DNA of 64,000 bases from contig JAHHIM010000003.1 of NCBI GenBank assembly GCA_019358915.1, positions 32,001-96,000 on the forward strand. Reading direction: 5' to 3'. Both the position numbers and the translations under genes were made by a program. Positions 1-64,000 of the stretch are shown piece after piece; the first letter of the stretch is position 1; each line of letters begins with the position of its first letter. This DNA is from Trichormus sp. ATA11-4-KO1 (GTDB lineage: Bacteria; Cyanobacteriota; Cyanobacteriia; Cyanobacteriales; Nostocaceae). The notes beneath the pieces are model-generated. The model made no database searches and was not told the DNA's origin. It saw only the letters and a program-made list of their open reading frames with translations.

Positions 1-2
1 GC

Positions 3-53
3 AGTAGCCTGAATTTGGTAGATGTAGCTGAATTGGGATTAAAAGCGAATTAA
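3..53 (+). CDS. Possible 3' end of a gene entering from the left edge (SSLNLVDVAELGLKAN*)
   Basis: Open frame from the window edge to TAA at 51-53, convergent with the K+ channel gene; too short to identify. Confidence 0.3.
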   Translation, partial: SSLNLVDVAELGLKAN

Positions 54-173
54 CCCAAACTTTCTCTAATTTAGCAATTTACTTAGTGCTGAGTGCTGAG
101 TAAGAAAAAGAGGAAGGAAGCACTCTTGATTTGCTGATTCTAGGCGATCGCGGCGAATTGAACTGAAGCATGA

Positions 174-1238
174 TTAACTATTTCTCGGTCGCCGTAGTTG
201 TTGAGAACCAATAGGTCCCAGAATTTGGTTCAAGTTACGCAATTGTTCAGATGTACCCATGCAAATCAGTGTATCCCCTGGTAGTAAAAGTGTCTCCCCT
301 GTGGGGCCACCAATCAAGTTACCATCAGCACGACGAATAGCTAAAACCAATGACCCAGTTTGCGATCGCAGTTTGGCTTTTTGTAAAGTTTGACCGACAA
401 GAGGACAGAATGCAGGATCAATCAGAAATTCTTCCATGTATAGTTGACGGTCTGCACCTGTGAGAATCCCATCCACAAAGTCTAATACTTGGGGTCTCAG
501 GGCGGCGGCTGCCATCCGTTTACCACCGGTAATATAGGGGGATATGACGGCATCTGCACCACCACGTTGTAATTTTTGTAGGGCTTCTTCTGTACTAGCG
601 CGGGCGATCGCCCTGATTCCCGGATTCAAAGTTTTTGCTGATAAAACAGTATATAAATTTTCGGCATCTGAAGGTAAGGCTGCAACTATACAAATTGCCC
701 GTTCAATCCCAACTTGCAAAAGCGTGTCATCCAATGTGGCATCGCCTTGAAACACCATATAACCTTCTGCTTGCGCCTGTTGCACAGATTCAATCTCAGA
801 ATCAATCACTACAAAGGGTACGCCTTCTGCCCGAAATTCTTTGGCAATTTGACGACCAGTCCGACTGAATCCACAGATAATGTAATGTCCTGATAAGGAT
901 TCCATTAAGCGCCTCTGTTGCTGGAGTCGAATTCCTTCTTGAAAGTAGCCTTGAATTAAAGCTTCTGTAAATCTATTGACAATGTAACCGAGATTGATTA
1001 CACCTAACACAATCAAGGCAATGGTAAACAACCTTCCCCGGCTACCTAGTGGGTGTGTCTCACCATATCCCACGGTAGCTAAGGTGATGACTGTCATGTA
1101 AGCAGCGTCTTCCCACGACCAACCTTCAACAAATCGGTACCACAAAGTACCAATCAGAAAGATACCGCCAAGGGCGATGATCCCTGCTATCAGCTCTTTT
1201 TGGATACGTTGATATTTTCTTTCAGTTGTTGAATACAA
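174..1238 (-). CDS. Potassium channel protein (2-TM pore + TrkA-N/TrkA-C RCK domains)
   Basis: TVGYG selectivity filter; HYIICGFSRTG Rossmann-type RCK start; C-terminal TrkA-C (LVLAIRR...PGDTLICMG). Confidence 0.92.
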   Translation of the reverse strand: MYSTTERKYQRIQKELIAGIIALGGIFLIGTLWYRFVEGWSWEDAAYMTVITLATVGYGETHPLGSRGRLFTIALIVLGVINLGYIVNRFTEALIQGYFQEGIRLQQQRRLMESLSGHYIICGFSRTGRQIAKEFRAEGVPFVVIDSEIESVQQAQAEGYMVFQGDATLDDTLLQVGIERAICIVAALPSDAENLYTVLSAKTLNPGIRAIARASTEEALQKLQRGGADAVISPYITGGKRMAAAALRPQVLDFVDGILTGADRQLYMEEFLIDPAFCPLVGQTLQKAKLRSQTGSLVLAIRRADGNLIGGPTGETLLLPGDTLICMGTSEQLRNLNQILGPIGSQQLRRPRNS

Positions 1239-1624
1239 AGTTTTTTTTCACCACTGCCATTTCGTTTAACGATATTTAAGCGTCAGGCAATACCAAAAAA
1301 TCAATTATCCTTTTGTTATATGGTGTGTATAGCCCTATGGGCATAGCCTCGCTCAAGCGATCGCGTCACGCACGTAAAATACTGCAATAGATATAACTCT
1401 TGTGGTGTAGGCATCTTGCCTGCACGGGCGAGATACCCATTTTACAAGCAAACTGTCATGCATCAATTTAGACGTGTCAGTCCACTACATGGGGATATTT
1501 GTTTAACTGGAAGTCCCTTAGCCTCAAAAAAGTATCAGATGTGATAAATAAAAAGTAATTTTTAATAATTTCTAGGAAACTAGTAAGTGAGTATAAGACT
1601 AAAGATTTTTCAGGAGGCGCGGTC

Positions 1625-2908
1625 GTGAGCATACAAACTCTAATTGAGCAAGCCACCATCCCCCCAGAGTCAGGTGCTGTGTCATCTAGCCCTTTTGATG
1701 CCGATAGCTTCAATGAAGCTGTAATGTCAACCTATGCTAGGTTTCCCCTAGCTTTAGAACGGGGTGCTGGATGTCGGGTTTGGGATACCCAAGGCAGAGA
1801 ATACCTGGACTTTGTGGCGGGAATTGCCACTTGTACCCTAGGACATGCCCACCCAGCTATGGTAGAAGCGGTGACACGCCAAATCCAGAAGTTGCATCAT
1901 GTTTCTAATTTGTACTACATTCCCGAACAAGGTGAATTAGCCAAATGGATTATTCAACATTCCTGCGCCGATCGCGTATTTTTCTGCAACTCTGGGGCTG
2001 AGGCTAACGAAGCGGCGATTAAACTGGCAAGAAAGTATGCCCACACTGTTCTAGACATTGAAAAGCCGATTATTTTAACAGCCAATGCCAGTTTTCACGG
2101 GCGGACTTTGGCGACAGTTACCGCCACAGGACAATCAAAGTATCAAAAATATTTTGATCCCCTAGTACCTGGTTTCTACTATGTACCATACAACGATATT
2201 AATGCAGTAGAGGCAGCAATTAGCGAATTAGATGAAGGTGATTACCGTGTAGCGGCAATTTTGTTAGAGCCATTGCAAGGTGAAGGCGGTGTCCGTCCAG
2301 GAGATGTAGCCTATTTTCAAAAGCTACGGCAAATTTGTGATGAAACTGGCATTTTGTTGATTTTTGACGAAGTGCAAGTTGGCATGGGACGCAGTGGCAA
2401 GTTATGGGGTTACGAACATCTTGGTGTGGAACCGGATATCTTTACCAGTGCTAAAGGTTTGGGTGGTGGTATCCCCATTGGGGCAATGATGAGTCAGAAA
2501 TTCTGCGATGTCTTTCAACCAGGAGAACACGCCAGCACCTTTGGCGGTAATCCCTTTGTTTGTGGGGTGGCGCTTGCTGTCTGCCAAACCTTAGAAAAAG
2601 AAAATATTTTGCAGAACGTGCAAGATCGGGGTGAACAGTTGCGCACCGGATTACAAGCGATCGCCGTGAAATATCCCAATTTTGTTTCTGAAATCCGGGG
2701 TTGGGGTTTAATCAATGGCATGGAGTTACAAGCAGATGTTCAGCTAACCGCAGCTGATATTGTCAAAGCTGCCATAGATGAGGGTGTATTGCTCGTTCCA
2801 GCCGGGCCCAAAGTTGTCCGGTTTGTGCCACCATTAATTGTCACAGAGGCAGAAATAGATTTAGCATTGCAAGCTGTTGATCAGGCGATCGCCACTGTCA
2901 CAGCATAA
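1625..2908 (+). CDS. argD: Acetylornithine aminotransferase (class III PLP)
   Basis: FFCNSGAEANEAAIKLAR, SFHGRT, LIFDEVQVGMGRSG, AKGLGGG, HASTFGGNP; GGAGG RBS before GTG. Confidence 0.93.
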   Translation: MSIQTLIEQATIPPESGAVSSSPFDADSFNEAVMSTYARFPLALERGAGCRVWDTQGREYLDFVAGIATCTLGHAHPAMVEAVTRQIQKLHHVSNLYYIPEQGELAKWIIQHSCADRVFFCNSGAEANEAAIKLARKYAHTVLDIEKPIILTANASFHGRTLATVTATGQSKYQKYFDPLVPGFYYVPYNDINAVEAAISELDEGDYRVAAILLEPLQGEGGVRPGDVAYFQKLRQICDETGILLIFDEVQVGMGRSGKLWGYEHLGVEPDIFTSAKGLGGGIPIGAMMSQKFCDVFQPGEHASTFGGNPFVCGVALAVCQTLEKENILQNVQDRGEQLRTGLQAIAVKYPNFVSEIRGWGLINGMELQADVQLTAADIVKAAIDEGVLLVPAGPKVVRFVPPLIVTEAEIDLALQAVDQAIATVTA

Positions 2909-2909
2909 T

Positions 2910-2948
2910 TAGTGCTGAGTGCGCTTGCCCTGAGCGAAGTCGAAGGGG
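2910..2948 (+). repeat. Small dispersed repeat embedded in a TGAGTGC heptamer
   Basis: AGTGCTGAGTGCGCTTGCCCTGAGCGAAGTCGAAGGGGA; near-identical inverted copy at 58586-58624. Confidence 0.8.
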
Positions 2949-3015
2949 AATACCCTATAGTTAAAAATAGGGGATCAACATGATTTAAATACACATGAAA
3001 TTTATTTCTTTCCTG

Positions 3016-3053
3016 ACCTTACGCTGTCCATCAGGACAGGGTGAGGTTTTTTT
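3016..3053 (+). terminator. Intrinsic terminator-like hairpin downstream of argD
   Basis: ACCTTACGCTGTCC-ATCA-GGACAGGGTGAGGT followed by a T run. Confidence 0.6.
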
Positions 3054-3346
3054 TGGGATATTCGCTCCACTGTTTGTCTCCATAATCTCAATACTTGCGC
3101 TCTATTTAAAATCTAATTAGTAACTTATATTACTTTTTATATTTAGGCGATCGTTTGATAAGTACTTCAATATGTCTTTAATACATTAATAATAAATTTT
3201 AAAACATCCTCTAAAGCTATCGAGCATCCACTTTGGGAAGAAATACTTAATTTGAGAAAAGAGCCTCAGAATGCCGATAGGCTTTAACACAGCTACACAA
3301 ACAAAGTGTGGGCTATTCGCTTATTTGGAAAAGACAGAATTGTTGT

Positions 3347-3832
3347 ATGAAAATTAAAATACTCGTTTTAGTTGTTGCGCCTATTTGGGTTCTGAGTTTA
3401 TCTACATTAGTCATAGCGCAACAGCAGACGCAACAAGAGCAATGTGTTAAGACTAGCAAAACTGAAGTTGAACAACTTTTTGAGCGATGGAATCAATCTC
3501 TGCAAACAGGAGATCCAAATAATGTGGTGAAAAACTATGCTGCAAATGCCATTCTTTTGCCAACAGTTTCTAAAAAACCACGCACGACTCCAGCAGAAAT
3601 TCATGAATATTTTGTTCATTTTTTAGAAAAAAAGCCTGTTGGTAAAATTGTTCAGAGTTACATTAGGATTGGTTGTAATTTTGCAACTGATAATGGATTA
3701 TACACTTTCACTATTTTAAATAATCAGCAAAAAGAACAAGTGCCCGCAAGATATTCATTTGAGTATCAATATATAAACGGTCAGTGGTTGATTGTTGCTC
3801 ATCATTCTTCAAAGTTACCCCAAGAAGATTAA
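3347..3832 (+). CDS. Secreted NTF2-like protein (SgcJ/EcaC, CaMKII-association-domain-like)
   Basis: Signal peptide; LFERWNQSLQTGDP, AILLPTVS, ARYSFEY, WLIVAHHSSKLP. Confidence 0.8.
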   Translation: MKIKILVLVVAPIWVLSLSTLVIAQQQTQQEQCVKTSKTEVEQLFERWNQSLQTGDPNNVVKNYAANAILLPTVSKKPRTTPAEIHEYFVHFLEKKPVGKIVQSYIRIGCNFATDNGLYTFTILNNQQKEQVPARYSFEYQYINGQWLIVAHHSSKLPQED

Positions 3833-4036
3833 TCTTATCAACTAAAAAACGAATTTATTAGACTTAAACAGACATTATCTAAGACGAAAATCATGAATAT
3901 ATGTCCTTTTAAAAAAGCTTTTGTCCTTGACTTATCAGGATTACCTGAATAAAAATAGCAGTAACAGTTAAGCAAAACACAGCTTAATTGTTTACCAATT
4001 TCATCTATTAACAACAAATGCTTGAGGAGCAAAATT

Positions 4037-4270
4037 ATGGCAAATATCACTCTTTCTCAACTACACGCTGCTGGTTCTGAATTGTTCCAAGATTCCGAAA
4101 GTTTTCTTAATGAACTCAGCGATGTAGATGCTATCTCCGGTGGAGAAAGCTACGGTTACGACTATGTTAGTAATATTTCAACACTAACTAAGTTGGCTGA
4201 AGCCTATGTTGCTACATATGCTATTGGACATGTAACCTACTTAGCTAAGTCATTCAGCTATGGATACTAA
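4037..4270 (+). CDS. Small peptide with double-glycine-type leader (bacteriocin/RiPP precursor-like), 77 aa
   Basis: GAGGAG RBS; leader ...GSELFQDSESFLNELSDVDAISGG followed by a 41-aa core with 8 Tyr. Confidence 0.75.
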   Translation: MANITLSQLHAAGSELFQDSESFLNELSDVDAISGGESYGYDYVSNISTLTKLAEAYVATYAIGHVTYLAKSFSYGY

Positions 4271-4396
4271 TAGCTTTAGGTAACTAGAAGCTAGATGGCT
4301 TTTCAGGGATTAAAGGTAAAACTAATCAAAGTCATGGATTTGAGGTTTTTTACTACCAATAAACCCTGAAATCCTGCCAGATTGAATGATTTAATT

Positions 4397-4432
4397 GAAT
4401 TGCTCAATTGACAAAAGTCAATTGAGCAATTC
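4397..4432. terminator. Perfect 16-bp hairpin between convergent genes
   Basis: GAATTGCTCAATTGAC-AAAA-GTCAATTGAGCAATTC. Confidence 0.65.
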
Positions 4433-4478
4433 GTTTGATAAGATACTCAAAATAAATTTGCAACGCCAATAAATTCTG

Positions 4479-5129
4479 TTAAACTTCTACAGGATGCTGA
4501 CCATAATAAGGTAAAGCCTCAGACCAATGAGGACACTTGCCTTGCTGCCATTCTAGATAAGCTAGTTCTAATATACTAGTTACTGTTGCGGCTAAACCTG
4601 ATTTCGCTTCAATTAGCTGATAATCGGTATTCCAGTTAGCTAAAGTTTCTTGCCACACTTCTAGTGTCATTACTGTATCTGGCAATAAGGCTTTAAGTCC
4701 AAAAGCATCTGGCAAAGGCTGATAAATAGCGGCAAATACTTGACCCCGTTGTGCAGGCATTTCCACAGCAATAGCTTCGTGAGGCGGATTCTGCGAAATG
4801 GATTTTGACCAAGCTACCGCCGCTAAGGTGGAAATTCCCAAGACGGGAATATCTAATTGTTGTCCTAATGTGCGGGCAAGGACAACACCTATACGAGTTC
4901 CTGTAAAACCTCCAGGCCCTTTGGCTACGGCGATAAAGGCTATATCGGCCCAAGTTTGGGGTTGAATAAATTCGATTAAATATTGATGCACATAACTGGA
5001 TAAATCACGCCCCAATTTCCAAACTTGAGTGCGAGTGTCACCAGTAAAGTTACTAATTGCGAAACCTAGTTCCGGGGTGGTGGTGTGTAGTGATAAACCG
5101 TATTGTGTGGCTGTCAGCTTTTGTGTCAA
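4479..5129 (-). CDS. tsaB: tRNA threonylcarbamoyladenosine biosynthesis protein TsaB
   Basis: IAVAKGPGGFTGTRIGVVLARTLGQQLDIPVLGISTL motif; C-terminal LPYYG. Confidence 0.9.
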   Translation of the reverse strand: MTQKLTATQYGLSLHTTTPELGFAISNFTGDTRTQVWKLGRDLSSYVHQYLIEFIQPQTWADIAFIAVAKGPGGFTGTRIGVVLARTLGQQLDIPVLGISTLAAVAWSKSISQNPPHEAIAVEMPAQRGQVFAAIYQPLPDAFGLKALLPDTVMTLEVWQETLANWNTDYQLIEAKSGLAATVTSILELAYLEWQQGKCPHWSEALPYYGQHPVEV

Positions 5130-5245
5130 AGTTGATTTAGTTAACTGGATTCATTTACATCATACACAGAGGCGATCGCTTTTCTCCTACTGTGAATGGC
5201 TTTGTTAATTGAAGATAGGGATTAGGCTCACGCAAAGACGCAAAG

Positions 5246-5542
5246 TTAGAAGTTTAGATAAAACTGGATCTTACTATAGCTAGAACGTCCATTTTCTCCA
5301 ACAAAACGTTCTACACCCAAACTGAGGAATCCATCGGGGACTATGGCAGGTTTTAACGGTGTATAGTAAATTCCCATGTTGATTCCAAAAAACCAGTCAT
5401 CGCGGTTTTGCCAAATCGAAGCTAAGATGGCTAACAATAAATTGGGAATTAATATTTGCAGTTCGTTATCCACAGGAGTATCATCAGAATCGGGTAATTC
5501 AGCCGATGAAGGTAAGCATTCTAACGGATTATAGTTATACAT
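5246..5542 (-). pseudogene. Truncated Uma2-family (DUF820) endonuclease
   Basis: LPSSAELPDSDDTPVDNELQ...WFFGINMGIYY...IVPDGFLSLGVER N-terminus; similarity stops after GRSSY, well short of a full Uma2 protein. Confidence 0.75.
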
Positions 5543-5697
5543 AAAGTTTAGTTAGTCATAAGTTTATACTACAATTTTGTCTTTAATGTAACAAGTTTAG
5601 ATAATTACTTCAAGAAAAAATAATTAATTTACGTAAAATTGCTAGTCTGGTTTCAAATGTTGTATTTTTAATAGCTTAAAAATATATACAATTTTAG

Positions 5698-5713
5698 TGT
5701 ATTTACGGCTACA
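5698..5713. promoter_or_regulatory. Candidate NtcA-binding site upstream of the sulfur operon
   Basis: TGTA-TTTACGGC-TACA = TGTA-N8-TACA in AT-rich context; TACAAT -10-like hexamer at 5741-5746 (28 nt downstream, not the usual ~22). Confidence 0.5.
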
Positions 5714-5889
5714 ATTTTTCATTATTTATTCAAAAATCATTACAATCAATTGTTAAATTTCTATGGTCAACCAAGTGCTGTTAAATACAGTCATTAAGTG
5801 GTAATCAACGTGATTGTCTCACTAGATCAAGCATTGTCGGGGTTAGGTTTGTCAAAAAAAATTAACAATCGAAAATAGAGGTAATAAAA

Positions 5890-7344
5890 ATGACCGACGT
5901 ACTGGCATTAGGCGCACAAAAGCAGCAAGAAAAGGTTCATTCACCACTATTTGTAGGAAACTTTGACAGCTTTTGGGAGCAAGAAATCAGGCCTTTATTC
6001 ACAAATGAGTCTTTATCTTTCCAGGTAAAAATTCTGAATGGAAACTATATCAAGTACGTCAACTTGGATAATGGAGCTACAACCACTCCCTTTGCCAGCC
6101 TCAAGCAGCACGTGGACGAGAAGCTTGACACCTATGGCAGTGTGCATCGAGGTTCAGGGCAAAAGTCGATCATCACTACACGAGAATATGACGCTAGTCG
6201 GGATGTGATCCGGGATTTTGTGGGGTCGTCTTCACAGAACTATGTCATCTTTGCCAAGAATACAACAGAAGCAATTAATGGATCTGCCACACTATGGGCA
6301 AAAAGACCTGGCAAAATTTTAGTATCTGACATTGAACACTCCTCAAACTTGCTACCTTGGGTAACTAAAGACCAAGTTGTCCAATACAGAACCCAACCTG
6401 ACGGCAGTGTCAGTGTGGCCGCAATTGAAGCTATTTTCCAGGCGCATCAAAATCTCCCCCCAACTGAGCAAATCAAATTAATCACCATTACAGGTGCTTC
6501 AACAATTACAGGATATAGACCGCCTATTTACGAAATCGCCGCTTTAGCACATCGTTATGGTGCCAAGATGTTCGCTGACGTCTGTCAATTAATCCAGCAT
6601 GAGCGGGTGGATATGCGTGCAGATGATGACCCCTGTCATTTAGATTTTGTCGCTTTCTCTGGGCATAAAATGTATGCCCCTTATGGAACGGGGGTGTTGC
6701 TGGGACCTAAGGAGTTTTTTGATAGCTGCTACCCTTATCAAATTGGCGGAGGAAATCTACCTTATATCACCAGAAACCTAGAAATTAAGCGTTTTTATAC
6801 AGAACGGGCGCATGATCCTGGAACACCAAACGCAATGGGTGCGATCGCCATAGCAAAAGCAATTGAAATTATCGAAGCACTGGGGCGCGATCGCATTGCT
6901 CAATATGAACATTATTTAGTTGAATTTACATACACACGGCTTCAGCGTATTCCAGGTGTGCAAGTACATATCCCAGGAGATAACTTAGCCCATGTGATTC
7001 CCTTCGATATTAACGGGTTTGACGGCCGCTTAGTGGCTGAAATCCTAGCACAAGAATACGGAATTGGGGTGCGAGCCGGGGCTTTCTGCACTTACGAATA
7101 CATTCGCAAACTCAAAAATATTTCGGACGAGCAAGACTGCGAAATTGCTCAAGAAGTAGAAAGAGGAATTACTCGTAACATTCCCAGCATTATCCGGGCT
7201 AGCTTTGCTGTTTACAACACACTAGAAGACTGTGAGAGATTCCTGAAGGCAATTTCGGAAATTTCTCAAAATGGAGTTGATCACTATTTCTCTGACTACA
7301 CACAAGATGAAATGACTGGTGTCTGGACTGTGATAAATAAGTAG
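5890..7344 (+). CDS. Class V PLP enzyme, cysteine desulfurase-like (SufS/CsdA-related)
   Basis: YVNLDNGATT, EHSSNLLPW, FSGHKMYAPYGTG (PLP Lys), VRAGAFCT (Cys loop), RASFAVYNT. Confidence 0.85.
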   Translation: MTDVLALGAQKQQEKVHSPLFVGNFDSFWEQEIRPLFTNESLSFQVKILNGNYIKYVNLDNGATTTPFASLKQHVDEKLDTYGSVHRGSGQKSIITTREYDASRDVIRDFVGSSSQNYVIFAKNTTEAINGSATLWAKRPGKILVSDIEHSSNLLPWVTKDQVVQYRTQPDGSVSVAAIEAIFQAHQNLPPTEQIKLITITGASTITGYRPPIYEIAALAHRYGAKMFADVCQLIQHERVDMRADDDPCHLDFVAFSGHKMYAPYGTGVLLGPKEFFDSCYPYQIGGGNLPYITRNLEIKRFYTERAHDPGTPNAMGAIAIAKAIEIIEALGRDRIAQYEHYLVEFTYTRLQRIPGVQVHIPGDNLAHVIPFDINGFDGRLVAEILAQEYGIGVRAGAFCTYEYIRKLKNISDEQDCEIAQEVERGITRNIPSIIRASFAVYNTLEDCERFLKAISEISQNGVDHYFSDYTQDEMTGVWTVINK

Positions 7345-7357
7345 AGCAGATAAAACT

Positions 7358-7410
7358 CTTTGTGTCTTAGTGGTTTAAGATTTTTACCACCAAGGCACAA
7401 AGACACCAAG
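7358..7410. repeat. 9-mer-based palindromic dispersed repeat (CTTAGTGTC/GACACTAAG family)
   Basis: CTTTGTGTCTTAGTGGT...ACCACCAAGGCACAAAG; related copies near 9765, 34195, 46767, 63349. Confidence 0.7.
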
Positions 7411-7454
7411 TTTTTTCCAGTCAGCTAGGGGCATATTGAACAGGAGGTAATAGT

Positions 7455-8741
7455 TTGAGCGATGAAAACCTCTTTGGCCAGGAGGATTATTTACAGGCGC
7501 GAGTTGATGAGTACATCTGGCAACAAAGCACATCTGCGGGTATTTCTCGCCAGCGCTTTCTGCAAATCCTCGCGACTATGGCCGGGGCTGGGGCTATGGG
7601 GGGACTGGCTAGATCGGCACCTGCTCATGCTGAGACTGCTTCCAAAGCCAAGGGTAGTAAAATCATCAAACCATTGCTACCAGGCTACATCTCTCATAGT
7701 AAAGGCACACTAGAGATGAACTGGGAAGCAATGTATGGGCGTGGCTATTTAGTGCCAAACGATTGGTTCTATGTTCATAATCGCCATGCGCCTCCCACTT
7801 TTGATTTATCTACATGGCGTTTGCGAATTGAGGGAACTGGTGTTAATACCCCTTGCGAGTTTACATACGATGAAATCATCGCTATGCCCTCAATCTCGGT
7901 CACTAGTGCCATTGAGTGTGCTGCCAATGGTCGGCGTTTCTTTGAAGAAGCTTATAATAAACCTCTTTCTGGAACGCGGTGGAGGTTAGGCGCTATTGGT
8001 GTGGCTGAGTGGACTGGTGTACCACTTGGCTTATTGTTGGAGCGCGCTGGAGTGAAAGCCACAGCCAGAGATGTATTAGTTGAAGGGGCAGATTTAGACT
8101 CGCTGGACTCAAAAGGGACAAATCAGGCTAAATTCAGCAGTGTAGTTCCTATTGCCAAAGCCACAGCAGATCACTCTCTCCTCGTCTATGCAATGAATGG
8201 AGAAGCACTACCCCCAGATCATGGTCAGCCGTGTCGTGTAATATTTCCTGGTTGGTCAGGAAATGCCAACGTGAAATGGATTGAGCGCATTGAAGTTTCC
8301 GAAACCCCCATATATTCACAGTGGGTATTAGGCCAAATGGTGCTGACTGGCGCAGATTACCCAGCTAAGTCTCCGTATAGAGGTAAGTTAATTACTTACC
8401 AAAATGTCAAGAGTGCCTTTGAATTAGCTTGGCCAGCTACGCTTTCTGCGAGAAAATACCTGCTGCGTGGGCGTTCTTGGTCTGGAAAAGGAAAAATTGT
8501 CCGTGTGGAAGTCAGTTTGGATGGTGGCAGAACCTGGCAATTGGCAAGACTGAGAGAACCCAATTTTCCCTTTGCATGGGTGCGATGGGATATTGAATGG
8601 CATCCAGTTCCTGGAGAATATGCTCTCCAAGCTCGTGCTACTGACAATTTAGGTAACACACAACCGAATACGGTGCCGTGGAATGATTTTGGACTGCTTT
8701 ACGGAGGTGTTGTCAGTCATCCAGTAACAGTACAAGGTTAA
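7455..8741 (+). CDS. Sulfite-oxidase-family molybdopterin oxidoreductase with Tat-like signal
   Basis: GGAGG RBS + TTG; SRQRFL/hydrophobic/AHA signal; IECAANGR (Mo-ligand Cys), AEWTGVPL, YAMNGEALPPDHG, VEVSLDGGRTW, ARATD. Confidence 0.88.
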   Translation: MSDENLFGQEDYLQARVDEYIWQQSTSAGISRQRFLQILATMAGAGAMGGLARSAPAHAETASKAKGSKIIKPLLPGYISHSKGTLEMNWEAMYGRGYLVPNDWFYVHNRHAPPTFDLSTWRLRIEGTGVNTPCEFTYDEIIAMPSISVTSAIECAANGRRFFEEAYNKPLSGTRWRLGAIGVAEWTGVPLGLLLERAGVKATARDVLVEGADLDSLDSKGTNQAKFSSVVPIAKATADHSLLVYAMNGEALPPDHGQPCRVIFPGWSGNANVKWIERIEVSETPIYSQWVLGQMVLTGADYPAKSPYRGKLITYQNVKSAFELAWPATLSARKYLLRGRSWSGKGKIVRVEVSLDGGRTWQLARLREPNFPFAWVRWDIEWHPVPGEYALQARATDNLGNTQPNTVPWNDFGLLYGGVVSHPVTVQG

Positions 8742-8776
8742 CCAGCCTAAATATCAAGTTTAACTAAGCCTTTTTT

Positions 8777-9613
8777 ATGAATGATTTCGTTTGGTTGATT
8801 TTAATAGCTGGTGGGCTAATATCTGGCGTTATAGCGGGACTTTTAGGTATAGGTGGCGGCATTATCACAATTCCGCTTTTAGTTACCCTAGGTTATACAC
8901 CTGTGCAAGCGATCGCTACTAGTAGCCTGGCTATTGTGATTACTTCAATTTCTGGAAGTTTGCAGAATTTGTGGATGGGCTATTTTGATTTTAAGCGAGT
9001 GATTTATTTAGGAATTCCCGCTTTTTTAACTACTGGAGTCGGAGTCTATTTCGCCAACAAGATTCCCTCTTACATCATACTTTTTACATTTGGCATCATC
9101 TTACTGGCTAATGTCTATTTGATAGAGCTACGCAAGCAACTAATTTTAAAGCAAGCAGAGAATACAGCACCAGCATTTAATCCATTACTTTCTAAAATTG
9201 GTACTGGAGGAGCAGCCGGAATTTTAGCCGGCTTCTTTGGTTTGGGTGGCGGAACAATTATGGTTCCCCTACAAATGTTACTACTAGGAGAAGAAATTAA
9301 AGTAGCAATTCAGACTAGCTTAGGTGTGATTGTAATTACTGCTTTAGCTGCCTGTACAGGGCATACATTAGAGGGAAATATTTTGTTTGTTCAAGGTCTA
9401 GTTTTGGGATTTGGAGGTCTTTTAGGCGTTCAAATGAGTACTCGCACTTTGCCAAAATTACCCGATTCTGTTGTTAGTCTGGCACTGCGGATTTTTTTTG
9501 GATTACTATCAATTTATGTTTTTGGCGAAGCTTGGATAAATTATCAAGTCATAGCTGCAAAACCTTCAATAAATGAGAGTTTATCAGTTTTTTATTCCTT
9601 ATTTATAGGTTGA
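8777..9613 (+). CDS. TauE/SafE (TSUP) sulfite exporter family membrane protein
   Basis: Two GxxGxGGG repeats (AGLLGIGGG, AGFFGLGGG), AIATS / AIQTS motifs, highly hydrophobic. Confidence 0.9.
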   Translation: MNDFVWLILIAGGLISGVIAGLLGIGGGIITIPLLVTLGYTPVQAIATSSLAIVITSISGSLQNLWMGYFDFKRVIYLGIPAFLTTGVGVYFANKIPSYIILFTFGIILLANVYLIELRKQLILKQAENTAPAFNPLLSKIGTGGAAGILAGFFGLGGGTIMVPLQMLLLGEEIKVAIQTSLGVIVITALAACTGHTLEGNILFVQGLVLGFGGLLGVQMSTRTLPKLPDSVVSLALRIFFGLLSIYVFGEAWINYQVIAAKPSINESLSVFYSLFIG

Positions 9614-9717
9614 AATTTATCCGAATTTAAAAAATGATATTATAAATTGGCTTGTAGAGCCAAACCCGATTTTGTATCTATCGCTTGATTTTTGGAAATG
9701 GGGATAAAAAGTATAGG

Positions 9718-9855
9718 ACTAACCCTTTAAAACTAGGTAAAAATATTCTTTTTAACCTCTTTACTCTGTGCCTCTGTGGTTAAATAAACTGCTTTTAAAC
9801 CACAGAGACAGCCGAGAAAAAAAGAGATTTTACGAGTCACCTTGAAAGGTTTAGT
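9718..9855. mobile_element. MITE-like element (imperfect ACTAACCCTTT...AAAGGTTTAGT ends, internal palindrome)
   Basis: Right end CACCTTGAAAGGTTTAGT resembles ends at 20061, 46837 and 63422; internal CTCTGTGGTT...AACCACAGAG palindrome. Confidence 0.6.
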
Positions 9856-9948
9856 CTGGAAGTTTTAAAAAATTTTGCCAAAAAGATAAAGATATTGATA
9901 ATGGCAGTTTCACTAAATAAAAAAACATTAATTTCCGCATACAAATTT

Positions 9949-10521
9949 TTATTGTGGAGGTCTCACACAATTAGCTCCTCCAGGAGAATTTGCATCTGGA
10001 TAAATGGCTAAAGTGTGATATCCAGGTGTAACATCTTCGTATAGTATTCTAAAAGTATAGAGCTTAGTTCTACCTTGCCCTTCAGTAATTACTGTTAAAA
10101 GTGTATTGTCTGTTTTGGGCAATCCCGGAATTTTTAGTCTTTGAATTCGCCGGAGTTGAATAACATTCGCTGCTGAGTTTTTACAATCTCCTGAATTAAA
10201 GTTACGTTCTTGGCCGAACTGCATACACATCGGCCCATCAAAATCCATAGTTACCTGTGATGGGTCATTTAGCCAAACTTTTTTAATGGTTTCGCCAGAT
10301 GGAATAAAGCTTAAATTTGTTCCTTGCTGATAGGAAACTTCGAGAGTGGGTACTACTCCCCCCAAACCTTGTGCTTGGCAAGAAAACAGGGAACGAAGCA
10401 CAGCATTATTAGCGACAGCACGACCTGCTAACAATAATATTGCAGTAGAGAAAATCAAGGAAGCTAGGGGGAATAAATCTGAGTATTTTAAAGTTTTTCC
10501 TGTCAAGTTAATGTGTTTCAT
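9949..10521 (-). CDS. Exported T4SS-associated protein, VirB9-like by position
   Basis: Signal peptide, beta-rich (GTNLSF, GETIKKVWLNDPS, LLTVIT); last gene of the VirB4 operon. Confidence 0.5.
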   Translation of the reverse strand: MKHINLTGKTLKYSDLFPLASLIFSTAILLLAGRAVANNAVLRSLFSCQAQGLGGVVPTLEVSYQQGTNLSFIPSGETIKKVWLNDPSQVTMDFDGPMCMQFGQERNFNSGDCKNSAANVIQLRRIQRLKIPGLPKTDNTLLTVITEGQGRTKLYTFRILYEDVTPGYHTLAIYPDANSPGGANCVRPPQ

Positions 10522-10570
10522 GACTATACACAGGGGAGTGGGGAGTGGAGTAGTTCAATGTAATTACAAA

Positions 10571-12136
10571 TTACAACTGCATGGTTCTATTGACATAGAT
10601 TTCTACTTCTTTGCCAGCTGGTATGAACCAAACATTAGTTTGTTGCATCATTTGCGAGATTGCCTGTTGATTACGTTGTGAAATTTGGGGAACGATAGAG
10701 TTCAAACCACCTTCCACAATTCCCGCAGCTACGTTGCGTCGGGGGTTAGTTGTGGTGACTATAGTACCGGCAGCACCTTGGTTGACAACTTGGGTATCAG
10801 TACGATTAAATAGCTCTGCTGCTTTACCAATACCTCCCAAAATAAATAATCCTGCATCCATTCCCGCTATGGATGCACCTTGATTGGGAAATTTACTGGC
10901 TACTAAAGGTTTACCTTGGGGAGCGCGAACAATAATTGCACTTTTGGGTAAGCTCCTTTCTGTGAGTTGGCCGTTATCTTGCGAAACAACTTTGACTACA
11001 TCCAGATGTAGCAGTCCTTGTTCAGAAATAGAGCGAATTTCGGCTAATAATTCAGTATTAGCAGGTAAAGCAATTTCACCATCTACAGCTTTGAGTGGTT
11101 GTTGCAAACGCAAAACAAATACATTGGCATTTTCATCACTGTCATTATTCCTTGATCTCGTAGTTTCCCCAAATATGGCTGTTGCTAACACAGCTTTGGC
11201 GCTACTTCCTACTTTGATAGATTTTGAGTTTTGCGGTTGTGCTTGGCTAATTATGGGATCTTGCTGTGGTGGGGTTGGTTCAGGGTCGGAGTTTGTTACT
11301 TGGGCTTGTGCATTAGTATTGTTTACAGGTTCAGACCTAGCGGCATTCCTACTAGATTGACCAGTAGCAGACACCTGACCGTAGCTACCTAATTTTGCTA
11401 ACCTTGTCCATTCCTCAAGGGGATCGGGTGTAGATGGTTTAATGTCTGGGTGAGGAACTGGTAGAGGTGCTGGTGCAAGTGGCGGCGCAATAGCAATTGG
11501 TGGCACAGGAAGAGGTGGAGAAGAAGGTTTTTCAATGATGCGCTCAACTGTCACTACTCGGGGTGTAGAAGCCGCAGTTTGTACAGGTGTTGATGTTCTG
11601 GTGTTTGTCTGTGGAGTTTCAATCCTTGAAGCTGCTCTATTTCTGAGATTTTGTTGGGCTGCTGTCACCGCCTCTGCTTGTTCAGCCAAGGCTAATTTTG
11701 TTTTTAAAGTCTCTATTTCTTGTTCTAAATTTTGCCGGGAAGATTCACTTGTTGATGGCAATGCAGCTGTTGAGGAAACAAGATTATTCTCTCTTGGCTT
11801 TTGATTGCTGGTATTCATTACCTGCGATAAAAACACACCAGCCACCATAACTACAGCCAAGGTGGCGCTGCCTACCAAGGCTAACTTAGCAAAGGGATTA
11901 GATGATAGGGGTTGCTCAGTTTGCACTTCTTGTGGCTGAGATGGCGACGGCGGCAAACTAGCTGAGTCTTCTGCTAATGCTTCAACGTTGACCTTTGGGG
12001 CTTCTTCTTCAAAGCCAACCAATTTGGCCATTCTGGATTCCCAATCTAAAGACCCTACTTCTGGTTGGTAGTTGTCGGTGGTTGGTTTGATTAAACGTTG
12101 TGGAGAAAGTTCTGAGTGAATTGAATAAGAAGTCAT
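10571..12136 (-). CDS. TrbI/VirB10-family protein
   Basis: Single TM, coiled coil, long Pro-rich linker, beta C-terminal domain (IKVGSSAKAVL, IALPANTELL, WFIPAGKEVEIYVN). Confidence 0.75.
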   Translation of the reverse strand: MTSYSIHSELSPQRLIKPTTDNYQPEVGSLDWESRMAKLVGFEEEAPKVNVEALAEDSASLPPSPSQPQEVQTEQPLSSNPFAKLALVGSATLAVVMVAGVFLSQVMNTSNQKPRENNLVSSTAALPSTSESSRQNLEQEIETLKTKLALAEQAEAVTAAQQNLRNRAASRIETPQTNTRTSTPVQTAASTPRVVTVERIIEKPSSPPLPVPPIAIAPPLAPAPLPVPHPDIKPSTPDPLEEWTRLAKLGSYGQVSATGQSSRNAARSEPVNNTNAQAQVTNSDPEPTPPQQDPIISQAQPQNSKSIKVGSSAKAVLATAIFGETTRSRNNDSDENANVFVLRLQQPLKAVDGEIALPANTELLAEIRSISEQGLLHLDVVKVVSQDNGQLTERSLPKSAIIVRAPQGKPLVASKFPNQGASIAGMDAGLFILGGIGKAAELFNRTDTQVVNQGAAGTIVTTTNPRRNVAAGIVEGGLNSIVPQISQRNQQAISQMMQQTNVWFIPAGKEVEIYVNRTMQL

Positions 12137-12168
12137 AATGTATTACTTGGTTTTAATTTGCTGAGTTG

Positions 12169-12855
12169 CTAATTGCCAGAACAGGTATTATCTTTGATGT
12201 CACATATCTCGTAAATTTCTAGCCTAGCTTCGCCTAGGCGGTATGCTGCTAAATGCCAAGGTAGTGGTTTGGTTGGTAGTGAAGTTGCTGGTTCATCTAT
12301 TGCTCGCACTAAGATTTGTTTGTTAAATGGGATTGATGTTCCCAAATTATTAGAACCGGTAAAATTTAATTGATTTGCCAGCATTTCTACTTTCCAATTA
12401 CCATCAGCTATTTGGATTGGTTGAGAAATTTTTTGTACTACTAATACATATTCAGTTCCTTGATTAATATTGGCAAATTGCTTGGTTGAATTTAAATTAG
12501 TAATTTCTGACTGAAATCTTGGTTTCAAATCATTAGCTAAGAGTTGCGAACTAATTTCCCATACTGTTATTGGTGGCTGTTGTTGTGACCAGGTAAGCAT
12601 TAAGGTCATAGTTTCACCTACAAAGCGGCGAATTGTGTCTGGATGTCGCTCATAACTTTGTTTGGGGTCTGCGGTAATGGCACGACCATCGACAAGTTGC
12701 ACTAAAGTTTTAGGTGTTAACTGCTGCTTTAAATCTTGCAACATTGAACTGTGAAATAAAAGTAATAGCAAGCTAAATAAATGTAAACTGAATGTTCCTA
12801 CAGCTAAAAGTGGCAAGATGCTACTTTTTTTATTTTCTGGTTTTAGTAATTGCAT
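12169..12855 (-). CDS. Bitopic membrane protein, VirB8-like
   Basis: N-terminal TM, LVQLVDG, TIRRFVGETMTLMLTW; paralogous to 12889-13710. Confidence 0.55.
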   Translation of the reverse strand: MQLLKPENKKSSILPLLAVGTFSLHLFSLLLLLFHSSMLQDLKQQLTPKTLVQLVDGRAITADPKQSYERHPDTIRRFVGETMTLMLTWSQQQPPITVWEISSQLLANDLKPRFQSEITNLNSTKQFANINQGTEYVLVVQKISQPIQIADGNWKVEMLANQLNFTGSNNLGTSIPFNKQILVRAIDEPATSLPTKPLPWHLAAYRLGEARLEIYEICDIKDNTCSGN

Positions 12856-12888
12856 AAATACTAGAATAATATTAAATTCATAGGATAT

Positions 12889-13710
12889 TTATCTGATAAA
12901 GCTGCTAGAGGTTTGTCCGTTACATGGGTTAGATTTATCTTCACTAAGATTGCTGTAGTCATCTAATAAACATAAATTACGAATTTCGTAAATTTCCAAT
13001 TTATCAGTACGATTACTATAAATTGCTTTTTGGATATCAGTGCTAGTATCAGCTAAAGGGTAGGGATAATAGTCTACTGCACGTACCAGTAAATCTTTAT
13101 TAAATGGTGTTACTGTTCTTCTATCATCATCTTGTCTTTTTTGAATTAGGTCGGCTACCATCCCCACTCGCCACTTACCAGGAGCAATTTCTTCTGGAGG
13201 ATAAACCCGCTTCACAATTAACTCTGCTGACATAGCTTGGCTGGGATTGCTAGAGAAAACTTCTGGTGGTGTCATTTGCGCGATCGCACTTAAGAAACCT
13301 TTACGAAAATCTTCTGAAAAAGCAAAACTAGCTACCCAACTAGTGGTAGTAACTTTTTGGCTACCACCTTCTGGCGTTCTCACCATAATTCCTGGATCTG
13401 GTTGCGGTTTTGCGGCTGCTTCAATGGTTTGTGGTGGGAGGGTTCCAGACCAATTGAACATTGATGTCATGGTTTTACTGATGAATTGGCGAATTGCTTC
13501 TGGGTCTCTGGCTAAATCATCAGTAGCAGCTAGGGATTGACCATCGATCATTTGCACAAAGTTAGGCGGTTTTCTCAGACTGAGTTGGCGAATATTTAAC
13601 CCTTGCAAAATGAATACAAATAACACCAATAAATGCAAACTAAAGGTGGCGATCGCAAAGGTTGTGAGAATACTACCAGTTTGTTGTCTTTTTTTGAGTA
13701 AATTTACCAT
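12889..13710 (-). CDS. Bitopic membrane protein, VirB8-like
   Basis: N-terminal TM, FVQMIDG, AIRQFISKTMTSMFNW, PFNKDLLVRAVD, LEIYEI shared with the downstream paralog. Confidence 0.55.
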   Translation of the reverse strand: MVNLLKKRQQTGSILTTFAIATFSLHLLVLFVFILQGLNIRQLSLRKPPNFVQMIDGQSLAATDDLARDPEAIRQFISKTMTSMFNWSGTLPPQTIEAAAKPQPDPGIMVRTPEGGSQKVTTTSWVASFAFSEDFRKGFLSAIAQMTPPEVFSSNPSQAMSAELIVKRVYPPEEIAPGKWRVGMVADLIQKRQDDDRRTVTPFNKDLLVRAVDYYPYPLADTSTDIQKAIYSNRTDKLEIYEIRNLCLLDDYSNLSEDKSNPCNGQTSSSFIR

Positions 13711-13745
13711 TCTCTTATTTCCAACTCATCGATCATGCTGAAAAC

Positions 13746-14795
13746 TTATATCCTATCTTTCACCAAAGAAGCTGTACTATTAATAGCACTAAAAACTGCA
13801 AATCCTCCTGCACCAGCTACAACTAAAGATAAAAGTGGTGCTAAAATTCCTAGAAAAATTATGAACCACATTAAATCGGGATTTGCATTAGGATTTTCGG
13901 CAGGGCCATTAATAATGACTGCGGCAGTTAACGCGGCAATAATATTAAATGAAATCTTGGCTATTCCCGCCGAGAAGAATCCTGTCAGCCAGGCAAAAAT
14001 TGGTTTTCCAGCTACAGGTAACAAAGATGCACCCACAGCTAGAGGACCTAAAGCAGCTATCAGCAGCATAGTGGCTTCGATTAAATTCTGAAAAGCATAT
14101 TGCAAAGAAATTAAAAAGTTTTTGATACTGGTTTGAACTGTATTACCCAATAAAGCATTAAAGGTTGTTTCTGATAAATTTCCTGTACCGAATTTCAGTG
14201 AAATCACCTGATTTTCTAATCTTTGAATCCAAACTCTATTACCGTATAAATTTCTATATTCTCGCCAGAGAGCATCAATTTGGTCGCTGGCTCTAGCAAA
14301 GCATTGGGTTTGTTGTTCACCAGTTAGTGATTGACAAGGACGCAGTAAAGAACCAGCTACTTCTTCAGCTAAACTCATATTCAGTGCTTGCTGATAAGTT
14401 TGATTAGCATCAGCTGTAGTGACTACTTGCTGATTAACGGTATTAATAAAATTTCTAACTCCCAATGTCAAACTAGAAAGGATGCTGCCATCTCCCGCAT
14501 TACTTAACAGGACAACTACGATAAAAGGCCAAATCAAACCCGTTATGGGACGGGAATATTCGCTGTATATAACATCTTTGAGCCATTGCATCATAAAAAA
14601 TAGGAGAGTTCCTACAGCAAAAAATACACCCAGATTTGTCAGCGCTCCATATAAGTTATTACTGGTATTGTTTTGTAATAAATCTAGCCATTGATTATCC
14701 CAACTTTCAGCGATGCTTCTAGCAGTTGCCGCACCACTATCAAAAGTTTCATTAATCCCAATTTCCGGAAAGATTTGCAGAATATGCAGATGCAT
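13746..14795 (-). CDS. Polytopic membrane protein, VirB6/TrbL-like
   Basis: Several TMs flanking a central soluble loop; LLIAALGPLAVGASLLP; position in VirB4 operon. Confidence 0.6.
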   Translation of the reverse strand: MHLHILQIFPEIGINETFDSGAATARSIAESWDNQWLDLLQNNTSNNLYGALTNLGVFFAVGTLLFFMMQWLKDVIYSEYSRPITGLIWPFIVVVLLSNAGDGSILSSLTLGVRNFINTVNQQVVTTADANQTYQQALNMSLAEEVAGSLLRPCQSLTGEQQTQCFARASDQIDALWREYRNLYGNRVWIQRLENQVISLKFGTGNLSETTFNALLGNTVQTSIKNFLISLQYAFQNLIEATMLLIAALGPLAVGASLLPVAGKPIFAWLTGFFSAGIAKISFNIIAALTAAVIINGPAENPNANPDLMWFIIFLGILAPLLSLVVAGAGGFAVFSAINSTASLVKDRI

Positions 14796-14829
14796 TTTGG
14801 TTCACAGTTTTGCTGATAATAATTATTAA

Positions 14830-15597
14830 TTAATTCTCTTCTCTCCCAAATAAATCTGTTTGAGAAGTCGTGCGAATGAGTCTGGCGGCCTCTGTTGATG
14901 CATCTACTCGACGAGTGCGATTCATTGCTTCCATCTGTTGGGAAATGTTCGCTAAATTTAAGTTAGAGTATTGCAAAGATTGATGTGTTTTGATTGATTG
15001 AGAAAGTGCTTCACTGATGATTTTTGTTTGTTCTTGTTGGATTTTAATAGATTGTAACTGTAAGTTGCCTTTCTCGCCTTCTAATGCAGCTAATGGATTT
15101 GATTGACCTAGGTTTGTAGCAACACTAGCAAGTCTCTGAAAAATATTATCGGATTCTTGAGAAAGTTCTTCAATGTTATCAATGATAGTCTGAGTATTTT
15201 GCAACTGTGATTTTAAGCGGATTTGTCCATCTCTACCCATAACACTTTCTATGGAACTACGGGTAATTAGCCGACCGATTTCGTTACTAACTGAATTAGC
15301 TTGGATAACTGGGTTATTTTCAAACTTATCTGTTACTGGGTTAAACAAAATATCTTGGCGGAAACTTTTTACAGCCTCAATTGGGTTGGGTATATTCGAT
15401 TCTCCTGTGGCATTATTGAGAGCATTTTGACTTCTAATTTCCAGAGGTCTTAAGGTGTCGCTCAAATTATTTCTGAGATAATTTTGTATATCTACAGAAT
15501 AAGATTGAAAATCAGTCCAAACTTTGCCTAATTGTGCCATTGCTGGTAGGACTAATAAGAAGGAAAAAGCCAATGTGAAACAAGTAGTTTTCTGCAT
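14830..15597 (-). CDS. Secreted helical protein, VirB5/TrbJ-like by position
   Basis: Signal peptide (LPAMA-Q), Q/N-rich helical sequence, between VirB4-like and VirB6-like genes. Confidence 0.45.
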   Translation of the reverse strand: MQKTTCFTLAFSFLLVLPAMAQLGKVWTDFQSYSVDIQNYLRNNLSDTLRPLEIRSQNALNNATGESNIPNPIEAVKSFRQDILFNPVTDKFENNPVIQANSVSNEIGRLITRSSIESVMGRDGQIRLKSQLQNTQTIIDNIEELSQESDNIFQRLASVATNLGQSNPLAALEGEKGNLQLQSIKIQQEQTKIISEALSQSIKTHQSLQYSNLNLANISQQMEAMNRTRRVDASTEAARLIRTTSQTDLFGREEN

Positions 15598-15642
15598 ATG
15601 TGTAAATCTGAAAGAACGTGGACGAAATTTGAAATTACTCGA

Positions 15643-18390
15643 TTAACTACCACGCAGCGAAGCGATTAACTGCCGCGCAAATACAGAAATTGCTTCATAT
15701 TTATCGCTGTAATGCAGCATTACTTGTTGGCGTGCAGTTTGTTCATGAGGATTGTTAGCAACTACTGCTAATTGTGCGAAACCTGGATAGTAGCGGCAGA
15801 AGGTATAAATACCGTTATCATCTAGTAACCATTGGCTATAAACACCTTCTTTGCGAGGAAAAAAGCTTTCTGTGGCATTACGAGAAATAATATCGCCGGG
15901 ATATTTTAAGATGTTGACAAAACTATCTACTGCTACTGGCTGAATCCGACCGATTAATCTTGTGGATAAATTTTGCAAAATTTTCGATGCGGCTTTGGAT
16001 TTGGCGATGGTATCAGGGTCTTGTGCTGATAAGATGACTCTAATTCCCGCTTTGGCACCGTTGGCGCAAACTCTGCCGACTAAATCGGATATTTGGTCAA
16101 ATTCAAATAAAATTGGGGCTTCGTCAATAAAGAAGATAGAAGCTGGACTACTTAATGCACGTCGCAAAGCGGCGGAATAAGCACTTAAAGATAAGACGGC
16201 TGCATCTTCGTTATCTGAGAGGTTTCGCAGTGCAAAAACCAAAAGTTGAGCATCGGTGGGAAAGCTAGAGGGTGCAGAAATGGACTGTCCCACACGACTA
16301 GATAGCCAAAACCGCAAGCGCAGTTGAATTTGACTGAGTGCATCATCAACTCTGCCACTAACAGATTCTAATTGCAGATGTTCTGGTGAGCAGAAGTAGA
16401 GAAAGTCTCTTAAGGTAGGGGTTTTCTGCCATGCTTCACTGCCAAATCCGCCGGCTATAGCTTGTTTATATCGTTCTTTGATCCCGTTATCTGCAAAGAA
16501 AGCGCCTAAAGCTAAGTTGATCAGGGAACGCACAGTTTGAGCCAGCAGCTGACTTTCAGTAGATGACCCTAAAACCATTGTCATTAAGGCTGATTCTAAA
16601 AAGCCTGTATAATCGAGCAGGCGATCGCGCTGTTCTTCTGGAGAAAGCGATCGCAAATCTGGCTGTTCAAATAAATTATTGGATTGTTTGGAAATATCAA
16701 AATACGCTCCATTCCTTCCCATGAACTCTGTATAGTCGGTAAAGGTGGATGAGCCATCGGGTTTGGGAAAGTCTAAAGCGACTACGGGAATTCCATGAGC
16801 TAAGGCTTGAGTTAAAATTCCTGACACCAAAACCGATTTACCAGCACGCGTTGTCGCAAACAGCGCTAAATTTTTGTGTTGGTTAAACAAATCTAGATGT
16901 ATTGGTGTTCCTCCTTCTTCAGCAATCAACTCAAAGCCGTGGCTATCTCCGGCTTTAGTTAACACTAAAGGCATTAATCCAGGAACTTCGCTGGTTAAAT
17001 ATAACTGGCGGCGATTAAAGGGTTTTACTAACAAACCTTCCCAAACAATTGGTAGAGATTGTAACCAAATTTTCCAGGTATACTCTACTTCCCTAATTAC
17101 CTGTGCTGGACGTTGAAAACAGTTTTCAATGTATCTTGTGGCTTCATCTAATTTTTCTACGGTGGGACGATGCACAAAAATAACTATGCTTGTATATATC
17201 GGTACTGCCCCTTCATATAATTGTTCTTGCGCTGCTACTGATTTCTTTAACTTTAATTGAGCGCTGACATCAATTGTTTTACTTTTTTCTTGCGCCATGA
17301 GTGCTGTCATATTTGACTGCTTCAGCACTCGTTGCAAAGTAGTTTTTACTAATGCAGGATTAGCAGCAGTTAACTCACAAAAAATTTCCGTATCTACTAC
17401 TGTTTCTCTAGCTAGCAGTTCCCACAAATAACGCATTTGAGCAAATTTATTTTGCCAACCTCCGGGTTTTTCCAGAAATGTTAGTGCCCCAATGTAGCGA
17501 TTTTTCACATTCACCCAACGGCGATCAGCACAGGGTACGCCAGACTCCATCAGTAACGTGGTACTGTGGATATTTTCTATGAGCAATTTGGTACTAGCTA
17601 AATCTGAATTAACTTGTTCATGCAGTCCATTTTCATCTAAATGAAGTAGTTGGGGAATTTCTATAGGTTGTGTATCATTAAATTGCTTCCAGGCATGTTC
17701 CCATAATTCCTCAGCAGTTAAAGGTTTGACATCTAAACCCATTTTGTTAGATAAAAGCTGTTCCCAGCGTGAAAAACCTTGTTGGTAAGCTTTGATAATC
17801 AGAGTTTCGATGCGCTGGTTCTGCACATCTGCTAATTCACCTTTAAATTGCAACCACCATACTTCAGCTTTGGCTAAAAGTTTCTCGATCCAATCATCTG
17901 TATAGTTAGTATTTGGTTCAATAGTGTAAGTGACATAAATTCTGAGGAATTTCGGCTTGCGAATACCAGCATGAGTCAGTTCTTGAATTCTGGCTCGTTC
18001 TGCTGTTAATAAATATTTTATGTCCCGTGATGGTGTCTGTCTTACCAAATCTGCAAGTTCTTTTTGGCGTTGTTTATCTGAACTAAAAGACCCCATATGT
18101 AAGGTCATTTTTTCACCATCAGGAATGTCTTTTAAACCTGATTCAATATTATTAAATATCGTATCTATTTGTTCAGACCTCAAGGTAGTATGGATACCTC
18201 GACATTCAAAACCAAAAACAAAGCAAAACCGATCTTTTTGGGTTCCTTTGTTCAGAATATATGCACCAATATCGCGTCCATCTAGAGAAACGCGTAGCAT
18301 TGTTGCCAAATTTAAAGCATCTTCAAATGGTGTTAATCTACTTTCTTGACCTGCGAGGCCGATGCTTTGTTTTCCGATTTTTTGCTTCAT
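15643..18390 (-). CDS. virB4: VirB4-family T4SS ATPase
   Basis: 915 aa; C-terminal P-loop ATTRAGKS, Walker B IFFIDEAP, GAKAGIRVILSAQD; operon context with VirB10-like gene. Confidence 0.8.
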   Translation of the reverse strand: MKQKIGKQSIGLAGQESRLTPFEDALNLATMLRVSLDGRDIGAYILNKGTQKDRFCFVFGFECRGIHTTLRSEQIDTIFNNIESGLKDIPDGEKMTLHMGSFSSDKQRQKELADLVRQTPSRDIKYLLTAERARIQELTHAGIRKPKFLRIYVTYTIEPNTNYTDDWIEKLLAKAEVWWLQFKGELADVQNQRIETLIIKAYQQGFSRWEQLLSNKMGLDVKPLTAEELWEHAWKQFNDTQPIEIPQLLHLDENGLHEQVNSDLASTKLLIENIHSTTLLMESGVPCADRRWVNVKNRYIGALTFLEKPGGWQNKFAQMRYLWELLARETVVDTEIFCELTAANPALVKTTLQRVLKQSNMTALMAQEKSKTIDVSAQLKLKKSVAAQEQLYEGAVPIYTSIVIFVHRPTVEKLDEATRYIENCFQRPAQVIREVEYTWKIWLQSLPIVWEGLLVKPFNRRQLYLTSEVPGLMPLVLTKAGDSHGFELIAEEGGTPIHLDLFNQHKNLALFATTRAGKSVLVSGILTQALAHGIPVVALDFPKPDGSSTFTDYTEFMGRNGAYFDISKQSNNLFEQPDLRSLSPEEQRDRLLDYTGFLESALMTMVLGSSTESQLLAQTVRSLINLALGAFFADNGIKERYKQAIAGGFGSEAWQKTPTLRDFLYFCSPEHLQLESVSGRVDDALSQIQLRLRFWLSSRVGQSISAPSSFPTDAQLLVFALRNLSDNEDAAVLSLSAYSAALRRALSSPASIFFIDEAPILFEFDQISDLVGRVCANGAKAGIRVILSAQDPDTIAKSKAASKILQNLSTRLIGRIQPVAVDSFVNILKYPGDIISRNATESFFPRKEGVYSQWLLDDNGIYTFCRYYPGFAQLAVVANNPHEQTARQQVMLHYSDKYEAISVFARQLIASLRGS

Positions 18391-18715
18391 GGTTAACTTC
18401 TAGCACGCTTTGATAACGAGCAAAGCCTCTTGTCCACTTGGGAACTCCAACAAATTTGCTCAAAAAACGCCAACTTCTACCACCAGTTAATATCCACCAA
18501 GTTGCTATTCCCCAACCGGCGATTAATACTGTCCACAGCCATCTTTGAAAATCGTCTGGAAAAATTCCCCCAAAAATTCCGTTGATCATAAAGTAGGAGG
18601 CTAAAACAATCACAAGCCAAGGAAATATCTGATCAGCAGGAATCGGCCCTAATGATGGTTGTGATCCGAGGATTTGATTGACTGGGCGAAATTCTGGCTC
18701 TCGTTCTTGAGACAT
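18338..18715 (-). CDS. Small 2-TM membrane protein, VirB3-like
   Basis: Two TMs, overlaps the virB4 start; FRPVNQILGSQPSLGPIPADQIFPW. Confidence 0.55.
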   Translation of the reverse strand: MSQEREPEFRPVNQILGSQPSLGPIPADQIFPWLVIVLASYFMINGIFGGIFPDDFQRWLWTVLIAGWGIATWWILTGGRSWRFLSKFVGVPKWTRGFARYQSVLEVNHEAKNRKTKHRPRRSRK

Positions 18716-18758
18716 AAGCAGTTTCTTAACTTTGTTTCATCTTAATAGTAGAGATGAA

Positions 18759-19373
18759 TTAGTTACTACTATCACCAATTACAAAGCCTGTAAGGACATC
18801 AGCAACAGTGACAGCGACAACCACTAACAAGGGAACTCTAGCGATACTTTGCCAATCTTCATCTTTTCGTACTGCGTTAATCACACCAATTAGAGAAACA
18901 GCTATATAGAGTAAGTAAATCGCCCGCAGAACGTTGAATATTAAACTGACTGCTGTTTGGGTATTGCTGTTGCTTGATGTACCTTGTGTCAAAGTATTTC
19001 TAAAAAAATCTTCAGCTTTCCCAAAAAATTGTGCATGTGCAGGGGAGGCAAAGTAGTCTAGCCAAAATAAACAGAAGACGACAGATACTACCAAGATTTG
19101 TAATAGTATAAACCATCGCTTCGACAAATGCACCTGCTGACCAATTTGCTGGATGAGTATTGCTGTTAAACTACCAACCAGCAAACAAAAAAGCAGTATG
19201 GGACTTTTTAAACTAATAACGCTTAAAAATACAGCACAAGCAATCAAAAAGGGTAGCGATTCAACCACGCCAAGACGCCATGATGCTAAAGTCTGTCTCA
19301 ATATGTCAGATGTTCTCGCCGCACTAGTAGTTAAACCTTTGCCGAGTCTTCTTGCACTGGAATTTTTAGACAT
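18759..19373 (-). CDS. Pilin/VirB2-like membrane protein
   Basis: Hydrophobic leader, PAHA-QFF cleavage-like site, then two hydrophobic helices separated by RKDEDW; first gene of operon. Confidence 0.5.
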   Translation of the reverse strand: MSKNSSARRLGKGLTTSAARTSDILRQTLASWRLGVVESLPFLIACAVFLSVISLKSPILLFCLLVGSLTAILIQQIGQQVHLSKRWFILLQILVVSVVFCLFWLDYFASPAHAQFFGKAEDFFRNTLTQGTSSNSNTQTAVSLIFNVLRAIYLLYIAVSLIGVINAVRKDEDWQSIARVPLLVVVAVTVADVLTGFVIGDSSN

Positions 19374-20060
19374 TTGCCAATTTCCCTATTATCTATAACA
19401 AATATCAGTCTGATTCATCCTTAAAAGTTTTACCATTTAACATGAGCTAAGATTCATTCTTAAGAAAGAAATTTATGTCGCCAAAATATAATATATGTTC
19501 ATCCTGCTTCAACCTATTAAGGATGTATTAATCAATTCTTAACATTTAGTTAAATACATAATTTCATCACATGCCACAGTCATTCCTGAGCTTTATCTAT
19601 AAGTTATTACACTGGCAAGCAGAGAGTTTACTTTCTATATAGTTGAGTCAATTGTGCGTTAGGCTTACCGCGATCGCATCATTTATCTTGTGTACGCTTA
19701 CAGTCTCAATTATTAACTGTGCTTAAACATCTTGTATGTATCCGTACTGCACTGCGAAGCATAACTGTTGAGCGAAGAATGGAGAAAATGTCTGTGAAAT
19801 TTGTTTGAGAATGAAAATTTGATAGTTGAGATTTATACGTAAAAATTAGTTAATTTTTATACTTTAATTGTTATTTGCGTGATACTATCCAGAATCAGGT
19901 TACTAGATAGGTAGCAAAATGTCTAGTGTAGAAAACCACAATTATCATTATCCGCAGTGAAGGTTCATAGAAATTAGGGATTAGCTGCCCAATTTTGGCA
20001 CTGATGAGATTTAGCAGCTTATTTGCTATGTATCTTAGAAGAAGTGGTAGACCGTCACAC

Positions 20061-20158
20061 CTAGCCCTTTCAAGGTGGGTAAAAATTACCTAAAATTTTG
20101 TCCAATCTTAGTGCCTTTGTGGTTCAAATGTAGAGATGTTCCATAGAACGTCTCTACA
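20061..20158. repeat. MITE end (CTAGCCCTTTCAAGGTG) plus GTAG-type REP-like palindrome
   Basis: Reverse complement of the CACCTTGAAAGGGCTAG end at 46837/63422; TGTAGAGATGTTC-CATA-GAACGTCTCTACA at 20129-20158. Confidence 0.65.
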
Positions 20159-20275
20159 AAGGTTCTGGAAGACACATCTTTAATTTCTGGAGATGTCTTC
20201 CGATTCAGCAACACTAAATTAAACTAACAAACCGAAAAAAATCATATTTTCACTTAAATTCAATTCAAGAGAAGA

Positions 20276-20440
20276 AGACATAAATACAGGAATTATGTCT
20301 AAAAATTCTCTCTTAAAGACTTGATTTTTTAAGGTTAGTCATAAAAAATAAAGATAACCTCTAACAAGTTGTAGTCCATCTTGTTAAGAACCTAACCTTA
20401 TCCAATTTTACAAGTCCGCCCCTGCGGACTTTATTTATTT
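20276..20440 (+). ncRNA. Candidate sRNA locus, copy 1 (palindrome + promoter-like region + two hairpins)
   Basis: AGACATAA-N9-TTATGTCT; TTGATT-N15-TAAAAAAT; TAACAAG/CTTGTTA hairpin; AAGTCCGC-CCCT-GCGGACTT + T tract; no ORF. Confidence 0.5.
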
Positions 20441-20485
20441 GTAGTCAAACTTTATAGTTTACCGTATGGAGATCAATCCAAATAT

Positions 20486-20638
20486 GACATAAGGAATTAT
20501 GTCTAAATATTTCATTTCATAGGCTTGATTTTTGCAATTTAATCGTAAAAAATAAAGATGCCATCTGACATAATTGTTGCCAATACAAGTAACAATTAAC
20601 CCTTATAGTGTGTGTCCGCTTTAGCGGACTTTATTTTT
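20486..20638 (+). ncRNA. Candidate sRNA locus, copy 2
   Basis: GACATAA-N4-TTATGTC; TTGATT-N15-TAAAAAAT; TAATTGTTGC/GTAACAATTA hairpin; GTCCGC-TTTA-GCGGAC + T tract. Confidence 0.5.
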
Positions 20639-20646
20639 GCCATAAT

Positions 20647-22011
20647 TTAGCCAATTTGGCTGGGAAATTCGGCGCGAAACTGATTGACAACACGATCTAG
20701 TCCCACGGAATGAGCGGCTTTGAACAATAAGCGATCGCCTGCTTGGACAAATGTTTTTAATCTCGCCAGCAAATCGGCATGAGTAGCAAAGCACTCCGAT
20801 GGAATCCCCTCGGCACTCTTGGCGATCGCTTCGGCATCTTGTCCATCCACTAAAACTAGCAAACCGTCTAATTGCAACTTTTGCACTGTTTCGCCCACTC
20901 TTTGGTGTAATTGCGGCGATCGCTCTCCCAATTCTTTCATTGCACCCAACACAGCAATTTTGCGCTTTCCGGGTGTATCTGCCAATAACTGCAAGGCAGC
21001 TACCATAGCTTCTGGTGCAGCATTATAAGTCTCATCTAAGATTAATACATCATTGGGCAAGGTGAACCGTTGCGATCGCCCCGTGGGCATATTCACCATG
21101 AAACCACTTTGTAAGTTTGACCAATCAATGCCCAAAACCTTAGCCACAGCTAAAGCCGCCAAGAAATTAGTGGCATTATGACGACCAGGCAGAGGTAAAG
21201 GTAGCTGCATTCCCTCAACTTCTATAGTTTCGTGATTGATCAGTGACCCTTGGATGTCGCCACCCGCAAGACCATAACTTAAAACTTTCCCCGACCAAAC
21301 TTGTTGCGCCGTAGCCATTAATAGGGGATTGTCATAATTGAGAATCGCCACACTATCTTGGGGCATTTCGGCTAATAACTCACATTTAGCCTGAGCGATC
21401 GCCGCTTCTGATCCCAGTAACTCAATATGCGCCGTTCCCACATTGGTAATTACCCCTATGGTCGGACGTGCTATTTGTGTGAGTTCGGCAATTTGTCCCT
21501 GACCCCGCATCGCCATTTCAATCACGGCGTAGTCATGTTCTGCATCCAGTTCTAACAAAGTTTTGGGAACACCGATTTCATTATTGAAATTCCCAAAAGT
21601 CTTGTGAACTTGTCCCTTGGTTGCCAAAACTGCGGCGATCAGTTCCTTAGTTGTAGTTTTACCTACAGAACCCGTGATCCCAATCACAGGAATATGCCAG
21701 CGATCGCGCCACCATCTGCCAATTTTTTGATATGCCTCTAAGGTGTTTCTCACCCGTAATCCAGGTAACCCTGGATTTTCGTAAGCATCATCGACAATTG
21801 CGGCAATAGCACCAGAGGCGATCGCTTTGGGGACAAATTCGTGTCCATCAAAATTTTCCCCTCGGAAAGCTAAGAAAACTTCACCCGGTTTGAGTATCCG
21901 AGTGTCTGTTTGGATAGCACTACCTACTTGTGCTAAAGCCGCCTCAGATAAATTTACAGGCTGTGCCGCAAGAACTTCTATTAATTGGGTGAGGGTGGCA
22001 GAACAAGACAT
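20647..22011 (-). CDS. murF: UDP-N-acetylmuramoyl-tripeptide--D-alanyl-D-alanine ligase
   Basis: GENFDGHEF, IGITGSVGKTTTKE, NFNNEIGVP, DETYNAAP, VLGAMKELG. Confidence 0.95.
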   Translation of the reverse strand: MSCSATLTQLIEVLAAQPVNLSEAALAQVGSAIQTDTRILKPGEVFLAFRGENFDGHEFVPKAIASGAIAAIVDDAYENPGLPGLRVRNTLEAYQKIGRWWRDRWHIPVIGITGSVGKTTTKELIAAVLATKGQVHKTFGNFNNEIGVPKTLLELDAEHDYAVIEMAMRGQGQIAELTQIARPTIGVITNVGTAHIELLGSEAAIAQAKCELLAEMPQDSVAILNYDNPLLMATAQQVWSGKVLSYGLAGGDIQGSLINHETIEVEGMQLPLPLPGRHNATNFLAALAVAKVLGIDWSNLQSGFMVNMPTGRSQRFTLPNDVLILDETYNAAPEAMVAALQLLADTPGKRKIAVLGAMKELGERSPQLHQRVGETVQKLQLDGLLVLVDGQDAEAIAKSAEGIPSECFATHADLLARLKTFVQAGDRLLFKAAHSVGLDRVVNQFRAEFPSQIG

Positions 22012-22297
22012 AATAGTCGAACTAATTTTTCAGATAAATTAATTAAATTCGCGAAATACAAAGTATACAAATTTTCTGGCGCTTACTCCCACAATTCTTG
22101 TAGAAAAAATATCCAGTAATTCAGCTATTAAGTTGTTTAAGTTTATACTCTTCTTTGAACTTTGTCGTCACTTAAAAACTATACCGTTTAGTTAGTAGTT
22201 GGTTACAGTTTTAGTAACACGACCGTTAGCTTTGTGATATCTGTGCATAAAATGATTGCGGTTAAAGACGGACTGTTCAGTTGAGGTTAATTTCATA

Positions 22298-23026
22298 ATG
22301 AAGGGAAAATATTTGACCCTGATTGGTACAGCTTTAACATTGGCATTAACTACCAATGTTGCTGTTGCTGAATCAAAAGACCCATCGACTAGTTCAGCAA
22401 AAGAAATCGAGATGTCACCAGAAGGGCTAAAAATTCTGTGTGAGGAATCCCCGCTCAATTCCCGTTGTCCAGGTGGTACACCAATTTCACCCAGCACCGA
22501 CTCTGGCAACCCGACCACACCCGGCACTATTACCACACCAGAGTCGGAAATTCCCGCCAACCCGACTGCACCCGGCAGCATCACCACACCAGAGTCGGAA
22601 ATTCCCGCCAACCCGACTGCACCCGGCAGCATCACCACACCAGAGTCGGAGATGCCAGATAACCCGACTGTACCCGGCAGCATCACCACACCAGAGTCGG
22701 AAATTCCCGCCAACCCAACCGCACCCGGCAGCATCACCACACCAGAGTCGGAAATTCCCGCCAACCCAACCGCACCCGGCAGCATCACCACACCAGAGTC
22801 GGAGATGCCAGATAACCCAACCGTACCCGGCAGCATCACCCCACCAGAGTCGGAAATTCCCGCCAACCCAACCGCACCCGGCAGCATCACCCCACCAGAG
22901 TCGGAAATTCCCGCCAACCCAACCGCACCCGGCAGCATCACCCCACCAGAGTCGGAAATTCCCGCCAACCAGACTCAACCAGTTCCAGATTCTGGTTTGC
23001 CACAAAATCCCACTTTGGGTAATTAA
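22298..23026 (+). CDS. Secreted protein with CxxxPLNSRC motif and Pro/Thr/Glu-rich 17-aa repeats
   Basis: GAGG RBS, signal peptide (AVA-E), LCEESPLNSRC, 9 x NPTAPGSITTPESEIPA-type units. Confidence 0.8.
   Translation: MKGKYLTLIGTALTLALTTNVAVAESKDPSTSSAKEIEMSPEGLKILCEESPLNSRCPGGTPISPSTDSGNPTTPGTITTPESEIPANPTAPGSITTPESEIPANPTAPGSITTPESEMPDNPTVPGSITTPESEIPANPTAPGSITTPESEIPANPTAPGSITTPESEMPDNPTVPGSITPPESEIPANPTAPGSITPPESEIPANPTAPGSITPPESEIPANQTQPVPDSGLPQNPTLGN
22508..22966 (+). repeat. Coding tandem repeat, 9 x 51 bp
   Basis: Unit AACCCGACTGCACCCGGCAGCATCACCACACCAGAGTCGGAAATTCCCGCC, contiguous with no spacers. Confidence 0.95.
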
Positions 23027-23112
23027 AAGCTTAGTTTAGTACTGCACTGCTCAGATCGGTTTCGCAGAATTCTGTAAACACCAATTGCACATTCGGGATG
23101 CTCCCAAAAACA

Positions 23113-23141
23113 GTGCCAAAGAAGTCTAGTTTCTTTGGCAC
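23113..23141. terminator. Hairpin between convergent genes
   Basis: GTGCCAAAGAA-GTCTAGT-TTCTTTGGCAC. Confidence 0.65.
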
Positions 23142-23166
23142 CATGAAAAACAACAAGAATATGTGA

Positions 23167-25050
23167 TTATTTGCTTTCTACAAAATCAGCATCAATCACA
23201 TCTTCACCTTCGCCACCTGCACCGCGATCGCCTTTTGGCTGTTCACCTGCTTGGCTATAGACAGCACTACCAATTTGCATCAGCGCTTGCTGCAACTCAT
23301 TAGTGAGAGACTTGATGCGATCAAAGTTATCTTGGTTAATTGCTTCTCGCAAATCGTGTACTAAGCCTTCGACACGAGTGCGATCGCCAGAATTAACTTT
23401 ATCACCCAGGTCTTTGAGCTGTTTTTCAGCTTGATAAGCCAAAGAGTCTGCCAAGTTTTTCGTATCTATTTGTTCACGACGTTTGCGGTCTTCTTCGGCG
23501 TGGGCTTCTGCATCCCGTACCATTTTTTCCACATCCCGCTTATCGAGAGTTGACGCACCTGTAATTGAAATCGATTGCTGTTTACCTGTGGCTTTATCTT
23601 TGGCAGTAACCGAGAGAATACCGTTAGCATCAATGTCGAAAGTAACTTCGATTTGTGGTACACCTCTGGGTGCTGATGGAATACCATCTAGGCGGAATGT
23701 ACCCAAACTTTTGTTATCTCTGGCTAGTTCTCTTTCACCTTGAAGAACGTGGACTTCTACATTTGTTTGACCATCCGCAGCCGTGGAGAAGATTTCCGAT
23801 TTTTTCACAGGAATGGTAGTATTGCGGCCAATAATCTTCGTCATCACGCCACCGAGAGTTTCCACGCCCAAAGACAAGGGTGTAACATCCAGCAGCAGGA
23901 TATCTTTGACCTCACCCGCTAACACACCTGCTTGAATCGATGCGCCAACAGCTACGACTTCATCAGGGTTCACCCCTTGGCAGGGGTCTTTACCAATGAT
24001 CTGCCGCACTAATTTTTGCACAGCCGGAATGCGAGTCGAACCACCCACCAATACAACTTCATCAATTTCCGCATTGGTAAGTTTGGCATCTTGCAATGCT
24101 TGTTGTACTGGTTTACGACAACGGTCGAGAAGATCTGAAGTCATCTCTTCAAATTTAGCCCGTGTCAACGTCATATCCAGGTGTTTCGGGCCGGATTGAG
24201 TGGCGGTGATAAAAGGAAGGTTGATATTAGTTTGAGTGGCGCTCGATAGTTCAATTTTGGCTTTCTCTGCTGCTTCAGTCAGTCTTTGCAGCGCTTGCTT
24301 ATCTTTACGCAGGTCAATACCTTCATTACTCTGGAACTCATGAGCCAGCCAATCTACTATCTTTTTATCGAAGTCGTCACCGCCTAAGTGGGTGTCACCA
24401 CTGGTAGATTTCACTTCAAATACGCCATCACCTACTTCCAAGATGGAAACGTCAAAAGTGCCACCACCAAGGTCAAAAACCAAAATTGTTTCATTCTGCT
24501 TTTTATCTAAACCATAGGCGAGGGCTGCTGCTGTCGGTTCATTAATAATGCGGAGGACTTCTAAGCCAGCAATTTTACCTGCGTCTTTGGTAGCTTGCCG
24601 TTGGGAGTCATTAAAATAAGCAGGAACCGTAATTACTGCTTGGGTCACTTTTTCGCCCAAATATTTGCTAGCATCATCAACTAACTTCCGCAAAACTTGG
24701 GCAGAAATTTCTTCAGGTGCAAATTGTTTACCAGCTGCGGGACAGTCAATTTTTACATTACCATTACTGTCTCGCAAAACTTTGTAACTAACTTCTGTCG
24801 TTTCATGGGTGACTTCTTCGTATTTGCGCCCAATAAACCGTTTGACAGAATAAAAAGTATTTTCTGGGTTCATCACTGCTTGGCGTCTAGCGATTTGACC
24901 CACCAAGCGTTCACCAGACTTGGTATAAGCCACCACCGAAGGAGTAACACGTTGTCCCTCAGCATTAGCAATTACCATAGGTTGCCCGCCTTCGATCACG
25001 GCAACACAAGAGTTTGTCGTTCCTAAATCAATTCCAACTACTTTTGCCAT
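23167..25050 (-). CDS. dnaK: Molecular chaperone DnaK (Hsp70)
   Basis: [51 protein letters not shown] terminus. Confidence 0.97.
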
Positions 25051-25107
25051 ATGATTTTCCTCTTTCTCTTCCTCTTCAGCTTCAGCAAATATGCTTTTGA
25101 GGAAAGA

Positions 25108-25176
25108 TTAGGGATTAGGTATCCAGGATTAAGAAAATTTTTGATTAATCCTCGATCCCTAGACCCTAATCCCTAA
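25108..25176. repeat. Inverted heptamer-repeat hairpin between hsp20 and dnaK
   Basis: TTAGGGATTAGG...CCTAATCCCTAA arms with inner AGGATTAA/TTAATCCT. Confidence 0.65.
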
Positions 25177-25179
25177 TCC

Positions 25180-25674
25180 TTAGCCCAGATTAACTTTGAC
25201 GGCTTTGTGTTTTTCTGACTCAGCTTTCGGCAAACTCAAGTGGAGAATACCATTTTTGTATTCAGCTTGTACTTGGTCGTTTTGAACCATCGCAGGTAGG
25301 GGAATTACCCGTTGAAATTTGCCATAACGGAACTCAGACCGAATCACACCTTGGTCTTCAGTTCTGGCTTCAGACTTGCGTTCACCATTAATGACAACTG
25401 AATCGGGAGTCACCTCTACATCTATATCTTTGGCTTCTAAACCTGGTAATTCTAGGCTCAAGTCAATTGCATCATCAGTTTCTCTAAGTTCAGCAATGGG
25501 AACGAATGTCAATCCCCTGCTTTCACTACCATTAGTTGGTATTAACCTTTCAAACAGGCGATTCATTTGCCGTTGTAAGGTGTCAATTTCTTGCAGTGGG
25601 TCCCAACGTTCCAATCCCCGGAGTGGTTCAAAGCGTTCAATTTCCCGGAATGGTTCCCAACGAGTTAGTGCCAT
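25180..25674 (-). CDS. Small heat shock protein Hsp20/alpha-crystallin
   Basis: ELPGLEAKDIDV, EFRYGKFQRVIPLP, AEYKNGILHLSLPK; GAGGTG RBS before MALTRW. Confidence 0.95.
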   Translation of the reverse strand: MALTRWEPFREIERFEPLRGLERWDPLQEIDTLQRQMNRLFERLIPTNGSESRGLTFVPIAELRETDDAIDLSLELPGLEAKDIDVEVTPDSVVINGERKSEARTEDQGVIRSEFRYGKFQRVIPLPAMVQNDQVQAEYKNGILHLSLPKAESEKHKAVKVNLG

Positions 25675-25835
25675 AGCTATCACCTCTAAGATGCACTGTT
25701 TGATTTTGGGAGACTCAATCTTAAGCTTCCTGGCTTGCAGACAACCAGTATTTTTTCTTTAATCAATCTCTTATCTCATGAAGCTTAATCTCAAGCTTCC
25801 TATTTAACACACTAAATCAACATTACAGTTGAGTC

Positions 25836-25876
25836 GGTTCGGTTTAGTAGGAAAGTGCGATCGCAATAACCGAACC
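25836..25876. promoter_or_regulatory. Inverted repeat upstream of hsp20-dnaK
   Basis: GGTTCGGTT-N23-AACCGAACC. Confidence 0.5.
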
Positions 25877-26106
25877 AGCTGATCAGTTTTACAATTCGTT
25901 ACAAAAGGCTGTCATCAAGAATACTAGTAATTTTATCTGACTTTGTCATAACTTCCGTGGCGTAGCCATAAATTTATTTCTCATCACCGCAGAGTAGGCA
26001 AAGAAAGATGTTCATAAATTAGTTAGGCTTGTTATATAACTCCCCAAAAATAGCTTATAATACCTGAGTCTATTTTAATTTACTAGAAATTTTCTTGATT
26101 AATTGC

Positions 26107-27216
26107 ATGGCTAAAAAGTATGTAACAAACGCTTTTTTAAAAATAGAAAATTCCCAACTATATGCAATTTTTGCTTGGAGTCAGCGCACAGCAGAAATAA
26201 TTTCGGCAAAATCATGGTTAACTCTACTAGAAATTTTTGTTCATGAACATTCTCTGGAAAAAGCCTATGAAATATTTCAAAAAATTAAATCATCTGCTAT
26301 TACAGACCAAGATAAATTGATTGCACTAGATAAATATGACCAGTTAATTAAAGATGCAATAATATATTTAGCAGATGGCAGCGTCACAATTTTTGGTAAA
26401 GGATTTCGGAGTTTTATCGAAAAAGAGATGCAATTTGAACTTGGTTCATTAAGTCGAGAAAATTACCAAGTTTTGCAGCGATTGTTTTCTCAGTGTGAAT
26501 TAAATGATGATCTAGATTTGATTCAAAATCTAGAAGACTTCCGCAAAATAGTAGAAATATTAGAGAAGATAGGTTTACTGTCACCTGCTACTGGTTCTAT
26601 AAATTGGGGTGACTTGAAAAAAACAGTTCCTATTTGTCAGGCATTTGGATTAACTAGAGGAACACCTGTTGATAGATACTATCTCAGCAAATTCATTGCC
26701 GAAATTCGTCCGCAAATTGTCGGCAATGTGCTAGAAATTGGCGGAACGCCAAAAGATAAAGACTTTTATCAAGTTAATTCCGGGACTTCATATCAAATTC
26801 TCAATTTAGAAGCAGGCCCCGGCATTGATATAGTTGGGGATGTTCACAACGTATCAGTTATAGAACCAGCATCTTTCGATTCCATCATCATTTTCAATGT
26901 ATTAGAGCATTGCTATGCCCCTTGGATAGCAGTAGAAAATATTCACACTTGGTTAAAACCTGGCGGTAAATGTTTTGCTATGGTGCCAAGTGCCATTAGA
27001 GTTCATGCTACTCCCATGGATTATTGGCGACCTTTACCTGATGCTTTCGCCTCGATATTTAGAAACTTTTCCCAACAGAAATTATACGTCTATGGCAATC
27101 CTATAAGTGTGATTGCTAGTTATCATGGGATTGCAGTAGAAGAATTAACAACAGAAGAACTAGACGCTGTTCATCCAGATTATCCTGTCGCCACTTGTAT
27201 CATGGCTGAAAAATAA
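26107..27216 (+). CDS. Class I SAM-dependent methyltransferase-like protein with unassigned N-terminal region
   Basis: FGLTRGTPVDRYY, VLEIGG, SFDSIIIFNVLEH, WLKPGG, PMDYWR. Confidence 0.75.
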   Translation: MAKKYVTNAFLKIENSQLYAIFAWSQRTAEIISAKSWLTLLEIFVHEHSLEKAYEIFQKIKSSAITDQDKLIALDKYDQLIKDAIIYLADGSVTIFGKGFRSFIEKEMQFELGSLSRENYQVLQRLFSQCELNDDLDLIQNLEDFRKIVEILEKIGLLSPATGSINWGDLKKTVPICQAFGLTRGTPVDRYYLSKFIAEIRPQIVGNVLEIGGTPKDKDFYQVNSGTSYQILNLEAGPGIDIVGDVHNVSVIEPASFDSIIIFNVLEHCYAPWIAVENIHTWLKPGGKCFAMVPSAIRVHATPMDYWRPLPDAFASIFRNFSQQKLYVYGNPISVIASYHGIAVEELTTEELDAVHPDYPVATCIMAEK

Positions 27217-27254
27217 ACCTAAATGTACTTTTAACGCAGAATTATTCACAATTT

Positions 27255-27917
27255 ATGAGTAGTATCAACTTTGACGTAAAACCAGAAATAACGGTTATTC
27301 TCTGTACTTATAACCGCGCAGAATACCTAAATAACTGTATTAATAGTGTTATTGATCAAACTTTTCCAGATTGGGAACTTATTGTAGTCGATGACGGTAG
27401 TCAAGATCATACTTTTGAAATTGTTAATCCATATCTGCAAAAATTCCCTAATATTCGTTATTTGAGACATCAAAATCGGAAATTAGGATACGCAAAAAAT
27501 GCGGGAATTCAAGCATCATTTGGTAATTACATCACATTTATTGATAGTGACGATGCTTACAAACCCAATCACCTAGTTTCGCGCCTAGAATATATGCAAG
27601 CCAATCCCGAAATTGACTTAATTCAAGGTGGATTTTCTTCTACAGAAGAAATTTGGGTAGCAGATTATTTTCAACCCGGAAAAACAATTAATCTGCGAGA
27701 ATGTGTTTTAGGTCCCACTTTTTTTGGTAAAAGGCATGTATTTTTTGAGTTAAAGGGATTTAATAATATTCCTTATGGAGAAGATACCGATTTTTGGGAA
27801 CGGGCAGAAAAAATCTTCCACACCCAAAAAATTAGTGAACCTCAGACTTATATTTATACCAGAGCCGAAACGAGTATTACTAAGAGCGTTTTAGAAAAAA
27901 TTTCTTCATCTAGCTAA
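27255..27917 (+). CDS. Glycosyltransferase family 2
   Basis: TVILCTYNR, ELIVVDDGSQD, ITFIDSDD, GEDTDF. Confidence 0.9.
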   Translation: MSSINFDVKPEITVILCTYNRAEYLNNCINSVIDQTFPDWELIVVDDGSQDHTFEIVNPYLQKFPNIRYLRHQNRKLGYAKNAGIQASFGNYITFIDSDDAYKPNHLVSRLEYMQANPEIDLIQGGFSSTEEIWVADYFQPGKTINLRECVLGPTFFGKRHVFFELKGFNNIPYGEDTDFWERAEKIFHTQKISEPQTYIYTRAETSITKSVLEKISSSS

Positions 27918-27926
27918 TTAGTTGGT

Positions 27927-29252
27927 ATGAAAATTACTCCTTTACTACACCCAATCAGCAATTTTTTGAGTCGGTGCATTGCTTCTGCTTGGAAGCTATT
28001 AGTTCTAGGAATTGTGCTGAGTTCGTGTCTCATAGTTTTATCTGGTTGTCAAACTTCAGCACAGGAAAATGACGGAGTAATTCGCTTGACACTGTGGCAA
28101 GGAATTAATCCCCCAGCGAATCGGGATGTATTTCAAAAACTAGTAGATAAATTTAATCAGACTCATACTGATATCCAAGTAGAATCTATTTTTGCAGGTG
28201 GACTAGACCAACAATTGCCGAAAATACTCGCGGCGATTGTGGGAAATGTCCCTCCAGATATTCTGACTTTTTACCCACAAATTACAGGTCAGTTTGTCGA
28301 ACTAGATGCAATTCTACCTTTAGAAGATTGGCTGGAAAAATCACCTCTAAAATCGGAAGTTAGTCCCAATTTATTGGAGGCACTAACATTAGATAACCAT
28401 CTTTGGTCAGTGCCACTTTACACTAGTAATATTGGCATTTTTTACCGACCTGATTTGTTCCAAGCGGCGGGAATTACACAAACGCCGAAAACTTGGGATG
28501 AATTAAGAGAAACTGCGAAAAAATTGACTATAGACAAAAATGGCGATGGTCAACCCGAACAGTATGGAATGTTATTGCCATTGGGTAAAGGTGAATGGAC
28601 TGTCTTTAGTTGGTTACCTTTCTTATGGAGTGCTGGGGGTGAAATTATTAGCAATAATCGACCAAATTTGACTACTGATGCTGCTGTGACGGCTTTGCAG
28701 TTTTGGCAAGATTTGGTAAAAGATGGTTCAGCAAAATTGTCTGCACCTGAGCGGGGTTATGAAGAAGACGACTTTATTGCTGGTCGTGTTGCTATGCAGA
28801 TGACCGGCCCTTGGACTTATATCATGAAGTCTGATGTGGATTATCAAGTATTTCCTATGCCTGCTAGCGTGGAACAAGCTACGGCTATTGGCGATGGTAA
28901 TTTGTATGTCATGAAGACTACCCCGGTGAGAGAACAAGCTGCACTCAAGTTTTTAGAGTTTGTTTTGAGTGAAGAATTCCAAACACAATGGAGTATCGGG
29001 ACGGGTTTTCTGCCAGTGAATATTAAATCTACCCAAAGTGAAGCTTTTCAGGAATTCATTCAGCAAAAGCCAGTATTAAAAGTATTTCTGGAGCAAATGC
29101 CCGCAGCACGTGGACGACCAATTCTTGCTGGTTACAATAGTTTATCTGATAGTCTAGGCAGAGCGATCGAGGCCACCTTGCTGGGTGAATCTCCAGAAAA
29201 GGCTCTGAAAACAGCCCAAAAGCATTTAGACCTAATTTGGCAGAATAATTAA
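27927..29252 (+). CDS. Carbohydrate ABC transporter substrate-binding lipoprotein
   Basis: Lipobox LSGC; FYRPDLF, PKTWDEL, GRVAMQMTGPW. Confidence 0.88.
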   Translation: MKITPLLHPISNFLSRCIASAWKLLVLGIVLSSCLIVLSGCQTSAQENDGVIRLTLWQGINPPANRDVFQKLVDKFNQTHTDIQVESIFAGGLDQQLPKILAAIVGNVPPDILTFYPQITGQFVELDAILPLEDWLEKSPLKSEVSPNLLEALTLDNHLWSVPLYTSNIGIFYRPDLFQAAGITQTPKTWDELRETAKKLTIDKNGDGQPEQYGMLLPLGKGEWTVFSWLPFLWSAGGEIISNNRPNLTTDAAVTALQFWQDLVKDGSAKLSAPERGYEEDDFIAGRVAMQMTGPWTYIMKSDVDYQVFPMPASVEQATAIGDGNLYVMKTTPVREQAALKFLEFVLSEEFQTQWSIGTGFLPVNIKSTQSEAFQEFIQQKPVLKVFLEQMPAARGRPILAGYNSLSDSLGRAIEATLLGESPEKALKTAQKHLDLIWQNN

Positions 29253-29345
29253 AGGCTTGTAGTCAGGACTTTAGTCCTGTGTTATCAAGCCCCGCAAAAA
29301 AGTTACAGGCTTAACTTGTCACCAATGATACATATCCGTCGCCAA

Positions 29346-29558
29346 TTAAATTGTAAATGTCTCAAATGCCACCCGTACAGGTTCAGATGCAGCAGAGATA
29401 AAATTGAGCTTTTCAAAACCAATAACCTTTCCATCTTTATCCTTCATCAACAACACCTCATCCCCTGTTTCTTCAACCTCATATTCATCTTCAGGATTGC
29501 CAAACCAGACAACGAGAGTATTGCCAGTTTTGTCGTGAAAAACTTTTACTTGTGCCAT
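29346..29558 (-). CDS. DUF2283-like small protein (putative antitoxin partner)
   Basis: VKVFHDKTGNTLVVWF...LLMKDKDGKVIGFE pattern. Confidence 0.7.
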   Translation of the reverse strand: MAQVKVFHDKTGNTLVVWFGNPEDEYEVEETGDEVLLMKDKDGKVIGFEKLNFISAASEPVRVAFETFTI

Positions 29559-29881
29559 ATAACTTCTCCTTCTTTAATCGCACCTGTTCGATATGCCGTG
29601 ATCAAAAAGCCTTCACCGTTCAGCCGTTTAGTCACCGCACAAACCCATCGCTTCTCACCATCTGCACGATAAAACAAGTAAACTTGTTGATCGCTTTTAC
29701 TTAAACAAATTTCATCAGGTTCGTTGAGTGTAGCTTGAATATCAAGTTCCCGTCCTCGCATAATCGGGTGTTTAACGGTTGTAATGAGTTCCCAATAACT
29801 AACTGTCGTGCGGACATTAAAGCCAAGGGGAGTTTCGACTTCAAATAAAATTTTGTCATTGAGAAATTCATCAAAATTCAT
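29546..29881 (-). CDS. DUF4258/RelE-like putative toxin
   Basis: WELITTVKHP, PDEI, YLFYR, GFLITAY; overlaps the DUF2283-like gene. Confidence 0.6.
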   Translation of the reverse strand: MNFDEFLNDKILFEVETPLGFNVRTTVSYWELITTVKHPIMRGRELDIQATLNEPDEICLSKSDQQVYLFYRADGEKRWVCAVTKRLNGEGFLITAYRTGAIKEGEVIWHK

Positions 29882-29994
29882 CCCCGCAACTCCTCCAAAG
29901 CATCCAAATCCGCCCGAATTTCATTCTCTAAATCTCGCAGTTTCTTTAAAATTACCTTGGACGGCTCATACTTCACTTCCTCATACTCAATTTC
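29878..29994 (-). pseudogene. C-terminal remnant resembling type I R-M methyltransferase HsdM
   Basis: Reads EIEYEEVKYEPSKVILKKLRDLENEIRADLDALEELRG*; stop overlaps the next ATG (ATGA); cut off at the MITE boundary. Confidence 0.6.
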
Positions 29995-29995
29995 T

Positions 29996-30098
29996 GGCGT
30001 TGCTGATTGCATGTATGAATTTGTGTCACGCAGAGGCGCAGAGAGTAAGAGTTTAAAAAATGGACTTTTTGATTTTCATACCTTGATTCAGCAATGCC
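29996..30098. mobile_element. MITE, ~103 bp
   Basis: Imperfect 24-bp TIRs GGCGTTGCTGATTGCATGTATGAA / TTCATACCTTGATTCAGCAATGCC; internal CACGCAGAGGCGCAGAG motif. Confidence 0.7.
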
Positions 30099-30136
30099 GA
30101 CTATGTAAAGCGGTGATCAATGTCAGATAATAGTGT

Positions 30137-32206
30137 TTATTTTCCTAAACCCAATCTATCGAGAATGAAAGCATACTCAAAAGCCAGTTCTCGCAAACTT
30201 TCATAACGTCCAGATGCGCCGCTATGTCCTGCACCCATGTTGGTTTTCAGCAACAAAATATGATTATCTGTTTTCAATTCTCGGAGTTTGGCTGTCCATT
30301 TGGCAGGTTCCCAATATTTGACGCGAGAATCGTTTAAGCCGGCTGTAATCAATAAATCTGGGTAGTCTTTGGCTGCAACGTTATCGTAGGGTGAGTAAGA
30401 TTTCATGTAGTCATAATAAACTTTGTCGTTGGGATTTCCCCATTCTTCCCATTCCATTGCTGATAGGGGTAGAGATGTATCTAGGATTGTCGTTACTACG
30501 TCTACAAAGGGGACATTGGCGACTACTGCTTTAAATAATTCGGGACGCATGTTGATGACTGCACCCATTAATAAACCGCCTGCACTACCGCCGGTAATTG
30601 CCAGGCGATCGCTTGCTGTCCAACCTTCCGTAATTAAATACTCGGCACAGGCGATAAAATCTGTAAAGGTGTTCTTTTTCTGTAAAAATTTACCCTCTTC
30701 ATACCACTTTCTTCCCATTTCTTCACCACCGCGAATATGAGCAATAGCAAAGACTGCTCCCCGGTCTAGCAATGTCAATCGCGTTGATGAAAATGATGCT
30801 GGGTAAGAAGAACCATAAGCACCATATCCTGTCAGTAACAAAGGATTTTTACCATCTTTTTTCATTCCTTGTTTGTAAACAATAGATATGGGAATCTTCG
30901 TACCATCGGGTGCAGTAGCCATCAGCCACTCACTCTGATATTCATTTTTATTGTAGCCACCTAGAACTTCTGTCTGCTTTTTTAATTCCCTCTGATTTGT
31001 TTCCATATTGTAATCAAAAACAGACGGCGGAGTAATTAAAGAGGTGTAATGAAAGCGCAAAATATTAGTATTAAATTCAGGGTTATTGCCTTCATAAATT
31101 TCATATGTTGGCTCAGGAAAAATAATATTATTTTCCTCACTTGTCGATAAATTTTGCACCCTTGCCGTGGGCAATCCGCCCTTTCTTTCATAAATTACCA
31201 AGTGATTAGCAAAAAGGCTCACCCCTAATAACAGAACATCTTCTCTATGGGGAATTATCGTTTGCCAATTTTCTGGGGATGGGGAAGTTACAGGTGTTTT
31301 CACCAATTTAAAGTTAATAGCTTTGTCATTGGTAACGATATAGAAGTCATCGCTGTGATGTTCAACATCGTATTCTATTCCTGTAGTGCGTGGGCGAATT
31401 ATTTGAAAATTACTTTGGGGATGATTAGCATTTAAATAGTGTACTTCTGTAGTAATGCTACTTTGTAAGGTCATTAATATATATGCTTGGCTGCGGGTTT
31501 TTTCAACATATAAATGATAAATATCATCCATTTCCTGATAAATTAGCACATCTTCATGAGGAGAAGTTCCTAAAGTGTGCCGTAGGAGTTGATAAGGACG
31601 GTTGGCATCATCAATTTTGGTGTAAAACCCTGTTTTATTATCATTGCCCCAAGCAAAAGAAAAATAAGTATCAGGAATTGTTTCTGCATATAACTCATGT
31701 GTATTCAAGTCAAGAAAACACAGTGTATATTGTTCAGAACCACTAGTATCCAATGAATAAGCTAAGATTTGATGATTAGGACTAATTGCAAATACACCTA
31801 ATTCAAAAAAATCATGTCCATCTGCTAATTCATTTTCATCTAGTAGCACTTCTTCGGGAGCGTCTAAGCTACCTTTTTTCCGGCAATGAATTGGATAAGC
31901 TTTGCCTTCTTCGGTGCGTGAATAATAATAATATTCATCTTTACGATATGGTACGGATAAATCTGTTTCTTTAATCCGCGCCAGCATTTCATTGTAGAGA
32001 TGGGTTTGCAGCGTTTCCGTATGCTGCATCATCGCTGCTGTATAGGCGTTTTCTGCTTCCAAATAAGCGATAACTTGCGGATTTTCTAGATCGCGCATCC
32101 AAAAATATTTATCTATGCGGCGATCGCCATGTAATTCTAAAAGCTGTGGCTGTTGTTCAGCAATAGGTGGCGTGACGATTTTTTGTAAAACATGATCTTT
32201 ATTCAT
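30137..32206 (-). CDS. ptrB: Oligopeptidase B (S9A peptidase)
   Basis: GYGAYG, HIRGGEEMGRKWY, GGSAGGLL (catalytic Ser), NDSRVKYWEPAKW, AGHSG. Confidence 0.92.
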   Translation of the reverse strand: MNKDHVLQKIVTPPIAEQQPQLLELHGDRRIDKYFWMRDLENPQVIAYLEAENAYTAAMMQHTETLQTHLYNEMLARIKETDLSVPYRKDEYYYYSRTEEGKAYPIHCRKKGSLDAPEEVLLDENELADGHDFFELGVFAISPNHQILAYSLDTSGSEQYTLCFLDLNTHELYAETIPDTYFSFAWGNDNKTGFYTKIDDANRPYQLLRHTLGTSPHEDVLIYQEMDDIYHLYVEKTRSQAYILMTLQSSITTEVHYLNANHPQSNFQIIRPRTTGIEYDVEHHSDDFYIVTNDKAINFKLVKTPVTSPSPENWQTIIPHREDVLLLGVSLFANHLVIYERKGGLPTARVQNLSTSEENNIIFPEPTYEIYEGNNPEFNTNILRFHYTSLITPPSVFDYNMETNQRELKKQTEVLGGYNKNEYQSEWLMATAPDGTKIPISIVYKQGMKKDGKNPLLLTGYGAYGSSYPASFSSTRLTLLDRGAVFAIAHIRGGEEMGRKWYEEGKFLQKKNTFTDFIACAEYLITEGWTASDRLAITGGSAGGLLMGAVINMRPELFKAVVANVPFVDVVTTILDTSLPLSAMEWEEWGNPNDKVYYDYMKSYSPYDNVAAKDYPDLLITAGLNDSRVKYWEPAKWTAKLRELKTDNHILLLKTNMGAGHSGASGRYESLRELAFEYAFILDRLGLGK

Positions 32207-32236
32207 AATTTTTAACCTGTAGCAAATAACCAGCAA

Positions 32237-32983
32237 CTAGCTGTTGGAAACTGAAGATGAACTAGAACTTTTAGTTTGGCGATGAGAGTTTCTTTTTAAG
32301 GTACACAAGCCAATTGCTGGTATAACTCCGAGAATCACGGACGTAAATCCTTGTTCACTCCAATACAATATCGGAGTCCGATTCATTTCTGGAATCAAAT
32401 TCTGCACAAGAGAAAGCGACCAAACGCAAATACTGATCAAAAAGAAGGAAACAGAAGGCAGAAAATTCCACAACCACGCTTGTTTTGTGTAACGCCGTAA
32501 CACTAGCCATTGGCACATCCCTAGCCAAATTCCCGAAAGAATATATGAGATTGTTGACAAAAAGCCCAAGATAACAATTAACTCAGGAGAGACAACTTGA
32601 TTTAAAGAGGTGGCAATAGATGAAATATAATTCACCCAGGCGATCGCTATGCTATTGGCAATCAGCCAACCTGCACTAGTCGCCAGCATCCATCGCCAAC
32701 CAGAGAGATAGCGACGCAGGACAAGAGCTTGATCGGCGGCAAAAATTACCGCAAACACAATGTTACCGAGTATTTTAACCCAGTGAAAAGAATCGGCAGG
32801 TGGTAGGCTTCCCAGGATACTTGTTTCTAAACCTATGCTAGCAATACCACCCACAACCCATCCCAAGACGGTCATCAAGGTAAACAAAACACAAAATTGC
32901 CGTCGCTGGGAACGGGGAATCAATAATTTTCCTACTTGAGAAGTAGATGCAACACGAGAAGGACTATTAGAGGATGTTTGCAT
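32237..32983 (-). CDS. Hypothetical multi-pass membrane protein
   Basis: About six hydrophobic segments with duplicated QALVLRRY / QWLVLRRY motif. Confidence 0.75.
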   Translation of the reverse strand: MQTSSNSPSRVASTSQVGKLLIPRSQRRQFCVLFTLMTVLGWVVGGIASIGLETSILGSLPPADSFHWVKILGNIVFAVIFAADQALVLRRYLSGWRWMLATSAGWLIANSIAIAWVNYISSIATSLNQVVSPELIVILGFLSTISYILSGIWLGMCQWLVLRRYTKQAWLWNFLPSVSFFLISICVWSLSLVQNLIPEMNRTPILYWSEQGFTSVILGVIPAIGLCTLKRNSHRQTKSSSSSSVSNS

Positions 32984-33017
32984 ATTGAGGGAGTAGGGAG
33001 TTAGGGAAGAATATTTA

Positions 33018-33048
33018 ATTACGAATTACGAATTACGAATTACGAATT
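33018..33048. repeat. Short tandem heptamer repeat (AATTACG)n
   Basis: Four tandem copies of AATTACG. Confidence 0.85.
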
Positions 33049-33131
33049 GGTAATCAGCACTCTCAAAAGCGTAATCCCAGAATGATAAGCTAAACAGTGG
33101 CATAAAAAAGTGACTTAGGATGAAGTGTTAA

Positions 33132-34187
33132 ATGGGTGTTTCGTTAACGGCTCCTCATCTCCTCCGGGCTGCTCGTGGTGAAGTAGTAGATCGTCCCCCC
33201 GTCTGGATGATGCGACAAGCGGGACGATATATGAAAGCATATCGAGACTTACGGGAAAAATATCCTTCTTTCCGCGATCGCTCGGAAATTCCTGAAGTAG
33301 CGATTGAAGTTTCCCTGCAACCTTGGAGAGCATTCCAGCCAGACGGAGTGATTTTATTTTCCGACATTGTCACCCCATTGCCTGGATTGGGCATTGAGAT
33401 GGACATTGCGGAAGGTAAAGGCCCTATCATTCACTCGCCTATCCGTACCCAAGAACAAATTGATCGCCTGCGTCCCTTAGAACCAGAAGCAGCACTCCCT
33501 TTTATTAAGACAATTTTGCAAGCGTTACGCCAGGAAGTAGGCAATCAATCAACAGTTTTAGGCTTTGTGGGTGCGCCGTGGACACTAGCGGCTTATGCGG
33601 TGGAGGGTAAAGGTTCCAAAACCTACTCTGTGATCAAAAATATGGCGTTTTCCGATCCGACCATGTTACATCAGCTATTAGCCAAATTAGCTGATGCGAT
33701 CGCGGTTTATACACGCTACCAAATTGATTGTGGCGCTCAAGTTGTGCAAATGTTCGATTCCTGGGCAGGTCAACTGAGTCCCCAAGATTATGATACTTTT
33801 GCTTTGCCTTATCAGCAAAGGGTTTTCCAGCAAGTCAAGCAAACCCATCCTGATACACCATTGATTTTGTTGGTTAGCGGTAGTGCAGGTGTGCTGGAGA
33901 GAATGCCTAAATCGGGTGCAGATGTTGTAACTGTCGATTGGGCTGTGGACATGGCAGAAGCCAGAGCCAGATTAGGCAAACACGTGAAAGTCCAAGGAAA
34001 TCTTGACCCAGGTGTATTATTTGGCTCTAAAGAGTTTATCCGCGAGCGAATTTTAGATACTGTTCGCAAAGCTGGTAATTGGGGTCATATTCTCAATCTC
34101 GGTCATGGTGTACTACCAGAAACTCCAGAAGAAAATGTCGCTTTCTTCTTTGAAACAGCCAAGCAACTCAAGGCTGTAGGAGTTTGA
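33132..34187 (+). CDS. hemE: Uroporphyrinogen decarboxylase
   Basis: [40 protein letters not shown]. Confidence 0.97.
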
Positions 34188-34319
34188 TTCCCTTTGTTTC
34201 TTGGTGTCTTGGTGTTTTTAACCACAAAGACACTAAGACACAAAGAAATATAAATTGGAACTTTTAAATAGATTTTTAAATCTTAAATTTTTAATTACTA
34301 GTTTTATTTACAATTCCAT

Positions 34320-35279
34320 ATGAGCCAAAAAAGAATTTTAGTAACGGGTGCCAGTGGGTGTATAGGTCACTATATAACAGAAACTTTAATTCAAAATACC
34401 AATCACGAACTGTATTTATTAGTCAGAAATCCCAAAAAACTACAAGTTGATACTACAGTGCGCCCTGGGATCAATGTTGTGCAGGGTGATATGCAAAACA
34501 TTAGCCTTTTAGCTAATTTATTACCAACAATTGATACAGCCGTCCTCACAGCTACTGCTTGGGGTGGTGATGAAACATTTGATGTTAATGTCGTCAAGAC
34601 TCTAGAGTTAATGCAATTGTTAGATCCACAACGCTGTGAACAAGTAATTTATTTCTCTACAGCTAGTGTTTTGGATCGTCACAATCAACCTTTAAAGGAA
34701 GCTGGGGAAATTGGTACAGACTATATTCGTTCCAAATATGACTGTTTACAGAAAACTTCAAAATTAGAAATAGCTCCCAAAATTACCAAAGTTTTTCCCA
34801 CTTTAGTTTTAGGTGGCGATGATAATAAACCTTATTCTCATGCAACATCGGGAATTCCCGAAATTGCGAAATATATTAATTTAATTCGTTGGTTGCAAGT
34901 AGACGGTAGTTTCCATTTTATCCACGGACGAGACATTGCGACTACGGTGCAACATTTAATTGAACATCCGCCCCAAGCAAACGAACCGCGCCAATTTGTT
35001 TTAGGACAAGCAGCGTTAACAGCAAATCAAGCAGTGGAACAAGTTTGTACTTATCTGGGAAAGAAAATTTATTATCGTATTCCTTTATCTTTAGCATTGG
35101 CTAATTTGATTATTGCCGTGTTTCGTATTCAAATGGCCGCCTGGGATCGGTTCTGCATGAACTATCGCCATTTTAGTTATGAAACTGTGGTCAATCCAGC
35201 TAGTTTTGGTTTACCAAATTACTGTGCAACTATGAGTGATGTTTTAAAAATTAGCGGTGTCAAAGGTGCAAGAAACTGA
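34320..35279 (+). CDS. NAD-dependent epimerase/dehydratase family protein
   Basis: ILVTGASGCIG, YIRSK (YxxxK), FIHGRDIA. Confidence 0.85.
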   Translation: MSQKRILVTGASGCIGHYITETLIQNTNHELYLLVRNPKKLQVDTTVRPGINVVQGDMQNISLLANLLPTIDTAVLTATAWGGDETFDVNVVKTLELMQLLDPQRCEQVIYFSTASVLDRHNQPLKEAGEIGTDYIRSKYDCLQKTSKLEIAPKITKVFPTLVLGGDDNKPYSHATSGIPEIAKYINLIRWLQVDGSFHFIHGRDIATTVQHLIEHPPQANEPRQFVLGQAALTANQAVEQVCTYLGKKIYYRIPLSLALANLIIAVFRIQMAAWDRFCMNYRHFSYETVVNPASFGLPNYCATMSDVLKISGVKGARN

Positions 35280-35285
35280 ATCAAA

Positions 35286-35336
35286 TACTATGCTGCTGCT
35301 GATGTCTGCGTAGTGCCCAGTCACTATGAACTCTTC
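35286..35336 (+). pseudogene. Fragment of a GT4 glycosyltransferase
   Basis: Reads YYAAADVCVVPSHYELF, matching the GT4 motif that normally continues EPFGLV. Confidence 0.6.
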
Positions 35337-35367
35337 CTCTGTGCTGTTGTGCATGTCTAGATTAGGA

Positions 35368-35994
35368 TTAACTTCCACGCAAAAAGCTCCTTAACCACCT
35401 AATCGCCTCACTTGTTGTTTGCTCATTTACAATTTGGAGGCATTGCTGCACAATTTCTCTGAGGTTAGGAAAATAGCTGCTTTCTGTAATTACGTAATTT
35501 TCACCCTGCAATCTATAAATTAATAGCTGCTTATTCTTTAACAGCCAAACCTCTGGCACTTTATAAGGAAGATAGTCATCAATATTGGTATAGCTAGTAA
35601 CATCTACTTCAATCACTAAATCAGGTGGTGGATCTAATTCCCAATTAATTTTCTTTTTACCTACTACTGCTCTCCAGTTTTCAATATAAAAACAAAAGTC
35701 AGGCTCAATGCCGCCGACTTCTGGCAAGCTCATGGTGATGGGCGTAAATGAGTCGTATGTGCAGTTTAAGTGGTCAAGTAAAGCTGTTACTATCAATCCC
35801 AGCAAGCTCGCATCCCTTCCATGCTCTGGTAGCGGTGCCATTAGCAAAATCTCTCCAGGTCGATATTTAATGCGAGGGGAGCAGCGATCGCCAAGTTGCT
35901 GACTCAATGCTTGATAGTCTTGCCAAGATCCCAACATCCTGACAACTGTGCCAGGTGGCAACTCGATTCTTTCAGGTGTAATTACAGTGTGCAT
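35368..35994 (-). CDS. Uma2-family (DUF820) endonuclease
   Basis: SWQDY, MAPLPEH, IEPDFCFYI, PPDLVIEVD, VPEVW. Confidence 0.88.
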   Translation of the reverse strand: MHTVITPERIELPPGTVVRMLGSWQDYQALSQQLGDRCSPRIKYRPGEILLMAPLPEHGRDASLLGLIVTALLDHLNCTYDSFTPITMSLPEVGGIEPDFCFYIENWRAVVGKKKINWELDPPPDLVIEVDVTSYTNIDDYLPYKVPEVWLLKNKQLLIYRLQGENYVITESSYFPNLREIVQQCLQIVNEQTTSEAIRWLRSFLRGS

Positions 35995-36153
35995 ATTCGC
36001 CTACCTTGAGAAACTCCGGCTACACCAAAACGTTTGACTGTTTTTGATGAACCCCTATTATGCGCTCTGCATTTATTTCAATCATCTAAAGTGTTAACGG
36101 TTATATCCACTCAAAAATTGAAGTCGGAAGCAACACTAACGAAATATTCTCAC

Positions 36154-37275
36154 TTATGCTAAAGGTAAGAAAAAACAAAATGTGCTGCCAATTCCCAGTT
36201 CGCTTTCTACATAAATCTTACCGCCTTGCAATTCCACTAAACGGCGGGTGATGGTTAAACCAATACCTGTACCTCCAGAATGGCGATCGCGTGATTGGTC
36301 AGCACGCCAAAAGCGCTCAAACACATGAGGTAAATCTTCTGGGGCAATGCCAATCCCTGTATCCACAACTGCAATCCAAAGTTTAGCTGCTTCAGTCCAA
36401 ACACGCAGAGTAATTGTACCTTGAACTGTGTAGCGTACTGCATTACCTAGTAGATTGACTAGCACCTGTTCTGTGCGATCAATATCTGCCAATACCAAAG
36501 GTAGTGAGGATGGACATTCCCAACGTAAAACAGGGCCATCTTCCCACAACTGATCGCTAAATTTCTCCACTAGTGACTCGAATAAAGGAAACAAATTCAC
36601 AGGTTGGATATTAATTGGCAGATAACCCGCTTCTGCTTTGGAAAGTTCTTGTAAATCGTTAACTAACCGCTCTAAGCGTTTAGTTTCCTTGGCCAACCGC
36701 CGATAAATTTCCGGAGAAGGTTCCATTTGTCCATCGGCGAGTTCTTCTAAGTAACCACGTACAACTGTTAATGGTGTCCGCAGTTCATGGGTCATATCTC
36801 CAATTAATTCCCGCCGCCGTGCTTCTACCCCTTCTAAACTGGCTGCCATTCGATTAAAACTAGTACCCAATCGCTGGAGTTCTGGAATATCAGACAGAGG
36901 TAGCCGTGCTTCTAGTTGACCAGCCGCAAACTTTTGCGTAATTTGTTCCATCTCCGTCAACCGCAGCATAATCCGTCTAGATACCCAGTAACTTAATCCT
37001 CCCGCAGCAGTGCTACCAACTAAAACAGACCAAATAGTACTTCGCCGCCAAGCAGTTTCAAATCCTTGAACTAATTGAGTGCGGATATTAATTAATCTCA
37101 TCCCTCTACTTTCTAATCTTTCCAAATGCAGAATAAAAAGGTGGGGAGAAGAGACTTTGCTGATGATCACAAGACTAATTAATCCCACCATCATGACTAC
37201 CAGGTGAGATAAAAAGAGGCGCGATGCCAAAGGTAAGGATTTTGTCCAACGCCAGCCGATCTTAAACATCCTCAC
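36154..37275 (-). CDS. Membrane sensor histidine kinase (HAMP-HisKA-HATPase, BaeS-like)
   Basis: THELRTPL, NLLGNAVRY, DTGIGI, GTGIGL. Confidence 0.93.
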   Translation of the reverse strand: MRMFKIGWRWTKSLPLASRLFLSHLVVMMVGLISLVIISKVSSPHLFILHLERLESRGMRLINIRTQLVQGFETAWRRSTIWSVLVGSTAAGGLSYWVSRRIMLRLTEMEQITQKFAAGQLEARLPLSDIPELQRLGTSFNRMAASLEGVEARRRELIGDMTHELRTPLTVVRGYLEELADGQMEPSPEIYRRLAKETKRLERLVNDLQELSKAEAGYLPINIQPVNLFPLFESLVEKFSDQLWEDGPVLRWECPSSLPLVLADIDRTEQVLVNLLGNAVRYTVQGTITLRVWTEAAKLWIAVVDTGIGIAPEDLPHVFERFWRADQSRDRHSGGTGIGLTITRRLVELQGGKIYVESELGIGSTFCFFLPLA

Positions 37276-37982
37276 GCTACCGGAGAATCTTCAAATTTGT
37301 ACCCTACCCCAACCACAGTTTTAATAAAAGTGGGACTAGCCGGATCAGGCTCAATTTTTTTTCGTAACCGCGCTACATGAGTATCAACCACACGCTCATC
37401 GCCAAAAAAATTATCGCCCCAAAGTTTGTCAATTAGCTGAGTGCGGTTCCACACTCGACCAGGATTACTGACAAAGGTGCTTAATAAATTAAATTCCAAG
37501 GTAGTTAAGTCCAAAGTTTCTGCTGGCTGGGAATTCATCTGACGACTGGCAGTGCGTTGATCTAAATCAACTATAAAATGTTGGGTACGATTCATCTGAT
37601 GCTGTCCCCCTTGGCGGAGACTACGCCGCAATAATGCCCGCACCCTAGCAACTAATTCTCTGGGGCTGAAGGGTTTAACCATGTAGTCATCAGCACCAGT
37701 GGATAAGCCAATCACGCGATCAATTTCCTCACCCTTCGCTGTCAGCATCAAAATATAGGGGTCTTTGGCACCGGGTTGCTGGCGAATCCTCGCACAAACT
37801 TCCAGTCCATCTAACCCAGGAATCATTAAGTCTAAAATGATTAAATCTGGTGGTTGCTCCTGAAACATCCGCAGGGCATTGACTCCATCGCGACTCATGC
37901 GACAGGAAAATCCTTCTTTATTCAAAGAAAGTTGGATTAATTGAGCAATTTCCGGTTCATCCTCAACAATTAAAATATCCAT
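37272..37982 (-). CDS. OmpR-family response regulator
   Basis: ILIVEDE, ILDLMIPG, MLTAK, KPFSPREL, VDTHVARLRKKIE, TVVGVGYKF; GTGA overlap with the kinase. Confidence 0.95.
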   Translation of the reverse strand: MDILIVEDEPEIAQLIQLSLNKEGFSCRMSRDGVNALRMFQEQPPDLIILDLMIPGLDGLEVCARIRQQPGAKDPYILMLTAKGEEIDRVIGLSTGADDYMVKPFSPRELVARVRALLRRSLRQGGQHQMNRTQHFIVDLDQRTASRQMNSQPAETLDLTTLEFNLLSTFVSNPGRVWNRTQLIDKLWGDNFFGDERVVDTHVARLRKKIEPDPASPTFIKTVVGVGYKFEDSPVA

Positions 37983-38100
37983 CTCAATTAGGATTAAATA
38001 AAATACGCAGAGTAATTCCCTGGTTTGTCATTCTACTCCATTAACCTGATACAGGTCTGGCAGTCATGAATGTAAAATTGGATGGATTCACAATGAGAAT

Positions 38101-38811
38101 TTACAGATGGGAATTGGACAGAGTTCGATAACTATAGCCTAAATGAGAATCCTTTTGAATGTATTGTTTAATGCTATCGAGATCAAGGAAATAGTCAGCA
38201 ACATCAATTAAACTGTCACTGGTCATAGCTCTTAAACTCACAACTTCAACCCGAGATCCTGTACTAGTGACAGCATTAACAGCATAAGCCAAATCTCTAT
38301 CTCCACTGACTAAAATTGCCGTATCGTAGTAGGGAGCTAAAGTAATCATATCAACAGCAATTTCTACATTCAAATTGTGTTTTTTGGTATGATCTGCCAG
38401 TTGCACTTCTTTGGTAACTACACGGTAACCATTCCGACGCATCCAAAAGAGAAAACCTTGTTGTTTCTCACTAGTACGGGGACGTGTAGTCGTTGGTCGG
38501 GAAATATCAACCACTGTGTAAAAGAAAGCACGTAGCAACCGCGAACCAGCAGTTAAACGACAAAGCAATTTGAGATAATCGATTTCCATGCCGAGTTGTA
38601 AAGCTGTATGAAATAGGCTAACGCCATCAATAAAAATAGCTACTCGACCACGATTTAAATCTTTGACCAGGGAACTGTCAGATATAGGCTCCCGTCTTTT
38701 GGGATTTTCACCTTTGATACCATTTTTTATCAGGACTTTCCCTGGTAAATGAGGTTCCTCTTCAGGGCGTTTATATGCATTTTCTGGTTTGGTAAAATTA
38801 GTGATAGTCAT
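38101..38811 (-). CDS. NYN-domain (LabA/DUF88-like) protein
   Basis: VAIFIDG, RAFFY, VEIAVDM, AILVSGDRD, SLIDVADYFLDL. Confidence 0.85.
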   Translation of the reverse strand: MTITNFTKPENAYKRPEEEPHLPGKVLIKNGIKGENPKRREPISDSSLVKDLNRGRVAIFIDGVSLFHTALQLGMEIDYLKLLCRLTAGSRLLRAFFYTVVDISRPTTTRPRTSEKQQGFLFWMRRNGYRVVTKEVQLADHTKKHNLNVEIAVDMITLAPYYDTAILVSGDRDLAYAVNAVTSTGSRVEVVSLRAMTSDSLIDVADYFLDLDSIKQYIQKDSHLGYSYRTLSNSHL

Positions 38812-39942
38812 TGACTCCTCTAGATTTTAAATCTGGAAATGCTTTTGGGTAAATTGGCAATAGATCGACTTGGCTGATTGACCAGCCTAGCCGCAAATAC
38901 AGTCAAATCGTGTTAATTGTGGAGATTCCAAACTTTAACGCCCCAGAGTTTTAACTCTTCTCAGGGCGGATTTTACGAGATATTCCCTTTGCCTACAGTT
39001 ATGCTGCTCTTTACCTACCTCTACATGCAAAAACTTGAGTGCAGAATAGATTTAGGCATGAGCCATCGGCATCTATGTTTATTGTACATCTTTATTTTAA
39101 AAACCTTTAATTAAGGGAATATTTAAATATTGGGGCAATGAAAACTACACCAAATATTAGTACTAAATTCTTGACATAAAAAGATTATTTATTCATTAAT
39201 TTTAAAATATTTAATATCATCAATTTTCAGGTTAATAAGCATTATCAACAAGATTCATACTGGTTATTATATGCTTTCCATGATGAAATTTATTATTTGT
39301 TCTTGACACGATAACTAAACTTTTTGCGGTATTTTAATCTTATAAATAATTAGGTCAGCATAAATAATTAAAATTTTGTAGTGAGGGCTATTTTTTCCAT
39401 CCAAATCAAGCTTACTTTTTTATATTGTTTCACATGATTTGATTTATTCTCGCCGACTCCAAAAAATCGGCGGATGACTATCTCTTCAAAAAGTGGGAAA
39501 GATAGTTGCCTGGCGATTTAGTTACTAGTCATAATGACTTGAAATTTCACAGCTACGACAAAGAGAGTAACAATGTGTTCTTAGCTGTGGGATGACTTAA
39601 AGAAATAGTATTAAGCAATTTGTATTCTTGATTACTGACAAACTTAAACTCCACCTCTCCTTCCGAGGGAGGGAATGGATTTAGCAAAAAGATAAATTTA
39701 TTTTTAGACTAGTCCACTATTAACATGTCTTTGCTCATCTCCTCCTGCGGTGTCTTCACCTTGGAGGTTATTTTTTTGAGCGCGATAAAACTAGCTAGAG
39801 AAGCGTAATCTCAAGAGTGGCTAAATACACATCAACAAGGAACATCTCAGTTTTCGAGGTGTAACTTAAAAAGAGGTAATGTGTTGAGGTAGGATAGCTC
39901 CCAGGACATCAATAGAGCTACATCCTACAAAAAAACATAATT

Positions 39943-41034
39943 ATGACCACTTCCCCAATCCCTGCTCAAGAATCTTCTGCTAGCTGGTATATCTTGCTGC
40001 AACAATTAATGGATGGTCAATCATTATCCCGCGCTCAAGCCACTGAATTGATGCAAGGGTGGTTAACCGAAGCCGTTCCGCCAGAATTATCAGGAGCAAT
40101 TTTAACAGCGCTGAACTTTAAAGGTGTTTCTGCTGAAGAGTTGACTGGGATGGCTGAAGTATTACAATCTCAATCTTCCCCACTTCCTACTCACCACTCC
40201 CGTACGACTACGCTCACGGCAAGCCCACTCCCCACTGTCATAGATACCTGTGGCACCGGCGGCGACGGGTCATCAACTTTTAACATTTCCACAGCAGTCG
40301 CCTTTGTTGCTGCTGCCCACGGTGTACCCGTTGCGAAACACGGCAATCGTTCGGCATCAAGTCTTACAGGCAGTGCCGATGTTTTGGAAGCTTTGGGAGT
40401 AAATCTTAGTGCCTCTAGTGAAAAGGTGCAAGCAGCACTACATGAGGTGGGGATCACGTTTTTGTTTGCGCCTGGTTGGCATCCAGCCCTGAAGGCCGTT
40501 GCTTCTTTGCGTCGGACTTTAAAAGTGCGAACCGTATTTAATTTACTGGGGCCGTTAGTTAATCCCTTGCGTCCGCATGGTCAGGTGGTAGGGCTATTTA
40601 CTCCCAAACTTTTGGCAACTGTTGCCCAGGCTTTACACAATTTGGGTAAACAAAAAGCAATAGTCTTGCATGGGCGAGAAAGACTCGATGAGGCTGGTTT
40701 AGGTGATTTAACTGATTTGGCAATTTTATCTGGAGGTGAGGTGCAGTTAACTACTGTGAATCCCCAGGAAGTAGGTATCACAACTGCTCCCATAGCGGCA
40801 CTCCGGGGTGGGGATGTTCAAGAAAATGCAGTAATTCTCAAGGCAGTGCTGCAAGGTAAGGGAACTCAGGCACAACAAGACGCAGTGGCATTAAATGCCT
40901 CATTGGCACTGCAAGTGGCGGGTGTAATTCCGTTGTTAGATCATGCCCAAGGTGTGAGTGTGGCTAGGGAAATTCTCCAGAGTGGTTCCCCTTGGGAAAA
41001 ACTGGAACAGCTAGTTCAGTTCCTCCAGAATTAA
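39943..41034 (+). CDS. trpD: Anthranilate phosphoribosyltransferase
   Basis: [43 protein letters not shown]. Confidence 0.96.
40177..40236 (+). repeat. In-frame STRR/small dispersed repeat insertion within trpD
   Basis: CCCCACT-type heptamers flanking CCGTACGACTACGCTCACGGCAAGC, similar to CCTTCGACTTCGCTCAGGGTAAGC at ~58589. Confidence 0.7.
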
Positions 41035-42010
41035 TTTCCGAGTGTGACTGGGGGCGAAATTCCACGACATCACGTTTAATGGTGACATCGTAGTTGCCAA
41101 AAAAGTCGTGCCCTAAAAGTCCGGTTTCTAGTTCTGCACCTGCGATCGCTACTGCTACTTTGTTGACCATGACTCCAGCAACTGCCATAGAATCAACATA
41201 GCCAACGGGAAATTCTACAGCTTTGGCACTGGCGGTATTTGCCTTAGCTGTCCCCACTGGCACTACTCCCAAGGCATTGGCCATGCGTTGGGTGATTACT
41301 GTTCCACTGGCTCCTGTATCCACAATCATCTCGAATTGCCGTTGGTTGTTGAAGGTGACTTCGACAATTGGTGTTCCACCAATTCGGCGTTTGATCGGGG
41401 CGATAAAAACTGCTGTTTCAGGAGACTGCAATTCTGAGGCAGAAAAAATAGGCTTTACTGGTGACAGTTTTATGGATGCCGGTGGTGTTGGGGTGGGTTG
41501 AGGCGTGGTTTTAGCTGGGGGCACAACCACTACTATGCTTTTATTATCTACTTTTGGTGATGATACAGGGCGGGGCGTGGCTTTCTGGAGAGCATTTTTA
41601 ACTTGACGGCGATATTCTGAGATTTTGGTTTGGGCAGTAGCAAACTCAGGGCTTTGTTTTGGCACTTTTCGCATCAGGGCGATCGCATCTTGAAACTGAC
41701 TCGCCACCAAATTCCAATCATCTGGCGATTGAGCAGATTGGCTGATGCTCCAGGCTCCTACAGCTTTATCTAGCGCGAGTTCAAAAGAATTTACTTCCGG
41801 TGCCAACGATGGCAGTGCTGTAGGTGCTGGAATAGCTGGTGGTGTTGCTTGTTCCACAGAAGGCGATTCTGCCAGATTGTCAGTGACTATAGAATTTTGA
41901 TTGCTAATAGTCCCAGCAGTCTGTTTTCCTTCATTGCAAGCAACACCCAAAACCGCTAGAGTGCTGGAGATAACAATAAGCGTTGCACGAGATAAAAGAA
42001 ACTGAAGCAT
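40964..42010 (-). CDS. Lipoprotein with C-terminal retropepsin-like aspartyl protease
   Basis: Lipobox-like [21 protein letters not shown]; Pro-rich linkers. Confidence 0.82.
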
Positions 42011-42309
42011 AATTAACTTCAAATTTACCTGCTTAAGGGACTGCAAATCTACTTTTGCCACTGATTCCCCTTGATAAATTTTAACTGTTTGATTTTTAAT
42101 TTTTAATTAATTCCCACCAGAACAAGTAAATCCTGAACTCATGGGATAATTAACATTCGCAGTATTGACTAAATTGGTGACTAAAGACTGCTCACTATTA
42201 ACTGTTGACCTGTAAAAGGGACTAGGGAGCAGAGAGGATTACTCAAATATTTCCCCAATGCTCCATGCCCCATGTCCAATTCCCAATTCCTATTTTAATT
42301 TCATCAACT

Positions 42310-43476
42310 ATGCCCCTGTCTGACACAATACCTGCTCTACTTGTCTTGGCAGATGGAACCACTTATCACGGTTGGTCTTTTGGTGCGACGGGAACCACAA
42401 TCGGAGAAGTGGTATTCAACACTGGCATGACTGGATATCAAGAAGTCCTGACTGATCCTAGTTACTGCGGTCAAATTGTCATTTTTACCTATCCTGAACT
42501 GGGAAATACCGGCGTCAATCCTGAAGACGAGGAATCAGATCGGCCGCAAGTGCAAGGAGCGATCGCTCGCAATATTTGTTACCAACCAAGTAACTGGCGA
42601 TCAACACAATCCTTACCTGATTACCTTAATCAGCACCAAATACCAGGGATCTACGGTATCGATACCCGTGCCCTCACCCGCAAAATCCGCATGTTTGGAG
42701 CCATGAACGGTGGCATTTCCACAGAAATTCTGGATGAAGCGGAATTACTTGAGCAGGTACAGGGAGCACCCAGCATGGCTGGGTCAAATCTGGTGCACCA
42801 AGTTACCACCCCTACGGTGTATGAATGGTCAGATCCCACAATTCCCGCATGGGAATTCAACGCAAAATCCGTACCAACTGTTGAGGAAGCTTTCACTGTT
42901 GTCGCCCTTGACTTTGGTGTAAAACGCAATATCTTGCGCCGCCTAGTCAGTTACGGTTGCCGGGTAATCGTTGTTCCGGCTCATACGCCACCAGAGGAAA
43001 TTCTTAACCATAACCCAGATGGCATCTTTCTTTCCAATGGACCTGGTGATCCTGCCGCAGTAACTGAAGGCATTGCAACTGCCAAGGCATTGCTGGAAAG
43101 CCAAAAACCCATGTTTGGCATTTGTATGGGACACCAAATTTTAGGTCATGCCCTCGGAGCAGCAACTTATAAACTCAAATTTGGCCATCGTGGTTTAAAT
43201 CAGCCGGCAGGACTACAGCAAAGGGTAGAAATTACCAGCCAAAACCACAGTTTTGCCATTGACCCAGATTCTTTACCTGACGGACTTTTGGAAATCAGCC
43301 ACCTCAACCTCAACGATCGCACCGTTGCTGGGGTACGTCACAAGTCCCTGCCCATATTCTCCGTTCAATATCACCCAGAGGCAAGTCCCGGCCCTCACGA
43401 TGCTGACTACTTATTTGAGCAGTTTGTCCAAGCAATGCGAACAGCACGTACATCGCAGACAGCCGAGATGAGGTAA
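42310..43476 (+). CDS. carA: Carbamoyl-phosphate synthase small subunit
   Basis: [40 protein letters not shown]. Confidence 0.97.
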
Positions 43477-43558
43477 AAAGGGAGTGGGGAGTAGGGAGTG
43501 GGGGACAAGGGGACAAGGCGAGATTACTAATATTAAGTTCTTCCCCCCCCCATCCCCC

Positions 43559-43731
43559 CAGGGCTGTTTCATTCGCTTGTGTTGGAGATTTGTCAAGAGG
43601 ATAATCTCACGCAAAGGCGCAAAGACGCAAAGAAAAATCAGGTATTTCGGACTGAAGATGCCAAAATTTTCGGTTTTAATTGTGGATTTGCCCTTGCAAT
43701 TTTAACCCTTTTAGGGAACGAATCAGCCCTG
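43559..43731. mobile_element. MITE with CAGGGC ends (ISAs1-like) and 10-bp target duplication
   Basis: TIRs CAGGGCTGTTTCATTC / GAACGAATCAGCCCTG (14/16); flanks CCCATCCCCC / CCCATCTCCC. Confidence 0.75.
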
Positions 43732-43819
43732 CCCATCTCCCTTACCCCAGCAGATTGTAGACAAATTGTCCCAAAACCATCTATACTGGAGCGTTCACTT
43801 TAACCATGAGGAGGGAATT

Positions 43820-44182
43820 ATTGCTGAGCCACTGAATCTAACCGTGAGCCTGAGAGGCACTCGTGAAGCCCGGGATAACTGTCAGCTATTCCGCCTCACA
43901 GGTTTGTTAGACGCATTTTCTGAGCCGACATTTCGCAAAGTACTTGGCAATAAAATTGATGAGGGTCCAAAGCATATTATTCTGGATCTTTCACAAATTG
44001 ACTTTGTTGATAGCTCCGGCTTGGGCGCTCTGGTGCAGCTAGCCAAGCAAGCTCAAACTGCCGGCGGTACTCTGCAAATTGTCACGAATGCCCGAGTGAC
44101 TCAAACGGTCAAGCTTGTTCGCTTAGAGAAGTTTCTAGCGCTGCAAACTTCAGTTGACGCAGCTCTAGAAAACATCAAGTAG
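43820..44182 (+). CDS. STAS-domain anti-sigma factor antagonist (start uncertain)
   Basis: RLTGLLDAFS, LDLSQIDFVDSSGLGALV; GAGGAGG precedes an in-frame ATT at 43820. Confidence 0.85.
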   Translation: MAEPLNLTVSLRGTREARDNCQLFRLTGLLDAFSEPTFRKVLGNKIDEGPKHIILDLSQIDFVDSSGLGALVQLAKQAQTAGGTLQIVTNARVTQTVKLVRLEKFLALQTSVDAALENIK

Positions 44183-44673
44183 TCATGATCGTTTGTTGGG
44201 AGAAATCAATTTAGCTATCCGTTGTTTTATCTGGTTAGCTTAATTTTTAGAAACGCTGACAAAAGACCTCTCTCCTTGCGAGAGAGGTTTACAAATCCAG
44301 GAGACCAAAATACTGATAAAATAAATGAAGAATACCTCTTGCTCAAAGGAGTGTGGCTTTTAGATGGTATTCATAAACAATCATTATTGGTAGACAAAAC
44401 TAGCAAATTTATTCTCAAAATTTAGCAAAAAGAAATTTCAGTAAAATAGGTAGGTAAGCGTATATAGTAGAATACTGATCAATGTAATTCCTTCCTCTTC
44501 TTACTCAGCAATCAGAACTGAGTGAGGTAAATCAGCAATTAAAAAAGATAAAATTAGTAAATACTATTTGATCGTCTTGATTATGCTAGGTGTACCAACA
44601 TGGCTGGCTTCAGGAAAAACAAGTCTCAGGAACGATGCCTGCCAACTGTAGCCCGTTAAGGAATGATGAATTT

Positions 44674-45153
44674 GTGAGATCCCAGGAGAACGAGCTACTA
44701 GATGGACAAGATGAAACTTCCACGCCAGATTCATCTTGGAATCAAGCACTGTTGGCAACCGCAGGTCCATTAGCCCTAGAGATTTCTCGGTCGCAAATCC
44801 AGCAAATTTCTCCCACTGCTTTAGCTTATTTAGGCGATGCAATTTATGAACTGTATGTTAGGATGTTCTATCTGCTGCCTATGCAGCGCACAGACACTTA
44901 CCATCGTTTAGTCGTGGCACAGGTAAGAGCCGAAGCGCAAGCGCTACATTTGCGATCGCTTACTCCTCATCTGAGTCCAGCCGAACTAGAAATTGTCCGA
45001 CGAGGCCGTAACGCCACCTCAGGTCGCCCTAAGCGGGTTGATCCCGAAATTTATCAGCAAGCAACAAGTTTAGAGACTTTAATTGGCTACCTTTATCTTA
45101 CCGATTCCCCACGATTAACCGAATTGTTGCAAAAACTCCATCTAGAGAAATAG
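44674..45153 (+). CDS. mrnC: Mini-ribonuclease III (start uncertain)
   Basis: LAYLGDAIYELYVR, RRGRNA, YQQATSLETLIGYLYL; upstream of rlmB. Confidence 0.9.
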   Translation: MRSQENELLDGQDETSTPDSSWNQALLATAGPLALEISRSQIQQISPTALAYLGDAIYELYVRMFYLLPMQRTDTYHRLVVAQVRAEAQALHLRSLTPHLSPAELEIVRRGRNATSGRPKRVDPEIYQQATSLETLIGYLYLTDSPRLTELLQKLHLEK

Positions 45154-45249
45154 TCAGCGACTCAATCTCATGATAGGAAAATCAGCACTTGAGGTTCAGT
45201 AAATTCAAAGAATCGGCATGTTCATTCATCAGCTATAACCGAAACTCAT

Positions 45250-46218
45250 ATGACTAGTAAACCAAGGAAAATTCAAACTCCTAGTGAGCCGAATCGTGGA
45301 CAACCCCTAAAACTGAAGGGCAAGCGTGTGATTACTAATTCTATTCGCAGCCCTCGACATGAAGATAGGGAAAATAAACCCGTCTCTGGTAGTTCACACC
45401 CACATCGCCACTTCTCTCATGCAGCACCATCTCCAAAACAAGCAGAAGATAGCGATCTCATCTATGGTCGCCATCCAGTTTTGAGCGCCTTGGAAAGTCA
45501 ACGCAATCTCAACCGCATCTGGATTACTACCCGTTTGCGCTACGATCACCGCTTTCATCATCTGATTCTCCAAGCCAAGGAACATGGTACAGTCATTGAT
45601 GAAGTAGAACCTAGACGCTTAGACCAAATTACCGATGGGGCAAACCATCAAGGTATAGCAGCCCAAATTGCCCCCTATGCTTACATTGAATTACCTGATT
45701 TAATTGCCCAAGCAAAATCTGTAACTGATCCCGTAATTGTGGTAGCTGATGGGATCACTGACCCCCAGAACCTGGGAGCAATTATTCGCACTGCCGAAGC
45801 CATCGGTGCACAGGGATTGGTGATCCCCCAACGCAGAGCAGCTGGGATCACTTCCACCGTGGTCAAAGTCGCAGCAGGTGCTTTAGAAAACTTTCCTGTA
45901 GCTAGAGTAGTTAATCTCAGCCGTGCCTTAGAAGAATTGAAAGAGGCTGGTTTTTGGATTTACGGCACCGCCGCTACTGGCAGCGAACCTCTGCACACAG
46001 TTAATTTCAGTGGCCCTATTGTTCTGGTAGTTGGCTCTGAAGGCGAAGGTTTGAGCATGTTAACACAACGCTCCTGCGATGTCTTGGTGTCAATACCCCT
46101 GCTGGGTAAAACCCCTAGTCTCAATGCCTCAGTGGCGGCGGGTATGGCGCTTTATGAAATCTATCGCCAACGGTCATTAAACACTTTATACCTAGATAAA
46201 TTACAAAAACCTCTTTAA
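45250..46218 (+). CDS. rlmB: 23S rRNA (guanosine2251-2'-O)-methyltransferase
   Basis: [35 protein letters not shown]. Confidence 0.93.
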
Positions 46219-46317
46219 AAAATAAGAGTAAAAGAGTATAAAGAAATGTAAAAGAAAAAACATCACCATATCCTTTCCTTTAATATTCAGTACCACATTG
46301 ATAAATCGGCGACAACC

Positions 46318-46620
46318 ATGAAAACGATTTGGGATAACCTGAAGGAATCTTTGATTAACACATTTCACAACCTAGGCTTAGCTTGGTGGGTTGAGATTGT
46401 CACGCAAAATCCCCGTTGTACCTACTACTTCGGGCCATTTCTGAGTTCTGCTGATGCCAAAGTAGCCCTTAAAGGCTACGTAGAAGATTTGGAGGTCGAA
46501 GGGGCACAAGGAATACTTGTGAATGTGAAGCGCTGTAAACCTGGTAATTTAACCATTGCCGAAGACTTGGGGGAAAGGATTGACCGCAAAGTAAAGCCTG
46601 CCTTTAGCGGTCAGATTTAA
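46318..46620 (+). CDS. DUF1816-like cyanobacterial protein
   Basis: AWWVEIVTQNPRCTYYFGPF...GYVEDL...RCKPGNLT. Confidence 0.8.
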   Translation: MKTIWDNLKESLINTFHNLGLAWWVEIVTQNPRCTYYFGPFLSSADAKVALKGYVEDLEVEGAQGILVNVKRCKPGNLTIAEDLGERIDRKVKPAFSGQI

Positions 46621-46721
46621 TTGAAATTCACAGGCTCTTATAGTTCCCAGGCTGAATTGGGAACTATGGACTCAAAAATTCAGCGAAATTGGACAAAATT
46701 TGAGGCTTTCCACCTTTGTGC

Positions 46722-46853
46722 GCCAGTTGCTACAAGTCGGCGGAGCCGCCCAAAGCACTGGCTCGTCTTAGTGTCTTTGTGGTTCAAAAGTTATTTTTTA
46801 CCACTAAGACACTAAGACACCAAGAAGAATACATTACACCTTGAAAGGGCTAG
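46722..46853 (+). mobile_element. Composite MITE-like repeat, copy A
   Basis: GCCAGTTGCTACAAGTCGGCGGAGCCGCCCAAAGCACTGGCT + 9-mer palindrome + CACCTTGAAAGGGCTAG; highly similar to 63305-63438. Confidence 0.8.
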
Positions 46854-46872
46854 TTTTAGCCTTAACTAGCTT

Positions 46873-48606
46873 TTATTCAGTATATATACGTGGGGTATAC
46901 ACAAAGATTTCACCATTATGGCGCAGTATAGTTCGGGTTTGCGTAGAACCAACTAAAATCACTGTCCGCATATCGGCTACTTCTGGTATTAACTCCTGAA
47001 GTTTGATTACCTTGACCATTTGTCCTGGTCTGCCAAGGTTCCGTGCTACTACTACAGGAGTATCAGGGGTTCTATACCGCAATAAGATATTTCTTGCTGC
47101 TGCCAGTTGCCAGGTGCGCTCTTGGGAAACAGGATTGTAGAAGGCGATCGCCAAATCAGCTTGGGCTGCCGCCGCAATTCTTTGTGCGATAATTGACCAG
47201 GGTTTTAAAATGTCAGACAAGGAAATCGCGCAGAAGTCATGCCCTAAAGGCGCACCGATTGCCGCAGATGCAGCTTGCATTGCGGAGATACCCGGTGCAA
47301 CATGAATTTCGATACTTTCCCATTCTGGTTTATTGTGGCGATCGCATACCTCAAATACAGCCGCAGCCATTGCATAGATACCCGGATCACCAGAGGAGAC
47401 AACTGCTACATATCGCCCTGTTGCTGCCAAATCTAGTGCCATTGTTGCTCGGGAAATTTCTTGGCGGTTGTCTGATTCATGGCGTTGTTTGCCATCAGCG
47501 AGAGAACCAACTAAATCTAGGTATGTTTTGTAACCCACTAGATCAGTTGCCGACTTGAGTATTTCTTTCACTTCCGGAGACATCCACTGTGAACCACCAG
47601 GGCCAGTGCCAATAATTGCTAATCTTCCTTGTGGTTGACCAATGGTGTGGGGATCGATGGGTGCAGGGGCAATGGCTATGGCTACATGGGGAGATGTCGA
47701 TGCGATCGCGGCTGACCGCAGGGTGGGAGATGCGGAAGTTACAGTGTAGGCTATGGCTTGGGCAGGGCTATAACCTTGTGATAGGAAACTTTTTAATTGA
47801 TTTGGGGTGAAGAAGCGGGTAGGCACATTGAAGGCTTGAGCAATGGCTTTTATGGCTGGGTTTGCTGCTATGGTGATGGGAGCAAAAAGCCCGGCTACTG
47901 ATGCGGGGGCGAGTTCAGCATCGGTTAGTAGCTGTTGTACTAAAGCTACATCCACAGTGTCACTAATGGCGATCGCTATGGTTGCTGGGTGATAAACCAA
48001 GCAGTTGGGTGTGAGAGTTACTAAGCGTTCTGTAATCTGGATGGTCAAATTGCCGTTGGGGTCTATGGGTAGTTGACTATTACTCAACCAGGGCGCTGTA
48101 CCTTCAAGCTTCACCTGTGCCCCAGCTAGTAAATCTGAGATAAATTTCTTGGCATCGTCTGGGTTGGCTAAATAATATCCAGGGGGCGGAGATAGTAACG
48201 CTGTGTGGAAACGAATATCACCTGTAGTGGTAATTGCAGGTTTAACATGCAGGGACTCAGCAATCCGCCGCGCCAAATCATTCACGCCACTAAGTCCGCC
48301 CAAAAGCGGCACAACAGCACTACCATCTTCAGCTACAGCTAACACTGGCGGTTCCTGCTTTTTATCGGCAAGCATTGGTGCTAGTGTTCTAATCAGGATA
48401 CCAGTGGCACAAATACCAATTAGAGGCGTTCCCTGTGCAAATAACTCCCGCAGTGTGTCACCAAAATTTGTGAAGCTGACATCCACGTCAGATGTGCGAC
48501 CTGCCAACCCGTATAATGTCGCCCCTGGGAGGACGCTGATGATTTTACGGGCGACTGACACACTATTTTGTCCCAGGATCACAACGGCAGGTGCCATCTT
48601 GGTCAT
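46873..48606 (-). CDS. cobJ: CbiG-CobJ fusion (precorrin-3B C17-methyltransferase)
   Basis: N-term CATGILIRTL, PLLGG, AITT (CbiG); C-term IGTGPG, VSSGDPGIYAM, APLGHDFCAISLSD, FYNP, YTPR. Confidence 0.9.
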   Translation of the reverse strand: MTKMAPAVVILGQNSVSVARKIISVLPGATLYGLAGRTSDVDVSFTNFGDTLRELFAQGTPLIGICATGILIRTLAPMLADKKQEPPVLAVAEDGSAVVPLLGGLSGVNDLARRIAESLHVKPAITTTGDIRFHTALLSPPPGYYLANPDDAKKFISDLLAGAQVKLEGTAPWLSNSQLPIDPNGNLTIQITERLVTLTPNCLVYHPATIAIAISDTVDVALVQQLLTDAELAPASVAGLFAPITIAANPAIKAIAQAFNVPTRFFTPNQLKSFLSQGYSPAQAIAYTVTSASPTLRSAAIASTSPHVAIAIAPAPIDPHTIGQPQGRLAIIGTGPGGSQWMSPEVKEILKSATDLVGYKTYLDLVGSLADGKQRHESDNRQEISRATMALDLAATGRYVAVVSSGDPGIYAMAAAVFEVCDRHNKPEWESIEIHVAPGISAMQAASAAIGAPLGHDFCAISLSDILKPWSIIAQRIAAAAQADLAIAFYNPVSQERTWQLAAARNILLRYRTPDTPVVVARNLGRPGQMVKVIKLQELIPEVADMRTVILVGSTQTRTILRHNGEIFVYTPRIYTE

Positions 48607-48633
48607 TTACTTACCTTTATTCTCAAAAGTGGG

Positions 48634-49230
48634 CTAATTTGCCCAACCTACATAAGGTAGTTTCGCAGCTGTTGCCCGAACTTGGTTAGCATTAGCTACT
48701 AACTGACCACAAGCATCCCAAGTCCCAGCAATGAAAGTGCTTCTTGTCCCTTCACCCATGACAACTGGGGCAATATAATCACCAACTTGCACTTGTAAAT
48801 TTTCTAAATTCACTGTCACACTTACTTGGGGATTGGCAGCTACGAGTTCTTGTAGTTGTTTAACGGTGGCTGCATCAGCTGTGACGCAGGGTATCCCCAT
48901 GGCTACACAGTTACCAAAAAAGATTTCTGCAAAGCTTTCACCTATTAAAGCTTGAATTCCCCATTTAGCGATCGCTTGGGGTGCGTGTTCTCGTGATGAA
49001 CCACAGCCAAAGTTACGGTTAACTATTAAAACTTTTGCCCCTTGGTATTGGGGTTGGTCAAAGGGATGCTCTCCGTTTAAGGCTTTGCGGTCATCGATAA
49101 ATGCACCTTCACCTAATCCATCAAAGGTGATAGCTTTTAAATAGCGGGCGGGAATGATGCGATCTGTATCGATGTCATCGCCAACTAGGGGTACAGCACG
49201 CCCAGAAATTTCTTTAACTTCACTGACCAT
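48634..49230 (-). CDS. leuD: 3-isopropylmalate dehydratase small subunit
   Basis: [25 protein letters not shown]. Confidence 0.96.
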
Positions 49231-49329
49231 AGATTTAAATTTTTACGGGAATGATTGCTTTGTGATTGAGGCAAAATTTTGAAAAAATCAACCGCAGAGG
49301 ACACAGAGGAAACGGAGATCAATGTAAGG

Positions 49330-50733
49330 TTACAGCAACTCACGCACATCAGATACTTCTCCTTTAATCGCCGCAGTAGCAACCATTGCCGGACTCATGA
49401 GTAATGTACGACCAGAGGATGAACCTTGTCGTCCTTTGAAGTTGCGGTTGGAGGAAGAAGCGCTGATTTGTCTTCCTTGTAATTTGTCGGGGTTCATGGC
49501 CAGACACATAGAACATCCTGGTTCGCGCCACTCAAATCCGGCTGCTTGGAAGATTTTGTCTAGTCCTTCGGCTTCGGCTTCTTGCTTCACTCGTTCGGAA
49601 CCAGGAACCACAAAGGCTTTGACTCCCTCAGCGACGCGACGACCTTGAGCAATTTTCGCAGCTTCCCGCAGATCGCTGATTCTGCCATTGGTGCAGCTAC
49701 CAATAAAGCAGACATCAATTTTAGTGCCCTTTATCGGTTGACCGGGAAACAAATCCATGTATCGGTAAGCTTCTTCGGCAACAAATCGGTCTTCTTCTGG
49801 CAGTTCTTCAGGTTTGGGGATGAACTGGTTAACTCCAATACCTTGACCGGGAGTAATTCCCCAGGTCACTGTTGGGGGAATATCAGCAGCATCAAATACT
49901 ACGACATCATCATATTCCGCATCAGCATCACTCTTGATGGATTCCCACCAAGCTACGGCTTGCTGCCAATCTGCGCCTTTGGGGGCAAAGTCTCTATTTT
50001 TTAAGTAATCATAGGTGACTTGATCAGGGTTGACGTAACCACACCTGGCACCACCTTCAATTGCCATGTTACAAACGGTCATCCTCTCTTCCATGTTCAT
50101 TTGGGCAAAGGTGGTGCCGGCATATTCGTAGGCATAACCTACACCACCTTTCACGCCCAGTGTGCGAATAATATGCAGAATGACATCTTTGGCGTAAACA
50201 CCAGGATTTAAAGTACCGTTGACTTCAATTTTGCGGACTTTCAGTTTAGATAAAGCTAGAGTTTGAGAGGCGAGAACATCGCGCACTTGACTAGTACCAA
50301 TCCCAAAGGCGATCGCACCGAATGCCCCATGACTAGATGTGTGGCTATCTCCACAGGCGATGGTCATACCTGGCTGGGTCAGTCCTTGTTCTGGGGCGAT
50401 GACGTGGACTATACCTTGACTACCAGAACCAATGTTATAAAAAGTAATATTATTTTCTTGACAGTTTTGTTCCAGTGCTTGGATCATCTCTTCTGCCAAG
50501 CGATCGGCAAATGGCCGTGCCTGATTTTCCGTAGGTACTATGTGATCAACTGTGGCCACAGTCCGCTCAGGAAACAGTACTTTTAGACCCCGCTCGCGTA
50601 ACATCGCAAAGGCTTGGGGACTTGTGACTTCATGAATCAGGTGAAGTCCAATAAATAGTTGTGTCAGTCCTGAAGGAAGTGTACCAACAGTGTGTAAGTG
50701 CCAAACTTTATCAAACAGGGTACCTTTGCTCAT
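49330..50733 (-). CDS. leuC: 3-isopropylmalate dehydratase large subunit
   Basis: [42 protein letters not shown]. Confidence 0.97.
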
Positions 50734-50877
50734 AGGTTAATGTAACTACTCATAATCAAATTTTTAACGCTGTCACAACTAGGCGCGTTCTGAAGATATC
50801 CAGACCATCAAAAAGCTTTAAGGGTGCTAACTGCTACTATACAACCAGTTAACACCCTATAAAACATTTCATTAAAG

Positions 50878-50950
<73 letters not shown>

Positions 50951-51084
50951 ATTTCTCTTACAGTTAAATATCATAGCAAAATATTTTTGATCGCGCTAGT
51001 ACTTTTGGGAAAAATATTTTTTTAGCTTATAATCACTCAGGAAGGAAGCACGGGTTTACACCCGCGACGTTAACAACACTGAGA

Positions 51085-51675
51085 ATGCCCTCTGGTCGAA
51101 CGCACGATCGCATTACTTTATATGCTCTGCCGTTCATTGCTGGTGTGACTTTCTGGCAAACTGGCAGTAGCAATGTGACTTTATTGGTTGCCGGTGGATT
51201 TATGTTTGGTGGGCTGATGTTCGGCCCCGATTTAGATATTTACTCGCGTCAATTCCAACGCTGGGGTTTTTTGCGCTGGATTTGGCTACCTTATCAAAAA
51301 AGTCTTCGTCATCGCTCTTTTTTATCTCACGGGCCGATTATTGGTACTACACTGCGAGTAATTTATCTGGGTTGCTTGCTGGCTATTTTGGCGATTGTAA
51401 TGCTGATGATTGCCCAAAAGTTGGGGAATATTACTTTTACTTGGCAAGATTTAGGTGGGATTTTGGGGCGATCGCTTGCGGTATACGGTACAGAATATCT
51501 GGCTTTATTTTTAGGTTTAGAGTTGGGGGCGATGAGTCATTCTCTTAGCGATTGGGGGGGATCGGCTTATAAGCGGGTGCAAAAGCAGGGGGTTCGGGGG
51601 TGGCTGGCTGGTGGCAAAATTAAGAGGCGTAAAGTGATGAAAAGTGGCGTACGTCGGGCTAGGTCAAAGAGATAA
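51085..51675 (+). CDS. DUF2227-like putative metal-binding membrane protein
   Basis: MPSGRTHD, PDLD, HRSFLSHG, SHSLSD. Confidence 0.82.
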   Translation: MPSGRTHDRITLYALPFIAGVTFWQTGSSNVTLLVAGGFMFGGLMFGPDLDIYSRQFQRWGFLRWIWLPYQKSLRHRSFLSHGPIIGTTLRVIYLGCLLAILAIVMLMIAQKLGNITFTWQDLGGILGRSLAVYGTEYLALFLGLELGAMSHSLSDWGGSAYKRVQKQGVRGWLAGGKIKRRKVMKSGVRRARSKR

Positions 51676-51706
51676 TTTTTCTAACGCAAAGGTACGCGGA
51701 GGTTTT

Positions 51707-52510
51707 ATGGATGAGAGTTTGGTGGCGTTGCAAGAGTTGATTGAGGTGGTGGCAAAGTTGCGATCGCCTGATGGGGGTTGTCCTTGGGATTTGGCACAAA
51801 CGCCTCAAAGTTTGATTCCTTATGTAATTGAGGAAGCTTATGAGGTGGTGGATGCGATTCGGGAAGGGGATCAAGAGGCGATCGCTGAAGAATTAGGGGA
51901 TTTACTTTTACAGGTGGTTTTGCAAGCTCAAATCGCTGGGGAATTGGGGCAATTTGGTTTGCAGGAAGTCGCTAGGGGGATTTCTCAAAAGTTGATTCGC
52001 CGTCATCCTCATGTGTTTGGTGATGTGTCGGTGGAAAGTGTGGATGAGGTACGGCAAAATTGGGAGGCAATTAAGGCGGCGGAAAAGGGGGAAACTCCAG
52101 AGAAGCATCAACTTAGTGCTAAACTCGCTCGTTATGGCCGGACTCTTCCCCCGTTGATGGCGGCGATGAAGATTTCCCAGAAGGCGGCGGCTGTAGGGTT
52201 TGAGTGGGAAAACATCGATGGGGTCTGGGCGAAGTTTCACGAAGAGTTGGGGGAGTTTCAACAGGCGTTGGCTGAGGAAACACCGGCACGTCAACAAGCT
52301 GAATTAGGTGATTTACTGTTTGCGATTATGCAACTTGCCCGTTGGCATAATCTCGACCCCAGTGCTGCTTTGCAAGGGACAAATCAGCGCTTTGTGCAAC
52401 GTTTACAAAAAATGGAGGCAGTTGTTGACCGCCCCCTTTCTGATTACAGTTTGGATGAGTTAGAGTCTCTATGGCAGCAGGCAAAAGCCCAAATTGCCAA
52501 AGAGCAGTAA
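51707..52510 (+). CDS. mazG: Nucleoside triphosphate pyrophosphohydrolase MazG
   Basis: GCPWD, EEAYEV, EELGDLL, RRHPHVF, second ELGDLLF; GGAGG RBS. Confidence 0.95.
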   Translation: MDESLVALQELIEVVAKLRSPDGGCPWDLAQTPQSLIPYVIEEAYEVVDAIREGDQEAIAEELGDLLLQVVLQAQIAGELGQFGLQEVARGISQKLIRRHPHVFGDVSVESVDEVRQNWEAIKAAEKGETPEKHQLSAKLARYGRTLPPLMAAMKISQKAAAVGFEWENIDGVWAKFHEELGEFQQALAEETPARQQAELGDLLFAIMQLARWHNLDPSAALQGTNQRFVQRLQKMEAVVDRPLSDYSLDELESLWQQAKAQIAKEQ

Positions 52511-52520
52511 TACCTCTAAT

Positions 52521-52721
52521 TTATAATTTGATTGTAACAGTCTTAACTTCGGTGTATTGCTGCCAGCCATATTCGCCTAGTTCGCTATCATTGTGAGGAA
52601 TTGTACCGCCAGTCATGGCAAAAACTTTGCCATTGATGTATTCATAGCGGCAGACTTGTAATGGTTCCCATGCCAGATATTGGTCGATACTCATTGTTTG
52701 AGGTTGAGGTGTGGCAATCAT
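52521..52721 (-). pseudogene. Uma2-family N-terminal fragment
   Basis: MSIDQYLAWE...RYEYINGKVFAMTGGTIPHN followed by an internal deletion. Confidence 0.7.
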
Positions 52722-52787
52722 TCTATCAAGACCACAAATAATTAATCACAAATTCTTGATTATCATGCCGATTTTGGCAAATTTCTC

Positions 52788-53651
52788 ATGCGTCGAGATT
52801 CGATATTTTATAAACTGTTTCAGCAATCACCCAGTTTGTTATTTGAACTATTGACAAATCCACCGAGTAATGCAGATGAATATATATTTGATTCAGTAGC
52901 AGTCAAAGAACCAAAATTTGAGATTGACGGGGTATTTTTACCACCACAAAATCAAAGTCCTGGGGTGGTGTATTTCTGCGAGGTGCAATTTCAAAAAGAC
53001 GAAAGGCTTTACGAGAGAGTATTTGCGGAATCTTGGTTATATTTCTACCGCAACCGTGACAGGTTTAGTAATTTACAAATAGTGATAATTTACCCATCCC
53101 GGAGTCTGGAACAGAGCGAGATTAATCCTTATCTCAGTCAACTCAACAGCCCCCAGGTCAATCGGATATATTTGGATGAGTTGGGTGATATTCGCTCTTT
53201 ACCCTTGTGGGTTGCATTGATGGTATTAACTACGCTGGAGGAAGAACGCACTACTGAGGAAGCAAGGTATTTGTTAGCGAGAAGTCAGCAGGAAGCACCT
53301 CAAGCCGAAAATCGTGCCATCATAGATTTATTAACAACGATAATGGTTTATAAATTTGAAGGCAAGAGTCAACGGGAGGTAGAAGAGATGTTGGGAATTA
53401 CACTCCAAGAAACCCGCGTTTACAGGGAAATTAAGCAAGAAGGAATACAAGAAGGAGAACAAAGAGGATTACAAAGAGAAAAATTGCTCGTTTTGCGTCT
53501 ATTAACCCGTCGCGTGGGAGAGTTACCGCAAGATGTTCGTCAGTGTGTTGAATCTCTTTCTTTGGAACAATTAGAAAATCTCGGCGAAGCGTTGCTTGAT
53601 TTTACCAATATGACCGATCTACAAGCTTGGTTGGAAGCATTTGAAAGTTAA
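52788..53651 (+). CDS. Rpn-family (DUF2887 + DUF4351) recombination-promoting nuclease/putative transposase, copy 1
   Basis: MRRDSIFYKLF, IDGVF, EVQFQ (PD-(D/E)xK-like), LEQLENLGEALLDF...AWL. Confidence 0.88.
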   Translation: MRRDSIFYKLFQQSPSLLFELLTNPPSNADEYIFDSVAVKEPKFEIDGVFLPPQNQSPGVVYFCEVQFQKDERLYERVFAESWLYFYRNRDRFSNLQIVIIYPSRSLEQSEINPYLSQLNSPQVNRIYLDELGDIRSLPLWVALMVLTTLEEERTTEEARYLLARSQQEAPQAENRAIIDLLTTIMVYKFEGKSQREVEEMLGITLQETRVYREIKQEGIQEGEQRGLQREKLLVLRLLTRRVGELPQDVRQCVESLSLEQLENLGEALLDFTNMTDLQAWLEAFES

Positions 53652-53867
53652 GTGATAACTGTTAACTATTATTTAGTTTTCCCCAGCTAGTTTTTTGGGG
53701 TTCCGCTTCTCTCCACTCAACCTATGCTCGGATTGCGATCGCCTATATTAATTATGGTTCTTTCGGTAGTTTTATGGTGAATATTAAAAGCTTGGTTGGA
53801 AGCACTCTATCAGTGAGATAATCAATCACAAATTTTTGATTATCATGCCGATTTTGGCAAATTTCTC

Positions 53868-54734
53868 ATGCGTCGAGATTCGATATTTTATAAACTGTTT
53901 CAGCAATCACCCAGTTTGTTATTTGAACTATTGACAAATCCACCGAGTAATGCAGATGAATATATATTTGATTCAGTAGCAGTCAAAGAACCAAAATTTG
54001 AGATTGACGGGGTATTTTTACCACCACAAAATCAAAGTCCTGGGGTGGTGTATTTCTGCGAGGTGCAATTTCAAAAAGACGAAAGGCTTTACGAGAGAGT
54101 ATTTGCGGAATCTTGGTTATATTTCTACCGCAACCGTGACAGGTTTAGTAATTTACAAATAGTGATAATTTACCCATCCCGGAGTCTGGAACAGAGCGAG
54201 ATTAATCCTTATCTCAGTCAACTCAACAGCCCCCAGGTCAATCGGATATATTTGGATGAGTTGGGTGATATTCGCTCTTTACCCTTGTGGGTTGCATTGA
54301 TGGTATTAACTACGCTGGAGGAAGAACGCACTACTGAGGAAGCAAGGTATTTGTTAGCGAGAAGTCAGCAGGAAGCACCTCAAGCCGAAAATCGTGCCAT
54401 CATAGATTTATTAACAACGATAATGGTTTATAAATTTGAAGGCAAGAGTCAACGGGAGGTAGAAGAGATGTTGGGAATTACACTCCAAGAAACCCGCGTT
54501 TACAGGGAAATTAAGCAAGAAGGAATACAAGAAGGAGAACAACGGGGACGAGAAGCGGAAGCGTGTCAACTGGTTATGCGTCTATTATCCAGAAGGTTAG
54601 GGAAATTACCGCAGGAGGTGCGTCAGTGCGTTGAATCTCTTTCTTTGGAACAATTAGAAAATCTCGGCGAAGCGTTGCTTGATTTTACCAATATAACCGA
54701 TCTACAAGCTTGGTTGGAAGCACTTGAAAGTTAA
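53868..54734 (+). CDS. Rpn-family protein, copy 2
   Basis: Identical to copy 1 through ...QEGEQRG, divergent C-terminal block. Confidence 0.88.
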   Translation: MRRDSIFYKLFQQSPSLLFELLTNPPSNADEYIFDSVAVKEPKFEIDGVFLPPQNQSPGVVYFCEVQFQKDERLYERVFAESWLYFYRNRDRFSNLQIVIIYPSRSLEQSEINPYLSQLNSPQVNRIYLDELGDIRSLPLWVALMVLTTLEEERTTEEARYLLARSQQEAPQAENRAIIDLLTTIMVYKFEGKSQREVEEMLGITLQETRVYREIKQEGIQEGEQRGREAEACQLVMRLLSRRLGKLPQEVRQCVESLSLEQLENLGEALLDFTNITDLQAWLEALES

Positions 54735-55013
54735 CTGATAACTGTTATTTAGTTTTTCCCAGCTAGTTTTTTGAGGTTTCATTTCTCTCCACTCAACCTA
54801 TGCTCGGATGGCGATCGCCTATATTAATTATGGCTCTTCGGTTCATTTTATGGAGTTGAATAATAAATAAAATCTAATCATAGCCTGTGTTCCTTGCTGT
54901 GACTGGATTTTAAATTTTTGAGACTTTCCATTAAACTGCGATTTTAATGCCGTGCCATAAAACCAACGCAAGAACCTTAATTATTTTGTGTTCGCTAATT
55001 TCATCTTCTCCAT

Positions 55014-55502
55014 TTAGCAGCCAAATTCGACAATTTTGCTGAGGGCAAACCAAGTGCGATCGCCCACAATACCATCTATTGCTAAACGATGGCGGCATTG
55101 AAAAGATGTAACTGCTGCTTCTGTATCTGATCCGAATTCTCCATCACATTCGCCTGTGTAGTCGCCTGCAAACAATAGTCTTTGCTGTAAAGCTTGCACT
55201 AATTCGCCTTGGCTACCTTTGTGAAGCGTCGGTAAATCAACAGGGCCACCATGCTCAAGTGCCTGCCAAGTTTTATACCCAACAACTCCGTCTTCCGGTA
55301 AAAAAACACGGTGTTGAAATAAAATCACACCCCCAGTCGTCTCTTGTCCAAAGATCCCATCAATGGGAGCAGAATAAATCAGGTAACTTCTCAACAGTCG
55401 TTGTAATTTTTTAACTGCCTCACCTGTAGCACCTTCCCTGAGTATCGGTTGATTTCGAGGATCAGTGCCATTAGATGGATTAGTAATGAATGTCATTTTC
55501 AT
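55014..55502 (-). CDS. Protein with two peptidoglycan-binding (PG_binding_1) domains
   Basis: LREGATGEAVKKLQ..DGIFGQET..FQ..DGVVGYKTW and LHKGSQGELV..DGEFGSDT..DGIVGDRTW; GGAG RBS. Confidence 0.88.
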   Translation of the reverse strand: MKMTFITNPSNGTDPRNQPILREGATGEAVKKLQRLLRSYLIYSAPIDGIFGQETTGGVILFQHRVFLPEDGVVGYKTWQALEHGGPVDLPTLHKGSQGELVQALQQRLLFAGDYTGECDGEFGSDTEAAVTSFQCRHRLAIDGIVGDRTWFALSKIVEFGC

Positions 55503-55721
55503 TACTCCTTGTTCACTCGTATTTGATAGATTCTTACAATGTAGTTTTATTGACTCTGATAAAACTTCACCCAATTTGAGTAACTATGTACTATCCAAGT
55601 GGTTCACCCGGTTGTAGGAAGACAAGGGGAAGTGATTTTCCTCATGACCAATGACTAGCGAAGGTTGGTAGGATGGGAAAAATCCGAAGATTTGTGCTAC
55701 AACTGGGAGTTATTTTTTGAT

Positions 55722-57029
55722 ATGACTGTTCTTCAAGATGCTTCGTTCCTGATTGCGATCGCCCAAAAAACCCGCCAAGCTGCTAGTAAGTTGGCACTTC
55801 TCTCGACTGATGCAAAAAATCAAGCAATTGCAGCGATCGCCCAAGCTTTAGAATCATCCCAGGATGAAATTTTGCAGGCAAATATCGCTGATTGTCAAGC
55901 GGCATCGGCTGAAGGTATTGCCAAACCATTGTATAAGCGCTTGCAATTAGATGAACATAAATTACGAGATGCGATCGCTGGGGTGCGAGATGTCGGTAAA
56001 CTAGCAGATCCAGTGGGTCAGGTGCAAATACACCGCGAACTTGATCAGGGTTTGGTTCTCAAGCGGATAACTTGTCCTTTGGGTGTTTTGGGGATTATTT
56101 TTGAAGCACGTCCAGAGGCCGCAATTCAAATTGTCTCGTTGGCAATTAAGTCAGGTAATGGTGTAATTCTTAAAGGCGGTAAGGAAGCGATTCGTTCTTG
56201 CGAAGCCATAGTTAAGGCAATTAAGCAAGGATTATCTCACACTGCTGTTAATCCTGATGCTGTGCAATTGCTGACTACTAGAGACGAAACTAGAGAACTG
56301 TTAAATTTAGATAAATATGTAGATTTAATTATTCCTAGGGGTTCCAATTCATTTGTAAAATTTGTCCAGGATAATACCCGCATTCCCGTATTAGGACACG
56401 CTGACGGAATTTGTCACTTATATATAGATAAAGCTGCTGATATGCAAAAAGCAGTGAGTATTACAGTTGATGCTAAAATTCAATACGCCGCAGCTTGTAA
56501 TGCTATTGAAACCTTGTTAATTCATCAATCAATAGCCGCCGAATTTATCCCCAAAGTTGCTGAAGCTTTGCAAGCTGTGGATGTGGAATTAAAAGGTGAT
56601 GAACGCACTTTAGAAATTTTACCTAATCTTGCCCCGGCAACAGCAATAGATTGGGAAACAGAATATAGCGATTTAATTTTGTCTATTAAAATTGTAGACT
56701 CTATCTCAGAGGCGATCGCTCATATAAATACATATGGTTCTCGGCATACCGATGCCATTATTACAGAAGATTTAGCTGCTGTAGAAACCTTCTTTGGACT
56801 TGTCAATGCTGCTGGAGTATTTCACAATTGTTCTACCCGTTTTGCTGATGGTTTCCGTTACGGTTTCGGCGCAGAAGTAGGAATTAGTACTCAACAAATG
56901 CCTCCCCGCGGCCCAGTCGGTTTAGAAGGATTGGTAACCTACAAATATCAAATGACTGGTGATGGTCATATTGTCGCTACTTACACTGGGGCCAATGCTA
57001 AATCCTTTACTCATCAGGATTTAGTGTAA
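55722..57029 (+). CDS. proA: Gamma-glutamyl phosphate reductase
   Basis: [51 protein letters not shown]. Confidence 0.96.
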
Positions 57030-57064
57030 ATCTACTCAAATAATTCACCTGAAAGACGATAGAA

Positions 57065-57087
57065 TTACACCGACAAGTACGGTGTAT
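57065..57087. promoter_or_regulatory. Palindrome between proA and the bestrophin gene (terminator or operator)
   Basis: TACACCG-ACAAGTA-CGGTGTA followed by a T run. Confidence 0.5.
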
Positions 57088-57114
57088 TTTTTCGTATTCT
57101 TGTGAGAATTTCGG

Positions 57115-57996
57115 ATGAATGTTGAAAAACTTAGTTGGTTTCGAGTGGCTTTACAACTAAAAGGTTCTGTAGTTCCTGCTATTTTTCTTCGACTAATTTT
57201 ATGTACTAGTTTAGGATTTATCATCTCTGTAATCCACTATTACGGCTATGATTTACCACAACAGGTTTTTAGTAGTGTAATTAGTAATGTAGCCTATAAT
57301 CTGGTCTTAGGTTTATTAATGGTATTTCGCACAAACACTGCTTATAGTAGATATTGGGAAGGACGGCAAATCTGGGGAAACATAATTATTAATAGTCTGA
57401 ATTTGGGCAGAAAGATTCGGCTATTGGTGGTAGAGAATGAATCTAGTGATCAAGCAAATAAAGCAGCAGCAGTCAGGTTATTAAATGCTTTTTCCATTGC
57501 CACTAAATTACACCTGCGCCGAATATCTGTTAATAGCGAATTAGAAATATTACTCACACCAGCACAATATTTAGCACTCAAAGACGCAACAAGTCCCCCA
57601 TTAAAAATTGCTTTATGGATTGGCGATTATCTCAAACAACAGCAAATGCAAAATTGCCTTACTACATTAGAATTAATAGAGATGAACACTTCATTAGATA
57701 AAATGGTAGAAGGATTCATCGGTTGTGAACGTATTTTAACAACACCTATTCCCCTAGCTTATACGATATATCTCAAACGAGTTTTATTAATATATTGCCT
57801 AATATTGCCATTCCAACTTGTATATAATTTAAATTGGTGGACAGCCCCCATAGTCGCAGTAATTAGTTTTATTTTGTTGGGTGTAGAAGAAATTGGTAAC
57901 CAAATAGAAAACCCTTTTGGTCTTGAACCCAATGATTTACCAGTAGATGAAATTTGTCAGAAATTAGGCAAAAATTTAGAAGATTTAAATGTGTAA
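57115..57996 (+). CDS. Bestrophin-family (UPF0187) channel
   Basis: VFRTNTAYSRYWEGR, CERILTTPIPLAY, IENPFG..NDLP. Confidence 0.9.
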   Translation: MNVEKLSWFRVALQLKGSVVPAIFLRLILCTSLGFIISVIHYYGYDLPQQVFSSVISNVAYNLVLGLLMVFRTNTAYSRYWEGRQIWGNIIINSLNLGRKIRLLVVENESSDQANKAAAVRLLNAFSIATKLHLRRISVNSELEILLTPAQYLALKDATSPPLKIALWIGDYLKQQQMQNCLTTLELIEMNTSLDKMVEGFIGCERILTTPIPLAYTIYLKRVLLIYCLILPFQLVYNLNWWTAPIVAVISFILLGVEEIGNQIENPFGLEPNDLPVDEICQKLGKNLEDLNV

Positions 57997-58208
57997 TTTT
58001 TTTAATTTCGGGAAGTTGCTAAAGCATCTGTATGTGTGGTTAAGAGCCTTTTTGCCTTGTATAAATTTATAATTTTACATGACTATTAAAATATCAATTT
58101 CAAGAATGTGGTTTTAACTACGATATGAAATTGAATTAGTAAGATAAACTAGCCGTATGCATGTCATCAAAATGCTGGCTTTTATCTAGTAGAAAAACAG
58201 GATCAGCC

Positions 58209-58445
58209 ATGAGTAGAGAAGTAGTTAAAGTAATATTATGGGAAGAAAAACAAAAAGATTATCTAAAAAAGTTTTATGACATACAATTTACTCCCAGAAT
58301 AGGAGAGGAAATTTACATAAACAAAGAAAATTGGCGAGTAACCAGAGTTGAGCATGATTTAGAAGTTAGTGAGATTAATGTCTATATGGAATTAATCAAA
58401 AAAGTGAAGCCGGAGAAATCATCTAACTCAGCAAATAAAATTTGA
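58209..58445 (+). CDS. Small hypothetical protein
   Basis: PRIGEEI...WRVTRVEH beta-rich pattern; followed by a hairpin. Confidence 0.6.
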   Translation: MSREVVKVILWEEKQKDYLKKFYDIQFTPRIGEEIYINKENWRVTRVEHDLEVSEINVYMELIKKVKPEKSSNSANKI

Positions 58446-58457
58446 TTTAGGATATTT

Positions 58458-58506
58458 TTCAGAAATGACGCGCCAAATCCTGGAATTTCGCCTGCGTCAT
58501 TTCTGA
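58458..58506. terminator. Hairpin downstream of the small gene
   Basis: TTCAGAAATGACGC...GCGTCATTTCTGAA. Confidence 0.6.
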
Positions 58507-58585
58507 ATCACTAAATATTCCCAATGAAACGAGTTTCATAGTCAAGGTATGAAAGAAGGACTAAAGAAACTTCTCTGCGAGACGC

Positions 58586-58624
58586 TCCCCTTCGACTTCG
58601 CTCAGGGTAAGCGCACTCAGCACT
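58586..58624 (-). repeat. Small dispersed repeat, inverted copy of 2910-2948
   Basis: TCCCCTTCGACTTCGCTCAGGGTAAGCGCACTCAGCACT. Confidence 0.8.
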
Positions 58625-58753
58625 TTCCCATCAGTAGGATTTTTGAGATTAGAGGTAATCCATCCTTTGTACAAAGAAAGCGAAAAACTTGTCATTTTCT
58701 TAGGTGATAACTTTCGGTACAATACATAAGCCTCATCCTTTTTCCTCAATATC

Positions 58754-59851
58754 ATGGGCAATACTTTCGGACATTTATTTCGCATCACTACATTTGGTGA
58801 GTCCCACGGTGGCGGCGTGGGGGTTGTAATTGATGGCTGTCCTCCACAACTGGAAATTTCCGCAGAAGAAATTCAAGTAGAATTAGACAGAAGACGACCG
58901 GGACAAAGCAAAATTACCACACCACGTAAAGAAGCTGATAGCTGCGAAATCTTGTCTGGAGTATTTGCTGGGAAAACTCTGGGAACACCCATAGCTATTA
59001 TGGTGCGGAACAAAGACACTCGTCCCCAAGACTATGACGAAATGGCCCAGAAGTATCGCCCTTCCCATGCAGATGCAACCTATGATGCTAAATATGGCAT
59101 TCGGAATTGGCAAGGTGGCGGTAGATCGTCAGCGCGTGAGACAATTGGTAGAGTCGCAGCAGGTGCGATCGCTAAAAAAATTCTCCGTCAAGTTGCCAAT
59201 ATTGAAATCATCGGTTACGTCAAGCGCATCAAGGATTTGGAAGGCGTAATTGATCCCAACACCGTCACCTTAGAACAAGTCGAAAGCAACATTGTGCGCT
59301 GTCCCGATGCCGAATGCAGCGATCGCATGATTGAATTAATTGAGCAAACTGGCAGACAAGGTAATTCCATTGGCGGTGTAGTAGAATGCGTAGCGCGGAA
59401 TGTGCCCAAAGGTTTAGGCGAACCAGTATTTGATAAATTAGAAGCCGATATTGCTAAAGGTGTCATGTCTCTCCCTGCTAGTAAAGGATTTGAAATTGGT
59501 TCGGGTTTTGCTGGGACGCTGTTAACAGGAATTGAGCATAACGACGAATTTTATATTGATGAAAATGGGGAAATTCGCACCGTAACTAACCGTTCTGGGG
59601 GAATTCAAGGGGGAATTTCTAACGGAGAAAATATAATTTTAAGAGTTGCATTTAAGCCGACAGCAACAATTAGAAAAGAGCAAAAAACAGTTACTAATGA
59701 GAAAGAAGAAACAGTATTAGCTGCCAAAGGTAGGCATGATCCTTGCGTATTACCCCGTGCAGTACCAATGGTTGAGGCGATGGTGGCCTTAGTACTGTGT
59801 GACCATTTATTAAGGCATCATGGGCAGTGTGGGGTGATAGGGGACAGGTGA
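58754..59851 (+). CDS. aroC: Chorismate synthase
   Basis: [40 protein letters not shown]. Confidence 0.97.
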
Positions 59852-59998
59852 TAGGCTTTGCCGTTTCAGCCGTGTTAAAAAATGTCTAAATATTTATGCT
59901 GAGGTACTTATGGGGACAAATAAAACATTAAGATTGTGACCAGATCCAAAGTCTTCTACACTGACTGGATAAGTTTTAACTATCAACAGCCCCTTGCG

Positions 59999-60889
59999 AT
60001 GGTCAACGATTCTGAATACATCAGGCAAGCTGAAGCCACTCGTGTACGCGTACTAAGCGAAGCACTACCTTACATTCAACAATTTACAGGCCGCACTGTT
60101 GTTGTGAAATATGGTGGTGCAGCAATGAAAGATAGCGTCCTGAAAGATAAAGTTATCCGCGATATTGTATTTTTATCCTGCGTTGGCTTGCGTCCCATTC
60201 TTGTGCATGGTGGTGGCCCAGAAATTAACAGTTGGTTAAATAAACTGGGCATCGAAGCGCAATTTAAGAATGGTCTGCGAGTCACAGATGCTCCCACCAT
60301 GGATGTGGTGGAAATGGTTTTAGTCGGTCGAGTTAATAAAGAAATTGTTTCTTTAATTAGCCGGGCTGGAGGCTTGGCGGTAGGACTTTGCGGTAAAGAT
60401 GGTAACCTGCTTAAAGCTCGTCCCCAAGATCAAGAAGGCATTGGTTTTGTGGGGGAAGTCAGTAATGTGAATATCAACATTTTGGAAACCCTCTCTAGTA
60501 ATGGCTATATTCCGGTAGTGTCTAGCGTAGCCACAGACGAGAAAGGACAAGCCTACAACATTAATGCTGATACTGTAGCTGGGGAAATCGCCGCCGCCCT
60601 AGGGGCAGAAAAGCTGATTTTACTAACCGACACACCAGGTATTTTAAAAGATTATCAAGACCCTTCTACCTTGATTCCTCAAGTAGATATTCGGGAAGCC
60701 CGCGAGCTGATTGCCAATGGTACCGTTAGTGGTGGGATGATTCCCAAAGTTAATTGTTGTGTGCGATCGCTTGCTCAAGGCGTAAGTGCAGCACACATTA
60801 TTGATGGTCGCATTCCTCACGCCCTACTATTAGAAATCTTTACCGATGGTGGTATCGGCAGTATGATTCTCGGTTCTAAATACTCCTAA
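59999..60889 (+). CDS. argB: Acetylglutamate kinase
   Basis: [36 protein letters not shown]. Confidence 0.97.
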
Positions 60890-60957
60890 GAGTGCTGAGT
60901 GCTTTCTAAGTGCTGAGTGCTTTCTAAGTGCTGAGTGCTGAGTGCTGAGTGCTGAGT
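60890..60957. repeat. STRR array (AGTGCTG)n with an 18-bp duplication
   Basis: AGTGCTGAGTGCTTTCTA twice, followed by tandem AGTGCTG units. Confidence 0.85.
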
Positions 60958-61010
60958 AAAAAACTAGTTCCTACTCACTACTTCACTACTCCCTATTACC
61001 TACTCCCTAA

Positions 61011-61520
61011 TCACCACCCTCTCCAATACCGCGAATTATTGATAATCACCCGCGATCGCCCTCTGAATGGTGTATGATACCGCGAATTATTGATAATCAC
61101 CCGCGATCGCCCTCTGAATGGTGTATGATACCGCGAATTATTGATAATCACCCGCGATCGCCCTCTGAATGGTGTATGGTGCCGCGAATTATTGATAATC
61201 ACTGGATTAACCAAGGTTGAGTCACGAATTATCGGATTAATTAAAGTTGGCTTAATTAACCTGGAATTATTGACCGTAGGATAAGAGTGATAGTGGCTAT
61301 TGCGACTTGGTATTAGTCCCGTCGCTGGGTCTACAGGCATGGGAGTAGGAATAGGACTACCATAAATAAAAGAACCAACAGCAGGTGGCTGACTAACTCT
61401 AGAAGCGCCATTAATTATGATGATGCGCTGGGCAAAAGCTGGGGTACTCATAGCACTCATTATTGCCAGAGTTATGCCTGCTCCTAGCCAATTCAGTTGC
61501 GAATGCTTAATTTTCAGCAT
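61011..61520 (-). CDS. Secreted protein with basic C-terminal 17-aa repeats
   Basis: Signal peptide (PAFA-Q), FIYGSPIPTP, repeated VIINNSRYHTPFRGRSR. Confidence 0.75.
   Translation of the reverse strand: MLKIKHSQLNWLGAGITLAIMSAMSTPAFAQRIIIINGASRVSQPPAVGSFIYGSPIPTPMPVDPATGLIPSRNSHYHSYPTVNNSRLIKPTLINPIIRDSTLVNPVIINNSRHHTPFRGRSRVIINNSRYHTPFRGRSRVIINNSRYHTPFRGRSRVIINNSRYWRGW
61026..61203 (-). repeat. Coding tandem repeat, ~3.5 x 51 bp, each full unit containing HIP1
   Basis: Unit ATACCGCGAATTATTGATAATCACCCGCGATCGCCCTCTGAATGGTGTATG. Confidence 0.9.
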
Positions 61521-61651
61521 ATTTTGCTCACCTGCATTTGATAACCTGAATTTTTATTAAGAAAATAGCCACAGCTACTTGGTTAAAATTTTAAAAGTTT
61601 ATCGAGTTGAATTTTGCCAGCTTTTAAAAAGATTCTAAAAAGATTCCTGGC

Positions 61652-62200
61652 ATGAACACAACTAAAGCAGAGCAAAACGTGAGTACAGAAACTTTAGAAA
61701 TTGCCAAAGTTCTCTACCAGAGCGGAAAACTTGCCTTTGAAAATGGAAAATATCGAGAGGCTGTAGAAAATCTGGAAAAGGCCAGCGCCTTGTTGTCTCG
61801 CAATTCTCGCCTTGGGGGTGAGGTGGAAATTTGGCTAGTGACAGCTTATGAAGCAGCTGGGCGCACAGAAGAAGCGATCGCCCTTTGTCAACAACTCCAA
61901 CGCCATCCCTTCCCAGAGACTAGTAAACAAGCAAAGCAATTACTCTACATTTTAAAAGCGCCAAAACTCCAACGACCAAGCGAGTGGATGACCGAAATCC
62001 CCGATTTAGGTACACTACCTGATAATGAGGCCAAAATTCGGGCATCTGGCAATCCTCGCAAATCTTCTGGACAAAAGACGACTGCTGAACCAGAATTGGT
62101 TGATCTTAGCCAGGTCAATACCAGAGATAATCGCTTTATCTGGGTGGCGTTAATTGTTATTGGGTTAACACTTTCTTACTTGGCTTGGTTGCGTTTTTAA
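61652..62200 (+). CDS. TPR-like protein with C-terminal membrane anchor
   Basis: YQSGKLAFENGKYREAVENLEKA, IWLVTAYEAAG; C-terminal TM. Confidence 0.8.
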   Translation: MNTTKAEQNVSTETLEIAKVLYQSGKLAFENGKYREAVENLEKASALLSRNSRLGGEVEIWLVTAYEAAGRTEEAIALCQQLQRHPFPETSKQAKQLLYILKAPKLQRPSEWMTEIPDLGTLPDNEAKIRASGNPRKSSGQKTTAEPELVDLSQVNTRDNRFIWVALIVIGLTLSYLAWLRF

Positions 62201-62281
62201 TCAACCTCTTGTAGATACCAACGTCGCCATGTTGTAGAAGTCAAGATTGGTTAAGATATTTGACTTTTTGGGAGAGATATA

Positions 62282-63178
62282 ATGATGAATTTTTCAATTC
62301 TCGGCCAGCTTTTAATAGGGTTGATCAGACCATTTAGTTTTGTGTTGACAAAAGTAAGATTTCTTCAACCACAAAAAAGTCGAAATCGGATGAATTCCAT
62401 CTTGCCGCTCAAAAATCCTATTTTGTGGCTGGTACTGTTAACATCGTTGCTGCTATCTGGTTGTGTTCAGTATGACGTAGGGGTGAACTTTGACAGTTCA
62501 AATCGTGGCGAACTGGTGCAGCACATTAAGTTGGGCGAACGACTTACCACTTTTAGTGGCGACTATGTATATGAATGGTTAAACAGCATAGAACGTCGCG
62601 CCCGTCAACTAGAAGGAAAAGCACAACGGCTTTCTCAAGAAGAAATTATTGTGAAGATTCCCTTCAGTAATGGTCAGGAGTTACAAGAGAAGTTCAACGA
62701 ATTTTTTAACTCTCGTGCTAATCAAAAAGCTGAAGCTGTACCAAGCGAATCTGAATCAGAACTACCAAAAATTGAATCTAACTTACTCCTAGATCAAAAC
62801 AATTTTTTACTGTTAGTCAAGAATCGCTTAATTTATGATTTAGACTTGCGATCGCTCTCGCTGATTGCCAGTAAAGGTAACGTCCTCGCTGATCCTGGGT
62901 CAATTCTCGATTTGGAATTTAGCTTAAAAACCCCTTGGGGAGCAAGGAACATTCAACAAACAGAAACTGCTATTCAGCCAGAAAAAAAAGGCAAGCAATT
63001 GATATGGCAACTCAGACCTGGTGAACTTAACCACATAGAAGTAGTTTTCTGGTTACCTAGTCCCCTCGGTATTGGTAGTTTGTTGATTATTCTGTTTATC
63101 TGGGGAGGAATTTATCTCAGATACACTTTCATGCCAGATCCCAGAATTCAGTTTTCTCCCAAAGCAGCTACAGAATAA
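62282..63178 (+). CDS. DUF3153-like lipoprotein
   Basis: LLLSGCVQYDV, YDLDLRSL, WQLRPGELNHIEVVFWLPSPLGIG. Confidence 0.75.
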   Translation: MMNFSILGQLLIGLIRPFSFVLTKVRFLQPQKSRNRMNSILPLKNPILWLVLLTSLLLSGCVQYDVGVNFDSSNRGELVQHIKLGERLTTFSGDYVYEWLNSIERRARQLEGKAQRLSQEEIIVKIPFSNGQELQEKFNEFFNSRANQKAEAVPSESESELPKIESNLLLDQNNFLLLVKNRLIYDLDLRSLSLIASKGNVLADPGSILDLEFSLKTPWGARNIQQTETAIQPEKKGKQLIWQLRPGELNHIEVVFWLPSPLGIGSLLIILFIWGGIYLRYTFMPDPRIQFSPKAATE

Positions 63179-63285
63179 ATAGACCAATTAATTTAGCGAT
63201 CGCGTGTGGTTTGCTTATGGCAAAAGATGCGATCGCTCCCTAGATTATCTTGAATATCTGCAACAAGAAATCAGTAGGTATCGCA

Positions 63286-63438
63286 ACTAATCCTTTCTTT
63301 GTGAGCCAGTTGCTACAAGTCGGCGGAGCCGCCCAAAGCACTGGCTTGTCTTTGTGCCTTTGTAGTTCAAAAGTCATTTGTTTAACCACTAAGACACCAA
63401 GACACCAAGAGAAACACATTACACCTTGAAAGGGCTAG
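63286..63438 (+). mobile_element. Composite MITE-like repeat, copy B
   Basis: Left end ACTAATCCTTTC, right end CACCTTGAAAGGGCTAG; body matches 46722-46853. Confidence 0.8.
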
Positions 63439-63614
63439 GTAATCTCAGAAGTATTATAATCTGCCACAAATACCGTGTATTCCGGTGAAAGATAGTCTGC
63501 TTTCACTAATTTTTACTTGGTTTACGAGGAAATTTTCCCTAGCAAGTTTACAAAAATCCGTAATCTCCCGGTTACGACTTGAATAAAGCTTTAGTCACAA
63601 CTACGGGAGATTAC

Positions 63615-64000
63615 ATGATGTACATGACATGGCTGAACAATCCGATGCCAATGGCTAACTTATTAGGTTGTTTGGCAGTAATTAGTTATATTTTAACATT
63701 GCTTCCCACTTCTTTAAGAGTAGTTTTTCCTGCTTTAAAGAAGACTAAACTTCCCATTCAATTATTGAAATATCGTCGTCAATTAGGGGTCTTGGCTTTT
63801 GTTTTAAGTTTGGGTCATGCCTGGCTTTTAATAGTCAAAAGAAATTTCGATTTTTTTGATTTGAGTACCTATAGAGTATATGTGCATGGTTCAGCAACAT
63901 TTATTATTTTCACACTACTAGCAGTTACATCTAACGACTGGTGTGTCAAAAAAATGAAGAAGAATTGGCGACAGTTGCATCAACTAACCTATCTAGCAAT
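63615..64000 (+). CDS. Ferric-reductase-like transmembrane protein (MsrQ/YedZ family), runs off the window
   Basis: Not in the ORF track; reads ...YRRQLGVLAF...GHA...LLAVTSNDW..KKMKKNWRQLHQLTYLA. Confidence 0.85.
   Translation, partial: MMYMTWLNNPMPMANLLGCLAVISYILTLLPTSLRVVFPALKKTKLPIQLLKYRRQLGVLAFVLSLGHAWLLIVKRNFDFFDLSTYRVYVHGSATFIIFTLLAVTSNDWCVKKMKKNWRQLHQLTYLA

Follow-up and report, generated by a model that had tools for sequence, protein, structure and literature searches.

A host-fixed MPF_C type IV secretion operon without coupling protein in heterocyst-forming cyanobacteria and its probable link to phosphate starvation

The 64,000-nucleotide stretch of Trichormus sp. ATA11-4-KO1 DNA analysed here (the window) carries an operon of nine intact, co-oriented minus-strand ORFs (9949..19373), which encodes a type IV secretion (T4SS) apparatus of the MPF_C (cyanobacterial) class and has neither a coupling protein nor a relaxase nor an integrase in its vicinity. 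A conjugative MPF_C system was captured once, by an ancestor of the heterocyst formers, lost VirD4, the relaxase and an alr7212-like surface protein, duplicated VirB8 and became a host operon; we put the probability of this reading at about 0.93. The initial annotation, made from the letters of the window, had proposed a domesticated, non-conjugative machine derived from MPF_C, and this proposal is supported, as neither an ICE nor a patchy distribution with relaxed selection was found. The operon probably serves the phosphate-starvation response, and its link to phosphate is new. In the literature, searched largely without subscription journals, we found no description of the operon as a T4SS and no assigned function; all0463 to all0471, the corresponding genes of Nostoc PCC 7120, appear there only as table mentions of all0463 and all0465.

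In reading order, from the VirB2-like to the VirB9-like gene, the minus-strand ORFs encode 204, 125, 915, 255, 349, 273, 228, 521 and 190 amino acids. The VirB2-like pilin precursor (18759..19373, all0471) was recognised from alignments and has a membrane leader, an A-x-A/Q cleavage-like site and a conserved mature part of about 90 amino acids. Its nearest named Atlas families, at 0.82-0.83 and as leads only, are DUF4134, DUF2976 and DUF3852, which we take to be conjugative pilin-like families; no PDB sequence match was obtained. The VirB3-like membrane protein (18338..18715, all0470) has 41% identity to the gene preceding virB4 on pCC7120alpha and no family match of its own in Pfam and TIGRFAM-type profile scans. 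The VirB4 ATPase (15643..18390, all0469) is identified by profiles (TIGR00929, E 2e-11; TIGR02746, E 4e-15; both below cut-off), by intact Walker A and B motifs and by 53% identity to the VirB4 of pCC7120alpha. It is followed by a VirB5/TrbJ-like exported helical protein (14830..15597, all0468; NSP5610 in Nodularia by gene order) with a signal-peptide-like N-terminus, the nearest Atlas cluster being 'putative TrbJ' (0.94, a lead only), and by a VirB6-like polytopic membrane protein (13746..14795, all0467; NSP5600 by gene order) with 33% identity to its positional counterpart on pCC7120alpha and no PDB sequence match.

VirB8a (12889..13710, all0466) was assigned by fold comparison. Using its AlphaFold model (pLDDT 64), the best 11 of 48,161 chains were of the VirB8/DotI/TraM/CagV type (Z 9.3-10.7, rmsd about 3, 119-135 residues aligned). 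The duplicate VirB8b (12169..12855, all0465), with 30% identity to VirB8a, marks the chromosomal type of the locus and was present in none of 19 mobile-type loci. The predicted VirB8a-VirB8b complex scored 0.82 against 0.01 for the best control, a mark reached by 116 of 157 solved complexes and by 2 of 215 mismatches; the runs shared at least 86% of contacts, with pLDDT of at least 81. Since VirB8 homodimers have been solved, this pass may reflect the likeness of the two proteins. VirB10/TrbI (10571..12136, all0464; NSP5570) matches PF03743 above cut-off (E 2e-10), and alignments show a proline-rich linker and a retained helical hairpin. The VirB9-like exported protein (9949..10521, all0463) has 43% identity to a pCC7120alpha gene, and in the alignment it lacks the C-terminal helical part of 70 amino acids of the conjugative copies; 103 homologs gave no Pfam or PDB link, and the predicted model reached pLDDT 41. 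Its gene is lost altogether in some lineages: of 10 genomes tested, 8 gave no cognate copy. Searches of solved-structure sequences with the VirB8a, VirB2, VirB9 and VirB6 alignments returned nothing significant, and 30 mobile-type homologs matched no relevant Pfam family. The VirB3-, VirB6- and VirB9-like labels derive from homology and position relative to the MPF_C model locus of pCC7120alpha. It had been stated that only the VirB4 and VirB10 assignments rest on sequence features; these two do, with profiles below and above cut-off, respectively, and VirB8 is now assigned by fold. For MPF_C, Guglielmini et al. 2014 (PMC4027160) reported a VirB3 homolog and used the VirB9 label, and their profiles found no VirB2 homolog.

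The boundaries described at the outset were confirmed on ORFs and Pfam matches. On one side lies a convergent TauE gene (PF01925), separated from the operon by a terminator-like hairpin (9647..9666, minus strand; a pattern match only), and on the other, across 1273 upstream non-coding bases, lies murF (20647..22011, minus strand), a host gene that is no part of the system. The adjacency of murF and the operon is kept throughout the Nodularia-like clade. A Pfam scan of 51 window ORFs gave no integrase, relaxase, coupling protein or VirB11 family, and the sole tRNA of the window is 31 kb from the operon. No att-like repeats were found, since the two flanks share only short repeats, whose similarity does not exceed about 81%. 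The features expected of an ICE, namely an integrase, att repeats and a tRNA target, are thus missing at the operon, as the initial annotation had noted. Four HIP1 sites are present as claimed (0.42 per kb), but they carry no weight as evidence of host residence: large contigs have about 0.8-1.0 per kb, roughly twice as many, and the plasmid-like contigs C43 (0.47) and C57 (0.41) equal the operon, so that the argument does not discriminate and was dropped.

The T4SS assignment follows from a VirB4 with intact Walker motifs, a VirB8-fold inner-membrane protein and a VirB10 core protein, and the MPF_C assignment from the placement of VirB4 in the cyanobacterial clade of that class and from the class-specific genes that surround it. 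The resemblance to the conjugative class, first noted from the gene order, is borne out by the VirB4 tree and by comparison with pCC7120alpha (PMC4027160), where homologous genes stand in the same order at 26-53% identity and VirB11 is likewise missing. Unlike that locus, the operon is chromosomal and largely co-diverges with its host, it has lost VirD4, the relaxase and the alr7212-like gene, its VirB8 is duplicated, and its VirB9-like protein is truncated or lost. Neither VirD4, a relaxase nor the alr7212-like gene, the last being present in most conjugative loci, occurs in any of 141 loci of the chromosomal type, a set in which some genomes are represented twice and some loci are truncated by the end of a contig.

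The VirB8b-bearing operon was found in 157 of 201 Nostocaceae genomes, nearly always as a single copy, and was absent from 44; outside the family a copy at 70% or more was seen in 1 of 282 genomes. The best 150 VirB4 matches came from 149 genomes at 78-100% and had no internal stop. Operon-type VirB4 forms a clade with support of 100/100 that is nested among conjugative MPF_C systems. Losses are concentrated in a single clade whose genomes are smaller, and among five operon-lacking genomes four had no VirB4 remnant and the fifth had a distant mobile-type copy only. Median dN/dS of the nine genes ranges from 0.065 to 0.29. Constraint is strongest on the pilus-assembly core (VirB4 0.065, mature pilin 0.07, VirB6 0.10), also where VirB9 has been lost. 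For most of the 15 pairs compared, operon dS approximates that of rpoB/C. Inheritance was not purely vertical, since the operon tree contradicts 8 of the 23 strong splits seen with RNA polymerase. The proposed check of synteny and vertical inheritance by VirB4 tree and dN/dS thus shows a locus that is neither patchy nor relaxed, and co-divergence with the RNA polymerase genes largely holds. In Nostoc PCC 7120, all0471-all0463 is a single 12.1-kb transcript, and All0464, All0466 and All0469 were detected by mass spectrometry. A decaying plasmid or ICE remnant would share the conjugative ancestry, the flanking genes that vary between genera and the one fragmented copy (L234, a low-quality assembly). 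This explanation, to which we give next to no credence, is ruled out by purifying selection on nine genes, intact frames in 149 genomes, the transcript and the proteins.

The description 'stand-alone' is true of the locus and not of the genome. A complete conjugative MPF_C set, including VirD4 and a MobV-like relaxase, lies on contig C43, and two further clusters lie on contigs C66 and C57. VirD4 is found solely on C43, apart from a broken piece on C38, and full-length MobV-like matches lie on other contigs, none of them on the operon contig C3. The host could keep a mating channel that borrows VirD4 and relaxase from plasmids such as C43, or uses another coupling factor, and moves DNA between or along filaments. 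Occasional movement of the operon itself would agree with this: the G080 operon groups with the clade of the window at 100/100 though its host belongs to the clade of losses, Gloeothece PCC 7822 and G385 carry copies, and several genomes have two paralogs. We consider such a channel very unlikely, as 34 of 43 operon-bearing genomes (chosen for low VirB4 copy number), including 9 of 10 single-contig assemblies, lack a VirD4 match and selection nevertheless persists, and as the alr7212-like gene has been lost.

Hormogonia and heterocysts had been suggested as contexts of expression. Control by hormogonium sigma factors was rejected, the N. punctiforme operon being expressed independently of them; its expression rises when cells are moved to new medium. 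In PCC 7120 deprived of nitrogen, virB4 and the B5-like gene rose about 6-fold at low read counts, which supports the second context weakly, as the rise is partial (all0465 and all0471 hardly change) and each time point is represented by a single library. A role in building the envelope or cell junctions during heterocyst differentiation would suit the near-confinement to Nostocaceae, the loss of VirB9, if no outer-membrane passage is involved, and a published table that lists all0463 among heterocyst-former-specific genes, 8-11-fold up after nitrogen removal. However, that change rests on 1 versus 8-11 reads, 44 of 201 Nostocaceae lack the operon, the same paper reports all0463 to be absent from heterocyst-forming N. 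azollae, and upstream NtcA-like (26 of 114) and DIF1-like (1 of 114) motifs are not conserved. We hold this role to be quite improbable. SigJ-, LexA- and FurC-like motifs are not conserved upstream either; one paper predicted a FurC box before all0465.

The evidence points to phosphate limitation instead of these contexts. In the RNA-seq data for Nodularia CCY9414 (Santoro et al. 2023, GSE213384), the rows covered include 3 of the 9 operon genes, two of them by gene order. Without phosphate, log2 changes were +1.88 and +1.90 for NSP5610 (B5-like), +1.92 and +1.48 for NSP5600 (B6-like), and +0.95 (not significant) and +1.35 (significant) for NSP5570 (VirB10). The three rows are thus 2-4-fold up with 5 of 6 values significant, an induction that was predicted ahead of data inspection. 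It is what is expected of a Pho (SphR) regulon member, seen here for 3 of 9 genes of the Nodularia ortholog. Among the rows covered, six others, including the murF ortholog, showed no phosphate response, PstS and phosphatases rose 16-200-fold compared with 2-4-fold for the operon, and 112 and 344 of 4752 genes are given as up overall. The operon's induction is thus modest, and none was seen between day 7 and day 14 of the replete culture (log2 0.15-0.27 in the covered operon rows), although phosphate in the medium was exhausted there as well; both points count against the link. Induction in one relative suggests an unstudied role in phosphorus scavenging.

Gene neighbourhood and co-occurrence agree with such a role. 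In 16 of 57 loci, at least one of the two closest upstream genes encodes PhoX, PhoA, PhoD, a PstS-like or a haloperoxidase/acid-phosphatase-like protein; none of 19 mobile loci has such a neighbour, and the background in this genome is 21 of 4151 genes (0.5%). The families were picked after the neighbours were known. Eleven of the 16 belong to the 16 loci without VirB9, many of them kin. By eye, the N-termini of these neighbours are twin-arginine-like or Sec-like. The Pfam scan of the window ORFs gave no phosphatase neighbour. Of 28 genomes with the operon 26 have PhoX, as against 9 of 26 without it; within genera, PhoX occurs in both carriers and none of the three non-carriers of g77, and in the one carrier but not the one non-carrier of g80. 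Exceptions are G021, G053 and G385, which have the operon and no PhoX match, and the nine operon-lacking genomes that retain PhoX.

Upstream of the operon, four TTAA units with an 11-bp period (19517..19553, minus strand), 143-180 bases before the first gene, are probably a regulator binding site, judging from sequence conservation. Among 2035 upstream regions of this genome the perfect four-unit form is present once. The perfect three-unit form precedes 62 of 72 orthologous operons, 15 of 41 in a second set of loci and none of 20 mobile-type loci. Period and cores fit three tandem Pho boxes at an 11-bp period; the score against the published Pho-box consensus is mediocre (18 of 24 matches by simple count, rank about 496 of 2830), and in the same genome PhoX- and PhoD-like genes reach 20. 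The authors of the Nodularia study found no Pho box before their phosphate-induced genes.

How the apparatus may act can be sketched as follows. VirB4, with VirB3, VirB6 and a VirB8a/VirB8b heterodimer, would build a short VirB2/VirB5 pilus that works as a piston through the VirB10(-VirB9) channel. Phosphatases would reach the periplasm by Tat or Sec and then be pushed to the cell surface or the medium, with no coupling protein, as in Bordetella Ptl, which has its own substrate. By analogy, such a Ptl-like exporter of phosphatases is our tentative choice of mechanism. Ptl is an MPF_T system and has a VirB11 ATPase. Both are T4SS without coupling protein, and the likeness extends to candidate substrates with export signals, which are often encoded beside the operon; the operon differs in class and in lacking VirB11. 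As VirB11 is also missing from the conjugative MPF_C model locus, its absence weakens 'is a Ptl' and not 'works like Ptl'. According to Abby et al., some T4SS that lack a coupling protein take their substrates from the periplasm for secretion, and MPF_T and MPF_I are the only classes known to contain protein-secreting systems. The absence of VirB9 in some lineages counts against export, since a normal outer-membrane core should not form there; the C-terminal domain of VirB10 is more relaxed in one such clade (0.44-0.54 versus 0.09-0.33).

The Nodularia induction, the phosphatase neighbours and the co-occurrence with PhoX also agree with import. Under phosphorus starvation a ComB-like machine would bring extracellular DNA or organic-phosphorus polymers into the periplasm, where phosphatases, suited as downstream enzymes, free the phosphate; transformation may be a side effect. 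The operon resembles Helicobacter ComB in domestication and in gene set (B2, B3, B4, B6, B8, B9 and B10, and no VirD4, VirB11 or VirB1), though it belongs to another class and adds a B5-like gene and a second VirB8. DNA uptake in cyanobacteria normally proceeds via type IV pili. No nuclease or competence gene was found among representatives of 54 of the 77 recurrent flanking families (singletons left out), and the loss of VirB9 is as awkward for import as for export. We regard import as unlikely. PMC4027160 names ComB as a DNA-import T4SS.

The strong constraint on the pilus-assembly core, VirB9-less lineages included, would also be expected if the VirB2/VirB5 pilus bound surfaces, particles or partner cells when nutrients are short and transported nothing. 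Bartonella Trw is likewise without coupling protein, induction by phosphorus limitation, nitrogen limitation and new medium could be a general starvation response, and losses are mostly in one clade of smaller genomes. Such adhesion leaves the repeated phosphatase-family neighbours and the within-genus PhoX pattern unexplained; moreover, planktonic Nodularia, Anabaenopsis and Umezakia retain the operon, and the pilin is single and conserved, not diversified. We consider it unlikely. Taking export and import together, a coupling-protein-free, phosphate-controlled MPF_C system that exports phosphatases or imports DNA as a phosphorus source, and that would work without VirB9 in some lineages, has about even odds.

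Two further systems are comparable. The Rickettsiales rvh T4SS has a duplicated VirB8, keeps VirD4 and delivers effectors into eukaryotic cells; it is host-fixed like the operon, and the origins are independent. Pseudomonas Hxc/LapA is a phosphate-regulated T2SS for alkaline phosphatase, an analogous starvation-induced export machine beside its phosphatase with unrelated machinery (T2SS versus T4SS). What had been taken for a cyanobacterial T2SS resembles a type IV pilus, according to Abby et al.

A scavenging role would bear on how alkaline phosphatases of Nostocales leave the cell without a classical T2SS, and on the use of organic phosphorus by bloom- and mat-forming species. The genes, hypothetical in the databases, can be named in tractable models (all0471-all0463 in PCC 7120; Npun_F4255-F4263 in N. 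punctiforme, by synteny), and the double VirB8 and the VirB9-less forms are natural variants for structural work on T4SS. We know of no earlier T4SS devoted to nutrient acquisition. If the reading is true, MPF_C would gain its first non-conjugative function, T4SS exaptation would reach a class where only conjugation was assumed, and the heterocyst formers would have converted a mating apparatus into an organelle for nutrient scavenging.

The nine ORFs of the initial annotation were reproduced in the same order at 9949-19373 of the window (minus strand; VirB2-, B3-, B4-, B5-, B6-, B8a-, B8b-, B10-, B9-like). The operon boundaries it gave, tauE and murF, were borne out, as was the absence of mobility genes at the locus after examination of window ORFs, tRNA and flank repeats. 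The four HIP1 sites it counted in the operon are present but prove nothing, because their density of 0.42 per kb is no higher than on the small MPF_C contigs C43, C66 and C57 of the same genome. This genome comprises 5.97 Mb in 73 contigs, with the window on contig C3. Three more MPF_C clusters, with VirB4 at 60, 53 and 39% identity, lie on these small contigs. The one on C43 is complete and includes a MobV-like relaxase as well as VirD4. Further relaxases are found on contigs C45 and C61, and C38 holds a broken VirD4. VirB4 of a sister genome in the same genus is 98% identical; among named organisms, Cyanocohniella, Nodularia and strains labelled Anabaena are the closest.

Co-oriented genes for an aminotransferase class V, a molybdopterin oxidoreductase and TauE (5890-9613), a possible sulfur-handling cluster, adjoin the operon in this genus only. 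In the non-coding stretch after murF (20288-20636), a 79-nt and a 23-nt repeat recur in degenerate form two or three times, ~200 nt apart. A 256-aa ORF (22256-23026) without a Pfam family has a signal-peptide-like start and consists mostly of 16-residue proline/threonine-rich tandem repeats, and a tandem pair of DUF2887/DUF4351 genes (52788-54734) shares identical N-terminal starts.

The operon is a distinct type kept by its hosts. VirB4 searches gave two groups: a copy found once in each genome, at 74-100%, and mobile copies that do not exceed 65%. Among 133 PLSDB records, a single VirB4 match was above 61%; it lies on the linear 880-kb replicon of Gloeothece PCC 7822, which is typed as non-mobilizable and carries the double-B8 set in rearranged form. 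A VirB8b profile matched in 157 of 201 Nostocaceae genomes; outside this family VirB4 reached at least 70% in one of 282 genomes, a sample scored at two candidates per genome and probably including many small marine genomes. No VirD4, relaxase or alr7212-like gene (a surface-protein gene of conjugative loci) was found in 141 fetched chromosomal-type loci, where some genomes occur twice and some loci are incomplete. VirD4 was seen in 14 of 19 mobile-type loci, and none of these 19 has two VirB8 genes. Genome-wide, VirD4 was not found in 34 of 43 carriers, selected for few VirB4 copies; the single-contig assemblies among them may omit plasmids.

Rearranged chromosomal-type operons without the B9-like gene occur outside Nostocales at loci L032 (the 880-kb Gloeothece verrucosa PCC 7822 replicon just named) and L195 (genome G385), the latter as two convergent halves. 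Two paralogous chromosomal-type operons per genome, none with mobility genes, were found in G194, G074, G042 and G105 (L223-L229). In several distant genera gyrA, mostly with lnt, is convergent downstream (L018, L019, L021, L039, L111, L113, L186, L194, L236), possibly the ancestral operon site.

The operon belongs by descent to the MPF_C class it had been likened to, but when tested it does not qualify as a conjugative element, in line with the non-conjugative reading. Chromosomal VirB4s form one clade (support 100/100) nested within conjugative systems; the careful tree used 27 of 66 rows. The operon tree and the RpoB-C1-C2 tree (40 genomes) have 13 of 37 splits in common (random 0.24); among strong splits 11 of 23 are common and eight conflict. 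The RpoB and RpoC2 trees show no strong conflict with each other. From these comparisons the operon was inherited mostly vertically, with some transfer of the whole operon. The clearest case is genome G080, whose host lies within an otherwise operon-less clade and whose copy groups with that of the window (operon dS ~0.8 versus 1.5-2.5 for rpo genes). Purifying selection acts on each of the nine genes (median dN/dS 0.065-0.29, 11-15 pairs). The operon may work like Ptl or ComB, yet is a member of neither. Literature searches found no published description of it; in the accessible text, PMC3158045 gives a single sentence to cyanobacterial T4SS that lack a relaxase and does not describe them, and PMC8600333 and PMC4390875 deal with plasmids or pili only.

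The VirB4 and VirB10 assignments of the initial annotation are backed by family matches. The predicted VirB8a fold is VirB8/DotI-like, the best 11 of 48,161 chains all being such proteins. VirB8b is 30% identical to VirB8a, and the two are predicted to bind (score 0.82, best control 0.01; contact agreement at least 86%, pLDDT at least 81), at a mark that 116 of 157 solved pairs attain, as do 2 of 215 mismatched ones; resemblance to VirB8 dimers of solved structure possibly lies behind this prediction. The first gene, with a pilin-like layout and conserved mature part, and the gene following virB4, whose nearest cluster is named "putative TrbJ", are leads for a VirB2 pilin and a TrbJ/VirB5-like protein. 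Labels B3, B6 and B9 derive from the locus of the Nostoc plasmid pCC7120alpha and from the statement in accessible text of PMC4027160 that MPF_C has VirB3, B6, B8, B9 and B10 homologs. Fold-model, solved-structure and Pfam tests of the B9-like protein and homologs were blank. In alignment it lacks the C-terminal helical part found in conjugative copies. No cognate B9 copy was found in 8 of 10 genomes tested; B4, B6 and B8 remain constrained in B9-less lineages, and the VirB10 C-terminal domain is relaxed in one such clade.

In PCC 7120 (VirB8b ortholog BAB72423) the operon is all0471-all0463, fixed by gene lengths and neighbours. The sources, as far as accessible, report a single transcription unit of 12,134 nt with a 93-nt leader (PMC10287535), All0464, All0469 and All0466 among proteins listed in gradient proteomics (PMC11797042), and all0463 as a gene of heterocyst formers whose function is unknown (PMC4365693). 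Upon nitrogen removal all0469 and all0468 rose about 6-fold from low starting counts, other operon genes changing little (PMC3141674). The N. punctiforme operon, Npun_F4255-F4263 by synteny, is 1.5-3.6-fold up 1 h into hormogonium induction, and mutants of sigJ, sigC and sigF show the rise too (PMC6495340).

A tie of the operon to phosphate limitation is supported. Clustering of flanking genes showed PhoX, PhoA, PhoD and PstS-like genes recurring upstream. Such a gene is within the two nearest upstream genes at 16 of 57 loci versus 0 of 19 mobile loci, the families having been chosen after inspecting neighbours and 11 of the 16 matches being in related B9-less loci; the same families make up 0.5% of genes in the window's genome. 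The count is 14 of 57 without the haloperoxidase/acid-phosphatase-like family, an assignment we presume from sequence motifs. One protein with motifs we likewise take to be of this kind (L028:1911-3740, 609 aa, twin-arginine-like start) has no match in Pfam or NCBIfam; in three genomes its gene lies on the upstream side of the operon. PhoX occurs in 26 of 28 carriers versus 9 of 26 non-carriers (kin not independent), and follows operon presence inside genera g77 and g80. A four-fold TTAA repeat 143-180 bases upstream of the operon is unique among the genome's 2035 upstream regions, and 62 of 72 named orthologs keep three perfect units of it. It has the 11-bp period given for the SphR box in accessible text of PMC1906773, and fits the full SphR/Pho consensus poorly. 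A 10,376-aa ORF elsewhere in the genome (contig C41:1666-32796) has a high Pho-consensus score upstream.

The phosphate hypothesis was written down before consulting RNA-seq of phosphate-limited Nodularia CCY9414 (PMC9846622). In the accessible part of that source, NSP5570 (TrbI/VirB10; log2 +0.95, +1.35), NSP5600 (+1.92, +1.48) and NSP5610 (+1.88, +1.90), all in predicted operon 379, rose without phosphate; the six other of nine rows examined, including murF, did not change significantly. By gene order between VirB10 and murF, NSP5600 is B6 and NSP5610 is B5. The rise is small versus PstS or PhoX, and absent in replete cultures that exhausted phosphate (PMC9846622).

The operon encodes a T4SS core that is conserved and expressed and has no coupling protein; what it moves we infer. 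Cytoplasmic substrates are unlikely for a T4SS without VirD4 (accessible text of PMC4027160), and therefore the candidates are periplasmic export, import, or a pilus that is itself the product. Import, as uptake of DNA or organic phosphorus, seems unlikely to us and leaves the loss of B9 unexplained, as does phosphatase export; an adhesive pilus we hold to be similarly improbable, and both are ranked below phosphatase export. Ranked first, with a probability of roughly one in three, is that the operon's machine would export periplasmic phosphatases, because the phosphatase neighbours bear export signals, secretion from the periplasm is known for T4SS without T4CP, and a clear T2SS is missing from cyanobacteria (accessible text of bioRxiv 10.1101/031039).
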